Of a stretch of 64,000 nt of DNA, positions 1 to 64,000 are shown piece by piece. The notes below the pieces were generated by a model. The model did no database searches, was not told the DNA's origin, and saw only the letters and a list, made by a program, of their open reading frames with translations. This stretch comes from Eubacteriales bacterium (GTDB lineage Bacteria; Bacillota; Clostridia; Oscillospirales; CAG-272), in contig JBJDZH010000011.1 in NCBI GenBank assembly GCA_051867895.1, positions 7,926-71,925 of the forward strand. The letters run 5' to 3'. Position 1 is the stretch's first letter; each line of letters begins with the position of its first letter. A program made the position numbers and the translations under genes.

Positions 1-2
1 TC

Positions 3-458
3 ACCGAGGCGTGCCTGCTTGCGGACGTGCCATATACAGGGGAGGCGTTTGAGCCGGCACGTATGGAGGCGGTCTTTGCCGCGCTCGTCGCGCTCGGCTG
101 CCGTGCCGCCGTCGTTACCGGCGTTTGCTTTGGGGAGGATGAGATCGGCGTCGCATACCGCAGCTTTGATACGGGAGAAAAGGCGACGCTGTCCGCGCCG
201 CGCTCCGACGCCCCGCTGCACGGCACGGGAGACGTGTTCGCCTCCGCGCTTGCAGGATATCTGCTTGCCGGCTTTCCCATGCGGCAGGCGCTCTCGCATA
301 CGCTGTCCTTCGTTTCCGCCTGCATACGCGATACGGAGGAGGACATACAGGCGCACTGGTACGGCGTGAAATTTGAGGGAAGGCTCGGTATGATCTCCGG
401 CGATATCCGCGAATTCCGCCTGTGCGAGGCGCTGAAGAACGGAGGGGCGGAGCCGTGA
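3..458 (+). CDS. pdxK: Pyridoxamine/pyridoxal kinase (ribokinase superfamily), 5'-truncated by the window edge
   Basis: Frame is open from position 3 (TEACLLADVPY...). Contains the PfkB anion-hole motif HGTGDVFASALAG and the C-terminal WYGVKFE typical of clostridial pyridoxamine kinases. Confidence 0.8.
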   Translation, partial: TEACLLADVPYTGEAFEPARMEAVFAALVALGCRAAVVTGVCFGEDEIGVAYRSFDTGEKATLSAPRSDAPLHGTGDVFASALAGYLLAGFPMRQALSHTLSFVSACIRDTEEDIQAHWYGVKFEGRLGMISGDIREFRLCEALKNGGAEP

Positions 459-1114
459 TTACACTGGAGGAGCTGAAAAAGAACCGCGAGATTAACACCT
501 TCATCACCCGCGCGGACGAATCGCTCGCCGCGCTCGGCTTTACGGAGCACAGCTTCGCACATGTGACGAAGGTGGCGGAAACGGCGGGCGATATCCTGCG
601 AACGCTCGGCTTTCCGGAGCACGAGATCGAGCTTGCCCGCGTCGCGGGTTATCTGCACGATATCGGAAATCTGGTCAACCGCGTGGAGCACTCACAGTCC
701 GGCGCGGTCATGGCATTCATACTGCTTGAGAAGATGGACATGGACGCCGCCGACATCGCGACTGTCACTACCGCTATCGGCAATCACGACGAGGGCACCG
801 GCGTGCCGGTCAACGCGCTCGCAGCCGCGCTGATCCTTGCCGACAAATCGGATGTGCGCCGCTCCCGCGTGCGCAATCGGGATAAAACGACCTTTGATAT
901 CCACGATCGCGTCAATTATTCGGTCGAGCGTTCCTGCCTTGCCGTATCGGAGGATAAAACGGAGATCACGCTTTCGCTGTCTGTTGACACGCATTACGGC
1001 TCGGTGATGGACTATTTTGAAATTTTCATGGATCGCATGATCCTGTGCCGCAAGGCGGCAGATAAGCTGGGCATGGCGTTCCGGCTTGTCATCAACGATC
1101 AGCCCCTGATTTGA
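455..1114 (+). CDS. HD-domain phosphohydrolase
   Basis: Motifs EHSFAH, YLHDIGN, NHDE and LILADKSD. The GTG start overlaps the upstream stop (GTGA) with a GGAGG RBS. Confidence 0.85.
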   Translation: MITLEELKKNREINTFITRADESLAALGFTEHSFAHVTKVAETAGDILRTLGFPEHEIELARVAGYLHDIGNLVNRVEHSQSGAVMAFILLEKMDMDAADIATVTTAIGNHDEGTGVPVNALAAALILADKSDVRRSRVRNRDKTTFDIHDRVNYSVERSCLAVSEDKTEITLSLSVDTHYGSVMDYFEIFMDRMILCRKAADKLGMAFRLVINDQPLI

Positions 1115-1133
1115 AACGGAAAAGGAGGACGCC

Positions 1134-1811
1134 ATGATCTACCTGCTTGAGGACGACGACAGCATCCGCGGCTTCGTCGGCTATGCGCTTAACAACTCAG
1201 GGCTGGAGACGGAGTCGTTTTCCCGTCCGTCTCAGTTCTGGCAGGCGGTGGAGCGGCAGATACCGGGTCTGGTCCTGCTCGACATCATGCTGCCGGAGGA
1301 GGACGGGCTGGAGGTGCTGCGCAGGCTTCGCGAACGGCAGGACACAAAAACCGTGCCTGTCATTATGCTGACCGCCAAAAGCACGGAATACGACAAAGTG
1401 ATCGCGCTCGATTCCGGCGCGGACGATTATGTATCGAAGCCGTTCGGCATGCTGGAGCTGATTTCGCGCATCAAGGCGCAGCTGCGGCGCGCCGGGACGC
1501 AGGCGGGCGAGGAACAGAAGGAGTACCGCATCGGCGCTCTGTACGTCTGCCCGGCGAAGCACATCGTGCGCGCGAACGGGCAGGACGTTTCGCTGACGTA
1601 TAAGGAATTTGAGCTGCTCTGCCTGCTTGTCTCCAGTCCGGGCACGGTCTTTACCCGAGACCAGATCCTCCAGCGCATCTGGGGATTTGAGTTCGACGGG
1701 GAAAACCGGACGGTGGACGTACATATCCGTACCCTGCGCACCAAGCTGGGCGTATGCGGCGACCTGATCGAGACGGTGCGCGGCATCGGCTACAAGATCA
1801 GCGCCGGCTGA
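1134..1811 (+). CDS. phoP: OmpR/PhoB-family response regulator (PhoP-like)
   Basis: Receiver motifs LEDD, LLDIMLP, MLTAK and GADDYVSKPF; winged helix RTVDVHIRTLRTKL...TVRGIGY; RBS AAGGAGG. Confidence 0.85.
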   Translation: MIYLLEDDDSIRGFVGYALNNSGLETESFSRPSQFWQAVERQIPGLVLLDIMLPEEDGLEVLRRLRERQDTKTVPVIMLTAKSTEYDKVIALDSGADDYVSKPFGMLELISRIKAQLRRAGTQAGEEQKEYRIGALYVCPAKHIVRANGQDVSLTYKEFELLCLLVSSPGTVFTRDQILQRIWGFEFDGENRTVDVHIRTLRTKLGVCGDLIETVRGIGYKISAG

Positions 1812-1824
1812 AACGGAGGCTTCT

Positions 1825-3474
1825 ATGACCAAACGGATTTCCAGAAGCATTCTGCTCGTCGCGTTTGCGGCGTTTACCGTGTGCTTCGTATTCATGCTGT
1901 GGGGACAGTACAAAAACGACAAGGACGCACTGTTTGAGCGGCTGCGCACGGAGGCGGCGTATATCTGCCGCGGCGTGGAGGAGGAGGGTGACGCATACTT
2001 CGCCTCTCCGGTCCGCACGTCATCCCGCGTGACGCATATCGCTCCGGATGGCTCCGTCCTGTACGACAGCGCAGCTGCCGCTCCGGAGATGGAAAATCAC
2101 GCGGACCGCGAGGAGATCGCGGCGGCTTTTGCCGACGGCGTCGGGCAGAGCGAACGCCGATCCGACACGCTCGGTGTGACGACGGTCAACTATGCCGTTC
2201 GGATCGCGGACGGCTCAGTCATCCGCGTGAGTGCCGGACGGCAGACCCTCGGCGCGCTGCTGCTTTCCATGCTGGCGCCTGTGGCGGCGCTTGTCGTGTT
2301 GGTCTCCCTCTGCTCTGTGGGACTCGCCAGCGGCATCTCTGCGCGCATCGTCGCGCCAATCAACGAAATCGACCCCGAAAACCCGGATATCGACGAGCGC
2401 TATCCGGAGATCGCGCCGCTTCTGCATAAGATCAGCCGGCAGAATGAGCTGATCCGCAAGCAGATGGCGGATATGAAGCGGCATCAGGAGGAGTTCCGCG
2501 CTATCACGGAGAACATGGACGAGGGCTTTATCCTGATCGACCGGAAAACGGATATCCTGTCCTACAATGCCAGCGCGCTGCGTCTGCTGGGACGGGAGCA
2601 CGCGGGTGACAGCGGCAGCGTGTTTGCCCTGAACCGCGCACCCGCGTTCCGCGCGGCGGTCGGCGAGGCGCTGAGCGGACGGCACAACGAAAAGACGCTG
2701 GAAACGGACGGGCGGACCTATACGCTGATTGCCAATCCGGTGACGGAAAACGAGCAGACGGACGGCGCAGTCATTGTGATTCTGGACGTGACGGAAAAGC
2801 GCCAGCGCGAGCAGATGCGGCGCGAGTTTACCTCGAACGTCTCGCATGAGATGAAGACGCCGCTGACTTCCATCTACGGCATCTCCGAGATGCTGATGAA
2901 CGATCTTGTGAAGCCGGAGGACGTCCACCGCTTTGCGCAGAGCATCCACAGTGAGAGCGGACGGATGATCTCCCTCATTGATGACACGATCCGGCTCTCT
3001 CAGCTGGATGAGGAATCCATCCCGTACGAGCGGGAGAATGTGGATCTCTACAGCGTGGCGGAGGAGACGGTCGCGCGCATGCGTCCGGAGGCGGCCAAGC
3101 GGAACATATCGATCTCGCTGGAGGGCGAGTCCCACGTAATTAACGGGATCCGGACGATCTTGGGCGAGATCGTTTCCAATCTGTGCGACAACGCGATCAA
3201 ATACAACCGCGACGGCGGCAGCGTCCGGGTCTCGGTGACTAAGGAAAACGGCAGAGTCGTTCTCGCAGTGGCGGATACCGGCATTGGCATTCCGAAGGAG
3301 CATCTGGACCGCGTATTTGAGCGCTTCTACCGGGTGGATAAGAGCCATTCGCGTGAGATCGGCGGAACGGGACTGGGGCTGTCCATCGTCAAGCATGCCG
3401 CTGCCTATCATGGGGCGGAAGTGAAAATCGAGAGCCGCGTAGGCGAAGGAACAACGGTGCGGATTCTGTTCTGA
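1825..3474 (+). CDS. phoR: PAS-domain sensor histidine kinase (PhoR-like)
   Basis: Two TM helices, a PAS region, H-box FTSNVSHEMKTPLTSI, N-box NLCDNAIKYN, and G-boxes DTGIGI, FYRVDKSHSR and GGTGLGLSIVKH. Confidence 0.85.
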   Translation: MTKRISRSILLVAFAAFTVCFVFMLWGQYKNDKDALFERLRTEAAYICRGVEEEGDAYFASPVRTSSRVTHIAPDGSVLYDSAAAAPEMENHADREEIAAAFADGVGQSERRSDTLGVTTVNYAVRIADGSVIRVSAGRQTLGALLLSMLAPVAALVVLVSLCSVGLASGISARIVAPINEIDPENPDIDERYPEIAPLLHKISRQNELIRKQMADMKRHQEEFRAITENMDEGFILIDRKTDILSYNASALRLLGREHAGDSGSVFALNRAPAFRAAVGEALSGRHNEKTLETDGRTYTLIANPVTENEQTDGAVIVILDVTEKRQREQMRREFTSNVSHEMKTPLTSIYGISEMLMNDLVKPEDVHRFAQSIHSESGRMISLIDDTIRLSQLDEESIPYERENVDLYSVAEETVARMRPEAAKRNISISLEGESHVINGIRTILGEIVSNLCDNAIKYNRDGGSVRVSVTKENGRVVLAVADTGIGIPKEHLDRVFERFYRVDKSHSREIGGTGLGLSIVKHAAAYHGAEVKIESRVGEGTTVRILF

Positions 3475-3508
3475 CGTGCGCCTTGGGCAAAATAAGGAGG
3501 GATCCGGA

Positions 3509-3724
3509 GTGGATCAGAAGAAGATCGACCGGCTGAACGAGCTGGCGCGCAAATCCCGCGCGCAGGGTTTGAGCGACGACGAAGCGCGCGAACAGAGCGC
3601 GCTGCGCGCGGAGTATATCGCCGCATACCGTGCATCCCTGCGCGGGATTCTCGAAAACACCTATATCGAGCGCCCGGACGGGACGCGGGAAAAGCTGCAA
3701 AAAAAGAATACGCCCCGCTCATGA
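3509..3724 (+). CDS. DUF896 / YnzC-like small protein
   Basis: Sequence pattern IDRLNELARKS...EQSALRAEYI; GTG start at 3509 after AAGGAGG. Confidence 0.85.
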   Translation: MDQKKIDRLNELARKSRAQGLSDDEAREQSALRAEYIAAYRASLRGILENTYIERPDGTREKLQKKNTPRS

Positions 3725-3842
3725 CGGGACGAGGGAGACTGTCCTTGCGGCACGGCTTTCACAGCCGCGCATTCAGCGCGGATACAGAAAAACAGGGATA
3801 TCGACAGGCGGAGAAATCTGCCCGGCGGTATCCCTGCTTGGT

Positions 3843-4424
3843 TTATGAAGGTTGGGGCGGAGGAGGAATCCGTGTTGCCGTGCCTGCTTTGGCTTTCAGC
3901 TTTTCCAGCAGGCGGATCAGCGGGACTGCGAGGAGCAGCGCGGCGGCAAAATTGCCGGCGGCGTGCGAGATATCAAACGGAATGCCGGAGACCCAGTAGG
4001 CGAAAGCGGAAGCCGGTCCGCCGCGGAAAAACCACGGGATCGCCGTCAGCGCACCGAAGGAAAAGCCGTAGGCGCCGGAAAGCAGCGCCCATCCAAGCGA
4101 TGCCAGAATGCGCTGTCTGCCCTCCACCGGACGGCGGGACGGCGGAACCAGCATCACCAGTCCCCACAGGATCAGCCAGATATACAGATAGGATATCCAC
4201 CAGATGCCGAATCCGTAGAGCAGTCCCTCCAGCAGAACGAATACCGCAATGCCCCAAAGGGCGCCGCTGCGGTACACGCGCGTCCACACGATGATAAAGA
4301 GCGAGACCAGCTCGATATTCGGAAGCCCTGCAAGAACGATCTGAGAGATGAACAGCAGCGCGCCGAACATGGCGCCCAGCGTGATATAGGCGATCTGCGC
4401 CGCCGCTTTGGTGCGTGCGCGCAT
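3843..4424 (-). CDS. ECF transporter S-component, probably cobalamin-specific (CbrT-like)
   Basis: About 5-6 TM helices, LPNIELVS motif and C-terminal GIPFDISHAAGNF. Lies downstream of a B12 riboswitch. Confidence 0.7.
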   Translation of the reverse strand: MRARTKAAAQIAYITLGAMFGALLFISQIVLAGLPNIELVSLFIIVWTRVYRSGALWGIAVFVLLEGLLYGFGIWWISYLYIWLILWGLVMLVPPSRRPVEGRQRILASLGWALLSGAYGFSFGALTAIPWFFRGGPASAFAYWVSGIPFDISHAAGNFAAALLLAVPLIRLLEKLKAKAGTATRIPPPPQPS

Positions 4425-4825
4425 CAGTAGCCGGTTTTCAGCGTGATCTCAAATTTGTCTCCGTCTGCGATCGGGGTCGAGTCAACGCCCGTGAACAGAT
4501 CCTCGCCGCCCTTGGTGAAGCACCACCACTGCTGCTTGGCGTCATCCGCCGTGATGCCGTTCACGGTTTTGACGAAGAGGCCGTAGGCGCTTTCCTCTCC
4601 GGCGACCAGTCCTTCCTCCTGCTCGAGCGCACCGCGCAGGAACTCTGCGTCGGTCCGGATCGTTTTGGTCACGGTGTCGGCGCCCTCCACGATGATCTCG
4701 ACCGTGATGGTTTTGGAGCCCGTCTGGATTTCTGCCTTATGGCAGGCTGTGCACAGTACTGCTGCCGCGATCAGTACCGCAAGAACGACGAGCACGGAAA
4801 TTTGAAAGTTCTTTTTCGTCTTCAT
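4424..4825 (-). CDS. DUF4430 (transcobalamin C-terminal-like) exported or lipid-anchored protein
   Basis: Probable start MKTKKNF at 4825 after RBS AAGGAGAA. Hydrophobic signal ending CTAC, then YGLFVKTVNG..WW.F..G....TGVDSTPIADGD. Confidence 0.75.
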   Translation of the reverse strand: MKTKKNFQISVLVVLAVLIAAAVLCTACHKAEIQTGSKTITVEIIVEGADTVTKTIRTDAEFLRGALEQEEGLVAGEESAYGLFVKTVNGITADDAKQQWWCFTKGGEDLFTGVDSTPIADGDKFEITLKTGY

Positions 4826-4919
4826 GCCAGTTCTCCTTATAGAATAATGATATGGATCGCGCGAGAGGATACAGCTGCGGCGATGCCGCTCCGACGATCC
4901 GCGGAATTTCTGTATCTTT

Positions 4920-5080
4920 GGGAGCAAAGTCTTTCGGCTGACGGGCATGACTCCTTTCCATCTTCCCGCACACAGGTGCAGTGACAGCGTGTCCGCGGCG
5001 GACACGGGATCGGAGCGTCCGATCACGGCGACGGGTTCGCGGCGGATTCGCACCGCCTTCCTTTTTCTCCCGCCCTGCGC
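4920..5080 (-). ncRNA. Cobalamin (B12) riboswitch
   Basis: Minus strand reads AAAAGGAAGGCGGTGCGAATCCGCCGCGAACCCGTCGCCGTGA ... GTCACTG ... GGGAAG ... AGCCGAAAGAC, which follows the order of conserved B12-element blocks. It sits between a promoter and B12-uptake-like genes. Confidence 0.85.
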
Positions 5081-5086
5081 GCAAGT

Positions 5087-5115
5087 AGTATAGCACGCGC
5101 AGCCCGGCATGTCAA
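5087..5115 (-). promoter_or_regulatory. Sigma-A promoter of the riboswitch/DUF4430 operon
   Basis: TTGACA-17-TATACT with TG extension on the minus strand. Confidence 0.8.
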
Positions 5116-5238
5116 GACGGCGGAGGGGAGAATTGCTGCCGGAGCGGAGGAAATGAGGAAAAATGCCCACGGAGCGGCGATCATCACCGGCTTGTTTTGG
5201 CAATAAATCACGAAAGCAATTTATTTTTCTCAAACCTA

Positions 5239-5267
5239 TTTACAAGCAGCCGGATTCGTGCTATGAT
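5239..5267 (+). promoter_or_regulatory. Sigma-A promoter of pyrR-uraA
   Basis: TTTACA-17-TATGAT with TG extension. Confidence 0.7.
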
Positions 5268-5284
5268 ATAGCCGAAAAAAGCAG

Positions 5285-5387
5285 GTCTTTAAGAGCGGTA
5301 CCGTGATGCCGACAAGATTTGATGGAATATTGCTGCCCTGCGGGCGGCGTCTGTGCTGAATCTTGTCGAAAGACAGGATTTTTTTTT
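5285..5387 (+). promoter_or_regulatory. PyrR-binding attenuator (anti-antiterminator, antiterminator, terminator)
   Basis: CTTTAA followed by stem CGGTA/TGCCG with loop CCGTGA. Terminator AATCTTGTC-GAAA-GACAGGATT-T7 at 5359-5387. A perfect 10-bp antiterminator pairs 5310-5319 with 5359-5368. Confidence 0.85.
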
Positions 5388-5399
5388 GCGAGGATTGCC

Positions 5400-5948
5400 A
5401 TGTATCAGTTCAAGGCTCTGGTAATGGACGAGGCGGCGGTCGGTCGTGCGCTGCGCCGCATCTCCTATGAGATCATCGAACACAACCGCGGCGCGGAAGG
5501 GCTCGCCCTCGTCGGCATCTGCCGGCGCGGCGTTCCGCTGGCGGAGCGCATCGCCGCCAATATCGAAAAGACGGAGGGGATCCGCGTTCCCGTGGGGAAA
5601 CTGGACATCACCTTTTACCGGGACGATATTTCCGAGCACGCGCACCCCGACCCGGTGCTTGCCGGGACGGAGCTTCCGTTTGAGATCACGGGACGACGCA
5701 TCGTGCTGGTGGACGACGTGCTGTATACCGGACGGACCGCGCGCGCCGCGCTGGATGCGCTGCTCGCACACGGACGTCCCGACGCCATTCAGCTCGCTAT
5801 CCTCTGCGACCGCGGACACCGCGAGCTGCCGATCCGCGCGGATTACGTCGGAAAGAATCTGCCCACCTCAAAGGCGGAGATGGTCGTCGTCAAGACGCCG
5901 CCGTTCGACGACGAGGTGTGTGTGGAGCTGCATGAAATGGTTTTCTGA
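5400..5948 (+). CDS. pyrR: PyrR attenuation regulator / uracil phosphoribosyltransferase
   Basis: RALRRISYEIIEHN, LDITFYRDD, PRPP motif VLVDDVLYTGRT and DRGHRELPIRADYVGKN. ATG at 5400 lies downstream of the attenuator. Confidence 0.95.
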   Translation: MYQFKALVMDEAAVGRALRRISYEIIEHNRGAEGLALVGICRRGVPLAERIAANIEKTEGIRVPVGKLDITFYRDDISEHAHPDPVLAGTELPFEITGRRIVLVDDVLYTGRTARAALDALLAHGRPDAIQLAILCDRGHRELPIRADYVGKNLPTSKAEMVVVKTPPFDDEVCVELHEMVF

Positions 5949-6009
5949 CAGGCTGGCGGCGATGCTCGCCGCGGACTGCCCGGATAAATAATTCAGGAGG
6001 GATACTACT

Positions 6010-7437
6010 TTGAAGCTTATCTACAACGTCAAGGACAAACCCAAATTCGGTCAGCTGATTATCTTCGCGATCCAGCAGCTGCTTGCGATCATGGCTGCCA
6101 CGCTGGTCGTCCCGGTCATCACCGGACACGGCATGAGCTCTGCCGCCGCACTGTTCGGCGCCGGCGTCGGTACGCTCGTCTATGTTCTCTTTACCAAGGC
6201 AAGCAGCCCGGTGTTCCTCGGCTCCTCGTTCGCTTTCCTCGGCTCCATGGCGGCTGCATTCGCCGGCGGCGTGTCCATGCAGCTCGGTTATCTCGGGCTG
6301 ATTCTCGGTGCGATCTTCGCCGGTCTTGTGTATGTTGTGATCGCCGTCATCGTCAAGCTGGTCGGCGTGGGCTGGATCAATAAAATCATGCCTGCGGTCG
6401 TGATCGGTCCGACGGTTGCGATCATCGGTCTTTCTCTCGCCGGCAACGCGGTGGGCGATTTGTTGAAGGGCAATGTCACCCATACGGTCGTCAACACAGA
6501 GGCGGTCGTCCTCGACGGCGCCGCCATGCTGGTGGAAACGGAAACGCAGGTCATGACGTGCTCCGTGTTCGCGGCTCTGATCTGCGGTCTTGTCACGCTG
6601 GCGGTCACGATGCTCTGCGCGACGTTCGGCAAAAAGTCCATCCGCCTGATCCCGTTCATCATCGGTATCCTTGCCGGATACGCAACTGCCCTGATCTTTA
6701 CCGTGATTGGCAATGCGGCGGGCATTGACGCGCTCAAGGTTCTCAACTTCGCACCCTTCACGGCGCTGGTTGCCGATGGGGTAACGATCAAAACTTTCTT
6801 TGACATTCCCGATTTCACCTTCCTGACTGCGTTCGGCGGCTTCGGCGAGCTGAGCGGCGCATATATCGCTTCCATTGCGGCAGCCTATGTCCCGGTTGCC
6901 TTCGTGGTATTCGCGGAGCACATCGCGGATCACAAGAATATCTCCTCCATCATTGAAAAGGATCTGCTCGAGGATCCCGGTCTCTCCCGCACGCTGCTCG
7001 GCGACGGTGTCGGCTCCATGGTCGGCGCGTTCTTCGGCGGCTGCCCGAACACTACCTACGGCGAGTCGATCGGCTGCGTGGCAATCACCGGCAATGCCTC
7101 TGTTGTCACGATCATCGCGGCGGCTGTCGGCGCGATCCTGATCTCCTTCATCAATCCTTTCGTTGCTTTCGTCAACTCGATCCCCTCCTGCGTGATGGGC
7201 GGCGTCTGCATCGCGCTGTACGGCTTCATCGCGGTCAGCGGTCTGAAGATGGTTCAGAAGGTCAACCTTGAGGAGCACCGCAACCTCTTCGTGGTCTCCG
7301 TGATCCTGATCGCGGGCATCGGTGGTCTGACGCTCAGCTTCGGCCGCGTTACCATCACCTCGGTCGCCTGCGCGCTGATCCTCGGTATCCTTGCCAATCT
7401 CATGCTCTCCTCCAAAAACGAAAAGACGGATAAGTAA
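6010..7437 (+). CDS. uraA: Uracil permease (NCS2/NAT family)
   Basis: FLGSSFAF, EHIADH, PNTTYGESIG and IPSCVMGG motifs; TTG start after AGGAGG. Confidence 0.9.
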   Translation: MKLIYNVKDKPKFGQLIIFAIQQLLAIMAATLVVPVITGHGMSSAAALFGAGVGTLVYVLFTKASSPVFLGSSFAFLGSMAAAFAGGVSMQLGYLGLILGAIFAGLVYVVIAVIVKLVGVGWINKIMPAVVIGPTVAIIGLSLAGNAVGDLLKGNVTHTVVNTEAVVLDGAAMLVETETQVMTCSVFAALICGLVTLAVTMLCATFGKKSIRLIPFIIGILAGYATALIFTVIGNAAGIDALKVLNFAPFTALVADGVTIKTFFDIPDFTFLTAFGGFGELSGAYIASIAAAYVPVAFVVFAEHIADHKNISSIIEKDLLEDPGLSRTLLGDGVGSMVGAFFGGCPNTTYGESIGCVAITGNASVVTIIAAAVGAILISFINPFVAFVNSIPSCVMGGVCIALYGFIAVSGLKMVQKVNLEEHRNLFVVSVILIAGIGGLTLSFGRVTITSVACALILGILANLMLSSKNEKTDK

Positions 7438-7459
7438 GTCGATTTTGCAAACGTGCCAG

Positions 7460-7490
7460 AAAAGCATCCGCCGCACGGCGGATGCTTTTT
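7460..7490 (+). terminator. Intrinsic terminator after uraA
   Basis: AAAAGCATCCGCC-GCAC-GGCGGATGCTTTTT. Confidence 0.8.
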
Positions 7491-7624
7491 CATTCCGAGT
7501 GTCCTTTCGTCTGCCCGGAAAGACAGGAACGATGTACAGCAGAGCTTTGCTGTCGATGCCTCTGCCTTTATGCGTTTTCAGGTGCAGATCCGCCGGGGAG
7601 ACAGTAAAAACTTTGCGGACATGC

Positions 7625-7650
7625 GGAAACATATGCCTTTTTCTTCCGTC
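7625..7650 (+). promoter_or_regulatory. ECF-sigma-type promoter upstream of the alpha-2-macroglobulin gene
   Basis: GGAAAC-16-CGTC matches the (T)GAAAC-N16-CGT(A/C) consensus of Bacillus SigW/SigX/SigM/SigV-type promoters. Confidence 0.6.
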
Positions 7651-7689
7651 CAATAGAGCGAAGACCAACCAGACAAAAGGAGTACCGGT

Positions 7690-10600
7690 ATGCTTGGAAA
7701 GCTGAAACGCGCGGCAGCCGCGTGTCTTGCGCTGCTTTGCGCAGGCGCTTCCTTGACATCATGCGCCTGCCAGTACGGAAAGGAGTCGGTCATGATACAG
7801 AACAGCTCCGGCGGTGGATGGACGGTCAAGAACACCGCGCCGGACATTCCCGAGGCGCTCCGCACGATCACCGTGGAGAACGATACGGCGTGCGGAGGCA
7901 TCATCGATACGGACAGTGTGTTCCGCATTACCACCGCAAAGGAGACGAGCGCGTCGGAGCTGGCGCGCTGCCTGCGCGTCACGCCGGACGCGGACTGGGA
8001 GATCACGGGGGAGGGAATGGAATTTCTCATGCGTCCCCGCACGGCGCTTCTTGCGAATACGCTGTACCGATTTACCGTCGCCGAGCCGGATAACGATTCG
8101 CCCGCGCTTCTGACGCCTGCTTCCTTTGTGTTCCAGACGGCGGATACACCGCGCATCACAGGCACGTTCCCGGCGGATTACGCGGAGGGAGTTCCCGCTG
8201 ATACGGGGCTCGAGCTGTATTTCAGCGGCGTGCTGGATGCGGAAGCACCATACGCTTCCCTCATTTCCATAGAGCCGTCCGTTCCGTTCCGGACGGAGGT
8301 GTACGGTCACGGCAAGACGCTTGTGATCGTGCCGACGCAGAAGCTGGACGCCGCCACGGCGTATACGGTTACCGTTCAGGCAGGCGTCGCATTTGCCGAC
8401 GGAAGATCGACGGCGGAGAAAAAACGATTTACCTTCCGCGTCGCGGAGACCGATGAAGCGCAGCAGCTGACGCTCGGCTATGACGAACGGGAGCTTGTCT
8501 GCCCTGTCGGAGAGCGCGCTTCCTTCCATTATTATATATACGGCGCGGACGGCGATCCGATCGCGGCGGAGGACACGCTCTGCGTCGTTTACCGGTATCC
8601 GGACGCCGCTGCCGCCGCCGAGGCGCTGCTCGCCTATGAGCAGAAGGCGGACGGCGGATGGCGCGAGTTCGTATTCCCGACGGATTCGCTGGAGAAAGTG
8701 GGCGTCTATACGCTGCCCACGGAGAACAGTGCGACGTCCGTTCGCTATGGAACGCAGCCGTACTCTGTAACGCTGCCGGAACTGGAGCGCGGTTGCTATC
8801 TGGTATCCTTCACCGCCTCCGGCAGCTCCGTCGGGCAGGATTTTGCGCTGGACGGACAGGTGATCGTGCAAGTCACCGACATCACCGCCGCGACTGCCGC
8901 GGCGGGGGAGGATCTGATCCTGTGGGTACACAACGGAGGAGCGCCGATGTCGGACGCGCCAGTTACGGCGTACCTGTATGACCGCGTCAGCGGCTGGTGT
9001 CTGCGCGAGCGCGGAGACGGCGCGAAAACAGTGGAGTCTGCGTCCGCCGTGACGGACGGGGAGGGCTTGTGCCGGCTCCGTACCGCTCAGCGCGGCTGCG
9101 CGCTGGCGGTGATCGGCGAGGGCGCGGATTCCCGGTATCTCTGCATCGGAAACGGGAGCACGGAGACCGCTTCACGCCGCGTGTATGTCTATACCGACCG
9201 CGAGGAGTATTTCCAGACGGATACCGTCCGTTTCTGGGGTGTCGTCACGCCTGCCGACGGACTCGATTCCCTGCGCTGCACCTCCAACGCCGCGAGCGGC
9301 TGCACCGTCGCCGTATCGCCGGACGGAACCTTCAGCGGCAGCCTGCCATATGCGGACTACGCCGGCTACGGCGTCAGCCTTTCCTTTGCCGCGCCGGACG
9401 GCGCCAGCCTCGCCAGCGTGTATAAATCGATATCCCACGAGGAGAAGCCGGTCTATACTGCTTTTGTAACGATGGATCAGCCGTTTTACCGCCGGGGCGC
9501 TTCTCCGTGCGCGGAGCTGTCCGTTTCCTTCTTCGACGGAACACCGGCAGGCGGGCTCCGCTTTGCGTGGAACGCCGGAGAGTTCGGCTCCGGGGAGGCG
9601 GTGACGGACGAAGCGGGGATCGCGCGCGTCACGCTGAACGCGGGCGCACTTTCGCCGCGCTCGACTGCGCCGCTGACGGGCTGGGTGAATTTTGAACTGA
9701 TCGGGGACGAGGCGTCTTCGCTGCGCGCGCATGCTTCCTTCCTCTATTTCCACAGTGATGTGATCCTGGAAACGGAGCAGGCGGAGGACGGCGTTCAGGT
9801 GTCGCTTTGGCAGCTGGATACCTCCGCGCTCACCGATGCGGCGGATTACTACCGTCTTCGCGACGCTCTGAAGGGAGAGAGCGCAGCGGGGGAGATCACA
9901 TATTCACTGGTCCGTTCCTGGACGGAACGTATCGTGACCGGTACCCGCTACGATCCGATCACGAAACGGACGGAGGAGCTGATTCGCACCGAGCGTCACG
10001 AGGAGACGCTCGGATCCGCAGCTGCCGCATTCACCGACGGGCGGCTCCTTTTGCCGTATGTGGATGAGCCGAGGAGCGATTCCTCCTATACGTATCTTCT
10101 TACCTACCGCGACGGCGCGTATACCTATACGTACCGTCTGAACGCCGTCCGTCCTGTCGTCCGCACTCCACTGCCGGAGGAGGAGCCGTATGTTCTGACG
10201 GCTTCGCGCGCGGACGGCTCGAATGCGGGGGAGGGAAGCGGCAGCTTCGCGCCCGGCGAGAGCGTCACGCTGACTGTACAGCGGGGCGGCGTGATCCCGG
10301 CGCAGGGCAGGACGCTGTTTGTCTACATGAATCCGGACGGCGTTGTCTCCGTGCGCCTTGCTGCGCAGACGGATACGGTTGCCTTTGACGGAGCGCTGTC
10401 CCCGTATTCCCGCGCAGCCGCGCTGTATTTTGACGGCAGGGAAACGGCGGCAGCTCTGACTTACGATATGCTGTACGATTACGCCGCGCGCAATCAGCTC
10501 ACGCTCTCCGTGGAGCCGGAGTCAGAGCGGTGTCTGCCCGGCGCGCAGCTCGGCGTGACGGTGCGCGTCACAGATGCGGAGGGAAACGCTGCGGTGGGTG

Positions 10601-12774
10601 CACAGGTGCTGCTCAGCGTTACGGATGAGGCTGCGTTTGCGCTGTGCGCGCAGCAGCTTGAGCCGGACACGCCGCTGGCCGCGCTGATCCGCTTCCGGCA
10701 GATCGGCTCCGCCGTGGACGCGCGGTATTCCATTCTGAATCCGCCGTACCGGATGCCCGTCGCCTATGCGAAGTACGGTATGTTCCGGATGGCGGCGGCA
10801 GAGACGGCGGACTGTGCCGCGCCTGCCGAAGCGGCGAATGGCGGTTCCTCTGTGTATGTCCGGCAGGAGTTCGCCGATAATGCGTTCTTTTCGAGCGCCG
10901 TGAGCGGCGAGGACGGCTGCGCGCGCTTCAGCGTCCGCATCCCGGACAACATCACTACATGGCGGCTCAGTGCCGTTGCATGCGCGCCAAGCGGAGAGAC
11001 GGAGACGCCGGTCAACGTGTCCATGGGCGCCTCGAAGGGCGCCGTCGTATGCACGCTGCCCTTCTTCGTGTCGGCGTCGCTCAATTCCCTGTACATCTCC
11101 GGGGACGATATCGCGCTGAACGCGCGCTGCAGCGGCACCGGGAAGATCGGGACGGCGCGCTTCACCGCCGCCCTGACGGACAGCGCCGGGACGGAGCTTG
11201 CCTCCCTTACCGGCGAGGGCGGACAGAATGAAACGGTCCGATTCTCCTTCGGCAAGCTGCCGGCGGGCGAATATGAGGTGACCATTGCCGCGTACAGCGG
11301 AGAGCTTGCGGACGCGGTCCGCCATTCGTTCACCGTTGTGGATTCGGCGATCCTTCTGCCGGTCAACCGTGTCCTCTCCCCGGCGGAAGCGGCGCACCTT
11401 TCGCCCGTGCTCTATCCGCTGACGCTCTGCTTCTTTGACGCGTCCGATTCGCTGATCTGCCGCACCGTTGACTCTCTGTTGTATGCGCAGAACGGACGGC
11501 TGGACGCGAAGGCGGCGGCGCTCGCCGCCTTCCGGATCTGCGAAAAGCTCAGCGGCTCCTGCGGCATCTATGCGGATGAGATCGGGACGCTGAGCGGCGA
11601 GCTGAATCGTATCTCCGGCGGCTGCCGGCTGTACTCCTGGGCGGAGGAGGATCCCGTTCTGACGGCGAAGATATGCCTGCTCTCCGCCGATGTGCTTTCC
11701 TACAGCGCTGTGCAGTCGTATGCGGAATACCTCACCGGTGTGCTCGCCGCAACGGAGGAGGGGCGAGAGGCTGCCGCCGCCCTGATGGGGCTTGCCGCGC
11801 TCGGGCAGCCGGTGCTCGGCGATCTGCGCTACGCCCGCAGCCGCGCGCAGGAATTCTGCGGTGCGGACGACGTCGCGCGGCTCTATCTCGCCGCCGCCTT
11901 CGCGGTGCTCGGCGATCGGGACGCGGCGTCGGAGCTGTATACGGAGTGCGCGCGCGTGCTGCGCGTTGAGGATGCGGACGGCGTATACTTTCGCGGCTCG
12001 ACGGCGGAAGAAACGCTGGAGCTCTCCTATGCGGCGCTGCTCTGCGCCTCTCTTACCGATGGGAGCGAGGCAGGGGCGTTGATGGAATACCTGTCGGACC
12101 GCGCCTCGGCGTATGAGATGTATGTGCTGGAGCAGGCGGTTTACGCCGCCGCGTATGCGCCCGACGCCGTGCAGGAGAAGGAGTTCACCTATGTGCTGGA
12201 CGGGGTCGCGCATACAGAAAAGCTGAACGGACGCCGTCCGTTTGTGCTCACGCTGAACCGCGATACCTATGCGTCGTTTGCGGTGACGGCGGCGGACGAG
12301 GATATCCGCGTCCGCGCCCTGTATACCGGCACGCCCGGAGAGGCGTGCGCGTCCGCGGCGGAGAACATATCGGTCAACAAGACGGTGGAGCCATGTGAGG
12401 GTAAAACGAATTTCTACCGTGTGACCGTCACGGTGACCGGCTCGACGGACAAAACCAGCTACTCGGCGTCTCTGACCGACCGGCTTCCCTCCGGCGCGCG
12501 CTTCGTGCGGCTGGAAAAGCAGAGCTTTACGGGCAGCGCCCGTACGTACGGGTGGCTCTGGGAGGACGGCGGACAGGTGCGCGGCACGCTCTGCGTCTGC
12601 AATCCTGCTGAGCCGTCGACCGCGGGGCGGAGCGCGATGGAGTTTACGGCAAGCTATTCGTACATCATCCGCGCGTATACGCCCGGCGAGTTTGTGTGCG
12701 AAAGCGCGTATCTGGTGGAAAACGGAAGCGGCGCATTCGCGGCGAGCGAGCGCACCGGCGTGACGTTTGACTGA
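7690..12774 (+). CDS. Alpha-2-macroglobulin-family lipoprotein with N-terminal Ig-like (Big_5-like) domains
   Basis: Lipobox LTSC; MG-domain motif YVYTDREEYFQTDTVRFWG; LLSVTDEAAFAL; VRQEFADNAFF; IPDNITTWRLSA; C-terminal YIIRAYTPGEF. Length 1694 aa. Confidence 0.8.
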   Translation: MLGKLKRAAAACLALLCAGASLTSCACQYGKESVMIQNSSGGGWTVKNTAPDIPEALRTITVENDTACGGIIDTDSVFRITTAKETSASELARCLRVTPDADWEITGEGMEFLMRPRTALLANTLYRFTVAEPDNDSPALLTPASFVFQTADTPRITGTFPADYAEGVPADTGLELYFSGVLDAEAPYASLISIEPSVPFRTEVYGHGKTLVIVPTQKLDAATAYTVTVQAGVAFADGRSTAEKKRFTFRVAETDEAQQLTLGYDERELVCPVGERASFHYYIYGADGDPIAAEDTLCVVYRYPDAAAAAEALLAYEQKADGGWREFVFPTDSLEKVGVYTLPTENSATSVRYGTQPYSVTLPELERGCYLVSFTASGSSVGQDFALDGQVIVQVTDITAATAAAGEDLILWVHNGGAPMSDAPVTAYLYDRVSGWCLRERGDGAKTVESASAVTDGEGLCRLRTAQRGCALAVIGEGADSRYLCIGNGSTETASRRVYVYTDREEYFQTDTVRFWGVVTPADGLDSLRCTSNAASGCTVAVSPDGTFSGSLPYADYAGYGVSLSFAAPDGASLASVYKSISHEEKPVYTAFVTMDQPFYRRGASPCAELSVSFFDGTPAGGLRFAWNAGEFGSGEAVTDEAGIARVTLNAGALSPRSTAPLTGWVNFELIGDEASSLRAHASFLYFHSDVILETEQAEDGVQVSLWQLDTSALTDAADYYRLRDALKGESAAGEITYSLVRSWTERIVTGTRYDPITKRTEELIRTERHEETLGSAAAAFTDGRLLLPYVDEPRSDSSYTYLLTYRDGAYTYTYRLNAVRPVVRTPLPEEEPYVLTASRADGSNAGEGSGSFAPGESVTLTVQRGGVIPAQGRTLFVYMNPDGVVSVRLAAQTDTVAFDGALSPYSRAAALYFDGRETAAALTYDMLYDYAARNQLTLSVEPESERCLPGAQLGVTVRVTDAEGNAAVGAQVLLSVTDEAAFALCAQQLEPDTPLAALIRFRQIGSAVDARYSILNPPYRMPVAYAKYGMFRMAAAETADCAAPAEAANGGSSVYVRQEFADNAFFSSAVSGEDGCARFSVRIPDNITTWRLSAVACAPSGETETPVNVSMGASKGAVVCTLPFFVSASLNSLYISGDDIALNARCSGTGKIGTARFTAALTDSAGTELASLTGEGGQNETVRFSFGKLPAGEYEVTIAAYSGELADAVRHSFTVVDSAILLPVNRVLSPAEAAHLSPVLYPLTLCFFDASDSLICRTVDSLLYAQNGRLDAKAAALAAFRICEKLSGSCGIYADEIGTLSGELNRISGGCRLYSWAEEDPVLTAKICLLSADVLSYSAVQSYAEYLTGVLAATEEGREAAAALMGLAALGQPVLGDLRYARSRAQEFCGADDVARLYLAAAFAVLGDRDAASELYTECARVLRVEDADGVYFRGSTAEETLELSYAALLCASLTDGSEAGALMEYLSDRASAYEMYVLEQAVYAAAYAPDAVQEKEFTYVLDGVAHTEKLNGRRPFVLTLNRDTYASFAVTAADEDIRVRALYTGTPGEACASAAENISVNKTVEPCEGKTNFYRVTVTVTGSTDKTSYSASLTDRLPSGARFVRLEKQSFTGSARTYGWLWEDGGQVRGTLCVCNPAEPSTAGRSAMEFTASYSYIIRAYTPGEFVCESAYLVENGSGAFAASERTGVTFD

Positions 12775-12786
12775 AAACCTGCAAGT

Positions 12787-12820
12787 CGGGGAGGAGCTTG
12801 GGACAACAGGCTCCTCCCCG
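12787..12820 (+). terminator. GC-rich hairpin after the A2M gene (terminator or mRNA stabiliser)
   Basis: CGGGGAGGAGC ... GCTCCTCCCCG forms an 11-bp perfect stem with a weak U tail. A second stem plus T6 follows at 12857-12888. Confidence 0.5.
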
Positions 12821-12928
12821 TACCCTTTCGGATACGGCTGCCGGACAAAAGAGTTTTCCGCCGTGCGCGTGGGAACGGTGGATTTTTTGTGTATATATGT
12901 ATGGAGAACGGAATGGGAGAAGATTCAG

Positions 12929-13783
12929 ATGCTTGAAAGACGGGGAGGACGGCGGCGGAAGAGACTGCTCGCGGCGGCGGGAGTGCTCGCGGCTCTGGTG
13001 CTGACAGGCGCCGCATTGGACGCACGTCTGAGGATACGGACGTATACGGTCTGCTCGGAGAAGCTCAGCGGCAGCGTGCGGATCGCTCTCGTGACCGATC
13101 TGCATTCGTGCCGGTACGGGAAAGAGGAGGCGGAGCTGATCGCGGCGCTGGACGAGCAATCGCCGAATCTGGTGCTGCTCGGCGGCGATATCTGCGACGA
13201 CGAGCTTCCGCAGGACAATGCGGAGGCGCTGCTGCGCGGGATCGCCGGGCGGTATCCATGCTATTATGTGACCGGGAACCATGAATACCAGAGCGGCGAT
13301 ATCGATGCGATCCTCGCTATGTTTGCCTCATACGGCGTGACCGTGCTGAGCGGGAAGTCCGACACGGTGGAGGTGAGAGGGCAGTACGTCAATATCTGCG
13401 GCGTAACGGACCCGGACGCCGTGCGGTATACCGGCGCGCCGGATACCAGAGAGCAGCTCGTGGCGCTGCGGGACGTACACACCAACGGGTACTATACGAT
13501 TCTGCTGGCGCATCGCCCCGAATGGATCAGCATCTACACGGAATACGGCTTTGATCTGATCCTGTCGGGGCATGCGCACGGCGGGCAGTGGCGGCTGCCC
13601 GGGATCATAAACGGTCTGTATGCGCCGGATCAGGGCTTTTTCCCCGCCTATGCGGGCGGCGAATATACAGTCGGTTCAGCTGTCATGATCGTCAGCCGGG
13701 GACTGGCGCGGGAAACCACATGGATCCCGCGGGTTTTCAACCGGCCTGAGCTGGTCGTCGTTGAGCTGCGCGGACAATCATAA
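12929..13783 (+). CDS. Membrane-anchored metallophosphoesterase (YkuE-like, calcineurin-like)
   Basis: DLH, GD, GNHE, LAHRP and SGHAHGGQ motifs; N-terminal basic patch plus TM helix. Confidence 0.9.
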   Translation: MLERRGGRRRKRLLAAAGVLAALVLTGAALDARLRIRTYTVCSEKLSGSVRIALVTDLHSCRYGKEEAELIAALDEQSPNLVLLGGDICDDELPQDNAEALLRGIAGRYPCYYVTGNHEYQSGDIDAILAMFASYGVTVLSGKSDTVEVRGQYVNICGVTDPDAVRYTGAPDTREQLVALRDVHTNGYYTILLAHRPEWISIYTEYGFDLILSGHAHGGQWRLPGIINGLYAPDQGFFPAYAGGEYTVGSAVMIVSRGLARETTWIPRVFNRPELVVVELRGQS

Positions 13784-13808
13784 CTGTACGGCGAAAGGAG
13801 GCGGCGGC

Positions 13809-14333
13809 GTGGAGGAAAACGACTGGATCGCGCTGCTACGGGCGCGGGATCCGCGCGGCATGGAGGAACTGCTGCGCCGGTGCGGACCGCTGATGCGGTA
13901 TGTCATTTCCCCGATCCTGCCGGATGCGCAGGATCAGGAGGAGTGCCTGAGCGAGACGGCGATGCGTGTCTGGGATAAGATCGCGCTGTACGATCCCGCA
14001 CGCGGGAGTATCCGGAGCTGGCTGACGGCGCTGAACTACCTCCGCAGCAGGCGGCGTCAGGGGGATATCCGAGAGATCACGGAGGAGGAGCCGTCGCGGG
14101 AGCCGGGACCGGAGGAGATCGTTTTGCTGCGGGAGCGGCAGGCGGCACTGCGGCGTACTCTGGATGCACTGCCGGAGAAGGACAGAGTTTTGTTTTATCG
14201 GAAATATTACTATCTGCAGTCTGACGCACAGATCGCCGCCGAGCTGGGTGTGACAGAGCGGAGCGTCGAAGGGCGGCTGTACCGCCTGAGACGGCGGCTG
14301 CGAAAAACGCTGGGAGGGGAAGAGCATGTGTGA
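13809..14333 (+). CDS. ECF RNA polymerase sigma-70 factor, possibly with an in-frame deletion in region 2
   Basis: DQEECLSET...YDP.RGS..SWL and region 4 IAAELGVTERSVEGRLYRLR; GTG start after AAGGAGG. Confidence 0.85.
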   Translation: MEENDWIALLRARDPRGMEELLRRCGPLMRYVISPILPDAQDQEECLSETAMRVWDKIALYDPARGSIRSWLTALNYLRSRRRQGDIREITEEEPSREPGPEEIVLLRERQAALRRTLDALPEKDRVLFYRKYYYLQSDAQIAAELGVTERSVEGRLYRLRRRLRKTLGGEEHV

Positions 14334-15852
14334 GCGCGACTGGAACGCTATGGATGAGGCGGCTTTCGACGACGTGCTCCGGCGCAGTCTGGACGATGCG
14401 CCGCCGGAGGATGTCGTGCGGCGCGTCACACCCTTCCGCCGGGCGATGACATGCATTCTTGCCGGTCTGGCGCTGGACATGCTCCGGCTGAATTTTCTCT
14501 GCCTGCAGTATCTTCTTCCGGCGGCGGGCACGGTGCTTATGCTGCTGGGATTCCGCGCGCTGCGCCGGGAAAACGGATGCTTTCGCGTCTGTTGGATCCT
14601 GACGCTTCTGCGGACGGCGTATCAGCTGCCAGCGCTGATGCTGAATGCCACCGTGTATCAGGAGGCGGCGTATTCGCTGCCCGTTTTCACCGTGCTGAGC
14701 TGGATGAGCGGCGCGGCGGCGCTTGTGCTGCTGCTTTGCTTCTGGCGCGGGATGCGCACTCTGCAGCGAAGCGCGGGACTGCCGATGCATGCCCGGGGCG
14801 CAGCGGCGCTGGCAGTGTGGTATGTTCTGATCTGTGTCCTTGCTCTGGTGCAGTACAGCGGGATCGTGATCGGAATCGTGATTCTTTTCGCATACGGATG
14901 CATCCTGCGCAGTTTGTATGTGCTGATGAGGGAGGTGGACGAGGCAGGATACGCGATCCGGACGGCGCCGGTCCGGCTGCCGGACGGCGCGCTGGCAGGT
15001 GTGATCACCGCCGTGCTGGTCATTGGCATCGGCTGCGGATATCTGTTCTTTGGAAAGTACGATATGGCGTGGGCGCCGGCGGAGGAGTCCGCGGATGCGG
15101 AGACGGCGGAGATCCGGGCGCATCTCTTATCGCTCGGCTTTCCGGCGGAGGTGCTTGCGGATCTGAGCGATGAAGATATTCAGGCGTGCAGCGGCGCTTT
15201 GCGGGTGGTTGCGGCTGTACAGGAGCATCCGGTGAACGACGGACGCACGGTAACGGAGCGTACCGGGGACGGACTTTCCGTCCATACGGAATACGATGTG
15301 AAGGAGCTGCGGATCACGGGTGTTGCCGTTGAGCTGCCGGGGGAGCGCGAGAGCTGGGAGATATTCCACCATTTCCTCTGGACGGTGAATCCGGGCTTTG
15401 CAGGAACGGAGGCGATGCAGCTCTGGCCGACCGACCGGCTGGCGGGCTGGCGGATCGACGGCGAATGGAGCGGACGCGTACTCTGCACGCTCGACGGGCA
15501 GGAGATGGTATCTCCGTATGATTCGCTGGGCAGCGAAACGTACGAGTCGGACACGGTTCTCTGGGGCAGACAGACCTCGGACGCGGTTTTCGCCGCCTTT
15601 TCATTCCCCCGCGCAGCGGAGCGCTGCCGGGGATATGTATCCTACCGAGTGCTGGAGCTGCAGGACGGATGGATCGTCGATTCATGGGTCAATTATGTCC
15701 ATCAGAGCAGCTGGATGCAGTATCCGGTAGAGACGGCGGCGGGCTGGCGGATGCAAACGTCGATGACGTCGCGCGGCGCTTTCCGGGTGGTACAGGACGC
15801 ACTGCAGTTTTATCCCCCCGAGCCGGACGCGAAGCCGTTTGGCGCAGAGTGA
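14326..15852 (+). CDS. Multi-pass membrane protein with large C-terminal soluble domain, putative anti-sigma factor
   Basis: Overlaps the sigma stop codon; about 7 hydrophobic helices followed by a ~265-aa hydrophilic domain. Confidence 0.6.
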   Translation: MCERDWNAMDEAAFDDVLRRSLDDAPPEDVVRRVTPFRRAMTCILAGLALDMLRLNFLCLQYLLPAAGTVLMLLGFRALRRENGCFRVCWILTLLRTAYQLPALMLNATVYQEAAYSLPVFTVLSWMSGAAALVLLLCFWRGMRTLQRSAGLPMHARGAAALAVWYVLICVLALVQYSGIVIGIVILFAYGCILRSLYVLMREVDEAGYAIRTAPVRLPDGALAGVITAVLVIGIGCGYLFFGKYDMAWAPAEESADAETAEIRAHLLSLGFPAEVLADLSDEDIQACSGALRVVAAVQEHPVNDGRTVTERTGDGLSVHTEYDVKELRITGVAVELPGERESWEIFHHFLWTVNPGFAGTEAMQLWPTDRLAGWRIDGEWSGRVLCTLDGQEMVSPYDSLGSETYESDTVLWGRQTSDAVFAAFSFPRAAERCRGYVSYRVLELQDGWIVDSWVNYVHQSSWMQYPVETAAGWRMQTSMTSRGAFRVVQDALQFYPPEPDAKPFGAE

Positions 15853-15869
15853 AACGCATTTCCGAAAAG

Positions 15870-15913
15870 AAAAATCCCCGGCGTACGGTGCTTGACCGAA
15901 CGCCGGGGATTTT
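15870..15913. terminator. Bidirectional terminator between convergent genes
   Basis: AAAATCCCCGGCG ... CGCCGGGGATTTT. Confidence 0.7.
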
Positions 15914-16001
15914 GGACGTGCAGGGAGAGGGATGCCGTGCAAACGGAAGCAGGGAACGAGGCGGCGGAGGCGTATGCTCCGGCGCTTACGCTGCGGAGGG
16001 A

Positions 16002-17171
16002 TCAGGAGGTGCTCCGGCTCACGCGGCGCCGCACGATTTCCGTGCAGACGGTCATCAGCGCCAGCAGCGCTGCGAGATACACGGGCAGGAGCGCCATCGA
16101 TACATGCTGCGCAAGAAAACCGAACAGCGGCGGCATCAGTGTGGAGCCGCAGTATGCGCTCGCCATCTGGATCCCCATCATTGCCTGGGATTTTTCCGCG
16201 CCGAACGTGCGCGGCGTCTGATGGAGCATCGCCGGGTAGATCGGCGCGCAGCCGAGACCGAGCAGTACAAGCGAAACAGGGACGCGCGCCTCGCCGAGCG
16301 GCACAAGCATCACTACCGCGCCGGCGGCGGCAGCCGCCTGTCCCAGCCGTATCATCGCCGGATTGTCCAGCTTCATCGACAGAAATCCTGCCGCCGCCCG
16401 TCCGGCGGTCAGCCCAAGATAGAAAAGCGACGTCCATCCGGCGGCTGTCTCCTTGGGCGTTCCGTAGAGCAGCGTCGCGTAGCTGGCGCTCCACAGCCCT
16501 GCGGTGAGTTCCAGGGCGCAGTAGCAGAAGAGGGCGATAAACGTCGGCGCTGCGAGCGGGACCCGCGCGGCCTGACGCAGGGTGAGCAGCTTCGGCTTTT
16601 CTTTGATCTCCGCGTCCGCGCTCTGCGCGTCGGCGCGTTTCCACGCCGGGAGCGATGCGAACAGCACAGCGGCGAGCACGCTCTGCATCGCGGCGATGGT
16701 CAGATATCCGCCGCGCCAGCCGCCCTGCGTGCCGAGCCACAGCGCCATAATCATCGGACCGGCGGAGGCGCCGATGCCCCAGAAGCAGTGCAGCCAGTTC
16801 ATGTGCCGCGCCTTGTAGCGGAGCGCGACGTAATTGTTCAGTGCGGAATCGACCGAGCCGCCGCCCAGTCCAAGCGGTACGGCGAGTACGCACATCAGCG
16901 CAACGGAACGCGCCGTTCCGAAGCCGAACAGTGCAGCGGCGGTCATCGCTACGCTGACAGCCGTGACCTTCGCGGTGCCGAAACGCGCGATCATCCGTGC
17001 GCTGAGCAGGCTAGAAACGACGGTGCCCGCGCTGACGATCAGGGAGATCACGCCCGCCAGCGATACCTGCGCTCCCAGCTCTGTGCGGATCGCTGTCCAT
17101 GCGCTGCCGAGTACGGAATCCGGCAGTCCGAGGCTGATGAACGCTATGTAGATCAGAATCAGGATAAACAT
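16002..17171 (-). CDS. MFS transporter (fucose-permease-like)
   Basis: About 12 TM helices; FISLGLPDS.LG.AW, GGGSVDSALNNYVA and MNWLHCFWGIGA. Confidence 0.85.
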   Translation of the reverse strand: MFILILIYIAFISLGLPDSVLGSAWTAIRTELGAQVSLAGVISLIVSAGTVVSSLLSARMIARFGTAKVTAVSVAMTAAALFGFGTARSVALMCVLAVPLGLGGGSVDSALNNYVALRYKARHMNWLHCFWGIGASAGPMIMALWLGTQGGWRGGYLTIAAMQSVLAAVLFASLPAWKRADAQSADAEIKEKPKLLTLRQAARVPLAAPTFIALFCYCALELTAGLWSASYATLLYGTPKETAAGWTSLFYLGLTAGRAAAGFLSMKLDNPAMIRLGQAAAAAGAVVMLVPLGEARVPVSLVLLGLGCAPIYPAMLHQTPRTFGAEKSQAMMGIQMASAYCGSTLMPPLFGFLAQHVSMALLPVYLAALLALMTVCTEIVRRRVSRSTS

Positions 17172-17177
17172 CGCGCG

Positions 17178-18272
17178 TCACTCCCGTGTGAGAATGTCCG
17201 CGATCCGCGCGCAGGCGTGTCCGTCGCCGTACGGATTGGAGGCATGGCTCATGGCGTCGTAGGCTGCGGAATCCTCCAGAAGCAGCCGGAAATTCTCGTA
17301 GATCACCGCTTCGTCCGTCCCGACGAGCTTCAGCGTCCCGGCGGCAATACCCTCCGGACGCTCCGTCGTGTCGCGCATGACAAGCACCGGCTTGCCGAGA
17401 GAGGGCGCCTCCTCCTGAATGCCGCCGCTGTCCGTCAGCACCAGATAGCTGCGCGCGAGGAAATTGTGGAAATCCAGCACCTCCAGCGGCTCGATCAGAC
17501 GGATGCGCGCGCAGCCGCCCAGTTCCTCAGCCGCCGCCTCGCGCACGGCAGGATTCATATGGATGGGATAGATTGCTTTTACGTCCGGGTGTTCGTCTAC
17601 GATGCGGCGGATCGCGCGGAACATGTGATGCATCGGCTCGCCGAGATTCTCGCGCCGGTGCGCCGTGATGAGGATCAGGCGGCTGTCCGCCGCCCAGTCC
17701 AGCTGCGCATGCGTGTAGCCTTCGCGCACCGTGGTGCGCAGCGCGTCGATAGCGGTGTTGCCCGTTACGTGGATCGATGCAGGATCGCGCCCCTCGCGCA
17801 GCAGATTCTCCCGCGCGGTCTCCGTCGGGGCGAAGTTGTAGCGCGCGGCGATGCTGACCGCCTGCCGGTTGAATTCCTCCGGATACGGCGACGCGAGATT
17901 GTACGTGCGCAGTCCTGCCTCCACGTGCCCGACGGGGATCTGCATATAAAAGCAGGAAAGCGCGGCGGCAAAGGTCGTCGTCGTGTCGCCGTGTACGAGC
18001 ACGACGTCCGGGCGTTCCGCTTCCAGCACCGGGCGGAGCTTCTCCAGAATCGCGCAGGTCACGTCGAACAGCGTCTGCTTTTCCTTCATGATGGCGAGAT
18101 CGTAGTCCGGCACGACGCCGAACGCCCCGAGCACCTGATCGAGCATCTGCCGGTGCTGCCCAGTCACGCATACGACCGTTTGCAGCTGCGGGCGGGATTT
18201 CAGCTCGCATACGAGCGGGCACATCTTGATCGCCTCGGGACGCGTCCCGAAGACAAGCATTACTTTCTTCAT
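17178..18272 (-). CDS. wecB: UDP-N-acetylglucosamine 2-epimerase (non-hydrolysing)
   Basis: FGTRPEAIKM, VTGQH, VHGDTTT, HVEAGLRT, PYPEE.NR, HRREN, TDSGGIQEEAP and NPYGDG. Confidence 0.95.
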   Translation of the reverse strand: MKKVMLVFGTRPEAIKMCPLVCELKSRPQLQTVVCVTGQHRQMLDQVLGAFGVVPDYDLAIMKEKQTLFDVTCAILEKLRPVLEAERPDVVLVHGDTTTTFAAALSCFYMQIPVGHVEAGLRTYNLASPYPEEFNRQAVSIAARYNFAPTETARENLLREGRDPASIHVTGNTAIDALRTTVREGYTHAQLDWAADSRLILITAHRRENLGEPMHHMFRAIRRIVDEHPDVKAIYPIHMNPAVREAAAEELGGCARIRLIEPLEVLDFHNFLARSYLVLTDSGGIQEEAPSLGKPVLVMRDTTERPEGIAAGTLKLVGTDEAVIYENFRLLLEDSAAYDAMSHASNPYGDGHACARIADILTRE

Positions 18273-18349
18273 AGAATCCCCCATGGGAGAGGCAGGCGGG
18301 GATGGAAATAAGCCCATTCCGTGCCGCTCCGTTCAAACTTACATATATA

Positions 18350-18811
18350 TTATTGCTCCTGACCGAGCGAGCGGAGATATTCCTCCAGAATATCGGCGGC
18401 GTCGCCGACAAAGCGCACGCACGGGCGCACCCGGTAATATTCCGCCGTCCGCGCGTCGGGAACCGGACGCGTGTCCGTTTTCAGCCCCGCGAGCAGCTCC
18501 CGGCAGACAATCGTGCCGTTTTTCTCCCGGAACTGCGCCGCCAGCCGCTGCACCAGTGCATATTGCTCCGCCTTTTTCTGCGGATCGGGCGTGTCGGAGC
18601 CGGAGAGCAGCCCCGCCGCCATAAACATGGCGCTGCATGTGCCGCATACCTCGCGCATCCGCCCCATGCCCGCGCCGAACGACGACGCGAGACGCATCGC
18701 GGTGGAAAAATCCAGCCCGATCACATCGGCAAACGCGCCGAGCACCGCCTGCGCGCAGCCGTACCCCTGCATAAACAGCTCCTGCGCGCGTTCGCGCCGG
18801 GATGTCTCCAT
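18350..18811 (-). CDS. C-GCAxxG-C-C family putative redox protein
   Basis: GYGCAQAV, EVCGTCSAM, CRELL and RPC motifs. Confidence 0.85.
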   Translation of the reverse strand: METSRRERAQELFMQGYGCAQAVLGAFADVIGLDFSTAMRLASSFGAGMGRMREVCGTCSAMFMAAGLLSGSDTPDPQKKAEQYALVQRLAAQFREKNGTIVCRELLAGLKTDTRPVPDARTAEYYRVRPCVRFVGDAADILEEYLRSLGQEQ

Positions 18812-18875
18812 ACCGAATCCTCCGTTTTCGTCAACTGCATAACAAAAATCCTGCGGCGATGCCGCCGCGTGATAC

Positions 18876-18904
18876 AGTATAGCATGAATTTCGGCGGCTG
18901 TCAA
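18876..18904 (-). promoter_or_regulatory. Sigma-A promoter of the C-GCAxxG-C-C / wecB / MFS operon
   Basis: TTGACA-17-TATACT with TG extension on the minus strand. Confidence 0.8.
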
Positions 18905-18920
18905 CTATTGCCTTTCCGGA

Positions 18921-18957
18921 GGAGTGCAATATTAAATCCACTTTAATATTGCACTCC
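18921..18957. repeat. Perfect 16-bp inverted repeat between divergent promoters
   Basis: GGAGTGCAATATTAAA-tccac-TTTAATATTGCACTCC. Confidence 0.9.
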
Positions 18958-18979
18958 GGTTACAAACCGGCAAAATCTC

Positions 18980-19008
18980 TTGCAAAAAAAACCTGCATAG
19001 GATATGAT
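18980..19008 (+). promoter_or_regulatory. Sigma-A promoter of the S-layer gene
   Basis: TTGCAA-17-TATGAT, followed by a small 5' hairpin CAGGG-GAAA-CCCTG. Confidence 0.65.
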
Positions 19009-19061
19009 ATACACGCAGGGGAAACCCTGTAATAAAAATTCTTCAAGGAGCACAGAAAAAG

Positions 19062-22000
19062 ATGAAAAAGATTCTTTCTCTGGTCCTCGCCATGCTGATG
19101 GTGGTGAGCGTTCTCCCTGCAGTTTTCGCTGCGGATGACGTCGCTACTACGGCTGCCGAGGAGGTCTCTCCTTACCAGGCAGCGGTTGACTTCCTGGGAC
19201 TGGAGCAGATCTGGATCTACCACGGCACCGCATCCGGTGCTGCTGTCAACGAGAAGGTTACCCGTTGGCAGATGGCTCTGTTTGTTGCTCGCTTCATCAC
19301 CGGTGAGACCGATGATAAGTATTGGGCAACGGCTGAGAACGATTCCGGCTTCACCGATGTTGCTGAGTTTGAAGGCAAGTCCGAGGCTTCCCTCGGTGCT
19401 ATCTCCTTCGCTTCTCAGAAGGGCATCGTGAACGGTATCGGCGGCGGTCTCTTTGATCCCGAAGGCGGTATCGAGTACCGTCAGGCGATCACGATGATCG
19501 TTCGTGCGCTCGGCTACAACTACAAGGCTTCCGGCTATCCGTGGAGCTACATCAACAAGGCTCGTGAGCTCGGTCTCCTTGCCGGCATCTCTGGTGTTGG
19601 CTATGAGGACACCATCTCCCGCGGTGTTGTTGCTCAGCTGCTCTACAATGCGTTCTTCGCAGATGTGGACGGCAAGACGGTTGCTGAGAGCGTGTTCGGC
19701 GTTGGTTCCGCTGTGGTTCTGATCACCGCGTCCAACAATGTTGTCTATGAAGGCAACGCTGCCACGGTTCTCCGCGACAACTATGTTCAGTTCGCTGCTC
19801 TTGACGCTCAGGGCGAGCCCACCGGTGCGAAGTACCATGTTTCCATGGACAAGTTCGGTCTTGCTGACAAGAAGGCTGCTAACGCGGCTGTCGGCACCTC
19901 CTACTTCGTATACTACAAGGACGGCTGCGCTGACATCATCTACGCTGAGCCGCTGTCCCAGATCTACTGGAACCTCGGCAACGACAAGCAGGAAGTTACT
20001 GCTTCCTCCGCTGGCGGCAGAAACTATGTCACCATCGACGGCAACAAGTATCAGGTTGTTTCTCAGTACACCGATCTGAACAAGCAGCAGGGTTGGAACC
20101 AGGATTCCGCCGGCACCGATCAGGTTAAGGCTTACCTGCCTTACGGCGCTACCACCTATTCCTACAACTCTGAGTACATCATCGCTTCCAACGGCGATAT
20201 CTACCACATCTCCGATCCGACCACTCCGTACGCTTACTACAGCGCAGTGACGGATATGTACTACAAGCAGGACAACGGTCAGTGGAAGATCTTCTCCGAC
20301 GCTGAGATCGCTGACCTGCTGACCAAGGCTACTGAGGCTACCAAGGGCTTCAAGCAGGTGACCTCTGCCGGCGTTTCTGCTTACTCGCAGGTTATCGCCA
20401 GCGACAGCAGCATGGACGGTTACATCGACCGTATCACCGTTAAGGATTATGGCTTCGGTCAGATCTCCTTCGGTAAGCACAAGAACAAGGACAACAAGGA
20501 TCAGGATGACTTCACCGTTAAGTACTCCTCCAACTACCAGAACACTCTTGACAAGGCTACTGCCCAGATCAAGAACGGCTATAACGGCGCGATGGGCAAT
20601 CCGTTCGTCACCGAGTATAGATGGACTGGTATCCAGAAGGCTGACATCCCGAACGGCTCCTACATCCTCTACTACATCGACGAGATCAACCGCGAGATCG
20701 ATGTTCTTGAGGTTATCGGCGCTAAGTCCGGCGACGATGATGATTCCTATGTGATGAGCGCATATGTCCGCGGCTTCGACGTTGCTAACAACGCAATCTA
20801 TGTCGGCACCGAGAACACCCAGCTCACCATCGGCTACAACGCACTCTCCAAGTCCCCGATCAAGAACAAGGATCAGGGCGGCTCCGGCAAGAACCTCGCA
20901 AACAACTACAACATCCTCAAGGATAAGTACAACACCTATCAGACCTTCGTTATCGTTGACGGCGTTGTCGTCTACATCACGGCTGGTTCTGAGTCCACCG
21001 ACTATGTGATCATCGATTCCTTCGTTTCCTTCGAGGACGACGGCATCGTTGCCAACGCATGGAACACGGTGAACGACACCTACGAGCAGATCAAGATCTC
21101 CGCTTTCAATGGCTGGACCATCGGCGGTCTTGACTACTACCTCTACTACCTCAGCGGCCTGTTCCAGGGCACGCAGATGAATCCTGCTTACCAGCAGATC
21201 ATCCCTGTTCAGACCTACACCCTCTACCGCGTTGTTTACCAGAAGGACGGCGTGTACAACCTGACCGACGCTACTCCGCGTGCGCAGGGCGTTGACGTTT
21301 CTGTCAACAAGTACGGCTACATCCTCGGTGTGGACGGCAAGAACAACTTCGCTGCTGCGAACTATGTTGCTACCAGCACCACCGACTACTGGATGATCCT
21401 TGACACGACCGGTGCTCAGCCTGTTGTCTACACGGCATCCGGCAAGCTCAACCCGATCAACCTCACGGCTCTCAACGCCTACAAGGGCACCGCTACGGAC
21501 TATGTCTTCGCGGCTACGGCTAACACCACCGGTCTTGACGACCTCGACTCTCTGACCAACAGCGTCTCGTTCATGATCTACAACAAGGACGTCTACAAGT
21601 ACATGAACGACTACTACCTCACGCAGACCAACCCGTTCCAGTATGGTCTCTTCATGACCAATGCTTACACGGGCAAGGTTGAGTTCGTCTCCATCGATGC
21701 GAAGCTCATCGCCCAGTACGGCAACTTCAACGGTCTGAACTATGTGGAGAGCCTCCTCACTGAGGGCGCTATCTACAAGGTTTCCGACAACACTCTCTCC
21801 AAGCTCGACACCTATGCCCTTGCTGATGTGGCGAACTACTATGAGAAGACCGCTGACTATGTCGAGATTACGGACGGTACCGATGTGATCGCGCTCGCGG
21901 CCGGCACTGCTCACACCTATGCTGAGATCAGAACTGCTGTTGCGAACGTCATCCTCGAACAGATCAACCCGGCATGGAAGAACACTGCAACCTGGGTCCA

Positions 22001-22580
22001 GATCCAGAACCGTATTGCTGAGCTCGCGAAGGGCGTTACCGTCTATGCTCAGAACGCTGCTAAACTGCTCGTAAGCTCTGAGGCAGACATCAACGAGGTT
22101 CTCGCTGACACCGCTTACAACTATCAGGTCAACCTGATCGTCAACAAGAACGGCACCGCTATCGCTTGGGTTACCAAGACCACCGCTGGTACTTCTACCG
22201 GTGCTCTTACCCAGACCCTTGCTGTAACCGGTGAAGGCGCTTCCTTTGCTACGAAGGATACCGCTACGGCTCTTGTGGGCTATGATCTCACAATCGCTTA
22301 CACCTATGACATGGTTTCCAAGACTCTCACGCTCAATGTGACTGTTCCTGAAGGCTTTGCTCTTGAGGCCGGCGATGAGATCCTTGGCTGGATCGGCGGC
22401 GCAGACGTTGCAGCTACCAACATCGTTAACGGTGCTGATGTCGTTGCGGGTGGCGCTACGTATCCGAGCGTTGCTTCCTTCGATCTGGTGTTCACCGGTG
22501 TGGATTCTATCCCCACTGACCTGCACATCCAGGTTAACCGTGCAAACCTCGATGAGGTTTACTACGAGTTTGAGTTCTAA
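19062..22580 (+). CDS. S-layer protein with N-terminal SLH domains
   Basis: Sec signal ending VFA-A; SLH-like segments VTRWQMALF, SGFTDV, GIVNGIGGGLFDPEGGI and ISRGVVAQLLYNA; T/A/N/Y-rich; strong high-expression codon bias; monocistronic. Confidence 0.85.
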   Translation: MKKILSLVLAMLMVVSVLPAVFAADDVATTAAEEVSPYQAAVDFLGLEQIWIYHGTASGAAVNEKVTRWQMALFVARFITGETDDKYWATAENDSGFTDVAEFEGKSEASLGAISFASQKGIVNGIGGGLFDPEGGIEYRQAITMIVRALGYNYKASGYPWSYINKARELGLLAGISGVGYEDTISRGVVAQLLYNAFFADVDGKTVAESVFGVGSAVVLITASNNVVYEGNAATVLRDNYVQFAALDAQGEPTGAKYHVSMDKFGLADKKAANAAVGTSYFVYYKDGCADIIYAEPLSQIYWNLGNDKQEVTASSAGGRNYVTIDGNKYQVVSQYTDLNKQQGWNQDSAGTDQVKAYLPYGATTYSYNSEYIIASNGDIYHISDPTTPYAYYSAVTDMYYKQDNGQWKIFSDAEIADLLTKATEATKGFKQVTSAGVSAYSQVIASDSSMDGYIDRITVKDYGFGQISFGKHKNKDNKDQDDFTVKYSSNYQNTLDKATAQIKNGYNGAMGNPFVTEYRWTGIQKADIPNGSYILYYIDEINREIDVLEVIGAKSGDDDDSYVMSAYVRGFDVANNAIYVGTENTQLTIGYNALSKSPIKNKDQGGSGKNLANNYNILKDKYNTYQTFVIVDGVVVYITAGSESTDYVIIDSFVSFEDDGIVANAWNTVNDTYEQIKISAFNGWTIGGLDYYLYYLSGLFQGTQMNPAYQQIIPVQTYTLYRVVYQKDGVYNLTDATPRAQGVDVSVNKYGYILGVDGKNNFAAANYVATSTTDYWMILDTTGAQPVVYTASGKLNPINLTALNAYKGTATDYVFAATANTTGLDDLDSLTNSVSFMIYNKDVYKYMNDYYLTQTNPFQYGLFMTNAYTGKVEFVSIDAKLIAQYGNFNGLNYVESLLTEGAIYKVSDNTLSKLDTYALADVANYYEKTADYVEITDGTDVIALAAGTAHTYAEIRTAVANVILEQINPAWKNTATWVQIQNRIAELAKGVTVYAQNAAKLLVSSEADINEVLADTAYNYQVNLIVNKNGTAIAWVTKTTAGTSTGALTQTLAVTGEGASFATKDTATALVGYDLTIAYTYDMVSKTLTLNVTVPEGFALEAGDEILGWIGGADVAATNIVNGADVVAGGATYPSVASFDLVFTGVDSIPTDLHIQVNRANLDEVYYEFEF

Positions 22581-22594
22581 TTCCTAACCCCGCG

Positions 22595-22628
22595 AAAAAA
22601 GGCATCTTCGGATGCCTTTTTTCTTTTT
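22595..22628 (+). terminator. Intrinsic terminator of the S-layer gene
   Basis: AAAAAAGGCATC-TTCG-GATGCCTTTTTT. Confidence 0.9.
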
Positions 22629-22742
22629 GCTCTGCCGCAGATTCCTCAGAGGACTTTTTTCAAAAAAACGCACCTGTCCGTTCTGAGCGCGGACGCGCCG
22701 TCATATCCTTTAGTAAACGATTTGTGAAAGAGGAGTTTTCCA

Positions 22743-24311
22743 ATGGATAAAACGGACAAAACCAACCAGACGCCGCTTCTCTCCCGCGAGGAGCAGACGA
22801 TGAACGCCGCCGTGCTTCAGAGCGCCGTTTCGCACGAGGCAAGCGAGGACTTTGCGCTGCCGGACTACATGCCCGCGATCCGGCGCGTCGTTTCGGTCGA
22901 GGCGCGCGCGCTGCCGGAAACGCGCTTTCTCTCCGGCGCGGCGCTGGAATTCGGCGGGACTGTCGCGTATTCCGTCCTTTACGTCGGCGAGGGGGAGGAG
23001 CTGTTCTGCGCGCCGCTGACGAGCGAATACAGCGGCTCGGCATCCCTCGGCGAGGCGTCGGTCGCGGACGCGTCCCGCGTCGGGATCGATACGGCGTGCG
23101 AAAGCGTATCGTGTCGTGCGACGGCGCCGCGCCGCCTGACGATACGCTGCCGCATGCGCACGCGGCTCTTTTCGTTTGCGGAGCGCTCCGTTTCCGATCA
23201 TGTGCGCGAGGTATCCGGCGCGCGCCTGACTGCGTCGGATGAAGCGGCGCTCGAGCGGCGTGTTGCGAGTGCGGGGGACGCGGCTGTGTATCGCGGAGAA
23301 ATGACCGCTGCCGCCTCCGGAACGCTTCCGCTTTCCGCCGGCGCCAAGATTATCACATGTTCCGGTTCCGTGCGGGTCGATGAAGCGCGCGCCGCTGCCG
23401 ATTCCGTCGTGGTCTCAGGCGACGCCATCGTCACCGTGCTGGCACTCGGCGCGGACGGGAAATTCTTTACCACCTCGGCGAAAGCGCCGTTCAGCGAAAC
23501 GGTCAGCGTGCCGGGCGCCCGTGAGGGGAACGCCGCGCGGGGTTGGGGACGCGCCGCCGCTGTCAGCGTTCAGGCGACGGAGGACGGCAGCGTGCCGTGG
23601 GAGCTGGAATACGATCTGGAAGCGGAGAGTGTGCGCCGCATGACAAAGACCTACACGGCGGACGCGTACTCGAGCGCATGCGGCTGCGAGACGGAGGAGA
23701 CAGATACGGACAGCCTGACACTGCTCCGCTGCGGCGTCGGCGCAGTCAGCGTCAGCGGCGAAAGCGGAAGGCAGAGCAAGGCGGAGCCGGGCGAGTATAT
23801 TCTGGACGCCGCGGCGTCGGCAGCGCCGGATCACGTCGAGCGTCAGGGAAAGCGGCTGATCCTGCACGGCATCTGCGCGGTGTCGGTGCGGCTCGCGGGC
23901 GGCGGGGAGGTTGCGTGCGAGGAATTCACACTGCCGTTCCGCTATGAGGTGAATGCGGACGCACCGCAGCTGCCCGGCGACGACGCGGAGCTGCTGTGGC
24001 GCTGTCAGGCGGAGGTCTGCGCCGCGTCCGCGCGCATCGACGGCGACAAGATCGGCGTGAATCTGGAGCTTTGCGTCAGCATGTGCGTGCTTGCCCGTGA
24101 GCGCATCCGTTTCGTCAGCGTCATTGCGCTGGATCGAACGGCGTCCTCGCCCGTGTCGGAATGCACCGTGCGCATCGTCTATCCGGACGCAGGCGAGCTG
24201 CTCTGGGATATCGGAAAGAGATATCGCATTCCTCAGCGCCGCCTGCGGGAGGCAAACGCGTTGGCGGAGGATGCCGCGCTCAGCGACGGCAGCCCGCTTC
24301 TGATCGGCTGA
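22743..24311 (+). CDS. SPOCS (DUF3794) plus C-terminal LysM spore-coat morphogenetic protein (SipL-like)
   Basis: DFALPDYMPAIRRVV N-terminal motif and C-terminal LysM GELLWDIGKRY...N.L. An upstream CATATCCT (22702-22709) resembles a mother-cell sigma -10 element. Confidence 0.75.
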   Translation: MDKTDKTNQTPLLSREEQTMNAAVLQSAVSHEASEDFALPDYMPAIRRVVSVEARALPETRFLSGAALEFGGTVAYSVLYVGEGEELFCAPLTSEYSGSASLGEASVADASRVGIDTACESVSCRATAPRRLTIRCRMRTRLFSFAERSVSDHVREVSGARLTASDEAALERRVASAGDAAVYRGEMTAAASGTLPLSAGAKIITCSGSVRVDEARAAADSVVVSGDAIVTVLALGADGKFFTTSAKAPFSETVSVPGAREGNAARGWGRAAAVSVQATEDGSVPWELEYDLEAESVRRMTKTYTADAYSSACGCETEETDTDSLTLLRCGVGAVSVSGESGRQSKAEPGEYILDAAASAAPDHVERQGKRLILHGICAVSVRLAGGGEVACEEFTLPFRYEVNADAPQLPGDDAELLWRCQAEVCAASARIDGDKIGVNLELCVSMCVLARERIRFVSVIALDRTASSPVSECTVRIVYPDAGELLWDIGKRYRIPQRRLREANALAEDAALSDGSPLLIG

Positions 24312-24358
24312 CCGGCGCGGGACCGCGCCGGATGCCGGAAGCGTGTGCGGGGGAAATC

Positions 24359-24396
24359 AAAAAGGGATGCACCGGAATGGTGCATCCCTTTCGTTT
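24359..24396. terminator. Bidirectional terminator
   Basis: AAAAAGGGATGCACC-GGAAT-GGTGCATCCCTTT. Confidence 0.8.
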
Positions 24397-24449
24397 GTGT
24401 GTGGTCTGTCATGCAGTATGGGTCTTTACGCGGCAGACCGCGTGCAGGC

Positions 24450-25412
24450 TTATCTGCCGAGAGCAGCGGCGCCGATGATGCCGGCGTCGTTGCCGAGGCT
24501 GGCGATCATGATCTTCGTTTTCGGCTCGCGGTCCTTCGTGTAGACTTCCTTGAAGACACGCTCATTCAGCGGCTTGAGCAGATAGTCGCCCTCGTGGCAG
24601 ATGCCGCCGCCGATGGACAGAACGTCCGGCTGGAAGATGTTGATGATGTTCGCAATGCCGCAGGCGAGATAATCGATATATTCGTCGACGACCTCCGCGC
24701 CTGCCGCGTCGCCCTGTCTGGCGGCGGCGAACGCCGTCTTGCCGGAAATGCGGTCGAGATCGCCGCCGATCATCTTTTCCATGACCGTGGCACGACCTGC
24801 CTTGCGGCATTCGTTCAGCTTGTCGCGCGTCATGTTGATGAGTCCCGTCGCCGAGGAATACGCTTCCCAGCAGCCGCGGCGTCCGCAGGAGCACGGACGG
24901 CCGTCCTTCTCGATGACGATATGTCCCAACTCTGCGCCCGCGAAGTTGAAGCCGGCGTAGACCTGTCCGTTCAGTACGATGCCGCCGCCGACGCCGGTTC
25001 CGAGCGTAATCATCACGGAATACTTTGCGTCCTTGGCAACGCCCGCCATGGCTTCCGCTTTGGCGGCGGCGTTGGCGTCGTTTTCAATATAGACTTTCGT
25101 CCCGTCAAGCATGCCGCTCAGCTTCTCGCACATCGGATACATGAAGAAAGGAAGATTGTTCGCATATTCAATGATGCCTGTCTCGCCGTTTGCGGTGCCG
25201 GGCGTCGCCATGCCGGCGAATGCGATGTCCGCCATGGTGAGCTTCGCATCAGCGACGAGCTTCCTGCACAGTCCGGCGATGTCCGCCGTGATCTCGTCCG
25301 CAGGACGCTTTGCGTTGGTGGGGATGCTGTCCTTTGCAATAATCTTATAATCGGAGTCCACGATTCCGGCGGCGATGTTCGTGCCGCCGAGGTCAATGCC
25401 GATCGTATACAT
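24450..25412 (-). CDS. ROK-family glucokinase
   Basis: IGIDLGGT, ENDANAAA, TLGTGVGGG, ELGH, CSCGRRGCWE and GNDAGIIGAA; no N-terminal HTH. Confidence 0.9.
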   Translation of the reverse strand: MYTIGIDLGGTNIAAGIVDSDYKIIAKDSIPTNAKRPADEITADIAGLCRKLVADAKLTMADIAFAGMATPGTANGETGIIEYANNLPFFMYPMCEKLSGMLDGTKVYIENDANAAAKAEAMAGVAKDAKYSVMITLGTGVGGGIVLNGQVYAGFNFAGAELGHIVIEKDGRPCSCGRRGCWEAYSSATGLINMTRDKLNECRKAGRATVMEKMIGGDLDRISGKTAFAAARQGDAAGAEVVDEYIDYLACGIANIINIFQPDVLSIGGGICHEGDYLLKPLNERVFKEVYTKDREPKTKIMIASLGNDAGIIGAAALGR

Positions 25413-25464
25413 AGTTCGTTGTACCATCCTTATGAATTTATCGTGCTTATCGTGCGCTATCACC

Positions 25465-25493
25465 ATTATAGTGGATTCAGGTGGAAAAGTCAA
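25465..25493 (-). promoter_or_regulatory. Sigma-A promoter of the ROK kinase gene
   Basis: TTGACT-17-TATAAT on the minus strand. Confidence 0.75.
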
Positions 25494-25593
25494 CGGAGAA
25501 GCGCGTCTTTGTGTAAAAAATGCCGCGCAGCGTCAGAGGACGCGAATTCACAAAAAATTAACTTCCGTACCGCTTCCGGACAGAGGGCGGGTG

Positions 25594-25622
25594 TTGAAAA
25601 ACTGACTGCTTTGGTATACAAT
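25594..25622 (+). promoter_or_regulatory. Sigma-A promoter of iscS-iscU
   Basis: TTGAAA-17-TACAAT. Confidence 0.55.
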
Positions 25623-25698
25623 ATTGTAGGCAGGAAAAAACACACCATATTGATATATAATCTCTGCAATTACCAAAGGGAAGGAAAACAAAAATTCT

Positions 25699-26871
25699 AT
25701 GACGAATGAAGCAAAACGGTTTGTGTATGCCGACAACGCGGCGACCACGCCGGTCGCTCCCGAGGTCGTCCGGGAAATGCAGCCGTATTTTGAGCAGTGC
25801 TGGGGCAATCCATCCAGCATATATAAAAAGGGACTGGAGGCGAAGCACGCCATTACCGACGCGCGGAAGCGGATCGCCGCGCATCTCGGCTGCACCGAAA
25901 AGGAACTGTTCTTCACCTCCTGCGGTTCTGAGTCCGATAACTGGGCGATCAAGGGCGCTGTGATGGCGAGCGGCAAAAAGCATGTCATCACCACGAAAAT
26001 CGAGCATCCCGCTGTGCTGCGCACGGTCGATATGCTGGAGAAATACGGCTGCCGCGTGACGCGCCTGGACGTGGATTCCTACGGTGTCGTCCGGCTGGAT
26101 CAGCTGGAGAGTGCGCTGGACGGCGATACCGCCGTCGTCGCGATCATGACCGCCAACAACGAGATCGGCACCTTGCAGCCGATCGCGGAAGCTGCCCGCC
26201 TCGCGCATAAGGCAGGCGCCTTGATGTTTACCGACGCCGTGCAGGCGATGGGAGCGATCCCACTGCAGGTGGACGAGCTGGGCGTTGATCTCCTCTCCTT
26301 CTCGGGGCATAAGATCAATGCGCCGAAGGGAATCGGCGGTCTGTATATCCGCCGCGGCGTCCGTATCGGTCGTTTTCTTGACGGCGGCGGACAGGAAAGC
26401 GGCAGACGCGGGGGGACGGAGAACGTTCCGTATATCATGGGACTTGCCCGCGCGGTTGATCTGGCGCACGAACGCATGGCGGACAATGAGCGCATCCGCG
26501 CGATGCGCGACCGTCTGATCGCAGAGCTGACGAAGATCCCGTACTCCCACCTGAATGGGCATCCGACGAACCGTCTGCCCGGCAATGTGAACATTACATT
26601 CCAGTATATCGAGGGCGAAAGCATGCTCCTGCTGCTCGATATGGCGGGAATATGCGTTTCCACCGGCTCTGCATGCTCCTCTGCTTCTCTGGAGCCGTCT
26701 CATGTGCTGGTTGCGTGCGGCGTTCCCGTAGAGGATGCGCATGGCTCCCTCCGCATTTCGCTCGGTCATATGAACACAGACGAGGACGTGGATTATATTT
26801 TGGAAACGCTGCCCGGCGTGGTGCAGCGCCTGCGCAGTATGAGCCCGATCTATCCCGGAAATTTGAAATAA
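25699..26871 (+). CDS. iscS: Cysteine desulfurase (NifS/IscS, group I)
   Basis: YADNAATT, GNPSS, EHPAV, NNEIG, PLP lysine in SGHK, and catalytic STGSACSS. Confidence 0.95.
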   Translation: MTNEAKRFVYADNAATTPVAPEVVREMQPYFEQCWGNPSSIYKKGLEAKHAITDARKRIAAHLGCTEKELFFTSCGSESDNWAIKGAVMASGKKHVITTKIEHPAVLRTVDMLEKYGCRVTRLDVDSYGVVRLDQLESALDGDTAVVAIMTANNEIGTLQPIAEAARLAHKAGALMFTDAVQAMGAIPLQVDELGVDLLSFSGHKINAPKGIGGLYIRRGVRIGRFLDGGGQESGRRGGTENVPYIMGLARAVDLAHERMADNERIRAMRDRLIAELTKIPYSHLNGHPTNRLPGNVNITFQYIEGESMLLLLDMAGICVSTGSACSSASLEPSHVLVACGVPVEDAHGSLRISLGHMNTDEDVDYILETLPGVVQRLRSMSPIYPGNLK

Positions 26872-26905
26872 GAAAGGAACGTCCTACCCGGACGAATCGT
26901 ATATT

Positions 26906-27352
26906 ATGGATTACAGCGAAAAAGTACTCGACCATTTTTCCCATCCCCGCAATGTCGGCGAGATACCGGATGCGGACGGCGTCGGCACGGTCGGAAATCC
27001 GAAGTGCGGCGACATCATGAAAATGTACCTCAAGATCAACAACGGCGTGATTACCGACTGCAAATTCCAGACGTTTGGCTGCGGCGCCGCTATCGCCACT
27101 TCTTCCATGGCGACGGAGATGATCAAAGGTAAGCCGCTTGAGGAAGCGCTGAAGCTGACGAACAAGGCGGTCGTCGAGGCGCTCGACGGACTTCCGGCGG
27201 TGAAGATCCACTGCTCCGTTCTGGCTGAGGAAGCAGTGAAATCGGCAATTGCCGATTATTATCAGAGGAACAACATCCCCTACGACGCCAAGGTGCTGGA
27301 GTGTACTGAGGAGGCGTGCTGCCACCTCGCTGCCAAAAGCGCGGAGGAATAA
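26906..27352 (+). CDS. iscU: Fe-S cluster scaffold (NifU/IscU)
   Basis: YSEKVLDHF.HPRNVG, GNPKCGD, FGCGAAIA and LPAVKIHCSVLA. Confidence 0.95.
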   Translation: MDYSEKVLDHFSHPRNVGEIPDADGVGTVGNPKCGDIMKMYLKINNGVITDCKFQTFGCGAAIATSSMATEMIKGKPLEEALKLTNKAVVEALDGLPAVKIHCSVLAEEAVKSAIADYYQRNNIPYDAKVLECTEEACCHLAAKSAEE

Positions 27353-27356
27353 AAAT

Positions 27357-27392
27357 GCCAAAGAGGAACGCGGCGCGTTCCTCTTTTTTGGC
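27357..27392 (+). terminator. Intrinsic terminator after iscU
   Basis: AAAGAGGAACGC-GGC-GCGTTCCTCTTTTTT. Confidence 0.85.
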
Positions 27393-27966
27393 GCGGCCGC
27401 CTTCATAGAGCGTTCATGGCGGAGTCACAGCTTCCGTGGACTGGCCGCTGCTGCTGTGCGCGATTGTTCTCGCGGCGTTCACCGAATGATGATACTCTAT
27501 CCACATCGGGATCACATAAGCTGTCATATTCAGGGAATTTAGGAATTTAACTGTAAATTAAGGGCGAAAAAAGGATACGCTCCGCGGAAAAGTTTTCGAT
27601 TTGTACAATTTGCATATATGTAGAAATTTCACGCTAAATTTTGTGCAAATCAACAAATGCGTTCTCGCGCAGGCAGGATGTGGAGATTGGCTGCATTTGG
27701 ATATATCCAAAAATCGATGGGTAAATCGGATTTACACACTTGATCGGAGACTGTGCCAAAGATCGATTCAGCCCGGCAGAATGGGACGTCCGGAAAGATG
27801 GAATGCCGGAAATCCTACCCAACAGGTAAATTGCAGTTACCCATCGGGCGGCGAATTCGGGGAGTCAGGCAGAGGTGCGCGCATGTGAAAAATGCCGGTT
27901 TTTCCGGAGAGGTGCCGCCGGCGCGAAAACTGCGACTACGAATGTCTTTTTGCGCGGCACCCCGAC

Positions 27967-27995
27967 TTGACATTTTGCCGGGTATATGCTATCAT
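27967..27995 (+). promoter_or_regulatory. Sigma-A promoter of the seven-gene ABC operon
   Basis: TTGACA-17-TATCAT with TG extension, about 250 nt upstream of the first ATG. Confidence 0.7.
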
Positions 27996-28244
27996 ATCTG
28001 CATATAAAATAAAGGGTGAATCCTTGGATTCTCCGTTATTTTTGACGCAGATTCCGCCCGGAAAAGGCGGAGGCTGCGTTTTCGCCGCCGCAGGCGCAAA
28101 GACAGCGGGATCGTTTCCTATTATTTATATAGCGGACGTCCGTTTTTCTGTGTACGGCGGCAAAGCCCGGGAGCCTGATGGTTCGGCGTTTCCGGGTAGG
28201 TCCGGGATCATCGCCGAATCTAAAACAAGCAGGAGGAAGGTTCT

Positions 28245-31200
28245 ATGAGAAGAAACCACCACAACAGGCTGATTGCTTTCTTGCTGTCTCTCATCATGCT
28301 GTTGGGCTGCGTTGTTCCTCTGTCCGCCGCGGACGCCGCGCCCGCAGAGACAGACGGGGAAAACAGCAGTCTGACAACGACGACGCTGAAGGAGATCAGC
28401 GAAGCCCTGAATGCCATTTCCTACGCGGAGTATCGGGAGAAATACTCGAGCATGTCGCGCGGGACGAAGGAAATCAAGGTCGATCTCGCATCCTATGATA
28501 AGGAGAAGACCACCGCTGCCGTCGAGATGCGCTCAAACTTCTCCGACGACTTCGGGACCACGCAGCCGAAGGCGATCTACATAGGCGACTCCGGCAAGAT
28601 CACCTGGCCGGTCGAGATCCCTCAGACGGGACTTTATGCCGTTGAGCTGATCTACTGCTCCGAGTCCGACAAGACGAACTCCATCGAGCGTATGTTCTAC
28701 ATCAACGACAAGGTGCCGTTTGCGGAAGCACGCTATATTCTGATGACGAAGTACTGGATCCATCATTACGCCGAGAACGGGCGCTTTGCGTTCGATACCA
28801 ACGGCAATGAGCTTCGTCCTTCCACTTCTGTCAAAAGAAAGTGGACGACTCAGTCCCTGATTGACTCCAACGGCTATTACGCGGAGCCGTTTGAATTCTA
28901 CTTTGAAAAGGGACAGAATACCATCTCCCTTGAGGCGGTGCGTGAGGATGTTGTGATCGCCGGCATCCGTCTCTATCCGTATACCGATCTTCCTACCTAC
29001 GAGGAGAAGCTCGCCGAGTATACGCAGAAGGGCTACACCGAAGGAACGGATAAGATCCATCTCGCAGCGGAGACTCCTTCCGCCGTTTCCGAGTATACCA
29101 TTTATCCGATTTATGACAGAACCTCCGCCATTACCGAGCCGCAGCACGCCACGCTCATCTACCGCAACACCATCGGCAGCGAGAAGTGGAAGACGACCGG
29201 TCAGTGGATCGAGTGGGAGTTCGATATCGAGAATGCCGGTCTCTACACGATCGATCTCCGCTATAAGCAGTCGGAGCTGAGCGGCATGTATACCTCCCGC
29301 CGCCTGACGATTGACGGCGAAACGCCGTTTGACGAATGCAACTACCTCCGCTTCGATTATGATACGGACTGGCATGTCGGTCCCGTCTCGGACGGCTCCG
29401 ATAATACGCTTCAGTTCTATCTGGAGCCGGGTCATCATACCATCCGCCTGGAGGTCACCCTCGGCGCCATGGGTGACATCGTTCGCCGCGTCGCCGAATC
29501 CGTCAACAACATCAACCAGTGCTACCTGGACATTATGAAGCTGACGGGCGCCTCCCCGGATAAGTACCGCGACTACGGCTTTGCGCGCGTCATGCCCGAC
29601 ACGATCGAGAATATGATCCTGGAGAGCATCAATCTCTACGAGATCATCGATTACCTCGAAAGCATGAACGGCGTCAGAAGCCAGTATTCCGCAACGCTGA
29701 GCCAGGTGGCCCGCCTGCTTGAGAAAATGGGTACGGACGAGGATGAAATCGCCCGCAACCTGAAGCAGCTCAAGGACTTCGTCGGTACGATGGGTACCTG
29801 GGTCACCAACGTATCCTCCCAGCCGCTGGAACTCGACTACATCCTCATTCAGGGTGCCTCTGCAGAGCTTCCGCGTGCGAACGCGAACTTCTTCCAGAAC
29901 GTCGCGCATGAGATCAAGATGTTCATCGGCAGCTTCTTCACCGATTACAACTCCCTCGGCGGCACCGGTGAAGCGAGCGACGCGGAAGCCGTTACCGCAT
30001 GGGTCGTTACCGGACGCGATCAGGCGCAGATCATGCGCAACCTGATCGATGACCGCTTCACGCCGGACAGCAACATTTTCGTCAATCTGAAGCTCGTTGC
30101 AGGCGGCACACTGCTGCCCTCCGTCCTTGCCGGAATCGGACCGGATGTCGCGCTCGACGGTGCAGACCCGATCCAGTACGCCATCCGCGGCGCTGTCCTT
30201 CCGTTGAACGATTTTGATACGTTCGATGAGGTGTGCAGCCGCTTTACGGAGGCTGCGATGATCCCGCTGACTCTGTACGGCAAGACCTACGGCCTGCCGG
30301 AAACGCAGTCCTTCCTCATGATGTTCTACCGCAAGGATATCCTCGCCGACCTCGGTCTTGAAGTCCCGAAGACATGGGACGATCTGATGGCAATGATCCC
30401 GGTCCTCCAGTTCAACAACATGGAAGTCGGTCTGCCGAACAACTATCAGATCTTCCTCTATCAGATGGGCGGCGACCTCTGGACGGATGAAGGCATGAGA
30501 ATCAATCTCGATTCCAATACGTCGCTGGAAGCCTTCGAGGACATGTGCAACATGTTCACGCAGTACTCCCTGCCGTACACCTACAGCTTTGCAAACCGCT
30601 TCAAGACCGGCGAGATGCCGATCGGTATCGTGGACTACACGCAGTACAACCAGATGATCCTCTTCGCGACGGAAATCGCAGGTCTGTGGGATATGGTCCC
30701 GATCCCCGGCATCATGGATGAAGACGGCAACATCAACAACGTCTGCGTCGCCGGCGTCGGTTCCATCGTCATGATGGACGGCTGCCGCGATCTCGAAGCT
30801 GCATGGAAGTTCATGGACTGGTGGGTCGATCACGACTTCCAGGTCGACTACTCCAATGAGCTTGTCGCCATCATGGGTCCTGCCGCCAAGAACGCAACTG
30901 CGAACCGCCAGGCGCTTGAGGAGCTTCCGTGGTCCTCCACTGAGTATCAGAACCTGAACCGCCAGATGAATAACCTGACCGCTATCCCCGCATATCCGGG
31001 CAGCTACATCATCGGTCGTTATACAAACTTCGCTTTCCTCGCCGCGTATAACGATCTTGCGGATCCGGTCGATTCCCTCCTTAATTATATCAATGCCATC
31101 AATAAGGAAATTACCCGCAAACGCAAAGAATTCAACTACGAGACGCTTGAGGTCGGTCAGACTCTCGCCGAAAAGCGCATGGATCAGGCTTCCGAGCTGA

Positions 31201-31385
31201 TGTCCACGCTCAGCGGCTATGAGAGTGAGATTACTGCTGCAAGCGAAGCCATCGCAGCCGGCGACGTCGCCGCGCTGAATGCGGCAGCCGACGCCTTTGA
31301 GCGTGCGGGCACCGACGAAACACTTACCACGCTCGTCGGATATCTCAGAGACGCGGCGAAGGCGCTCGCGTCCTACGAAAAGTAA
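28245..31385 (+). CDS. Giant extracellular solute-binding protein (two CBM-like jelly-roll modules, helical linker, sugar SBP domain)
   Basis: Signal peptide; repeated W...I...GLY.....Y and YF/LE.G..TI.L motifs; C-terminal SBP motifs YGLPETQSFLMMFYRKDIL...LEVPKTWDD and AAWKFMDWW. Confidence 0.8.
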   Translation: MRRNHHNRLIAFLLSLIMLLGCVVPLSAADAAPAETDGENSSLTTTTLKEISEALNAISYAEYREKYSSMSRGTKEIKVDLASYDKEKTTAAVEMRSNFSDDFGTTQPKAIYIGDSGKITWPVEIPQTGLYAVELIYCSESDKTNSIERMFYINDKVPFAEARYILMTKYWIHHYAENGRFAFDTNGNELRPSTSVKRKWTTQSLIDSNGYYAEPFEFYFEKGQNTISLEAVREDVVIAGIRLYPYTDLPTYEEKLAEYTQKGYTEGTDKIHLAAETPSAVSEYTIYPIYDRTSAITEPQHATLIYRNTIGSEKWKTTGQWIEWEFDIENAGLYTIDLRYKQSELSGMYTSRRLTIDGETPFDECNYLRFDYDTDWHVGPVSDGSDNTLQFYLEPGHHTIRLEVTLGAMGDIVRRVAESVNNINQCYLDIMKLTGASPDKYRDYGFARVMPDTIENMILESINLYEIIDYLESMNGVRSQYSATLSQVARLLEKMGTDEDEIARNLKQLKDFVGTMGTWVTNVSSQPLELDYILIQGASAELPRANANFFQNVAHEIKMFIGSFFTDYNSLGGTGEASDAEAVTAWVVTGRDQAQIMRNLIDDRFTPDSNIFVNLKLVAGGTLLPSVLAGIGPDVALDGADPIQYAIRGAVLPLNDFDTFDEVCSRFTEAAMIPLTLYGKTYGLPETQSFLMMFYRKDILADLGLEVPKTWDDLMAMIPVLQFNNMEVGLPNNYQIFLYQMGGDLWTDEGMRINLDSNTSLEAFEDMCNMFTQYSLPYTYSFANRFKTGEMPIGIVDYTQYNQMILFATEIAGLWDMVPIPGIMDEDGNINNVCVAGVGSIVMMDGCRDLEAAWKFMDWWVDHDFQVDYSNELVAIMGPAAKNATANRQALEELPWSSTEYQNLNRQMNNLTAIPAYPGSYIIGRYTNFAFLAAYNDLADPVDSLLNYINAINKEITRKRKEFNYETLEVGQTLAEKRMDQASELMSTLSGYESEITAASEAIAAGDVAALNAAADAFERAGTDETLTTLVGYLRDAAKALASYEK

Positions 31386-31432
31386 TATATTTCCCCGCGG
31401 CACGAAAACATTCTGATTAAGGAGAAAATGCA

Positions 31433-32377
31433 ATGTCAAAGAAATCTGCTTCACAGGCAGTGACTCGCACAGAGATGACAAAGGCGCAGTGGACATGGTT
31501 TCAGATGAAGCAGCATAAGGTCGCGTACCTGATGGTCGCCCCCTTTATGATCATCTTCTTCCTCTTTACTGTCATCCCCGTCGTTGCCTCTCTGCTTCTG
31601 AGCTTCACATCCTTCAACATGCTGCAGATGCCGAAATTCCTGTTCTTCGACAACTACATCACGCTGTTCCTCGACGACGATCTCTGGGTCATCGCTCTGA
31701 AGAACACGCTGATCTTCGCAGCGATCACCGGTCCCGCATCCTATATCCTCTCCTTCCTCGTTGCATGGTTCATCAACGAGCTCTCCCCGAAGGTGAGAGC
31801 GGTCGTCACCCTGATCTTCTACGCGCCGTCTATTTCCGGTAACGCATACCTGATCTGGCAGACGCTGTTCGCGTCGGATGCATACGGCTGGGTCAACGGT
31901 AAGCTCCTTTCCTGGGGACTGATCGACTCACCGATCCTGTGGTTTCAGAACGAAAAGTACGTTATGGGACTTTGTATCATCGTCGCACTCTGGACCTCCC
32001 TCGGAACTGCGTTCCTTTCCTTCATCGCAGGTCTTCAGGGCATCAACGTCAGCCTCTTTGAGGCGGCGGCGGTCGACGGTCTGAAGAACCGCTGGCAGGA
32101 ACTCTGGTACGTTACCCTCCCGTCCATGAAGCCGCAGCTGATGTTCGGCGCCGTCCTTTCCATCACCGGTGCGTTCGGCTTCGGCGGTATCGTTACCGCC
32201 CTCGCCGGCAACCCGTCCGTCAATTACGCGGCGTACACCATCTCCCACCACCTTGCCGAATACGGCAGTACGCGTTGGGAGGTCGGTTATGCGTCGGCGA
32301 TCTCTTTCGTCCTCTTCCTTATGATGATTGGATCGAACATGGCGGTAACGAAACTGCTTTCAAAGGTGGGACAGTGA
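31433..32377 (+). CDS. Carbohydrate ABC permease (MalF-like) 1
   Basis: Six TM helices; EAA loop LFEAAAVDG; VTLPSMKP. Confidence 0.9.
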   Translation: MSKKSASQAVTRTEMTKAQWTWFQMKQHKVAYLMVAPFMIIFFLFTVIPVVASLLLSFTSFNMLQMPKFLFFDNYITLFLDDDLWVIALKNTLIFAAITGPASYILSFLVAWFINELSPKVRAVVTLIFYAPSISGNAYLIWQTLFASDAYGWVNGKLLSWGLIDSPILWFQNEKYVMGLCIIVALWTSLGTAFLSFIAGLQGINVSLFEAAAVDGLKNRWQELWYVTLPSMKPQLMFGAVLSITGAFGFGGIVTALAGNPSVNYAAYTISHHLAEYGSTRWEVGYASAISFVLFLMMIGSNMAVTKLLSKVGQ

Positions 32378-32378
32378 T

Positions 32379-33251
32379 ATGAAGAAATTAAGAACCAGAA
32401 AACATCGCGTCGTCCTCAACCGCAGCGTCGGCGGCGACCTCGGTATCACCGTTGTTCTTGCGATCTTCGGCGTGTTCATGTTCCTGCCGATGCTCTACAT
32501 CCTCATGAACTCCGTCAAGCCCCTTGACGAGCTCTGGATCTATCCGCCCCGCTTCTACGTCGTTTCTCCGACCTTTGAGAACTTCAGAAGCCTCTTCAGC
32601 CTGATGGGCGACTCCTGGGTGCCGTTCTCCCGCTACATCTTCAATACGGTGTTCATCTCCGTTGTCGGTACTTTCGGCAACCTGATGCTCTCCTCGATGG
32701 CGGCCTACGCGCTCGCAAAGATCCCGTTCCCCGGCGCCAAGTGGATGTTCAAGCTCGTCCGCACCGCGCTGATGTTCTCCTCCACCGTTACCGGTATCGC
32801 GAACTTCATCGTGATGTCCATGCTCGGCTGGGTGGATACATACTGGGCGATCATCGTTCCTGCCTTCGCTTCCTCCCTTGGTCTCTACCTGATGAAGCAG
32901 TTCATGGATTCTAACGTGACGGCGGAAGTGCTTGAAAGCGCACGTCTGGACGGCGCGTCCGAGTTCAAGACCTTCTGGACGATCGCCATGCCGATGGTCA
33001 AGCCTGCATGGCTGACGCTGATTATCTACTGCTTCAAGGATCTGTGGAATGCCGGCGCTTCCATCTACGTCTACAGCGAAGAGCTCAAGTCTCTGAACTA
33101 CGCCATCTCCCAGATCACCGCAGGAGGCGTCGCACGTGCTGGTGCATCCGCAGCAGCATCCGTCGTTATGATGATGGTGCCGATTATCGTGTTCGTCATT
33201 TCCCAGAGTAATATTATTGAGACTATGGGCACAAGCGGTATGAAGGACTAA
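32379..33251 (+). CDS. Carbohydrate ABC permease (MalG-like) 2
   Basis: AAYALAK..FPG and EAA loop VLESARLDGASE. Confidence 0.9.
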   Translation: MKKLRTRKHRVVLNRSVGGDLGITVVLAIFGVFMFLPMLYILMNSVKPLDELWIYPPRFYVVSPTFENFRSLFSLMGDSWVPFSRYIFNTVFISVVGTFGNLMLSSMAAYALAKIPFPGAKWMFKLVRTALMFSSTVTGIANFIVMSMLGWVDTYWAIIVPAFASSLGLYLMKQFMDSNVTAEVLESARLDGASEFKTFWTIAMPMVKPAWLTLIIYCFKDLWNAGASIYVYSEELKSLNYAISQITAGGVARAGASAAASVVMMMVPIIVFVISQSNIIETMGTSGMKD

Positions 33252-33264
33252 GGAGGTAATAATA

Positions 33265-35397
33265 ATGAAAAAATTATCACGCGTCCTGCTTATCCTGATG
33301 GCCCTGGTCACGATCTTTTCCGCTGTGGCGGGCGCGGCAGCGCCGTATGCTACCTACACCTATTCCTCCACCGGCTTCGTCCTGAACTCCCCGGAGGCGT
33401 ATGTGCCGGATATGGTCGTCGATTCCAGCTATATCGGTCTTTCTACTCCCTTTGATGATCCGCGCGACCTCTTCGTCGATCCTGACATGAACGTCTACCT
33501 GGTGGACGCGAAGAATAACCGCATCATCTGCATGGACCGTTATCTCAAGCTCCGCTTTGAGATCAAGTCCTTCGTCAACTCCCAGGGCGTTCCCGACTCG
33601 CTTGCCGACCCCTCCGGCGTGTTTGTAAACGATAAGTACATTTACGTCTGCGACTCGAACAATAACCGTATTGTCATGTTCCATCGCGACGGCAGCTACT
33701 ATAAGATCGTTCCGCAGCCGGTCAGTGACCTCTTTGACGAGGGCGCTATCTACAAGCCGGTCGCAGTCGCGGTCGACTCCTATGGTCGTCTGTTCGTCGT
33801 CTCCTCCACTACCTATCAGGGTATCATCGTTATGAGTGAGGACGGCGGCTTCCACGGCTTCATCGGCGCACAGCAGGTATCCATCTCCGCTATCGAGATC
33901 CTGTGGAGAGAGCTGCAGACCGATGAGCAGCGCTCCTACTCCTCTCAGTACGTCTCCACCGAGTTCAATAATATCACGATCGACAAGGATAACTTCCTGT
34001 ATGTTACGACCTCCTCGATCAAGGAGTCGGATCAGCAGGCGGCCATCCGCTCCAAGAGCAAGAGCGGTACGAACGCACCGGTCAAGAAGCTGAACGCTTC
34101 CGGTGCGGACGTCATGAGACGAAACGGCTTCTATCCGCCGTCCGGCGAGGTTCGCGTCTCCAACTCCGTGCTTGACTCTATCACCGGTCCGTCCAAGATC
34201 ATCGACGCCGCGGTCGGTCCTGAGGGCACCTGGTCCATCATCGATGAAAAGCGCTCCAAGGTCTTTACCTACGATAAGGATGGCAACACGCTTTTCATTT
34301 TCGGTGACAAGGGTATCCAGACCGGTAACATTGACAGCATTGAGGCGATCGTCTATCAGGGCGACAAGATCCTCCTGCTTGACAAATCCAAGGACTCCAT
34401 CACAGTTTACCGCCGCACCGAGTACGGTGACCTTCTGATTAACGCCCTCGCGCATCAGAATGCGCGTAAGTACGACGTGGCGATCGACGACTGGACCGAG
34501 ATCCTGAAGCGCAATAACAACTACGACTCCGCCTACATCGGAATCGGTAAGGCGCTTTACCGCAGCGGCGACTATCAAGAGGCAATGGAGTATTACAAGT
34601 CGGCGTATGAAACGACCAACTATTCCGACGCCTTCAAGGAAGTCCGCAAGAACATCATGTCCAAGTGGCTCCTTGCAGTCATCATCGGCATCGTTGCCAT
34701 CTGCCTCCTGATCGGCAAGTTCTTCGGATACGCTGCCAAGATCAACAAAAAGGCGCAGCTCAAGGTCGGACGCAAGAGCCTCAAGGAGGAGATGCTGTAT
34801 CCCTTCCACCTGATCTTCCATCCGTTCGACGGCTTCTGGGATCTGAAGCATGAGAAGCGCGGCTCCATGCGCAGCGCGTTCCTCATTCTGGTCATTACGA
34901 TCCTCGCGTTCTGCTACCAGTCCGTTGGAACCGGCTATATCTTCAATCCGCGTCAGTCTTCCTACCTCAACATCTTTGCGCAGATCCTTTCCGTGACCGT
35001 TCCGCTGCTCCTGTGGTGCGTTGCGAACTGGTGCCTGACGACGCTGTTTGAGGGCGAGGGCAGCCTCAAGGATATCTTTATTGCGGCATGCTATTCTCTG
35101 ACTCCTCTGCCGCTGCTCATTATCCCGTCCGTTATCCTCTCCAACGTGCTGGCGAAGAACGAGGGACAGATCATTTCCCTGCTTTCCACGATCGCATTTG
35201 CGTGGATGGGCATCCTGGTCTTCCTCGGCATGATGGTAACGCATGACTATTCCATGTTCAAGAATATTCTCACGAGTATCGGCACCATCGTCGGCATGGC
35301 GTTCATCATGTTTATCGCGATCCTCTTCTCGAGCCTGATGGCGAAGATCGTCAGCTTCATCTCCAGCATCATTATCGAGATCAATTACCGCCTGTAA
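33265..35397 (+). CDS. NHL beta-propeller + TPR + YIP1-domain membrane protein
   Basis: Signal peptide; NHL blades YLVDAKNNRI, YVCDSNNNRIV and PVAVAVDSYGRLFV; TPR AYIGIGKALYRSGDYQEAMEYYK; one TM helix, then HPFDGFWDLKHEKRG and about 5 TM helices (YIP1-like). Confidence 0.8.
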   Translation: MKKLSRVLLILMALVTIFSAVAGAAAPYATYTYSSTGFVLNSPEAYVPDMVVDSSYIGLSTPFDDPRDLFVDPDMNVYLVDAKNNRIICMDRYLKLRFEIKSFVNSQGVPDSLADPSGVFVNDKYIYVCDSNNNRIVMFHRDGSYYKIVPQPVSDLFDEGAIYKPVAVAVDSYGRLFVVSSTTYQGIIVMSEDGGFHGFIGAQQVSISAIEILWRELQTDEQRSYSSQYVSTEFNNITIDKDNFLYVTTSSIKESDQQAAIRSKSKSGTNAPVKKLNASGADVMRRNGFYPPSGEVRVSNSVLDSITGPSKIIDAAVGPEGTWSIIDEKRSKVFTYDKDGNTLFIFGDKGIQTGNIDSIEAIVYQGDKILLLDKSKDSITVYRRTEYGDLLINALAHQNARKYDVAIDDWTEILKRNNNYDSAYIGIGKALYRSGDYQEAMEYYKSAYETTNYSDAFKEVRKNIMSKWLLAVIIGIVAICLLIGKFFGYAAKINKKAQLKVGRKSLKEEMLYPFHLIFHPFDGFWDLKHEKRGSMRSAFLILVITILAFCYQSVGTGYIFNPRQSSYLNIFAQILSVTVPLLLWCVANWCLTTLFEGEGSLKDIFIAACYSLTPLPLLIIPSVILSNVLAKNEGQIISLLSTIAFAWMGILVFLGMMVTHDYSMFKNILTSIGTIVGMAFIMFIAILFSSLMAKIVSFISSIIIEINYRL

Positions 35398-35418
35398 CCC
35401 GGGGAAAGGAGTAAAAGA

Positions 35419-38400
35419 ATGAATATAAAGAAATTGGCTTCGGCAGCTCTGTCCCTGGTTATGGCGTGCGGCGCGATCGTTCCCGCCTCGATTCAGCCGG
35501 TCTTCGCAGCATGGGAAGACAAGGTGGACGAGGACGGCAATCCGATCATTGATTACCTTACCAAGGTGTACGCTACCCCGGAAGAAAAGCTCGCCGATAT
35601 GATCCTTGTCAAGGAGCAGAACGGTCATCAGATCTGGTATGAAGAGTTTACCGGCGAAATCGCGTATGTCGATCTTGCCAGCGGTCAGATCCTGTTCACC
35701 AATCCGTGGGACGTTGCCGCGCCCTATGACACGACCGGTTCTGCTTCCACCAAGCAGCAGCTCCTCTCTCAGATTCATATTTCCTATCTGGACAACGGCG
35801 TCGAAAAGTCGATGTACAGCTACACGGACGCGGCGCTGCGCGGTCAGATCCTTCTCAAAAACATCAAGAACGGCGTTCGTGTCGAGTACACGATCGGCGA
35901 GGAGCAGACCATCCGTCTCGTCCCGCGTCTGATTGAAAAGAGCCGCTTTGAGACCCTGATCCTCGACTACATCGAAGACAACTGGATCCATGATAAGCTC
36001 GCTTCCTTCTATACCCTGAAGGATCCCTTCGACTTGAGCCTCACTGAGCGCGCCATCAAGGAAATGCGCGCCAAGTTCCCGATCACCGAAAAAATGGCAG
36101 TTTACGTCTGCGACCCGGATATTAAGCCGCGTGAGCTTCAGCAGCTTGAAGGGTATATCAAGACGTTCTGCACCGCTTATTCCTACGAGGAACTGGATAA
36201 GGACCATCAGGCAACCGGCTATACCGGTGAGGATGCTGCACCGCCGCTGTTCAAGCTGGCGCTGGAGTACACCATCACCGAGGATGGCGATCTGGAAGCA
36301 AGACTTCCTGCTAACGGCATCCGTTACGACGAATCCGCCTACAAACTCAAGACCGTTACGGTTCTCCCGTACATGGGCGCCGGCAGCAATAACTTCACCG
36401 GTTACACCTTCATTCCGGACGGCGACGGTACGCTGATCCGTTTTGAGGATGTCAAGGGGTCCACCTACAACATCTCCGGCAGCATCTACGGCCCCGACTA
36501 CGCATACCATAAGATCTCCAATCAGCACACTGAGGTTATGCGCTGGCCGGTATACGGCGTTGTGACCAACTACACGCGCAACTGGACTGAGACCTATGAG
36601 GAGATCATCTCCGAGGAGACCGTCGACGAGGAAGGCAATGTCGTTCCCGCCGTCAAGCAGAAGGTCACTGAGAAGAAGAGCTACGCCGAGGATAAGGGCT
36701 TCCTTGCCATCATCACCGAGGGCGACTCCCTGGCTTCCCTCATGAGCGTCCACGGCGGCACGCTCCACTCCTTCAATACCGTCTACCCGATGTTCACCCC
36801 GCGCCCGAGCGATGAGTACAACCTCCGCGCTTCGATCTCCGTCGGTGCGAACACCACCTGGACCGTTGAGTCCAAGCGTAAATACACCGGCAGCTACCGC
36901 ATCCTTTATAAGATGCTTACCGACGAGAATATCGCCAAGGAGAAGAATCTGAAGGATACCTACGCAGCCAACTATATGGGCATGGCGAACGCCTACCGTG
37001 ATTACCTCTACTCCAACGGCACGCTGACCATGCTTGAGGATACGACGGCGGATATCCCGCTCTATATCGAATCCTTCGGCTCCATGGAGACCACAAAGCG
37101 CATCCTTTCCTTCCCGGTGACCGTCGACACGCCTCTGACCACCTTTGAGGACATCAAGACGATGTACGACGAGCTGAGTGAAGCTGGCGTCGGCAGAATC
37201 AACTTCCGCCTGACCGGCTTTGCCAACGGCGGTATGGATTCCACCGTTCCGTATAAGCTGAAATGGATGAAGGTCGTGGGCGGCTCTGATGGCTTCAGCG
37301 ACCTGCTCAGCTACTCCAAGGAGAAGGGCTTCGGCGTCTTCCCGGATTTTGACTTTGAGTACGCAAAGATGGACGAGATTGGCGACGGTCTCAGCCTGCG
37401 CAGCCACGCAGTCAAGACCATCGACGACCGCTATACCTCCAAGCGTTATTACGACGCCGCTACTCAGTCCTTCACCAACGACTACTCCCTCTGCATTTCC
37501 GCTTCTGCGTTCGATCACTTCTACACGAAGTTCAGTTCGAACTACAAGAAGTTCGACGTCGATTCCATTTCCGTGTCCACCCTCGGTACGGAGCTCAACT
37601 CCGACTTTGACGAGGATGAACCGTACAACCGTGAGGATTCCAAGCAGTTTACCATCGAGCTCCTCCAGAAGATCGATGCGGACTATAAGAACGTGATGGT
37701 GGATGGCGGCAACGCGTACACGCTCCCGTATGCCGACCACATCGTCAAGATCTCCACCAACAGCTCCAAGTTCGTGCAGGCGAGCGAGGCGATCCCGTTC
37801 ATGGGTATCGTTCTCCACGGTGCAAAGTACTTTGCGGGCACCCCGATCAATATGGAAGGCGATATTTCTTCTGCCGTCCTGAAGGCGATCGAGAACGGCG
37901 CCAGCCTGTACTTCATCCTCTCCAAGCAGAACACAAGCGAGCTGAAGGAGGACGTTGAATTCTGCCAGTACTACTCCGTTGCCTATGACATCTGGAAAGA
38001 TGAAGTCGTTGAGTACTACAAGCAGTTGAACGATGCAACAAAGGATCTTCAGACCTCCCTGATTGTCGATCACGAATTCCTCTATGGCGAGAGAGTCCCG
38101 GATCCCGATGAGCTTGCAGCCGATGAGGCAGTTCTTAAGGCTCAGGAAGAAGCCGAGGCGCTTGCAGCTGAGGAAGCTCTTATTAAGGAAGAGCGTCAGA
38201 AGAAGTATGCGGAGCTCCACGGTGAAACCGTCGAGGATCTGACCGAAACCGAAGAACCGGATGAGGAAGAAACAGACGACGAGGACACCGAAGAACCCGC
38301 AGAAGAGGAAACCGCTGAGCCGGAAGCTGAACAGCCTGCGGACGGCGCATATGTCAAGACCAAGTACACGACGACCAAGGGCTCCATCGTCCGCGTCGAG

Positions 38401-38511
38401 TATGAGGGCGGCGTAAACTTCCTCCTCAACTACAATTCCTTTGACGTAACGGTCAAATACAACGGTCAGACGTACACGATCGCCTCGCTTGGCTTCGTGC
38501 GCATCGGCTGA
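35419..38511 (+). CDS. Large secreted DUF5696-like protein
   Basis: Signal peptide ending VFA-A; VLPYMGAG..GY.FIPDGDG.LI.F, WPVYG, GFANGG, GGNAY.LPYA and IPF..IVLHG motifs. Confidence 0.7.
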   Translation: MNIKKLASAALSLVMACGAIVPASIQPVFAAWEDKVDEDGNPIIDYLTKVYATPEEKLADMILVKEQNGHQIWYEEFTGEIAYVDLASGQILFTNPWDVAAPYDTTGSASTKQQLLSQIHISYLDNGVEKSMYSYTDAALRGQILLKNIKNGVRVEYTIGEEQTIRLVPRLIEKSRFETLILDYIEDNWIHDKLASFYTLKDPFDLSLTERAIKEMRAKFPITEKMAVYVCDPDIKPRELQQLEGYIKTFCTAYSYEELDKDHQATGYTGEDAAPPLFKLALEYTITEDGDLEARLPANGIRYDESAYKLKTVTVLPYMGAGSNNFTGYTFIPDGDGTLIRFEDVKGSTYNISGSIYGPDYAYHKISNQHTEVMRWPVYGVVTNYTRNWTETYEEIISEETVDEEGNVVPAVKQKVTEKKSYAEDKGFLAIITEGDSLASLMSVHGGTLHSFNTVYPMFTPRPSDEYNLRASISVGANTTWTVESKRKYTGSYRILYKMLTDENIAKEKNLKDTYAANYMGMANAYRDYLYSNGTLTMLEDTTADIPLYIESFGSMETTKRILSFPVTVDTPLTTFEDIKTMYDELSEAGVGRINFRLTGFANGGMDSTVPYKLKWMKVVGGSDGFSDLLSYSKEKGFGVFPDFDFEYAKMDEIGDGLSLRSHAVKTIDDRYTSKRYYDAATQSFTNDYSLCISASAFDHFYTKFSSNYKKFDVDSISVSTLGTELNSDFDEDEPYNREDSKQFTIELLQKIDADYKNVMVDGGNAYTLPYADHIVKISTNSSKFVQASEAIPFMGIVLHGAKYFAGTPINMEGDISSAVLKAIENGASLYFILSKQNTSELKEDVEFCQYYSVAYDIWKDEVVEYYKQLNDATKDLQTSLIVDHEFLYGERVPDPDELAADEAVLKAQEEAEALAAEEALIKEERQKKYAELHGETVEDLTETEEPDEEETDDEDTEEPAEEETAEPEAEQPADGAYVKTKYTTTKGSIVRVEYEGGVNFLLNYNSFDVTVKYNGQTYTIASLGFVRIG

Positions 38512-38528
38512 GAAAGGGGAGTTAAGCA

Positions 38529-39506
38529 ATGAGTGCTAAAGTAAAGAACGACGATATCTTCGGCGCATCCGGCAAGAAGAGAAAACGCGGCGCTTCCCTT
38601 GACGTCAAGAAGGCACGTGCCGGCTGGTGGTTCGTGCTGCCCTTTGTCCTCGGTTTCGTCCTTTTGTACCTGCCGATCATCTACGATTCCATCAAGTACA
38701 GCTTCCACGAGATCCGCATCCTCTCCGGCGGCGGCTTCCGACTGGAATGGGTGGGCTGGCAGAACTACAGCGACGCGCTGTTTGTCGATCCCTCCTATGT
38801 GCAGACTCTGACAAGCGGCATCAAACAGTTGATTATCGACATTCCCGCAATCGTCATTTTCTCCCTGTTTGTCGCTATCCTTCTGAACGGCAAGATCGCC
38901 GGACGCGCAGCGTTCCGTGCTATCTTCTTCATCCCGGTCCTTCTGACGACCGGTCTGATTGCGGACATCGACAACGCCAACATTCTCATGGATAACATGG
39001 AATCCGAAAGCGGCATCGATACCGGTGCGGGTACCAACACCGTCTCCGAGATCGTTTCCGTCATGGACGTTCAGATGCTCTTCAACAACATGATGATCGG
39101 TACGGAGCTGGTCGAATATGTTGTAAATCTGGTCAACAACATCTTCAACATTATCAACCGCTCCGGTGTTCAGATGCTGATCTTCCTCTCCGGACTTCAG
39201 TCCATCTCTCCCGCCATTTACGAATCCTGCTCCATCGACGGCGCAAGCGCATGGGAAACTTTCTGGAAGATCACCCTTCCGATGGTCAGCCCGATGATCC
39301 TTGTCAACACCGTCTATACGGTCATCGACTCCTTTACATCCTCCAACAACAACGTCATGAGATATATCTCAAACGTCAACCAGCAGGCAAACGGAAACGT
39401 TCTTGCTTCTGCCATGTCATGGATGTACTTCCTGCTTGTTATGCTCATCATAGCAGCGGTAGCCGGTGTCCTCAGCGCGTTCGTATTCTATCAGAGAAGA
39501 GATTAA
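38529..39506 (+). CDS. Carbohydrate ABC permease (MalF-like) 3
   Basis: FRAIFFIPV and EAA loop IYESCSIDGASAWETFWKITLP. Confidence 0.9.
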   Translation: MSAKVKNDDIFGASGKKRKRGASLDVKKARAGWWFVLPFVLGFVLLYLPIIYDSIKYSFHEIRILSGGGFRLEWVGWQNYSDALFVDPSYVQTLTSGIKQLIIDIPAIVIFSLFVAILLNGKIAGRAAFRAIFFIPVLLTTGLIADIDNANILMDNMESESGIDTGAGTNTVSEIVSVMDVQMLFNNMMIGTELVEYVVNLVNNIFNIINRSGVQMLIFLSGLQSISPAIYESCSIDGASAWETFWKITLPMVSPMILVNTVYTVIDSFTSSNNNVMRYISNVNQQANGNVLASAMSWMYFLLVMLIIAAVAGVLSAFVFYQRRD

Positions 39507-39524
39507 GAGAGGAGGTACGCATAC

Positions 39525-40589
39525 ATGAATAAAGTCGAAACGGCTCCGAGAGTCACAAAGGAAACCAAGAACAAGATACGTGTGGAGTTTGAGCGTACTC
39601 CCCTTCTGGAGCGTCTCAAAGCCAAGTTCGTAAACGTCTACTTCTTCAAGAGAGTCCTCGTTTACATCTTCAAGTTCCTGTTCCTGCTCGGCATTTCCTA
39701 CGTCATCCTCTTCCCGTTCTATTCGAAGATCGCATCTTCCTTTATGAGCCCTGAGGATTTCGTCGATGTTACGGTCCGCCTGATCCCGCGTCATCCGACG
39801 CTCAGCACCTATAAGGCGATCATCGTCGACAACAACTACTTCACCGCATTCTTCAATACATTGTGGCTGTCCGGACTGTGCGCGGTCCTCCAGACCTTTG
39901 TCTGCTGCCTTGTCGGCTACGGTCTGGCAAAGTTCAAGTTCCGCGGAAACAAACTCCTGTTTTTGCTGGTTGTCTTCACGATGGTCGTGCCGCACTCCAC
40001 TTTGCAGCTCTCCATGTTCATGAAGTTCCGTTATTTCGATATCGGATTCGGAAAATTCAGCATTCTTAACTTCCTCGGCGGCGGTCTGATCGATTCCGTG
40101 GCGATCCTCAACGATACGTCCATTAACCTTATCAACACCCGCTGGCCGCTGATTATCCTCTCCGCTACTGGTCTCGCCTTCAAGAACGGCTTGTATGTCT
40201 TCATGCTCCGTCAGTTCTTCAAGGGCGTTCCCGACGAGCTGGAAGAATCCGCTTATCTGGACGGCTCCGGCGTGTTCAGAACCTTTGTCCAGATCATCCT
40301 GCCGCTTTCTATCCCGGTTCTGATTACGGTCTTCATGTTCACGTTCTCCTGGCAGTGGACGGATAACTTCTACACCAACGTGTTCTACACCACAACTGGT
40401 CCGCTTCTGATGCCGAAGATCGTCAAGGTTCCGAAGTCTCTCGATACCGCTTACGCCGGCGAAAACATGTACGTCGCGGCGATCCGCAATACCTGCGGTA
40501 TCCTGATCCTGCTCCCCCTGCTCATTCTCTACTCTTTCATGCAGAGATACATCATTCAGGGTATCGAGCGCTCCGGTATCACGGGCTGA
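39525..40589 (+). CDS. Carbohydrate ABC permease (MalG-like) 4
   Basis: GYGLAKFKFRG, RQFFKGVPDELEESAYLDG and QRYIIQGI. Confidence 0.9.
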   Translation: MNKVETAPRVTKETKNKIRVEFERTPLLERLKAKFVNVYFFKRVLVYIFKFLFLLGISYVILFPFYSKIASSFMSPEDFVDVTVRLIPRHPTLSTYKAIIVDNNYFTAFFNTLWLSGLCAVLQTFVCCLVGYGLAKFKFRGNKLLFLLVVFTMVVPHSTLQLSMFMKFRYFDIGFGKFSILNFLGGGLIDSVAILNDTSINLINTRWPLIILSATGLAFKNGLYVFMLRQFFKGVPDELEESAYLDGSGVFRTFVQIILPLSIPVLITVFMFTFSWQWTDNFYTNVFYTTTGPLLMPKIVKVPKSLDTAYAGENMYVAAIRNTCGILILLPLLILYSFMQRYIIQGIERSGITG

Positions 40590-40603
40590 GTTCTGTTCCT
40601 GAC

Positions 40604-40639
40604 AAAAAAGACGCTGAATTCTTTCAGCGTCTTTTTTTT
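40604..40639. terminator. Terminator of the ABC operon (bidirectional with alaS)
   Basis: AAAAAAGACGCTGAA-TTCT-TTCAGCGTCTTTTTTTT. Confidence 0.9.
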
Positions 40640-40704
40640 GTTTTTTGTATATATAAAGCGCGGCATACGGAGACGATCCGTATACCGCGCCGGGAAAACA
40701 AGAA

Positions 40705-43338
40705 TTACCGGAGCATGCCAGAGAGGATGCTCTCTGCGGAAGCAAGCGCCTCAGAAATTTTTGACAGATCGCGTCCGCCGGAGGTCGCGCTGTCCGGGCG
40801 TCCGCCGCCCTTGCCGCCGGTGACGGCGCTGACAGCTTTCAGCAGATTGCCGGCATGTGCGCCTGCCTTGACGGCATCAGCGCCGCATACAGCGAGAAAA
40901 TTCAGCTTTTCGCCTTCGTGGATGGCGATCACACCGACTGCATCGGGCGTCTCTTTCAGGGTGTCGCAGAGAGTGCGGGCTGCCTGCATGGACATGGCAC
41001 CCATATCGGCGGTAATCAGAGAAAGGGAGCCGATGTGCTTGGCGTGCGCGAAGAGGGCGTCCAGCTTGGAGGCGGCAACTTTGGCGTTCAGGGATTCCAC
41101 CATGCGCTTTTCTGCACGCAGCTCATTCTGAAGCTGGGCAGCGCGTGCGGGCAGATCGGTCTCATTCTGGGCTTTCAGCTCATGAGCAGTCTGTGCCAAA
41201 AGGGAATCCTTTTCAGCCAGCAGGCGAAGCACGCCGCGTCCCGTGACTGCTTCAATTCTGCGGACGCCAGCCGCGACGGAGGATTCGGAGATAATTTTGA
41301 ACAGACCGATCTTGCCGGTGTTGGAGCAGTGCGTGCCGCCGCACAGCTCCGTCGAGAAGGTGCCCATTTTGACCATGCGGACGACTTTACCGTATTTTTC
41401 CCCGAACAGAGCCATGGCGCCGTTTTTCCGTGCTGTGTCAATGTCAGTCTCGACCGTAACGATCTCGTTGGCGGCGAGGATGTTGGTGTTCACCAGATTT
41501 TCGACAGCCGCCAGTTCCTTGTCGGTCAGCGCGGCGAAGTGGGTGAAGTCAAAGCGGCAGATGGTGTCGCTCACATAGGAGCCAGCCTGCTCTACGTGAT
41601 CGCCGAGAACGGTCCGCAGCGCCGCCTGAAGGAGGTGCGCCGCCGAATGGTTGCGCATGATGGCCTGACGGCGCATGTCGGAGATATCCGCCATCACCGT
41701 ATCGCCTACGGAGAAGATGCCCTGGACGACCGTGCAGAGGTGAATATATACGCCGTCGGATTTTTTCGTGTCGTATACGTTTATCATGCGGCCCTCGGCG
41801 TAGATGGTTCCTTCGTCGCCTACCTGACCGCCTCCCTCTCCGTAGAAAGGAGTACGATCCAGAATGAGGGAGCAGTCTCCCTCGCTGACGCTGTCGACCG
41901 CCTTGTCATCCACAAGAATGGCAAGAATCTTCGCCTCGGAGCGGAAGTCGGAGTATCCGGTGAACTCAGTTTTGGGGAGATCCGCCAGCAGGCTCTTGGA
42001 GGATTCGCTCCAGCCGCTGATGTTTGCACGCGCTTCGCGGGCGCGCTGTTTCTGCGCCTTCATCAGTGCCTGGAATGTCTTTTCGTCAATGTGGAGATGG
42101 CTCTCTTCGGCGATCTCACGCGTGAGATCGATCGGGAAGCCGAAAGTGTCGTACAGCTTGAATACTTCCTCACCGGAGATGGTGTCAGCGTTCTGCTCCA
42201 CGGCGCCGCGGATCAGGTTGGAAAGGATGGAAAGCCCGGCGTCGATGGTCGCGTCGAAGCGTTCTTCTTCCATGGAGAGGACGCGGCGGATATAGTCGGC
42301 GCGGGAGGAGAGCTCCGGGTACGCGCCGCAGCTCTCGGCGATCGCCACATTCACCATATCGATCAGGAACGGGCGGGAGATGCCGAGCAGCTTGCCGTGG
42401 CGGCAGGCACGGCGGATGATGCGGCGCAGCACGTAGCCGCGCCCTTCGTTGGAGGGAATAACGCCGTCGGAGATCATGAACATCGCGCTGCGGGTGTGGT
42501 CGGTGATGACGCGGATGGAGATATCGTTATCCTTGTCCGCGCCGTAGGTCTTTCCGGAGATCTCGCAGACCTTGTCCAGCACCTTGCGGATGGAATCCAC
42601 TTCAAACATGTTGTCCACGCCCTGCATCACACAGGCAAGACGCTCCAGACCCATGCCGGTGTCGATATTCTTCTGGGCGAGCTCGGTATAGTTGCCCTGA
42701 CCGTCGCTGTTGAACTGGGAGAACACGTTGTTCCAGATCTCCATAAAGCGGTCGCAGTCGCAGCCGGGACGGCAGTCCGGGGAGCCGCAGCCGTACTTTT
42801 CGCCGCGGTCAAAGTAGATCTCAGAACAGGGACCGCAGGGACCGGTGCCATGCTCCCAGAAGTTGTCCTCCTTGCCAAGGCGTGTGATCCGTTCGGCGGG
42901 AACGCCGATGACCTTGTTCCAGATCTCAAAGGCCTCCTCGTCCTTTTCATAGACGGACGGCCAGAGCTTGTCCTCAGGAATGCCGAGCCATTCGGGGGAG
43001 GTCAGGAATTCCCATGCCCACGGAATCGCCTCATTTTTGAAATAATCGCCGAAGGAGAAGTTGCCGAGCATCTCAAAGAATGTGCCGTGCCGAGCGGTGT
43101 GGCCGACGCGCTCCAGATCCGGCGTGCGGATGCACTTCTGGCAAGTGGTAACACGCTTGCGGGGCGGCGTGACCTCGCCGGTGAAGAACTTCTTCATCGG
43201 CGCCATGCCGGAGTTGATGAGCAGCAGGGACTTGTCTCCCTGCGGGATCAGGGGAAAGCTGGGCAGGCGCAGATGCCCTTTGGATTCAAAAAACGAGAGG
43301 TATTTTTCTCTCAGATCGTTCAGAGATGTCCACTCCAT
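40705..43338 (-). CDS. alaS: Alanyl-tRNA synthetase
   Basis: NSGMAPMK, CQKCIR, HGTFFEMLGNFSFGDYFK, DTGMGLER, editing motifs HSAAH and ELCGGTH, and C-terminal GGKGGG. Confidence 0.98.
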   Translation of the reverse strand: MEWTSLNDLREKYLSFFESKGHLRLPSFPLIPQGDKSLLLINSGMAPMKKFFTGEVTPPRKRVTTCQKCIRTPDLERVGHTARHGTFFEMLGNFSFGDYFKNEAIPWAWEFLTSPEWLGIPEDKLWPSVYEKDEEAFEIWNKVIGVPAERITRLGKEDNFWEHGTGPCGPCSEIYFDRGEKYGCGSPDCRPGCDCDRFMEIWNNVFSQFNSDGQGNYTELAQKNIDTGMGLERLACVMQGVDNMFEVDSIRKVLDKVCEISGKTYGADKDNDISIRVITDHTRSAMFMISDGVIPSNEGRGYVLRRIIRRACRHGKLLGISRPFLIDMVNVAIAESCGAYPELSSRADYIRRVLSMEEERFDATIDAGLSILSNLIRGAVEQNADTISGEEVFKLYDTFGFPIDLTREIAEESHLHIDEKTFQALMKAQKQRAREARANISGWSESSKSLLADLPKTEFTGYSDFRSEAKILAILVDDKAVDSVSEGDCSLILDRTPFYGEGGGQVGDEGTIYAEGRMINVYDTKKSDGVYIHLCTVVQGIFSVGDTVMADISDMRRQAIMRNHSAAHLLQAALRTVLGDHVEQAGSYVSDTICRFDFTHFAALTDKELAAVENLVNTNILAANEIVTVETDIDTARKNGAMALFGEKYGKVVRMVKMGTFSTELCGGTHCSNTGKIGLFKIISESSVAAGVRRIEAVTGRGVLRLLAEKDSLLAQTAHELKAQNETDLPARAAQLQNELRAEKRMVESLNAKVAASKLDALFAHAKHIGSLSLITADMGAMSMQAARTLCDTLKETPDAVGVIAIHEGEKLNFLAVCGADAVKAGAHAGNLLKAVSAVTGGKGGGRPDSATSGGRDLSKISEALASAESILSGMLR

Positions 43339-43395
43339 GGAAAAACTCCTTTATATTGCAATCAAGATGGATATTGATTTGGATACAGATAATTT

Positions 43396-43424
43396 ATTAT
43401 ATCACTTCCGCAGGAAAGTGTCAA
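43396..43424 (-). promoter_or_regulatory. Consensus sigma-A promoter of alaS
   Basis: TTGACA-17-TATAAT with TG extension on the minus strand. Confidence 0.85.
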
Positions 43425-43554
43425 CGGTTGGCGGAAACGGCGGGAGAACTTTTCGGAAAGTTCCCATGCTCCGCAGGATTTGTATTGCACATGGGAATAC
43501 AGTTACGCGGATTTTGAAATGCGGCGCACGGCTGTGCGGAAATGAAGATTGTTC

Positions 43555-43583
43555 TTTACAAAAACATGGGCAGGTATTATACT
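43555..43583 (+). promoter_or_regulatory. Sigma-A promoter of the GH51 gene
   Basis: TTTACA-17-TATACT. Confidence 0.65.
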
Positions 43584-43652
43584 GATAAGGAAGAAAAAGC
43601 CGGCAGACAGCGCCGGCGGATACAGAAAAAACATACTGCAGGGAGGTAATCT

Positions 43653-45110
43653 ATGGAACGAATCTGTCTGATCGCATCGGACGGCAAGGGCAGGATCGCC
43701 CCGGAGATCTATGGACATTTCGCCGAGCATCTCGGAGGTGTGTTTCGCGGCGGGCTATGGGTAGGCGAAGATTCCGATGTGCCCAACATCCGCGGCTTCC
43801 GCCGTTTCGTGGTGGAGAAATTCCGCGCGATCCGACCGCCGGTCCTTCGCTATCCGGGAGGATGCTTTGCCGAAACGTACAACTGGCGCGACGGCATCGG
43901 TCCGCGCGCTCATCGTCCGAAAACGCTGAACTGGTGGTACAGGGACGACCGGCGTGTGGAAACGAATGAAGTCGGCACGCATGAATTTGTCGATTTCTGC
44001 CGCATGACCGGCGCGCAGCCGTATCTGGCGGGGAATCTCACTTCCATGACGCCGCTTGACTTGCGTAACTGGATGGAGTACTGCGATCTGCCCGCGGGAA
44101 CGACGACGCTTGCCGCCGAGCGGGCGGAAAACGGGGACAGCGAGCCGCTGGGGATTCGTTTCTGGGGCATCGGGAACGAGAACTGGGGCGGCGGAGGCAA
44201 TATGACGCCGGATATGTACGCGCGCGAATATGTCCGCTATGCCACCATCTGCCACTCCGCGAACGTCAACGGAGCGCGCTACGTCGCCTGCGGTGCAAAC
44301 GGCTTCGATGTGGCGTGGACGGAGCGTTTTATGCGTGCGTTTTCCGAAAAGCGGGCTCCGCTGTGGGGACTGTCCTTCCATTATTACTGCGGCGGAGCGG
44401 GTGATCCGGTTGCGTTCACGGAAGCGGAGTGGGATACGCTGGTCGGCCGCGCCGCGCAGATGCAGGAGCTGATCGAGCGGCACAAGGCGGCGATGCTGAC
44501 CTTCGATCCGAAGCGGGAGATAAAGATCGTTGTGGACGAGTGGGGCTGCTGGCATCCGGACGGAAGCGGTCCGAGCCGGGGATACAATCTGTTTGAGCAG
44601 CAGTCCACGATGCGAGACGCCGTGATTGCGGCGCTCACGCTGAACATCTTCAACAACAACTGCGACGTGGTCGCGATGGCGAACGTTGCGCAGTTGTGCA
44701 ACAACCTGCACTGCCTGTTCCTCGCGGACTGGGAGTACGAGATCGTAACGCCGACGTATCATGTGTTCGATCTGTATAAGGAGCATCAGGGCGCGCGCCA
44801 TATTCATACCGCCGGCGCGTCGGACAAGCTGTCTGTCTCCGCCTCGGAGAAAAACGGTGTTGTCACGGTGACGATGGCGAATCTCAGCTTCGGCGAGGCG
44901 CGCGAGATCGAGCTGTCCTCCTTCGACGTGCCGCTGGGCACGCAGGCGGTCTGGACGGTGTTGGCGTGCGAGGATCCGCACGCGCACAATACCTTTGAGA
45001 CGCCGGACACGGTGACGCCGGGCGTGCCGCAGACGCTGCCCGTGCGGGAGGGAAAATTGACGCTGACGCTTCCCGCTGCGGCGGTCGCCCGGCTGGAGAT
45101 CCGGTTCTGA
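43653..45110 (+). CDS. abfA: GH51 alpha-L-arabinofuranosidase (cytoplasmic)
   Basis: IYGHFAEHLG, RYPGGCFA, acid/base GNENWG, nucleophile DEWG.W, and MANVAQ..N.L. Confidence 0.92.
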   Translation: MERICLIASDGKGRIAPEIYGHFAEHLGGVFRGGLWVGEDSDVPNIRGFRRFVVEKFRAIRPPVLRYPGGCFAETYNWRDGIGPRAHRPKTLNWWYRDDRRVETNEVGTHEFVDFCRMTGAQPYLAGNLTSMTPLDLRNWMEYCDLPAGTTTLAAERAENGDSEPLGIRFWGIGNENWGGGGNMTPDMYAREYVRYATICHSANVNGARYVACGANGFDVAWTERFMRAFSEKRAPLWGLSFHYYCGGAGDPVAFTEAEWDTLVGRAAQMQELIERHKAAMLTFDPKREIKIVVDEWGCWHPDGSGPSRGYNLFEQQSTMRDAVIAALTLNIFNNNCDVVAMANVAQLCNNLHCLFLADWEYEIVTPTYHVFDLYKEHQGARHIHTAGASDKLSVSASEKNGVVTVTMANLSFGEAREIELSSFDVPLGTQAVWTVLACEDPHAHNTFETPDTVTPGVPQTLPVREGKLTLTLPAAAVARLEIRF

Positions 45111-45309
45111 GCTGCCGCGCAGGCGGATAGCCGGAACGGATCCGGCGGCTTCCCTTTTGCGGTCGCTTTCCGGAAGGGACGGGGAGTGCTTTTTCTGGTT
45201 TTGCAGAGTACCGTTCGGGATAACGCTCCCCGCTATGTTTTTTTGGAAAATAAAGGGGAACAAAGCCGCACGGACTTCGTCCAAAAAACAAACGACTCCG
45301 GAGGTATTT

Positions 45310-45696
45310 ATGCGGAAAAACATCATCTATACCGCTGCGCATGTGCTGTTCAGCATCGTTCTGTTCTGGCTTCTGACGTTTTTGCCGGATCTCGGCGCAG
45401 GGCGGGAGTGGGAGCATTACAGCATGGAGCTTCTTTTTATCTGGTATCCGGCGGCGTGTATCATCGGCGGCGTCCTTGCCGGTCTGATCCCGCGGATCCC
45501 GCGGAAAACCCGCGTTCTGTGCGCGGTGCTGCTCGCTTTGATCGGGGCGCCGGGCGTGGCGCTCTCCGGCGTATGCCGACCCGCCGGCATCGCGCTGGAG
45601 GTCATGATCTATGCAAGCGGAGTGCTCTTAGGGCGCCTGTTCGCTGGCGTGGCAAGCACCTGCCGGAATAACCGGATACGGAGAGAGAAGCGCTGA
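45310..45696 (+). CDS. Small 4-TM hypothetical membrane protein
   Basis: GGAGGT RBS before the ATG at 45310; four hydrophobic segments. Confidence 0.6.
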   Translation: MRKNIIYTAAHVLFSIVLFWLLTFLPDLGAGREWEHYSMELLFIWYPAACIIGGVLAGLIPRIPRKTRVLCAVLLALIGAPGVALSGVCRPAGIALEVMIYASGVLLGRLFAGVASTCRNNRIRREKR

Positions 45697-45828
45697 GATC
45701 GGTCAGAAAAGCCGTGCTTTCGCCCTCTCCGGACGGAACAGAGGCTCAGAAATCGGGCAGACAGGATCGTCTTTACGCGGGGCGCGGAACGATTTACCGT
45801 TCCGCGTCCTGTTTTTGTGCGTTTCCCG

Positions 45829-45857
45829 TTGACAAAACGGCGGCGGTATGCTACACT
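45829..45857 (+). promoter_or_regulatory. Sigma-A promoter of the GH95 gene
   Basis: TTGACA-17-TACACT with TG extension. Confidence 0.7.
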
Positions 45858-45898
45858 CGCCATGGAAACTATCCGAGTACGTGAAGGAGGAATCGGCA

Positions 45899-48106
45899 AT
45901 GAATGAAAATCGGGTGCTCCGGTATGCGGGAGAGGCGCGTAACTGGAGCGAAGCGCTGCCGCTCGGCAACGGCAGGATCGGCGCGATGATGTATTCCGGC
46001 GCGCTGACAGACCGGATCCGGCTGAACGAGGATACGCTCTGGTCCGGACGGCCGGAACCAAACAAAAAGACGTTTGACACATCGGCTCTGCCGGAGGTGC
46101 GGCGGCTGATTGGTGAGGGAAAGTACGCCGAGGCGCAGGACAGGATCTCCGCCGCCATGCCGAACACGCATTCGCAGGGATATCTGCCGGCGGGCGAGGT
46201 GCTGGTGGAGCTGATCGGCGCGGATACACGCCCCGAGGAGTATGTCCGGGCGCTGGACCTGGAGACGGCGGTTCTGTCAGATTCGTATACGCTTGTGCGG
46301 ACGCGGCAGGGACAGCATCAGGTGGTCAACCGCGTGACGCGCGAGTCGTTTCTGTCCGCGGCGGATCAGGCACTGGTGTACCGCGTACATATGGAGCATC
46401 CGGCGGATTTCCGCATTGTGACCGCGTGCGATCTGCGGCATACGGTGCAGGCGGAAAACGGCGTTCTGACGCTGGACGGCGTCTGCCCGGTCGAGGCAAA
46501 TATGTATGATACGGTCGTACGCTATGAGGGCGAGAGCGTCTGCTACCGCATCGCCCTGCGCGTCGTACCGGACGACGGAAAGCCGTACGGCGCGGGCGCG
46601 GCGCTGTGGCTGCGCGGCTGTACCGGCTTCACCATGTACCTGACGATCGAGACGTCGTTTGCGGGCTATGACCGGATGCCGCTGAGCGAGGGACGCGAAT
46701 ATAAGGAGCGCGCTCTCGCCGTTCTGGACGCGGCGTGTGCGCGTTCGTATGACGAGCTGCGCCGCCGCCATATCGAGGATTACGGCGCGCTGTTCGGGCG
46801 CGTGTCGCTTACGCTGGGCGACGCACCCAGGCGGACGACGGATGAGCGGCTTCTCGACGCGGCGGACGATCCGGCGCTGGCGGCGCTGCTCTTCGATTAC
46901 GGGCGGTATCTTCTGATCTCCTGCTCGCGTCCCGGAACGCAGGCGGCAAATCTGCAGGGAATCTGGAATGAGATGCCGATCGCGCCGTGGCACTCCAACT
47001 ACACGATGAACATCAATACGGAGATGAACTACTGGCCGGCAGAGGTGTGCGCGCTGCCAGAATGCCATGAGCCGATGTTCCGCCTGGTGCGCGAGCTGGC
47101 GGCGCGCGGCAACAGCATGGGATACCGCGGCTGGGCATCGTGGCACAACTCCGATTTGTGGCGGTATTCGCTGCCGTCTACGCGCGGCGTGCAGTGGGGC
47201 TTCTGGCTGATGGGCGGCTTCTGGTCCTGCCGCCATTTGTGGGAGCATTATCTGTATACGCAGGACGAGGAGTTTTTGCGAAAGGCGTATCCGCTCTTTA
47301 CCGGCGCGCTCGACTTTTTGCTCGACTGGGTCGTGAAAACGCCGGACGGACACTGGACCACGTGCCCCTCTACCTCGCCGGAGAACAGCTTCCTCGACGG
47401 AGACCGGCGCGCATCGGCCGCAGCCGGATGCGCCATGGATCTCTCGATCATCCGCGAGCTGTGCGAGTATACGCGCCGCGCGGCGGAGATCTTAGGCGAG
47501 GATTTTACGCCGTATGCCGATCTGTCCACGCATCTCCAGCCGCTGTCCATCGGGGCGGACGGGCGTCTGCTCGAATGGGGAACGGAGCTGCCGGAGGCGG
47601 AGGCGGGACACCGGCACGTGTCGCATCTGTACGGCGTGTATCCGTCCGATACGCTGCGTCCCGGCGACGCATGCTATGACGCTGCCCGCAGGTCGCTGGA
47701 TTACCGGATGTCGCACGGCGGCGGTCACACAGGCTGGAGCAACGCGTGGATCGCGTGCCTCTTCGCGCGCTTCGGCGACGGAGAGAAGGCGCATGAGCGG
47801 GTTCTCCAAATGTTCCGTCAGTCGATTTACCCGAATATGCTCGACGCGCATCCGCCGTTCCAGATCGACGGCAACTTCGGCATCACGGCGGCGATCGCCG
47901 AGATGCTGCTGCAAAGCAGCTGGGAGGACGGCGCGTGGACGCTTTCCGTCCTGCCGGCGCTTCCTGCGGCATGGAAGCGGGGTGAGGTGCGCGGTCTGCG
48001 TGCAAGAGGAGGATTTATCGTATCGATCCGTTGGGACGAAAACGGCGTGGATACCGGGGTGGAAAACTCGTGCGGGCTTCCGTACCGGATCCGCCGTCCG
48101 CAGTGA
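45899..48106 (+). CDS. GH95 alpha-L-fucosidase / L-galactosidase (cytoplasmic)
   Basis: W.EALPLGNGRIGAM, NEDTLWSG, YGRYLLISCSR, ANLQGIWN, NINTEMNYW, SPEN, HRHVSHL and PFQIDGNFG. Confidence 0.92.
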   Translation: MNENRVLRYAGEARNWSEALPLGNGRIGAMMYSGALTDRIRLNEDTLWSGRPEPNKKTFDTSALPEVRRLIGEGKYAEAQDRISAAMPNTHSQGYLPAGEVLVELIGADTRPEEYVRALDLETAVLSDSYTLVRTRQGQHQVVNRVTRESFLSAADQALVYRVHMEHPADFRIVTACDLRHTVQAENGVLTLDGVCPVEANMYDTVVRYEGESVCYRIALRVVPDDGKPYGAGAALWLRGCTGFTMYLTIETSFAGYDRMPLSEGREYKERALAVLDAACARSYDELRRRHIEDYGALFGRVSLTLGDAPRRTTDERLLDAADDPALAALLFDYGRYLLISCSRPGTQAANLQGIWNEMPIAPWHSNYTMNINTEMNYWPAEVCALPECHEPMFRLVRELAARGNSMGYRGWASWHNSDLWRYSLPSTRGVQWGFWLMGGFWSCRHLWEHYLYTQDEEFLRKAYPLFTGALDFLLDWVVKTPDGHWTTCPSTSPENSFLDGDRRASAAAGCAMDLSIIRELCEYTRRAAEILGEDFTPYADLSTHLQPLSIGADGRLLEWGTELPEAEAGHRHVSHLYGVYPSDTLRPGDACYDAARRSLDYRMSHGGGHTGWSNAWIACLFARFGDGEKAHERVLQMFRQSIYPNMLDAHPPFQIDGNFGITAAIAEMLLQSSWEDGAWTLSVLPALPAAWKRGEVRGLRARGGFIVSIRWDENGVDTGVENSCGLPYRIRRPQ

Positions 48107-48109
48107 GGC

Positions 48110-48140
48110 GTGCGGGGAGCAGCTGCTCCCCGCACTTTTT
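48110..48140 (+). terminator. Intrinsic terminator after the GH95 gene
   Basis: GTGCGGGGAGC-AGCT-GCTCCCCGCAC-TTTTT. Confidence 0.85.
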
Positions 48141-48172
48141 CTTGCGTCCGTCCTTCACAGAGCGCGCCGCTA

Positions 48173-48263
48173 TTGATTTTCGGCGGCAGATACTGTATAA
48201 TACAACTCATGCCGCGTGTCGGATAGGCAGCCGCGGCGCCGGAGCGTCCGTCCGGCATTTTTT
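48173..48263 (+). promoter_or_regulatory. Promoter plus putative leader attenuator of the ABC exporter
   Basis: TTGATT-17-TATAAT (48173-48201); mini-ORF MPRVG* (48209-48226); hairpin GCCGGA/TCCGGC plus AT6 (48238-48263) upstream of the RBS. Confidence 0.5.
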
Positions 48264-48284
48264 CATCCAAGGAGGCGGAAAGGC

Positions 48285-50078
48285 TTGCTGTTCGGAAGAC
48301 AAATCAATCGCTATTACCTGCGCTATGCGCCCGCTTTGCTGCTCGGAGTGGCGGCGCTGATCGCTGTCGATTATTTCCAGCTGATCGTGCCGGAGCTGTA
48401 CCGGATGGTCGTCAACGGTCTGAACGAGGGAACAGCGGAGGTCGGGGGCGCCGCGGTGCCGTTCGATATGGATTTTTTGCTCGACCGGGTGTGCCTGCCG
48501 ATGATCGCCGTGATTCTGGTCATGGTCGTCGGACGGTTTGTGTGGCGCGTATGCTTTTTCGGCGCGGGACTGCGCGTGGAGACCGATCTGCGCGCGCGCA
48601 TGTTCGCGCACTGTGAGGAGCTGTCGCAGCAGTATTATCAGGAGAACAAGGTCGGGAATCTGATGTCGCTCTTTACCAACGATCTCGATACGGTGCAGGA
48701 CTGCTTCGGCTCGGGCGTGCTCATGTTCTGCGACGCTTTGTTCCTCGGCGTACTTGCCGTTGTCAAGATGGCGCGCATGGATCTGCTCCTGACGGGACTG
48801 TCGCTGATCCCGATGGCGCTGCTGATGGGGTCCGGCGTCATCGTCGGACGGTACATGATGAAAAAGTGGGAATACCGGCAGCAGGTGACGGCGGAGCTAT
48901 CCGATTTCGCGCAGGAGAGCTTTTCCGGCATCGCGGTCATCAAGGCGTTTGTCAAGGAAACGAAGGAGCTGCTCGCCTTCAGACGGCTGAACCGGAAAAA
49001 TGAGGACGCCAACGTCGAATACGTCAAGGCATCCACGCTGCTGAACATCACCGTCACACTGTTCGTCGAGTCGGTGATCTGTATCATTCTCGGCTACGGC
49101 GGCTGGCTGATCCACCGGGGCGTGTTCAACGCCGGACAGCTGGTGGAGTTCATCGGCTACTTTACCGCCATTGTCTGGCCGATTATGGCGATCTCGCAGC
49201 TGATTGAGATGCAGTCGCGCGGGAAAGCGTCGCTTGGACGTATCACGGCGCTGCTGGAGGCAAAGCCGGATGTCGCAGACAGCGAAAACGTCCGTGACGT
49301 ACCCGCTCTGCGCGGGGAGATCGAGTTCCGTTCCCTGACCTTCCGCTATCCCGGCGGGGAGTTTGACGTTCTGCGGGATGTGTCGTTCCATATCCTTGCC
49401 GGCGAGAACGTCGGCATCATCGGGCGTACCGGTGCGGGAAAGACGACGATAGTCGACCTGCTTCTGCGCACGTACAATGTGCCGGACGGGACGGTATTTC
49501 TTGACGGTCACGATATCAACACGCTGCCGATCCGGACGGTGCGGAAATTCGCCGCCTATGTCCCGCAGGACAATTTCCTGTTCAGCGATACGATCGAGAA
49601 CAATATTTCCTTTGCCTCGGACGGCGGAGACGCGGCGGCGGTCGAGAACGCCGCCCGGCTGGCGGACGTCCACGACAATATCGCCGCCTTCGGGCAGGGC
49701 TACCGGACGGTGCTCGGCGAGCGCGGCGTCACGGTGTCCGGCGGGCAGAAGCAGCGCATCAGCATTGCCCGCGCGCTGATGAAGGACGCGCCGGTGCTGA
49801 TTCTGGACGATTCGGTCTCTGCGGTCGATGTGAGTACGGAAAAGGTGATCCTCGACAACCTCCGCCGCGTCCGTGCGGGCAGGACGACGATCCTGATCGC
49901 ACACCGCATTTCGACGGTCGAGCGGATGGATAAGATCGTGTTTCTCGACGACGGGCGTGTCGCTGCGGTTGGGACGCATGCCGGGCTTCTCGAAAGCTGC
50001 GCGGCGTACCGCGAGATGGTGGAGCTGCAAAAGCTGAGCGGCGCCGCGGAGAGCGGGGAAAAGGAGGAAGCGCTGTGA
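48285..50078 (+). CDS. Heterodimeric multidrug ABC exporter, subunit 1 (BmrC/YheI-like)
   Basis: TMD plus NBD; Walker A GRTGAGKT, signature VSGGQ, degenerate Walker B ILDD; TTG start after AAGGAGG. Confidence 0.9.
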   Translation: MLFGRQINRYYLRYAPALLLGVAALIAVDYFQLIVPELYRMVVNGLNEGTAEVGGAAVPFDMDFLLDRVCLPMIAVILVMVVGRFVWRVCFFGAGLRVETDLRARMFAHCEELSQQYYQENKVGNLMSLFTNDLDTVQDCFGSGVLMFCDALFLGVLAVVKMARMDLLLTGLSLIPMALLMGSGVIVGRYMMKKWEYRQQVTAELSDFAQESFSGIAVIKAFVKETKELLAFRRLNRKNEDANVEYVKASTLLNITVTLFVESVICIILGYGGWLIHRGVFNAGQLVEFIGYFTAIVWPIMAISQLIEMQSRGKASLGRITALLEAKPDVADSENVRDVPALRGEIEFRSLTFRYPGGEFDVLRDVSFHILAGENVGIIGRTGAGKTTIVDLLLRTYNVPDGTVFLDGHDINTLPIRTVRKFAAYVPQDNFLFSDTIENNISFASDGGDAAAVENAARLADVHDNIAAFGQGYRTVLGERGVTVSGGQKQRISIARALMKDAPVLILDDSVSAVDVSTEKVILDNLRRVRAGRTTILIAHRISTVERMDKIVFLDDGRVAAVGTHAGLLESCAAYREMVELQKLSGAAESGEKEEAL

Positions 50079-51994
50079 GGGAATTCTATCCGCTTCTTGC
50101 GGTCGGTGCCATTACCGGCGTGATCTCGATCGTTTTTCTGATCGCGTACCTGTCGATCCAGGACAAAAAGGAGACCATCGGCTTTGACCGCAGCATGAAG
50201 GACGCGGAGCTGCTGCGCCGGCTGATGCGGTATGCGCGCCCGCATATCGGGAGCTTTGCGGCGGTCCTTGTGCTGATGCTTTTTTCCATCGCGTACGATA
50301 TTCTCTCTCCGATGATCGTCGGCAGGATCGAGGATATGCTCAAGGGCTCGTTTGCGATGCGGCAGCTGTTCTCGGCGGTCGCCGTGTACGCCGGGATTCT
50401 CATTGTATCGCTCGTATCCTCGTATATTCAGGCGATGATTCTGCAAAAGACCGGTCAGCGCATCGTCTCCAGCATCCGCGAGGACGTGTTTTCACACATT
50501 GAGAGCCTGTCGCACGCACAGCTCAACGCCATGCCGGTCGGCAAGCTCGTTACGCGCGTGACAAACGATACCTATGCGCTCTCCATGATGTTTACGAACA
50601 TTTTTGTCAACCTTGTAAAAAATGTGTTTGTGATCCTCGGCGTGCTGGCGGCGATGCTCTGCCTGAATTACGCTCTGACGCTGATGGTCCTCTGCTTTGT
50701 GCCGTTTATCGTACTGTTTACCGTCATTTTCCGGAAATTCTCACGCCGCGCCTACCGCAGTGTCAAGGACGCGACAACGGATATCAACACCTTTCTCTCC
50801 GAAAACCTCTCGGGTATGAAGGTCATTCAGCTTTTCAACCGCGAGGAGCGCAAGCGGATGGAGTTCAAGGAGAAAAACGACGCGCTCGGCAGCGCCAAGC
50901 GGCGGCAGATCTTTGTGTTCGGCATCTTCCGTCCGCTCGTGTATATGCTCTATATCTCCTCGGTCCTCTGCCTTCTGTATCTCAGTGGGCGCGGCTATAT
51001 CCGGAACGTCGTGTTCCTCGGACAGACGATCGGCAGCGGCACGCTTGTTGCCTTCTATATGTACATCTCCAAGTTCTTCAACCCGATTCAGAGCTTGGCG
51101 GAGCAGTTCAACTGGCTGCAGTCGGCGTTCGCCTCGGCGGAGAAGATCTTCACGATCCTGGACATTTCCCCGCAGATCACCGACGCGCCGGATGCCATTG
51201 AGCTGGAGCATGTCGAGGGTGAGATTGAGTTCCGGGACGTGTGGTTTGCCTATGTCCCCGGCGAATGGGTGCTGCGCGGCGTTTCGTTCCGGATCCGTCC
51301 GAAGGAGACAGTCGCCTTTGTCGGCTCGACAGGCTCCGGAAAAACGACGATCCTTTCGCTGCTCTGCCGCAATTATGATATTCAGAGGGGAGAGATCCTC
51401 GTCGACGGGATCGATATCCGGAGAATCCGGGTCGCCTCACTGCGCCGGCATTTCGGACAGATGCTGCAGGATGTGTTTCTGTTCTCCGCCACGATCCGGG
51501 ACAACATTCTTCTTCGCGAGGAGGGCGTCTCCGACGAGGAGATCATGAAGGTCTGCCGCTATGTCAATGCGGACGGCTTTATTTCGCGCCTGTCCGGCGG
51601 ACTGGATGAGGAGGTGCGGGAACGCGGCAGCAATTTCTCCGCCGGGCAGCGGCAGCTTCTGTCCTTTGCACGCACGATTCTCCATAAGCCGGAGGTGCTG
51701 ATCCTGGACGAAGCCACGGCGAATATCGATACGGAGACGGAGCTGCTGATTCAGAATTCGCTGGAGAAGCTGATGAATATCGGCACCATGCTGATCGTGG
51801 CACACCGTCTGTCCACGATCCGGCACGCGGACAATATCATTGTGCTCTCTCACGGAGAAATCGTCGAGCAGGGCACGCATGAGGAGCTGCTTCGGACAAA
51901 GGGGCGCTACTACAGCCTGTACATGCTTCAGGAAAACCGCGAGCGGCTGCTCAGCGGACAGCCGCAGGGGGGCGCCGCGCCGCAGAATACGTAA
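50075..51994 (+). CDS. Heterodimeric multidrug ABC exporter, subunit 2 (BmrD/YheH-like)
   Basis: GTGA overlap with subunit 1; GSTGSGKT, degenerate signature FSAGQ, and ILDEATANID. Confidence 0.9.
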   Translation: MREFYPLLAVGAITGVISIVFLIAYLSIQDKKETIGFDRSMKDAELLRRLMRYARPHIGSFAAVLVLMLFSIAYDILSPMIVGRIEDMLKGSFAMRQLFSAVAVYAGILIVSLVSSYIQAMILQKTGQRIVSSIREDVFSHIESLSHAQLNAMPVGKLVTRVTNDTYALSMMFTNIFVNLVKNVFVILGVLAAMLCLNYALTLMVLCFVPFIVLFTVIFRKFSRRAYRSVKDATTDINTFLSENLSGMKVIQLFNREERKRMEFKEKNDALGSAKRRQIFVFGIFRPLVYMLYISSVLCLLYLSGRGYIRNVVFLGQTIGSGTLVAFYMYISKFFNPIQSLAEQFNWLQSAFASAEKIFTILDISPQITDAPDAIELEHVEGEIEFRDVWFAYVPGEWVLRGVSFRIRPKETVAFVGSTGSGKTTILSLLCRNYDIQRGEILVDGIDIRRIRVASLRRHFGQMLQDVFLFSATIRDNILLREEGVSDEEIMKVCRYVNADGFISRLSGGLDEEVRERGSNFSAGQRQLLSFARTILHKPEVLILDEATANIDTETELLIQNSLEKLMNIGTMLIVAHRLSTIRHADNIIVLSHGEIVEQGTHEELLRTKGRYYSLYMLQENRERLLSGQPQGGAAPQNT

Positions 51995-52028
51995 AAAAAG
52001 CAGGGCTTTTCAAAAGCCCTGCTTTTTT
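51993..52028. terminator. Bidirectional terminator
   Basis: AAAAAAGCAGGGCTTTT-C-AAAAGCCCTGCTTTTTT. Confidence 0.85.
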
Positions 52029-52035
52029 CAGTCTT

Positions 52036-52728
52036 TTACAGAAGAGACCGGTATGCCTCAAAATAGCGCAGACCGAACTCGCGCAGCGCGGCGGAGCAGA
52101 AATGCAGTCCGTCCGGCTTGGGGGCAAGACCGACGGCGGAAACGACAGCTGTGCCCGGATGCGAAGCCGCGTACGTGTGCAGCTGTTCGTTGACGACCGC
52201 GTAGTACGCAGCCGCGCCGTTTTTGTAGTCTTTCAGATAGTCGCCCAGTTCCCCTGTGACCAGCGGCGCATCCGTGCCGATATCGCGCCGCAGCTGCCCC
52301 ATGATAGGAGCAAAGCGTTCCGCGTAGGAGGAGGCGCGCTCCATGCTTCCGCTCTCCGCTTCGCCCTGATGCCAGAGGATGCCGGCAAGTGTGCCGGAGC
52401 GCATGGCGAGCTTCGTCTGCATGACGGCGTTGTCGTACAAAAGACCGCCGACTGCCCAGTCGGAGAGGGAGGTGCCGCCGTCCGCACAGGGGACCAGTCC
52501 GATCTCCTCGCCGAAATACTCCGCGGCGGCGTGTGCGAAGCTGGCGGAGAGTCCGACGCCGCTGTGGAACGTCCCGCGGATGGGTCGGTCAAAATGGATC
52601 GGTTCCGTCATCGGCTGAAAGCGTCCGTTGCGCAGCATGCGGCAGCGCTTGTCCGCGATATCCGGCACCTCGCCGAATTCGCCGCGTCCCGCCATATTCG
52701 ATTGTCCGATCAGAAGAAAAACTTTCAT
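52036..52728 (-). CDS. SGNH carbohydrate acetylesterase (SASA/DUF303, CE6-like)
   Basis: GQSNMAGRG, GILWHQGE and DGLHF. Confidence 0.88.
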   Translation of the reverse strand: MKVFLLIGQSNMAGRGEFGEVPDIADKRCRMLRNGRFQPMTEPIHFDRPIRGTFHSGVGLSASFAHAAAEYFGEEIGLVPCADGGTSLSDWAVGGLLYDNAVMQTKLAMRSGTLAGILWHQGEAESGSMERASSYAERFAPIMGQLRRDIGTDAPLVTGELGDYLKDYKNGAAAYYAVVNEQLHTYAASHPGTAVVSAVGLAPKPDGLHFCSAALREFGLRYFEAYRSLL

Positions 52729-52740
52729 GGCAGTCCTCCG

Positions 52741-53667
52741 TTACCGTATGCCGTTTGCTTTTGCCCAGGCGCTGATTTTGTCGTAGACGGGCGTCTGTGC
52801 GCCGAAGCGCCGCGCAAGCGCGCAGACACGATGGACGAGTCCGTCCATCTCCGTCGGGTGTCCCGCCAGAGCGTCCCGCTGCATGGATGTCGTGGAATCC
52901 GGCGTCAGGGAGCGCATGATCGCCATGTTGGTGCTGCGCAGATCGTCGCCCACATCGATGCCCATGGCGGCGCCGAGCGCACCAACCTCATCCACCAGGG
53001 TAAGAAAGGTGTCCTGCGCTTCTCCCGTGCGCAGAAAATCGGCGCCGCGCGCATGGCAGTAAAGTCCTGCCGCACCCATGGGGGAGACAAAGCTGAATTT
53101 CCGGAGTGCCTCGCGCCGGATATCCTCGGTGAAGCAGGCGTCGATGTCCGCTCCGCGCAGCTCTGCTTCCGTTTCGCGCGCACGCGCGCTCAGATGACGC
53201 GTCTGTCCCGGCCGGTAGCCGAAAAAGACGCGGAAGATCGGAGACGGCTGTGAGACGACGCCGGGAGACTCGATCATGCCATAAATATAAATGCATCCGT
53301 CGAGAACCTCCGCGCCGGGAAGCTGCTCGGAGAGCAGCTCTCCGGTACCGAACACATTCAGAATCGGGATGACCAGCGTTTCCGGTCCCGCCGCGCGGGC
53401 GAGCAGCGGAAGCATCTCCGGAATGGAATAGTATTTGACGCACACAAAGATGACGTCCGGCGTGCCGGTGTATTCCTCCGCCGTGCAGAGCTGCGGATGC
53501 GGCAGGGTGAAGCTGCCGATCCTGGACGAATGCAGCGTCAATCCGTTTTCCCGCATCGCGGCAAGATGCGCTCCGCGGGCGATAAAGACGACGTCGTGAC
53601 CGGCGCGCGCCAGATAAGCGCCGAGGCAGCCGCCTGTGCCGCCCGCGCCGAGAATCAGGTATCTCAT
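52741..53667 (-). CDS. panE: Ketopantoate reductase family protein
   Basis: GAGGTGG, ARGAH, CVKYY, SMQRD...G..TE.D. Confidence 0.8.
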   Translation of the reverse strand: MRYLILGAGGTGGCLGAYLARAGHDVVFIARGAHLAAMRENGLTLHSSRIGSFTLPHPQLCTAEEYTGTPDVIFVCVKYYSIPEMLPLLARAAGPETLVIPILNVFGTGELLSEQLPGAEVLDGCIYIYGMIESPGVVSQPSPIFRVFFGYRPGQTRHLSARARETEAELRGADIDACFTEDIRREALRKFSFVSPMGAAGLYCHARGADFLRTGEAQDTFLTLVDEVGALGAAMGIDVGDDLRSTNMAIMRSLTPDSTTSMQRDALAGHPTEMDGLVHRVCALARRFGAQTPVYDKISAWAKANGIR

Positions 53668-53734
53668 GGGTTCCTCCGGAACATCGGTGAATGTTGTTTT
53701 GCTGCCGCCGAAGCTGCGGCATACGCCGCCGCGC

Positions 53735-55000
53735 TCACGGAACGATGGCGCCCAGAGCGCGCAGCCTTTGCTTCAGCGTGCCGACGTCGATCTCCGACGT
53801 GCTTCCTGTTTCTGCCATCAGGGCGGCGGCGACCCCCGCAGCCTGTCCGGACGCCATGCAGGGCGCCTCCACGCGGAGTCCGCTGTTGGCGTCCGTATCC
53901 GCGCTGATGCAGCGGCCCGCCGCGAGCACGTACCGGGAATCGGCAGGCACGAGGGCGGAATATGGGATGGTGGCGACGACATCCTCCTCGTGAAAGACCT
54001 GATGAATGCCCGAATCGGTGTGCCGGTCGATGGGATAAAACGCATAGCAGACGGCGTCGGGATACACCCGTCCGCGGATGTAGTCCTGTGCGCTGATCTC
54101 GGTCTTTCCGACAATGCGCACGCTTTCGCGCACGCCGCATTCGGAGGCGAAGGAGGCGACGTACAGCTTTTCCAGTCCCTTTACCCGCCGGAATACCTTG
54201 AGCAGCCGCATGCATACGGCTCTCGCCTCCGTCTCGAGCTGAGATTTCCCGTCGGAGGTCTCGGGTGCGGCGGTGTGGACGTGCATGTGGAATTTGTGCA
54301 TTTTGAGGATCGACATCGGCGTGGAGCCCTGAAAATCGCGCCGGAAGACCTCGCCGTCCGCGAACGCCTGACGGAAGACGGCGTTGACGTCGTTCTCGGA
54401 CACGTCTTCAAGACGGTAGCCGGCGAGCGTATTGATGAGCGTCGCGGGCTGGAGGAGCTCGCTTTTCCGGACAGCGAAGCCCATGGAGGAAACGGCGTTT
54501 GCGTCGCCGGTCGCATCGATGAGCACCCTGGCTTTTACGGTAAGCGGACCGTCCTTCTGGGCAAAGAGCGCGAGAACGCCGTCCTCTTTTTCCGACGCCT
54601 CAACGAGCATGGTGTGAAAATGCAGCGCAACGCCGCATTCGGCGCACATTTCGTCCAGCACCGCTGCGAGATCGAACTCATTGAGCCGGATCTGCAAATG
54701 CCAGTGCCGCGCGGGCAGGCGCACCTGCTCGGGAATCTCCGCGCCGCCGAGCGCGTCGACGCGCTGCACCGCTTCCCAGCACGGACCGGAGATGATCTGC
54801 TTTCCCCATGCGAAAAAGAGCCCCGGAAGGGACACGCTGCAGGCGGTCATGGTGCCGCCGAGCATCGAGCCTTTTTCCATAAGGAGGGTTTTCGCACCGC
54901 TTCGCGCGGCGCAGATCGCCGCGAAAGTTCCCGCCGTGCCGCCTCCGACGACGAGCACGTCCGTATCGATATGCCGCTCCACCGGCAGTGAATACATCAT
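53735..55000 (-). CDS. FAD-dependent oxidoreductase (FAD_oxidored-type family)
   Basis: DVLVVGGGTAG..AAI.AAR.G, IDATGD, GVRES.RI.G, AAGRCIS and R...CMA.GQAAG.AAA. Confidence 0.88.
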   Translation of the reverse strand: MMYSLPVERHIDTDVLVVGGGTAGTFAAICAARSGAKTLLMEKGSMLGGTMTACSVSLPGLFFAWGKQIISGPCWEAVQRVDALGGAEIPEQVRLPARHWHLQIRLNEFDLAAVLDEMCAECGVALHFHTMLVEASEKEDGVLALFAQKDGPLTVKARVLIDATGDANAVSSMGFAVRKSELLQPATLINTLAGYRLEDVSENDVNAVFRQAFADGEVFRRDFQGSTPMSILKMHKFHMHVHTAAPETSDGKSQLETEARAVCMRLLKVFRRVKGLEKLYVASFASECGVRESVRIVGKTEISAQDYIRGRVYPDAVCYAFYPIDRHTDSGIHQVFHEEDVVATIPYSALVPADSRYVLAAGRCISADTDANSGLRVEAPCMASGQAAGVAAALMAETGSTSEIDVGTLKQRLRALGAIVP

Positions 55001-55039
55001 GGCTTTCTCTCCTGTGTTCCTGACGGATGTAACTGAACC

Positions 55040-55068
55040 ATTATATCACGCGGCGGGAGTGGATGCAA
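55040..55068 (-). promoter_or_regulatory. Sigma-A promoter of the FAD oxidoreductase operon
   Basis: TTGCAT-17-TATAAT with TG extension on the minus strand. Confidence 0.65.
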
Positions 55069-55085
55069 GAGAGTCGGGACGGTTT

Positions 55086-55922
55086 TCACGGATCGTCCGT
55101 GCCGCTGCTCTGCTGCCGCAGTGCGGCAATATGCCGCTGCGGCGAGGCGCCCATCACGCGCGTGAACACCTTGGAGAAGTAGAGCGGATCGGAGAAGCCG
55201 ATCAGACCGGCGATCTCCTTGGAGGAAGAGAGCCCGTTCTGCATCAGTTCGCACGCGCGCTGGATGCGCAGCGACTGTACATATTCGCGGAATCCGATGC
55301 CGAACGCATGGGAGAAGCAGTCCGAGAGATATTTCGGATTATAGGACATATGTGCGGCGAGGGAGGCAAGCGTCAGGTGCGCGTCCGCATAGTGTGCGTC
55401 GGCATATTCCTTCAGCTGTTCCGCTGCGCCTGTGCGGGGACGGTCAGGCGTGTCTGCGTCGGCACGCGTATCCGGCGTCAGACGCGCGAGCGTGTACAGA
55501 AGCACTGCCTCCGCCACCAGATCGATGTTTCCCGGTACACAGTCCGTTAGTGAGCTTTTCCAGAAGGGGATCAGATCGCCGAGCCCGTCCCGCACGGCGG
55601 ACTGCTCCGTCAGCCCGACGCGCTCCACGACGGACAAGATCCGCTGTCCGATAAAGGTGATGTACAGATACTGCAATTCCCGCCGCTGCTCAATATAGAA
55701 CTGCTGCATCGGAAAGGTCAGAAACAGCGTCCCCTCCCGGAGAGGGAAATGTCCTGCATCCGTGTGCAGCGTGCCCTCGCCGTGCGCCGTCAGGCACAGC
55801 GCGCCGTACGACTGGATCCGGTGCTTCTCCATGACCGCCGGATCCGTTTCGTATACATAATTCAGAACGCGCACCTCCGCGCCCTTTTGAACCGGTACGA
55901 ATTTGCATATGTTCTGATCCAT
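55086..55922 (-). CDS. AraC-family transcriptional regulator
   Basis: N-terminal cupin; C-terminal YLSDCF...G..F..Y...LRI..A and GFSDPLYFSKVF...G.SP. Confidence 0.92.
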   Translation of the reverse strand: MDQNICKFVPVQKGAEVRVLNYVYETDPAVMEKHRIQSYGALCLTAHGEGTLHTDAGHFPLREGTLFLTFPMQQFYIEQRRELQYLYITFIGQRILSVVERVGLTEQSAVRDGLGDLIPFWKSSLTDCVPGNIDLVAEAVLLYTLARLTPDTRADADTPDRPRTGAAEQLKEYADAHYADAHLTLASLAAHMSYNPKYLSDCFSHAFGIGFREYVQSLRIQRACELMQNGLSSSKEIAGLIGFSDPLYFSKVFTRVMGASPQRHIAALRQQSSGTDDP

Positions 55923-55996
55923 ACGTCTCTCCTTACTTTGGCGATGTTTTGTCTTTTCAGATTATAGCATGCTTTTCTGTCCGCCGTCAAGAAAAC

Positions 55997-56060
55997 ATGG
56001 CATAACTCCATGAATGTATGCTGAAATTCCATATACGCGCGCGTGTTTTTCGTATATAAT
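55997..56060 (+). promoter_or_regulatory. Putative AraC-type tandem sites and -10 element of the Gfo/Idh/MocA gene
   Basis: ATGgcatAAcTCCAT (55997-56011) and ATGctgaAAtTCCAT (56018-56032) repeat at a 21-bp period. TATAAT at 56055-56060 has no consensus -35. Confidence 0.5.
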
Positions 56061-56110
56061 GAGCGCATGAGGCAATTTGCTCAAATTCAGGATACAAGGA
56101 GAGCTTAACC

Positions 56111-57361
56111 ATGGCAAAATTGAAAATCGGCGTTTTCGGGGCGCAGCGCGGCAAGACCATGATCGGACAGCTGCTCAACCGTCCGGACGCGGAGCTGGTC
56201 GCCATCTGCGACAAATACCGTCCCGCTCTCGAGCAGGCAGGCAAAATGGCGGAGGACAAGGGACTGACGGTCGTTCTGTATGAAAATTTCGAGGAGTTCT
56301 TCCAGCACGACATGGATGCGGTCGTTCTCGCCAACTACGCAAACGAGCACGCGCCGTATGCGATCCGGCTTTTGCGCAGCGGTCGCCACGTCATGAGCGA
56401 GGTGCTCACCTGCGCGACCATGAAAGAGGCGGTCGAGCTGATTGAAGCGGTGGAGGAAAGCGGCAAAATCTACGACTACGCGGAGAATTACTGCTACTTC
56501 AATACGACGTTTGAGATGATGATGCGCTATCAGAAAGGCGATATCGGCGAGCTGATGCAGGCGGAGGGTGAATATATTCACGACTGCTCTTCCATCTGGC
56601 CGCAGATCACCTACGGCGAGCGGCATCACTGGCGCAACACCATGTCCTCGGTGTACTACTGCACGCATTCCCTCGGACCGATTCTCTATGCAAGCCGGCT
56701 GCGCCCGGTGCGCGTCAGCGGATTTGAGACGCGCAACATGGAATTCATGCGCAAACTGGGACAGACCTCCGGCTCAGCGGGCACGCTGATCGTAACGCTG
56801 GAAAACGGAGCGATCGTCAAGAGCATCGATATGAATCTCCGCCGTCAGCCGCATTCTGTCAATTACCAGATGTACGGCGACCGCGGCATGATGGAGACGG
56901 ATCGCTGGAACGGAAAGGTCCTCCACATCTGGCAGGAGGGAGACGCGAACTGTACCGGAGAACGCACCGACTACGAGCCGCAGTTCACGGACACGCGCGC
57001 GGCGGGCGCCGGACACGGCGGCGGCGACTACTTCACGACGAACTACTTCCTCGACTGGATCCTCGGCGACGAGAATGCGAAAAAATACGCCATTGACGTC
57101 TATCAGGCGGTCGATATGTGCATCCCGGGCATTCTCGGCTTCCGTTCCATAGTCAACGGAAACGCGCCCATCGAGGTGCCGGATCTGCGCGACCGCGCCG
57201 CGCGCGACGCCTATCGCAGCGATACCTTCTGCACTTTCCCGGAGATCGCAGGCGATATGTACGTGCCGAACAACGCCGCGCAGCCGACACGTAACGAACC
57301 CATTCCGGACTCCGTCTACGAGGAAGTACGCCGCAAATGGCTGGCGGGCGAGCGGGGCTGA
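56111..57361 (+). CDS. Gfo/Idh/MocA NAD-dependent oxidoreductase, GH109-like
   Basis: Rossmann fold IGVFGAQRG, HVMSEV, ENYCY, EGEYIHD, YCTHSLGP and AGHGGGD. Confidence 0.8.
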   Translation: MAKLKIGVFGAQRGKTMIGQLLNRPDAELVAICDKYRPALEQAGKMAEDKGLTVVLYENFEEFFQHDMDAVVLANYANEHAPYAIRLLRSGRHVMSEVLTCATMKEAVELIEAVEESGKIYDYAENYCYFNTTFEMMMRYQKGDIGELMQAEGEYIHDCSSIWPQITYGERHHWRNTMSSVYYCTHSLGPILYASRLRPVRVSGFETRNMEFMRKLGQTSGSAGTLIVTLENGAIVKSIDMNLRRQPHSVNYQMYGDRGMMETDRWNGKVLHIWQEGDANCTGERTDYEPQFTDTRAAGAGHGGGDYFTTNYFLDWILGDENAKKYAIDVYQAVDMCIPGILGFRSIVNGNAPIEVPDLRDRAARDAYRSDTFCTFPEIAGDMYVPNNAAQPTRNEPIPDSVYEEVRRKWLAGERG

Positions 57362-57538
57362 GGGGGGCGCTGGCCTGAGGACTTCCCTCTGCGTACCCAA
57401 TGCTCGGTACCGAGCCACCATCTGACAGTCCATACAAAAGTCAAAACGACTTATCAGCGGGGACCCCGCCGCGCCGCTTCGGTCAGCTGTAAACAACATC
57501 TATCGGCATCCAACATATGAGATAAGAGGAGAAATAAC

Positions 57539-59032
57539 ATGACAGCCAAACGAACCTGTTCCCGCTTTCTTACAGTGCTCATGGCTATTCTTTGTTTGAG
57601 CGCATGCGCGCAGAAAGCTCCTGCCCTCTCCGATGCAAGCGACAAGGAGGAATCCGATGTCCTGACGACTCCAGAGGAGACAACAAGCGATGAACTGAAA
57701 CTGGCAAAAACGGATTTCGACGGTGCCAAGCTACGTATTCTCGGCATGGGGCCGAATTACGGCGTCGGATACTACGAAACCACAGATATCTGGGTGGCGG
57801 AGCAGACGGGCGAATCCTTCAACGACGCGATATACGACCGGAATCTTGCCTGCGAGGAGAACTATGATTTCACGGTAGAATTCACGCAGGATGCGAATGT
57901 GATGGGCACGATCGGCAGTGCGGTCGCTTCGGGACTGGATATCTGCGATCTGTTTTTTGAAAACTGGAAGAACGCCTATGGCATGTCCAAGCAGGCGTAT
58001 ATGCTCGACCTTTTTGAGATCGACACGATGGATCTTTCCAATCCTTGGTGGGATCAGAACGCGACACGCGATCTCGCTATGGGCAACCGTCTCTTCTACA
58101 CGACAGGCGAGCTGACGACGCTCGACGACAAATGCACCCGCTTTGTATATTTCAACAAAAAGCTGGTGGAGGATTACAATCTCGCCAATCCGTATCAGCT
58201 TGTGGCGGATAACAACTGGACGCTCGATACGTGGACGGAGATGGCGCGCGGCGTCAGAGCAGATCTGGACGGAGACGGCGTCATCGGACCGCACGACCGC
58301 TACGGATTCTTCACGGAAACCGGGCAGATTCAGATGTTCCTGCTCGGCTTTGACATGAAGTATGTGGAATACGACAAGGACGGCGTACCGCAGTACAGCT
58401 TTCTGCAGAACTCGGAGGATTACACGAAGCTGGAAAAGCTCGTCACGATGCTGAATGACCGTGAGCTGAATTATCACGTCAACGCGATCGGCACCGTAGA
58501 GGGTTACACGAACCGCTGGGCGTCGGGACGCGGCCTCTTTGCACAGGACAAGATGCTGTTCACCATCAGCGGCGCGCTTGTCATCACGGAGTTCCGCGAT
58601 ATGGAGAGCGAGTTCGGCATCCTGCCGATGCCGAAGTACGATTCCACACAGGAGACGTACTGCCACACAATGGATACCTATTCACCGTTATTTGCCGTTC
58701 CCAATACGAAAAAAGATACAAAGGATCTCGGCATGATGCTGGAATATTACTCCTATGAAGGAATGAATATTCTGACGCCGGTTTTCCGGGAGAAGCTGCT
58801 GGAGCGCAAATATACACGTGACGCCGAGAGCGTGGATATGCTTGCGATCGTCTTTGATAACAAGAGCTTTGATATCACGCACGTCGCGAATTTCGGCGGT
58901 GTGACCGCAGTGGCAACCAACGCGATCGAACGCGCAACTATGCCGAGGATTTCCGATTATAAAGAAATTCAGGAAAAAATCCTGAATGCGATTCAGGACG
59001 ATTATGAAAGCATTATCAACTCCGGAAAATAA
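57539..59032 (+). CDS. Orphan extracellular solute-binding lipoprotein (sugar SBP family)
   Basis: Lipobox LSAC; DLSNPWW, YFNKKL, WTLD, DLDGDG and FGILPMPKYD. No adjacent permease. Confidence 0.8.
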   Translation: MTAKRTCSRFLTVLMAILCLSACAQKAPALSDASDKEESDVLTTPEETTSDELKLAKTDFDGAKLRILGMGPNYGVGYYETTDIWVAEQTGESFNDAIYDRNLACEENYDFTVEFTQDANVMGTIGSAVASGLDICDLFFENWKNAYGMSKQAYMLDLFEIDTMDLSNPWWDQNATRDLAMGNRLFYTTGELTTLDDKCTRFVYFNKKLVEDYNLANPYQLVADNNWTLDTWTEMARGVRADLDGDGVIGPHDRYGFFTETGQIQMFLLGFDMKYVEYDKDGVPQYSFLQNSEDYTKLEKLVTMLNDRELNYHVNAIGTVEGYTNRWASGRGLFAQDKMLFTISGALVITEFRDMESEFGILPMPKYDSTQETYCHTMDTYSPLFAVPNTKKDTKDLGMMLEYYSYEGMNILTPVFREKLLERKYTRDAESVDMLAIVFDNKSFDITHVANFGGVTAVATNAIERATMPRISDYKEIQEKILNAIQDDYESIINSGK

Positions 59033-59042
59033 GGTGAGTTAG

Positions 59043-59116
59043 GCGAAAAAGCAAGGGAAACTCTTTTTGGCGTGCGCATAAAACGCATGCCGAAGTGTTT
59101 CCCTCGCTTTTTCGCA
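59043..59116 (+). terminator. Long hairpin after the SBP gene
   Basis: GCGAAAAAGCAAGGGAAAC ... GTTTCCCTCGCTTTTTCGC with an inner GGCGTGCG/CGCATGCC stem. Confidence 0.55.
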
Positions 59117-59167
59117 CCCTTTCTGTCGGAAAGCAGCCGGAAACATGTGAAAAACAAAGATATTCCA

Positions 59168-59195
59168 TTGACTTGCGCGCGGATTTTCGTATAAT
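59168..59195 (+). promoter_or_regulatory. Sigma-A promoter of the gpsA-like operon
   Basis: TTGACT-16-TATAAT. Confidence 0.65.
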
Positions 59196-59228
59196 AGCGT
59201 TATAGACTTTATTTGGGAGGCTGCGGCT

Positions 59229-60284
59229 GTGGCAGTGGTAACGATCATCGGCGCGGGCATGATGGGTTCCGCGCTTGCCTTCCCCGCACGGGAAAACGGA
59301 CACGAGGTACGCCTCGTCGGCACGCATCTCGACCGGGAAATCATCGAAACGTCCCGCCGGACGGGACGTCATCCGAAATTTACGCGCGATTTTCCCGCCG
59401 GCGTTCAGTATTTTCAGATCGAGGAGGCGGAGCGCGCCCTGTCCGGCGCGGATCTCGTCACCGGCGGCGTCAGCAGCTTCGGCGTGGAGTGGTTCGCCGA
59501 GCAGATTCTGCCCCGGATCCCCGCAAATACGCCGGTATTGACCGTTACCAAAGGGCTTATGGATATGCCGGACGGACGGCTTGTCACGTACCCCGCCTAC
59601 TGGAGGGAAAAGCTGCGCGCCATGGGAAGATCGCTTTCTCTGAACGCCGTCGGCGGTCCCTGCACCAGCTACGAGCTGGTTGCGCACGATCAGACGGAGG
59701 TCGCTTTCTGCGGCAACGATCCCACCGTGCTCAGACAGCTTCGTACCCTCCTCGAAACGGATTATTACCACATCAGCCTTTCCACCGACGTGACCGGGAT
59801 CGAGAGCGCCGTCGCTTTGAAGAACGGCTATGCGCTCGGTATTGCGCTGACCATCGGTCTGAATCAGAAGAAATTCGGCGCAGACAGCGAGCCGCACTAC
59901 AATTCGCAGGCGGCGGTGTTCGGACAGAGCGTGCGGGAAATGGCGCGGCTGCTGGCATTTCAGGGCGCCGAGTCGCTTGAGAATCTGGCGGTAGGCGCGG
60001 GCGATCTGTACGTCACCGTCTATGGCGGACGGACGCGTCTGATCGGCATCCTGCTCGGACGGGGGCTTTCCATCGACGAAGCAAAGGCGGAGCTCAACGG
60101 CGTGACGCTGGAATCGCTCGTCGTGGCACAGCGCGTGGCGCGCGCCGTAAAAATCAGCGCAGCTGCGGGAAGGCTGTCGCTGCGCGACTTTCCTTTGCTG
60201 CTCCATATCGACGAAATATTGACAGAGAAAAAAGCGGTGGGCATTCCGTGGGACGCGTTCCGCTTTGAGAATATGGGGGAGTGA
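59229..60284 (+). CDS. NAD(P)-dependent glycerol-3-phosphate dehydrogenase family protein (divergent GpsA-like)
   Basis: IIGAGMMGSA, TKGL, GGP, D..G.E...ALKN.YA, GDLYVT..GGR and E.L. Confidence 0.8.
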   Translation: MAVVTIIGAGMMGSALAFPARENGHEVRLVGTHLDREIIETSRRTGRHPKFTRDFPAGVQYFQIEEAERALSGADLVTGGVSSFGVEWFAEQILPRIPANTPVLTVTKGLMDMPDGRLVTYPAYWREKLRAMGRSLSLNAVGGPCTSYELVAHDQTEVAFCGNDPTVLRQLRTLLETDYYHISLSTDVTGIESAVALKNGYALGIALTIGLNQKKFGADSEPHYNSQAAVFGQSVREMARLLAFQGAESLENLAVGAGDLYVTVYGGRTRLIGILLGRGLSIDEAKAELNGVTLESLVVAQRVARAVKISAAAGRLSLRDFPLLLHIDEILTEKKAVGIPWDAFRFENMGE

Positions 60285-60286
60285 GC

Positions 60287-61081
60287 ATGAATTACTGGAC
60301 GCAAAGCGCACAGAATATCTACGTTGCCGCGCACAGAGGCTGGTCGGAGAAATATCCGGAGAATACAATGGAAGCGTTTCGCGCGGCAATCGCGCTGGGC
60401 GTCGATCAGGTGGAGACAGATATCCGCGTCACCGCGGACGGGGAGCTGGTGCTGATCCACGACGCCGCGGTGGACCGCACGACAAACGGCACAGGCAATG
60501 TGTGCGATTATTCGCTTGCGGAGCTGCGGAGGCTGGACGCGGGCGCGTGGAAAGGTGAGGAGTTCGCCGGCTGCCGCATTCCGACGCTGACGGAATTCAT
60601 GGACCTGGTGCGGGATCACCCGACGCTGACGGTTGATTTGGAGCTGAAGGAATACCCGACGCCGGGACGCGAGGCGGCTGCCTATGATGTGTGCGACCGC
60701 GTACTGGCGACGGTCGAGCGGTACGGCTTTGCGGACCGCTGCGTCATCAATACCTTCAGCGGCAGGCTGCACGAATATATCCGGGAAAAATACGGGGACT
60801 GCTATCGCCGGCATGTGTACTTCCCGCAGTCACGCATGAGCGACTGCACAAAGGATCCGTATGCGCATGCGTACTGCTGCTGCATGTTCGGCAAGCCCGT
60901 CATGGCATCGGCGGAGGATTTCACCGCCATGAAGGCGCGCGGGGTGCAGCCGTGGGCGGGCGCAGGCGTGCGCGACGCCTCTGGGGTCGATGAGGCGATT
61001 GCATGCGGCGCGGAGCTGATTACGTGCAACAATCCGGACGTGATCCTGGCGCTCCTGCGCGCACGCGGGCGTCATGCGTGA
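60287..61081 (+). CDS. Glycerophosphodiester phosphodiesterase
   Basis: AHRG....PENT..AF, ETD, DGELVLIHD..VDRTT, IPTL.E and ELK. An alternative GTG start lies at 60281. Confidence 0.9.
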   Translation: MNYWTQSAQNIYVAAHRGWSEKYPENTMEAFRAAIALGVDQVETDIRVTADGELVLIHDAAVDRTTNGTGNVCDYSLAELRRLDAGAWKGEEFAGCRIPTLTEFMDLVRDHPTLTVDLELKEYPTPGREAAAYDVCDRVLATVERYGFADRCVINTFSGRLHEYIREKYGDCYRRHVYFPQSRMSDCTKDPYAHAYCCCMFGKPVMASAEDFTAMKARGVQPWAGAGVRDASGVDEAIACGAELITCNNPDVILALLRARGRHA

Positions 61082-61172
61082 TATCCGCTGTACAGTGCCG
61101 TCCCGGGCGCAAAAAAAGCTCCGGCACATCCGCAGCATTTCTTTGCGTCCATGTTCCGGATGCTCTTTGCAG

Positions 61173-61219
61173 AGGGCACGGGGGAGCTTCCTTTCACGAA
61201 AGCTCCCCCGTGCCTTTTT
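61173..61219. terminator. Terminator between convergent genes
   Basis: GGCACGGGGGAGCTT ... AAGCTCCCCCGTGCC-TTTTT. Confidence 0.8.
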
Positions 61220-61237
61220 GTTTTCCGTAAAGTTATG

Positions 61238-62011
61238 TTATAGAACAGGACGAATCAGCGAAGGCGTCTCCTCCGGTGTGATGCCGAGGCGGCGGCAGAA
61301 GGCGCGCGCTTCCGCCTCCAGCGGCTGATTGAGGATGACCTCCGGCTGATGCGCGTCCATGCCGAGCACAAATCGGTTTCCGACCTCCGCCGCGATGGAA
61401 AAGAATTTCCCGCACGGATAATGCCGGTGATCCATGATGCCGAGGAAATTGATCTCCAGCGGAATATCCAGTTCCTTGACCGCGCGGCAGAACGGCTCGA
61501 TGTGGCGCCGGTAAACCGCGTCATCTCCGGTAAACCGGACGAGATCAGGGTGCGCGAGGTACGAAAAGCAGCCGGTGCGCAGCCCTTCCAGCACCTGCGA
61601 TGTGTACTGTGCCAGAATACGCTCATCCTCTGTCGGCGCGCCGCTGTACGGCGCGCCGATCTCGTTTCCCAGAAAATGCTGTCCCAGGATCAAGTACTCG
61701 ACGCCGCACTGACGGACAAACGACAGAAGAGCGGGAAAATACGCCGGATAGTATTCCGTTTCCAGCCCGATGCGGATCGTGATGTCGTCCTTATATTCCC
61801 GGCGCAGCGCGTCCAGCGTGGAAACGTAGTCCTCCAGCTCCTCGGGACGCATGCGGAAATTGGAATAGTAATCGCCGGGGAAAAACTGCGGCGAGTGGTC
61901 GGAGAAGCCAAGCTCCTTCATTCCGGCGCGGATGGCGTTCTCAATATAATCCCGTTCCTTGCCTGTGGCATGATGGCAGCGGAACGTGTGCGTATGATAG
62001 TTGTACTTCAT
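61238..62011 (-). CDS. PHP-family histidinol-phosphatase-like hydrolase
   Basis: NYHTHT.RC.HA, GFSDH.P, GLE.EY, GQH, AHPD, EIN and DAH. Confidence 0.85.
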   Translation of the reverse strand: MKYNYHTHTFRCHHATGKERDYIENAIRAGMKELGFSDHSPQFFPGDYYSNFRMRPEELEDYVSTLDALRREYKDDITIRIGLETEYYPAYFPALLSFVRQCGVEYLILGQHFLGNEIGAPYSGAPTEDERILAQYTSQVLEGLRTGCFSYLAHPDLVRFTGDDAVYRRHIEPFCRAVKELDIPLEINFLGIMDHRHYPCGKFFSIAAEVGNRFVLGMDAHQPEVILNQPLEAEARAFCRRLGITPEETPSLIRPVL

Positions 62012-62148
62012 TTTCGGCAAATCCTCCTTAGCATATCATAGCACAAAAACCGCAGAGGCGCAAGCGCGCGCGGGATATTCACGGAATAGCCGTTGATTTT
62101 TTTCCCCGATATGCTACAATAATAACAGTAAACGCATACGGAGGATTT

Positions 62149-62814
62149 ATGGATATCAAGGAGCTTCTCACACACGTCGATCATACCCTGCTCGCGCCGG
62201 ACGCGGGCTGGGAGGCGATCCGCGCCGTCTGCGACGACGGCATCCGCTATCACACGGCGTCCGTCTGTATTCCCGCCGCCTATGTCGCCCGCGCCGCGCA
62301 GTATGCCGCGGGCCGCGTCCCCGTCTGTACAGTCATCGGCTTTCCGACAGGCTACAGCACCGCCGCCGCCAAATGCTTTGAGGCGGAGGACGCCGTGAAG
62401 AACGGCGCGTCGGAAATTGATATGGTCGTCAACATCGGCCGAGTGAAGGACGGAGCGTACGATCTTGTCCTCGACGAGATCCGTGCGGTGAAGGACGCCT
62501 GCGCTGGACGGCTGCTTAAGGTAATCATCGAGACCTGTCTGCTCACCGATGAGGAGAAGATCCGCATGTGCGGGATCGTCTCCGCCTCCGGCGCGGAGTA
62601 TATCAAGACGTCCACCGGCTTCTCCAAAGCAGGAGCGACGCCGCACGACGTCGCGCTCCTTGCCGCCCATGTCGCACCGCACCTGAAAATCAAGGCGGCG
62701 GGCGGCATCCGCACCATCGCCGACGCGGAGAATTACCTCGCGCTGGGCGCGTCCCGCCTCGGCACCAGCGCTGTCGTGAAACTCGTGAAGAGCGAGCAGC
62801 CCGGCGGCTATTGA
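62149..62814 (+). CDS. deoC: Deoxyribose-phosphate aldolase
   Basis: DHTLL, CTVIGFP.G, EIDMV, KVIIET, Schiff-base IKTSTGF, IKAAGGIR and RLGTS. Confidence 0.96.
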   Translation: MDIKELLTHVDHTLLAPDAGWEAIRAVCDDGIRYHTASVCIPAAYVARAAQYAAGRVPVCTVIGFPTGYSTAAAKCFEAEDAVKNGASEIDMVVNIGRVKDGAYDLVLDEIRAVKDACAGRLLKVIIETCLLTDEEKIRMCGIVSASGAEYIKTSTGFSKAGATPHDVALLAAHVAPHLKIKAAGGIRTIADAENYLALGASRLGTSAVVKLVKSEQPGGY

Positions 62815-62853
62815 TTGAAAAAAGAAAATATAAACCAAAGGAGAGCTACCGTC

Positions 62854-63570
62854 ATGCCAACCCCGCATAACAGCGCCGTTCCCGGCGATTTTGCCAAAAC
62901 CGTTCTTATGCCCGGCGATCCGCTGCGCGCACAGTTTATCGCCGAGAATTTCCTGAGCGGCGCGCGCCTCGTCAACAACGTGCGCGGCATCCACGGCTAT
63001 ACCGGCACATACGCCGGCGTTCCCGTCTCCGTCATGGCAAGCGGCATGGGAATGCCGTCCATCGGCATCTACAGCTACGAACTGTATACGGAATACGGCG
63101 TGGAGAATATCATGCGCATCGGCTCAGCAGGCTCGCTTTCCGCCGATGTACAAGTGCGCGATATCGTCGTCGGCATGGGCGCATGCACCAATTCCAGTTT
63201 TGCCGCGCAGTACCGGCTGTCCGGCACCTTCGCACCCATCGCCTCCTACCCGATGCTGCGCGCCGCCATCGACGCGGCGGAAGATGTCGGCGCACGGTAT
63301 CACGTCGGCAATCTTCTGTCCTCCGATACGTTTTATTCTGACGACTCCTCTGCAAACGATGGCTGGAGGAAGATGGGCGTGCTCGCCGTCGAGATGGAAG
63401 CGGCGGGACTGTATATGACCGCCGCGCGGCTGCATAAAAATGCGCTCGCTATCTGTACGGTCTCCGACAGCCTTGTCACCGGCGAGGCGCTGCCCGCCAT
63501 AGAGCGGCAGAATTCGTTCACGCAGATGATGGAGATTGCGCTCAGAACGGCGGTGACGCTCCATGGCTGA
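62854..63570 (+). CDS. deoD: Purine nucleoside phosphorylase (hexameric type)
   Basis: MPTPH, LMPGDPLRA, GMGMPSIGIY..EL, RIGSAG, VEMEAA and TVSD. Confidence 0.96.
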   Translation: MPTPHNSAVPGDFAKTVLMPGDPLRAQFIAENFLSGARLVNNVRGIHGYTGTYAGVPVSVMASGMGMPSIGIYSYELYTEYGVENIMRIGSAGSLSADVQVRDIVVGMGACTNSSFAAQYRLSGTFAPIASYPMLRAAIDAAEDVGARYHVGNLLSSDTFYSDDSSANDGWRKMGVLAVEMEAAGLYMTAARLHKNALAICTVSDSLVTGEALPAIERQNSFTQMMEIALRTAVTLHG

Positions 63571-64000
63571 GAGGACGCGCCGCGTATTCCTGATCGTGCT
63601 CGATTCCGTCGGCATCGGCGCCGAGCCGGACGCCGCCGACTTCGGAGATTCGGCGGAAAACAACACGCTGCGCCGTATTGCCGGCGACAAAGCGTTCTGC
63701 TGCGATACGGTGCGCCGTCTCGGTATGGGATACATGGACGGCGTCTCGTGGATGGGAACGGAGGGCGCGCCCCGCGCCGCCGTCGCCCGGATGCGGGAGC
63801 GTTCCCGCGGCAAGGATACGACGATCGGGCACTGGGAGATCGCGGGCATCGTCTCGGATACGCCGCTTCCGACGTATTCCGACGGCTTCCCGGACGATGT
63901 GCTGAACGCATTCCGCGCGGCGACGGGGCGCGGCGTGCTGTGCAACCAGCCGTATTCCGGGACGGAGGTCATCCGGGACTACGGACGCGAGCATCTTGCC
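63563..64000 (+). CDS. deoB: Phosphopentomutase, 3'-truncated by the window edge (missing from the ORF track)
   Basis: Manual translation gives MAERTRRVFLIVLDSVGIGAEPDAADFGD...NTL...ERSRGKDTTIGHWEIAG...CNQPYSGTEVIRDYG. Confidence 0.95.
   Translation, partial: MAERTRRVFLIVLDSVGIGAEPDAADFGDSAENNTLRRIAGDKAFCCDTVRRLGMGYMDGVSWMGTEGAPRAAVARMRERSRGKDTTIGHWEIAGIVSDTPLPTYSDGFPDDVLNAFRAATGRGVLCNQPYSGTEVIRDYGREHLA

Follow-up and report, generated by a model that had tools for sequence, protein, structure and literature searches.

The window analysed in this study is a stretch of 64,000 nucleotides from an Eubacteriales genome. The ORF read-out showed seven ORFs at positions 28245-40589, all co-oriented on the + strand, and the intergenic gaps between them were 47, 1, 13, 21, 17, and 18 nt in order. 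Furthermore, a purine-rich ribosome-binding site precedes every one of the seven genes. Upstream of them lies a strong sigma-70-type promoter-like site (27967..27995, + strand; TTGACA-17-TATCAT with a TG extension, 11/12 matches), and its hexamers were identical in 5/5 aligned relatives. Since the promoter scan yielded 11 promoter-like sites overall against 8.2 expected, this was the sole site that stood out. At the other end, a strong intrinsic terminator (40604..40637, + strand) consists of a 15-bp stem and then a T-run; opposite it, at 40691-40657, lies the terminator of alaS, which is transcribed convergently. Thus, the ORFs and the promoter and terminator scans bore out the initial annotation, which had described one promoter, one terminator, and gaps of only 1-47 nt. 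In addition, GH51 and GH95 genes are located in the window 3-5 kb downstream of the operon.

The leader is about 250 nt long (27996..28244, + strand), with an early hairpin plus U-run at approximately 28012-28044 and the sequence AGGAGG at 28231-28236. RNAalifold analysis of five sequences gave a 9-bp stem just 5′ of the ribosome-binding site, in which 28180-28188 pairs with 28212-28220. Seven of the nine pairs were kept in 5/5 sequences, and one pair changed from UA to CG on both sides in one relative (L010). The Rfam search over positions 20000-46000 found no riboswitch or known leader and returned weak matches at the terminator only. Meanwhile, a scan for cre-like patterns gave 7 sites against 5.0 expected, none of them in the promoter or the leader.

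The first gene (28245..31385, + strand) encodes a giant lipoprotein solute-binding protein (SBP) of 1046 aa with the lipobox LLGC (Cys22). Its CUT1-type SBP fold spans residues 596-886, to which the Pfam matches to SBP_bac_1 and SBP_bac_8 were confined (SBP_bac_1, 77 bits over 596-864). The closest PDB relatives are sugar SBPs (Lin1841, 5ysb, E 2.8e-10), and the protein belongs to the family-1 (cluster D) solute-binding proteins of CUT1 systems. Residues ~40-575 comprise two CBM-like beta-sandwiches and a helical bundle (AF2 pLDDT 90.1). The Foldseek matches to this part were tandem CBM22, CBM51, and further enzymes that carry CBMs, with E-values from 5e-7 to 1e-5 and low TM-scores.

Four permease genes, all on the + strand, form two pairs. 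The first pair consists of P1 (31433..32377, 314 aa, MalF/UgpA-type) and P2 (32379..33251, 290 aa, MalG/UgpE-type), and the second of P3 (38529..39506, 325 aa, MalF-type) and P4 (39525..40589, 354 aa, MalG-type). The Pfam BPD_transp_1 scores ranged from 25 to 44.5 bits, that of P1 (25.0) being slightly below the cut-off of 26.4, and the best NCBIfam matches were UgpA/UgpE/MalG/GlcU. EAA-type loops could be read directly in all four: EAAAVDG...TLP in P1 (at residue 210), ESARLDG...AMP in P2, ESCSIDG...TLP in P3, and ESAYLDG...ILP in P4. All four permeases therefore combine the BPD_transp_1 fold with the EAA coupling loop of CUT1 type I importers. The pairs are dissimilar (23% identity for P1/P3 and 27% for P2/P4), which confirms the earlier claim of two different MalF/MalG-type pairs with intact loops.

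Pfam and NCBIfam searches of the seven proteins found no ATPase and no regulator domain, in agreement with the initial annotation, and the ATPase that it had placed in trans has a candidate elsewhere in the genome. This is a MalK/MsmX-type gene at G000:C25:38550-39653 (370 aa), which scored 483 bits against UgpC/MalK (cut-off 432) and has no adjoining permease. Orthologs with 72-92% identity were present in 4/5 related genomes checked; in one relative, G025, no MalK/MsmX ortholog scored above the PotA-like match.

Two large accessory genes lie between the permease pairs. One of them (33265..35397, + strand) encodes a 710-aa protein with NHL propeller, TPR, and Yip1 matches in Pfam. It has a signal peptide and an ectodomain (26-465), followed by one TM and a 5-TM Yip1 domain (466-710). 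The Yip1 match (PF04893) scored 54.9 bits against a cut-off of 28.6 over residues 515-684, and the hydropathy peaks agree with five TMs. A complex prediction for P1, P2, and the Yip1 membrane domain 455-710, with 45-row alignments for each, spoke neither for nor against binding (score 0.00, mark 0.32).

The other accessory gene (35419..38511, + strand) encodes a secreted protein of 1030 aa with a Pfam DUF5696 match of 474 bits. Its AF2 model (pLDDT 85.4, pTM 0.80) shows the three-domain fold of GH129, i.e., a beta-sandwich, a (beta/alpha)8 barrel (~541-895), and a beta-sandwich; an acidic disordered linker follows at 935-976. Foldseek matched the model to 5opq (E 8.8e-26) and 5wzp (E 6e-21). 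In the structure alignment (VIA), 584/658 residues aligned with 5opq_D (Z 29.1, rmsd 4.1), and Z was 27.4-28.0 against NagBb. Because the DUF5696 protein folds like GH129 glycosidases, the statement in the initial annotation that the cluster includes no enzyme is unsafe.

At the sequence level, the GH129 model PF11308 had no match in this genome, and the protein matched DUF5696 alone (E ≤ 0.01). Homology to NagBb is short and lies around barrel strands 2-3 (E 0.0013, profile positions 566-633 aligned), and the stretch LTGFANGG aligns with LDGWAQPG of NagBb. The sub-profile of residues 636-900 retrieved no GH129 chain and only spurious ones, such as interferon-gamma, and a bridging GH129-family protein from G131 reached an hhalign probability of 0.4%. 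The catalytic nucleophile of GH129 is Asp435 in NagBb, equivalent to Asp486 in ZGAL_3152 (PMC5698469). By collinear offsets from two sequence anchors, the nucleophile is expected at ~713-719 in DUF5696, a stretch without a conserved acid. D729 lies 10-16 residues past the expected position, in the loop that follows barrel strand 4, and is conserved in 45/46 sequences, and E825 in 46/46. The expected acid/base positions are variable (D762 in 25/46 and D773 in 29/46).

To estimate how far the module is conserved, 80 related loci were fetched, of which 60 were complete and the other 20 all ended at a contig edge. The order SBP-P1-P2-NHL/TPR/Yip1-DUF5696-P3-P4 was found in 60/60 complete loci. A distant set held 17 loci with DUF5696 proteins 22-42% identical, including six paralogous modules from one genome; three were cut by a contig end, and all seven genes were found in the 14 untruncated ones, with a permuted order in L103 (P3-P4-SBP-P1-P2-Yip-DUF). 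The co-occurrence of accessory and permease genes, on which the earlier proposal depended, thus held in both sets, and these results support the inheritance of all seven genes as a single unit. Furthermore, DUF5696 was detected in 34/36 genomes of the same family, and the module is single-copy in this genome. Distance matrices of 56 loci showed two blocks, {SBP, P1, P2} and {DUF5696, P3, P4, NHL}. This agrees with a machine made of two sub-units, but linkage or recombination alone could produce the pattern, since the genes within either block are neighbours.

The initial annotation had also mentioned similar clusters beside glycoside hydrolases. This is true of some genomes: the six paralogous modules of G038 adjoin GH78-like, GH2, GH127-like, GH106, and GH31 genes and AraC/LacI regulators. 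However, the flanks in this genome and its close relatives are variable and mostly housekeeping (alaS, iscS/nifU, carB, and a VanY-type carboxypeptidase).

ABC sugar importers are usually pictured with one binding protein, two permeases, and one ATPase, and type I ABC importers require a binding protein. An SBP in cis for P3P4 was found in 0/60 complete close loci. Meanwhile, this genome encodes 20 full-length paralogous lipoprotein binding proteins of ~500 aa at 20 separate places, and none of them (0/20) is next to a CUT1-type permease. An AraC regulator is found within two genes of 9/20, a GH or PL within about three genes of 5/20, and either of these near 12/20. One of these orphans, at 57539..59032 of the window (+ strand), matched the query paralog at E 1.3e-54 (G000:C11:65473-66939); its neighbours are a GFO/IDH/MocA oxidoreductase (56111-57361) and, on the - strand, an AraC regulator (55086-55922). 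A profile of 19 orphan sequences was SBP-like (AbnE, 6rjy, E 2.7e-6), and a single orphan sequence had no match in the PDB. In addition, the profile matched a second SBP of a G038 module, whose gene immediately follows P4 (hhalign probability 99.5%, E 4e-23, 370 columns); the hhalign probabilities were 7% against the giant SBP and 4.6% against the other cis CUT1 SBP. This link between orphans and module is based on one module-linked SBP (L099) plus its relative L100.

The numbers of binding proteins and permeases were also compared in three relatives, G025, G019, and G041 (97, 91, and 90% complete). The P2 search returned the module's own permeases only, bar one match in G019 (E 0.002), and the matches to the SBP family numbered 19, 20, and at least 25, respectively. 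The remaining permeases of G025 belong to Pot, Opp, and a system with a single permease. Of 24 genomes from other families, 6 encoded the SBP family, and all 6 also had DUF5696; the SBP family was found in 0/11 genomes lacking DUF5696. G006 (72% complete) had 19 SBP matches and no DUF5696 match, and G004 and G014 had weak DUF5696-like matches only, with at least 25 SBP matches; incompleteness of these genomes may be the reason for the gaps. In the genome studied here (77% complete), the idea that the module is the only CUT1 system was rejected, since contig 7 carries a second CUT1-like system, which has an ATPase and an SBP of its own (C7:21.4-25.4 kb). This system could serve the orphan SBPs instead of the module. 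The suggestion that the cluster acts as a general hub is thus favoured by the genome accounting, i.e., 20 orphan SBPs, very few CUT1 permeases, and the match to a module-linked SBP, and the partnership itself is what we infer from it.

We consider it somewhat probable that the operon encodes one conserved oligosaccharide-import machine built on two CUT1 channels, in which the giant SBP feeds P1P2, the orphan SBPs feed P3P4 in trans, a trans ATPase is shared, and the DUF5696 and Yip1 proteins are fixed parts. The giant lipoprotein would capture glycan via its CBM-like domains and hand it over to P1P2. The orphan SBPs, from small loci linked to AraC regulators or glycosidases, would feed P3P4 in trans, so that the operon would work as a hub through which many substrates enter. 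The orphan ATPase at G000:C25:38550-39653 may energise both channels. The DUF5696 and NHL-TPR-Yip1 proteins would be the constant extracytoplasmic and membrane parts; the most likely role of the Yip1 protein is to anchor and organise them, and DUF5696 may trim or hold the incoming glycan at P3P4. A wider version, which we put forward only tentatively, is that nearly all oligosaccharide uptake in the gut Clostridia of this family passes through one constitutive dual-translocon importer with a GH129-like ectoprotein, an NHL-TPR-Yip1 scaffold, and tens of separately regulated orphan lipoproteins that dock to it, with DUF5696 serving P3P4 as an adaptor, either trimming or non-hydrolytic.

The cluster might also be an ordinary operon for the utilisation of one glycan, which we regard as rather unlikely. 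Two independent CUT1 importers would then take up different breakdown products, DUF5696 would be a true extracellular exo-glycosidase of a new GH129-like family, and the NHL propeller would bind glycan while anchored by Yip1; there would be no obligatory super-complex or hub, and the orphan SBPs would work with different partners or serve in sensing. This agrees with the complete GH129 fold of DUF5696 (Z 29.1) and its near-invariant Asp729, with the six G038 modules beside GH genes and AraC/LacI regulators, which resemble substrate-specific loci, and with the GH51 and GH95 genes 3-5 kb downstream here. However, the set remains together also in loci with housekeeping flanks only, P3P4 lacks the cis SBP that a type I importer needs in 60/60 complete close loci, and the search of three genomes found no other CUT1 permease for 19 to at least 25 SBP paralogs. 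It is very improbable that the operon has a housekeeping envelope role, in which the cell would recycle or take up pieces of its own wall or capsule glycans and DUF5696 would act on these. Such a role would account for a core operon in single copy beside alaS and iscS/nifU and fits the near-universal presence of the module (34/36 genomes), the housekeeping neighbours in many relatives (including carB and the VanY-type carboxypeptidase), and the strong, conserved promoter, but the paralogous expansion in G038 beside hydrolases of plant or host glycans, the CBM-like modules of the giant SBP, which are typical of polysaccharide capture, and the absence of a wall-enzyme link to the module in the window argue against it.

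A whole family of Clostridia that is abundant in the gut and rumen has this fixed seven-gene form, with its two channels and three large accessory proteins, in its core gene set. If the common gate is true, it explains why small genomes have tens of binding proteins yet almost no sugar permeases and why the accessory genes never part from the permeases. It would also be a single genetic target for the feeding of uncultured fibre and mucin degraders, and DUF5696 would be defined as either a novel family of glycosidases or an adaptor derived from one. In the literature outside subscription journals, we found no paper describing the module, DUF5696/PF18952, or Yip1-NHL with an ABC transporter in Firmicutes, and the phrase "orphan solute-binding" was not found. 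What is new here is the set of 20 orphan binding-protein paralogs, whose profile matches a module-linked second SBP.

Several known systems share features with the module. A precedent for the Yip1 part is YknW of the Bacillus YknWXYZ system, a Yip1-family membrane protein that is encoded with an ABC transporter and modulates the assembly of YknXYZ (PMC4887032). However, YknYZ is a MacB-type exporter, whereas in this operon the Yip1 domain forms one protein with an NHL-TPR ectodomain, and the transporters beside it are type I importers. The GH129 enzymes NagBb (alpha-N-acetylgalactosaminidase, 5wzn) and ZGAL_3152 (3,6-anhydro-D-galactosidase, 5opq) have the three-domain fold in common with DUF5696 (Z 27-29, 560-584 residues), but DUF5696 differs from them in its 14% identity, its lack of a Pfam GH129 match, and its constant place between permease pairs.

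Gram-positive CUT1 importers can share an orphan MsmX/MsmK-type ATPase (TC 3.A.1.1), and like them the module has MalF/MalG-type permeases with EAA loops, a family-1 SBP, and a MalK/UgpC-type ATPase outside the operon. It is unlike them in having two pairs per operon with GH129-like and NHL-TPR-Yip1 proteins between the pairs, a 1046-aa SBP with CBM-like modules, and a second pair without a cis SBP. Importers with several binding proteins are also known, namely HisJ/LAO with HisQMP and AmiA/AliA/AliB with AmiCDEF, and here too many receptors would feed one translocon; unlike those, the ~20 paralogs, as presumed partners, are scattered in separately regulated mini-loci. The initial annotation had compared the cluster with the SusCD assemblies of Bacteroidota. 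This stands as a functional analogy, surface glycan capture coupled to import, but not at the level of parts: Pfam and NCBIfam found no SusC/SusD-type domain in the seven proteins, and the module has no TonB-dependent barrel, SusD-like protein, or outer membrane. If true, "one gate, many receptors" would be the Gram-positive counterpart of modular glycan capture.

The results of ORF calling showed that seven ORFs on the plus strand form a tight cluster at 28245-40589, with intergenic gaps of 47, 1, 13, 21, 17 and 18 nt and a ribosome-binding site before every gene. According to Pfam and NCBIfam, the first gene encodes a giant solute-binding protein (SBP, 1046 aa), in which residues 596-886, a family-1 solute-binding fold, are the only part with a family match. 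It is followed by a MalF/UgpA-like permease (P1), a MalG/UgpE-like permease (P2), a 710-aa protein combining NHL repeats and TPRs with a Yip1 domain at its C-terminus, a DUF5696 protein of 1030 aa, and a second permease pair (P3 and P4) clearly distinct from the first (P1/P3 23% identity, P2/P4 27%). An EAA-type loop is legible in all four permeases, the N-terminus of the giant SBP carries the lipobox LLGC, and signal peptides stand at the start of genes 4 and 5. In addition, a promoter-like site on the plus strand (27967-27995; TTGACA-17-TATCAT with a TG extension) has both hexamers unchanged in all five aligned relatives, and the terminator scan found a strong terminator at 40604-40637 on the same strand. 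The seven-gene import cluster recognized in the initial annotation is thus borne out in its ORFs, domains, EAA loops, promoter and terminator. The reading with the best support is that the module works as one import machine containing two CUT1 channels.

A conserved operon leader of about 250 nt (27996-28244, plus strand) includes an early hairpin and U-run at about 28012-28044, and a 9-bp stem (28180-28188 paired with 28212-28220) that ends 10 nt 5′ of the ribosome-binding site. One pair of this stem is altered on both sides in the related locus L010. No Rfam family matched the leader, which might control translation or act as an attenuator. Upstream of the operon are iscS and nifU, and downstream is a convergent alaS. 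Beyond alaS, the stretch 43653-53667 holds genes for a GH51 arabinofuranosidase, a GH95 fucosidase and a SASA-type acetylesterase, together with two fused ABC exporter genes. Thus, carbohydrate-active genes lie near the operon, though outside it. Elsewhere in the window are two secreted-looking, otherwise unannotated proteins, one of 1694 aa (7690-12774) with Big_5 and a weak alpha-2-macroglobulin match, and one of 1172 aa (19062-22580) with a weak SLH match.

To survey the neighbourhoods, as had been proposed in the initial annotation, the DUF5696 alignment was scanned against one genome per species, and 80 loci were found in gut, rumen or digester Clostridia assemblies. Using tblastn with the seven proteins, we found the order SBP-P1-P2-Yip-DUF-P3-P4 in all 80; 60 have the full set, and the remaining 20 all end at a contig edge. 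The order is therefore conserved, and the accessory genes and the four permeases occur together in 60 of 60 complete close loci. Since the DUF5696 and NHL-TPR-Yip1 proteins never separate from the permeases, we take them as integral parts of the machine, with possible roles in anchoring or organisation and in trimming or holding glycan. Of the 36 genomes from the window's own family, 34 were found to carry DUF5696; for other families of the order the figure was 13 of 24 genomes. DUF5696 and Yip1 are each single-copy in the window's genome. All seven genes, encoding proteins 58-75% identical to those of the window, occur on a contig labelled Methanocorpusculum sp. (L018, JAGARL010000319.1), which is probably a bacterial contig mis-binned under that name.

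Among 17 more distant loci, whose DUF5696 is just 22-42% identical, 14 are complete and 3 are cut by a contig end; six of the 17 are paralogous modules within one genome, G038. The modules of this genome have as neighbours AraC/LacI regulators as well as GH78-like, GH2, GH127-like, GH106 and GH31 genes; additional SBPs of the ordinary kind also occur there, one of them directly after P4. One G038 module (L103, G038:C21:33000-52999) is permuted, with P3-P4 upstream of the giant SBP; GH31 and GH106 genes occupy the usual P3-P4 place after DUF5696. The expectation that such clusters usually sit beside glycoside hydrolases holds for the G038 copies, but beside the close loci GH123, GH3 or GH51 genes are only occasional. 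The flanks of these close loci vary (alaS, iscS/nifU, carB, VanY, DegV, divergent ROK genes), and no conserved ATPase or regulator was found among the 105 flanking ORFs scanned.

Both permease pairs would be driven by a MalK/MsmX-type ATPase in trans. In the window's genome (1.97-Mb assembly, 77% complete), the ATPase that the initial annotation had left to be located may be a MalK/UgpC-type protein of 370 aa (C25:38550-39653; 483 bits, cut-off 432), whose gene is flanked by an S1-domain gene and has no permease nearby. Its orthologs (72-92% identity) were found in four of five related genomes checked. However, in G025, which is 97% complete and carries the module, the search for a MalK/MsmX ortholog gave nothing ranking above a PotA-like ATPase (50% identity).

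The giant SBP, with its CBM-like part, would serve P1P2. P3P4 would have lost its cis SBP in the seven-gene form and may be fed by a family of orphan SBPs, for which the module would act as a shared gate. We found 20 full-length paralogs of this lipoprotein family (about 500 aa) at 20 sites in the window's genome, and none has a CUT1-type sugar permease beside it. An AraC gene lies at most two genes away from nine of them, and five have a GH or PL gene no more than about three genes away (GH2, GH28 twice, GH29, and GH43 with a heparinase-like gene), so that 12 of the 20 have one or the other nearby. The paralog inside the window (57539-59032, 497 aa) had no Pfam match at E ≤ 1e-5; it belongs to a permease-less mini-locus (55086-59032) with an AraC regulator on the minus strand and a GFO/IDH/MocA oxidoreductase, an arrangement typical of the 20 sites. 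A profile of 19 family sequences is SBP-like (AbnE 6rjy, E 2.7e-6) and aligned with the SBP after P4 of one G038 module (hhalign 99.5%, E 4e-23, 370 columns); no alignment was obtained with the giant SBP (7%) or the contig-7 SBP (4.6%). A second orphan type comprises two lipoproteins of 806 and 832 aa, 37% identical (L115/L121; G000:C1:91.5-93.4 kb and G000:C24:43-45.5 kb, in the window's genome); one adjoins a GH38 mannosidase, and neither has permeases.

The permease inventory bears on the partner of the orphan SBPs. The window's genome has just 17 BPD_transp_1 matches, and the two-permease systems scanned besides the module were Pot, Pst, a PRK11622-type and one CUT1-like system on contig 7. 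The last, with its own ATPase and SBP, is an alternative partner and speaks against the shared gate. The orphan family is expanded in relatives (reaching at least 25 scored matches; 169 candidates in G014). In G025, G019 and G041 (97, 91 and 90% complete; 19, 20 and at least 25 matches), a P2 search found no CUT1 permease beyond the module, save one match of E 0.002 in G019. The nine BPD_transp_1 matches of G025 comprise the four of the module, two Pot permeases (the second assigned from position only), two Opp permeases and a lone permease. Furthermore, among the 24 genomes of other families, the orphan family occurs in six, all with DUF5696, and in none of the 11 without it. This distribution is only suggestive of the shared gate, because the genomes are mutually related and just one protein served as query. 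Against it, 19 SBP matches but no match to DUF5696 were obtained in G006 (72% complete), and the DUF5696-like matches of G004 and G014 are weak ones only.

The structure of DUF5696 was predicted from a 46-sequence alignment (pLDDT 85.4, pTM 0.80). The model matched GH129 enzymes along their entire length, with Foldseek E-values of 8.8e-26 for ZGAL_3152 (5opq) and 6e-21 for NagBb (5wzp), and VIA aligned 584 of 658 residues at Z 29.1 (rmsd 4.1 Å, identity 14%), with GH101 (Z about 19) and GH36/GH13 (about 18) well below. By sequence, the family profile reached NagBb (E 0.0013), confined to around barrel strands 2-3 (LTGFANGG in DUF5696, LDGWAQPG in NagBb). DUF5696 is alike in fold, but fails the GH129 sequence model. 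The conserved GH129 nucleophile is NagBb Asp435, equal to ZGAL_3152 Asp486 (PMC5698469); no sequence bridge from DUF5696 to this position succeeded. In the alignment, D729 is kept in 45 of 46 sequences and E825 in all 46, but D762 and D773, the positions expected for the acid/base, are not conserved. For these reasons, the earlier statement that the cluster holds no enzyme is unsafe, and an enzymatic role for the modelled protein is likewise unproven.

Residues 40-575 of the giant SBP were predicted (pLDDT 90.1) as two beta-sandwiches and a helical bundle. The top Foldseek matches were CBM-bearing proteins, with low TM-scores, including tandem CBM22 (4xup, E 4.7e-6), tandem CBM51 (2ygm, E 8e-6), and GH101 and GH98 enzymes. 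In this model, the CBM likeness is a resemblance of fold and does not imply family membership. In addition, pairwise-distance matrices over 56 loci fell into two blocks, {SBP-N, SBP-C, P1, P2} and {DUF5696, P3, P4, NHL}, with partial correlations of +0.5 to +0.67 inside blocks and mostly -0.11 to -0.46 across them. The Yip1 membrane domain was intermediate, and the DUF5696 barrel showed a partial correlation of about zero with the two SBP halves. The pattern fits two functional halves, and linkage alone could yield the same.

Full-text searches covering DUF5696, PF18952 and Yip1 with NHL and ABC turned up no description of the module. A precedent for a Yip1 protein organising an ABC transporter is YknW (PMC4887032). 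The module had been likened to a counterpart of SusCD-type assemblies; it is not a SusCD system, and its core is that of a CUT1 importer.
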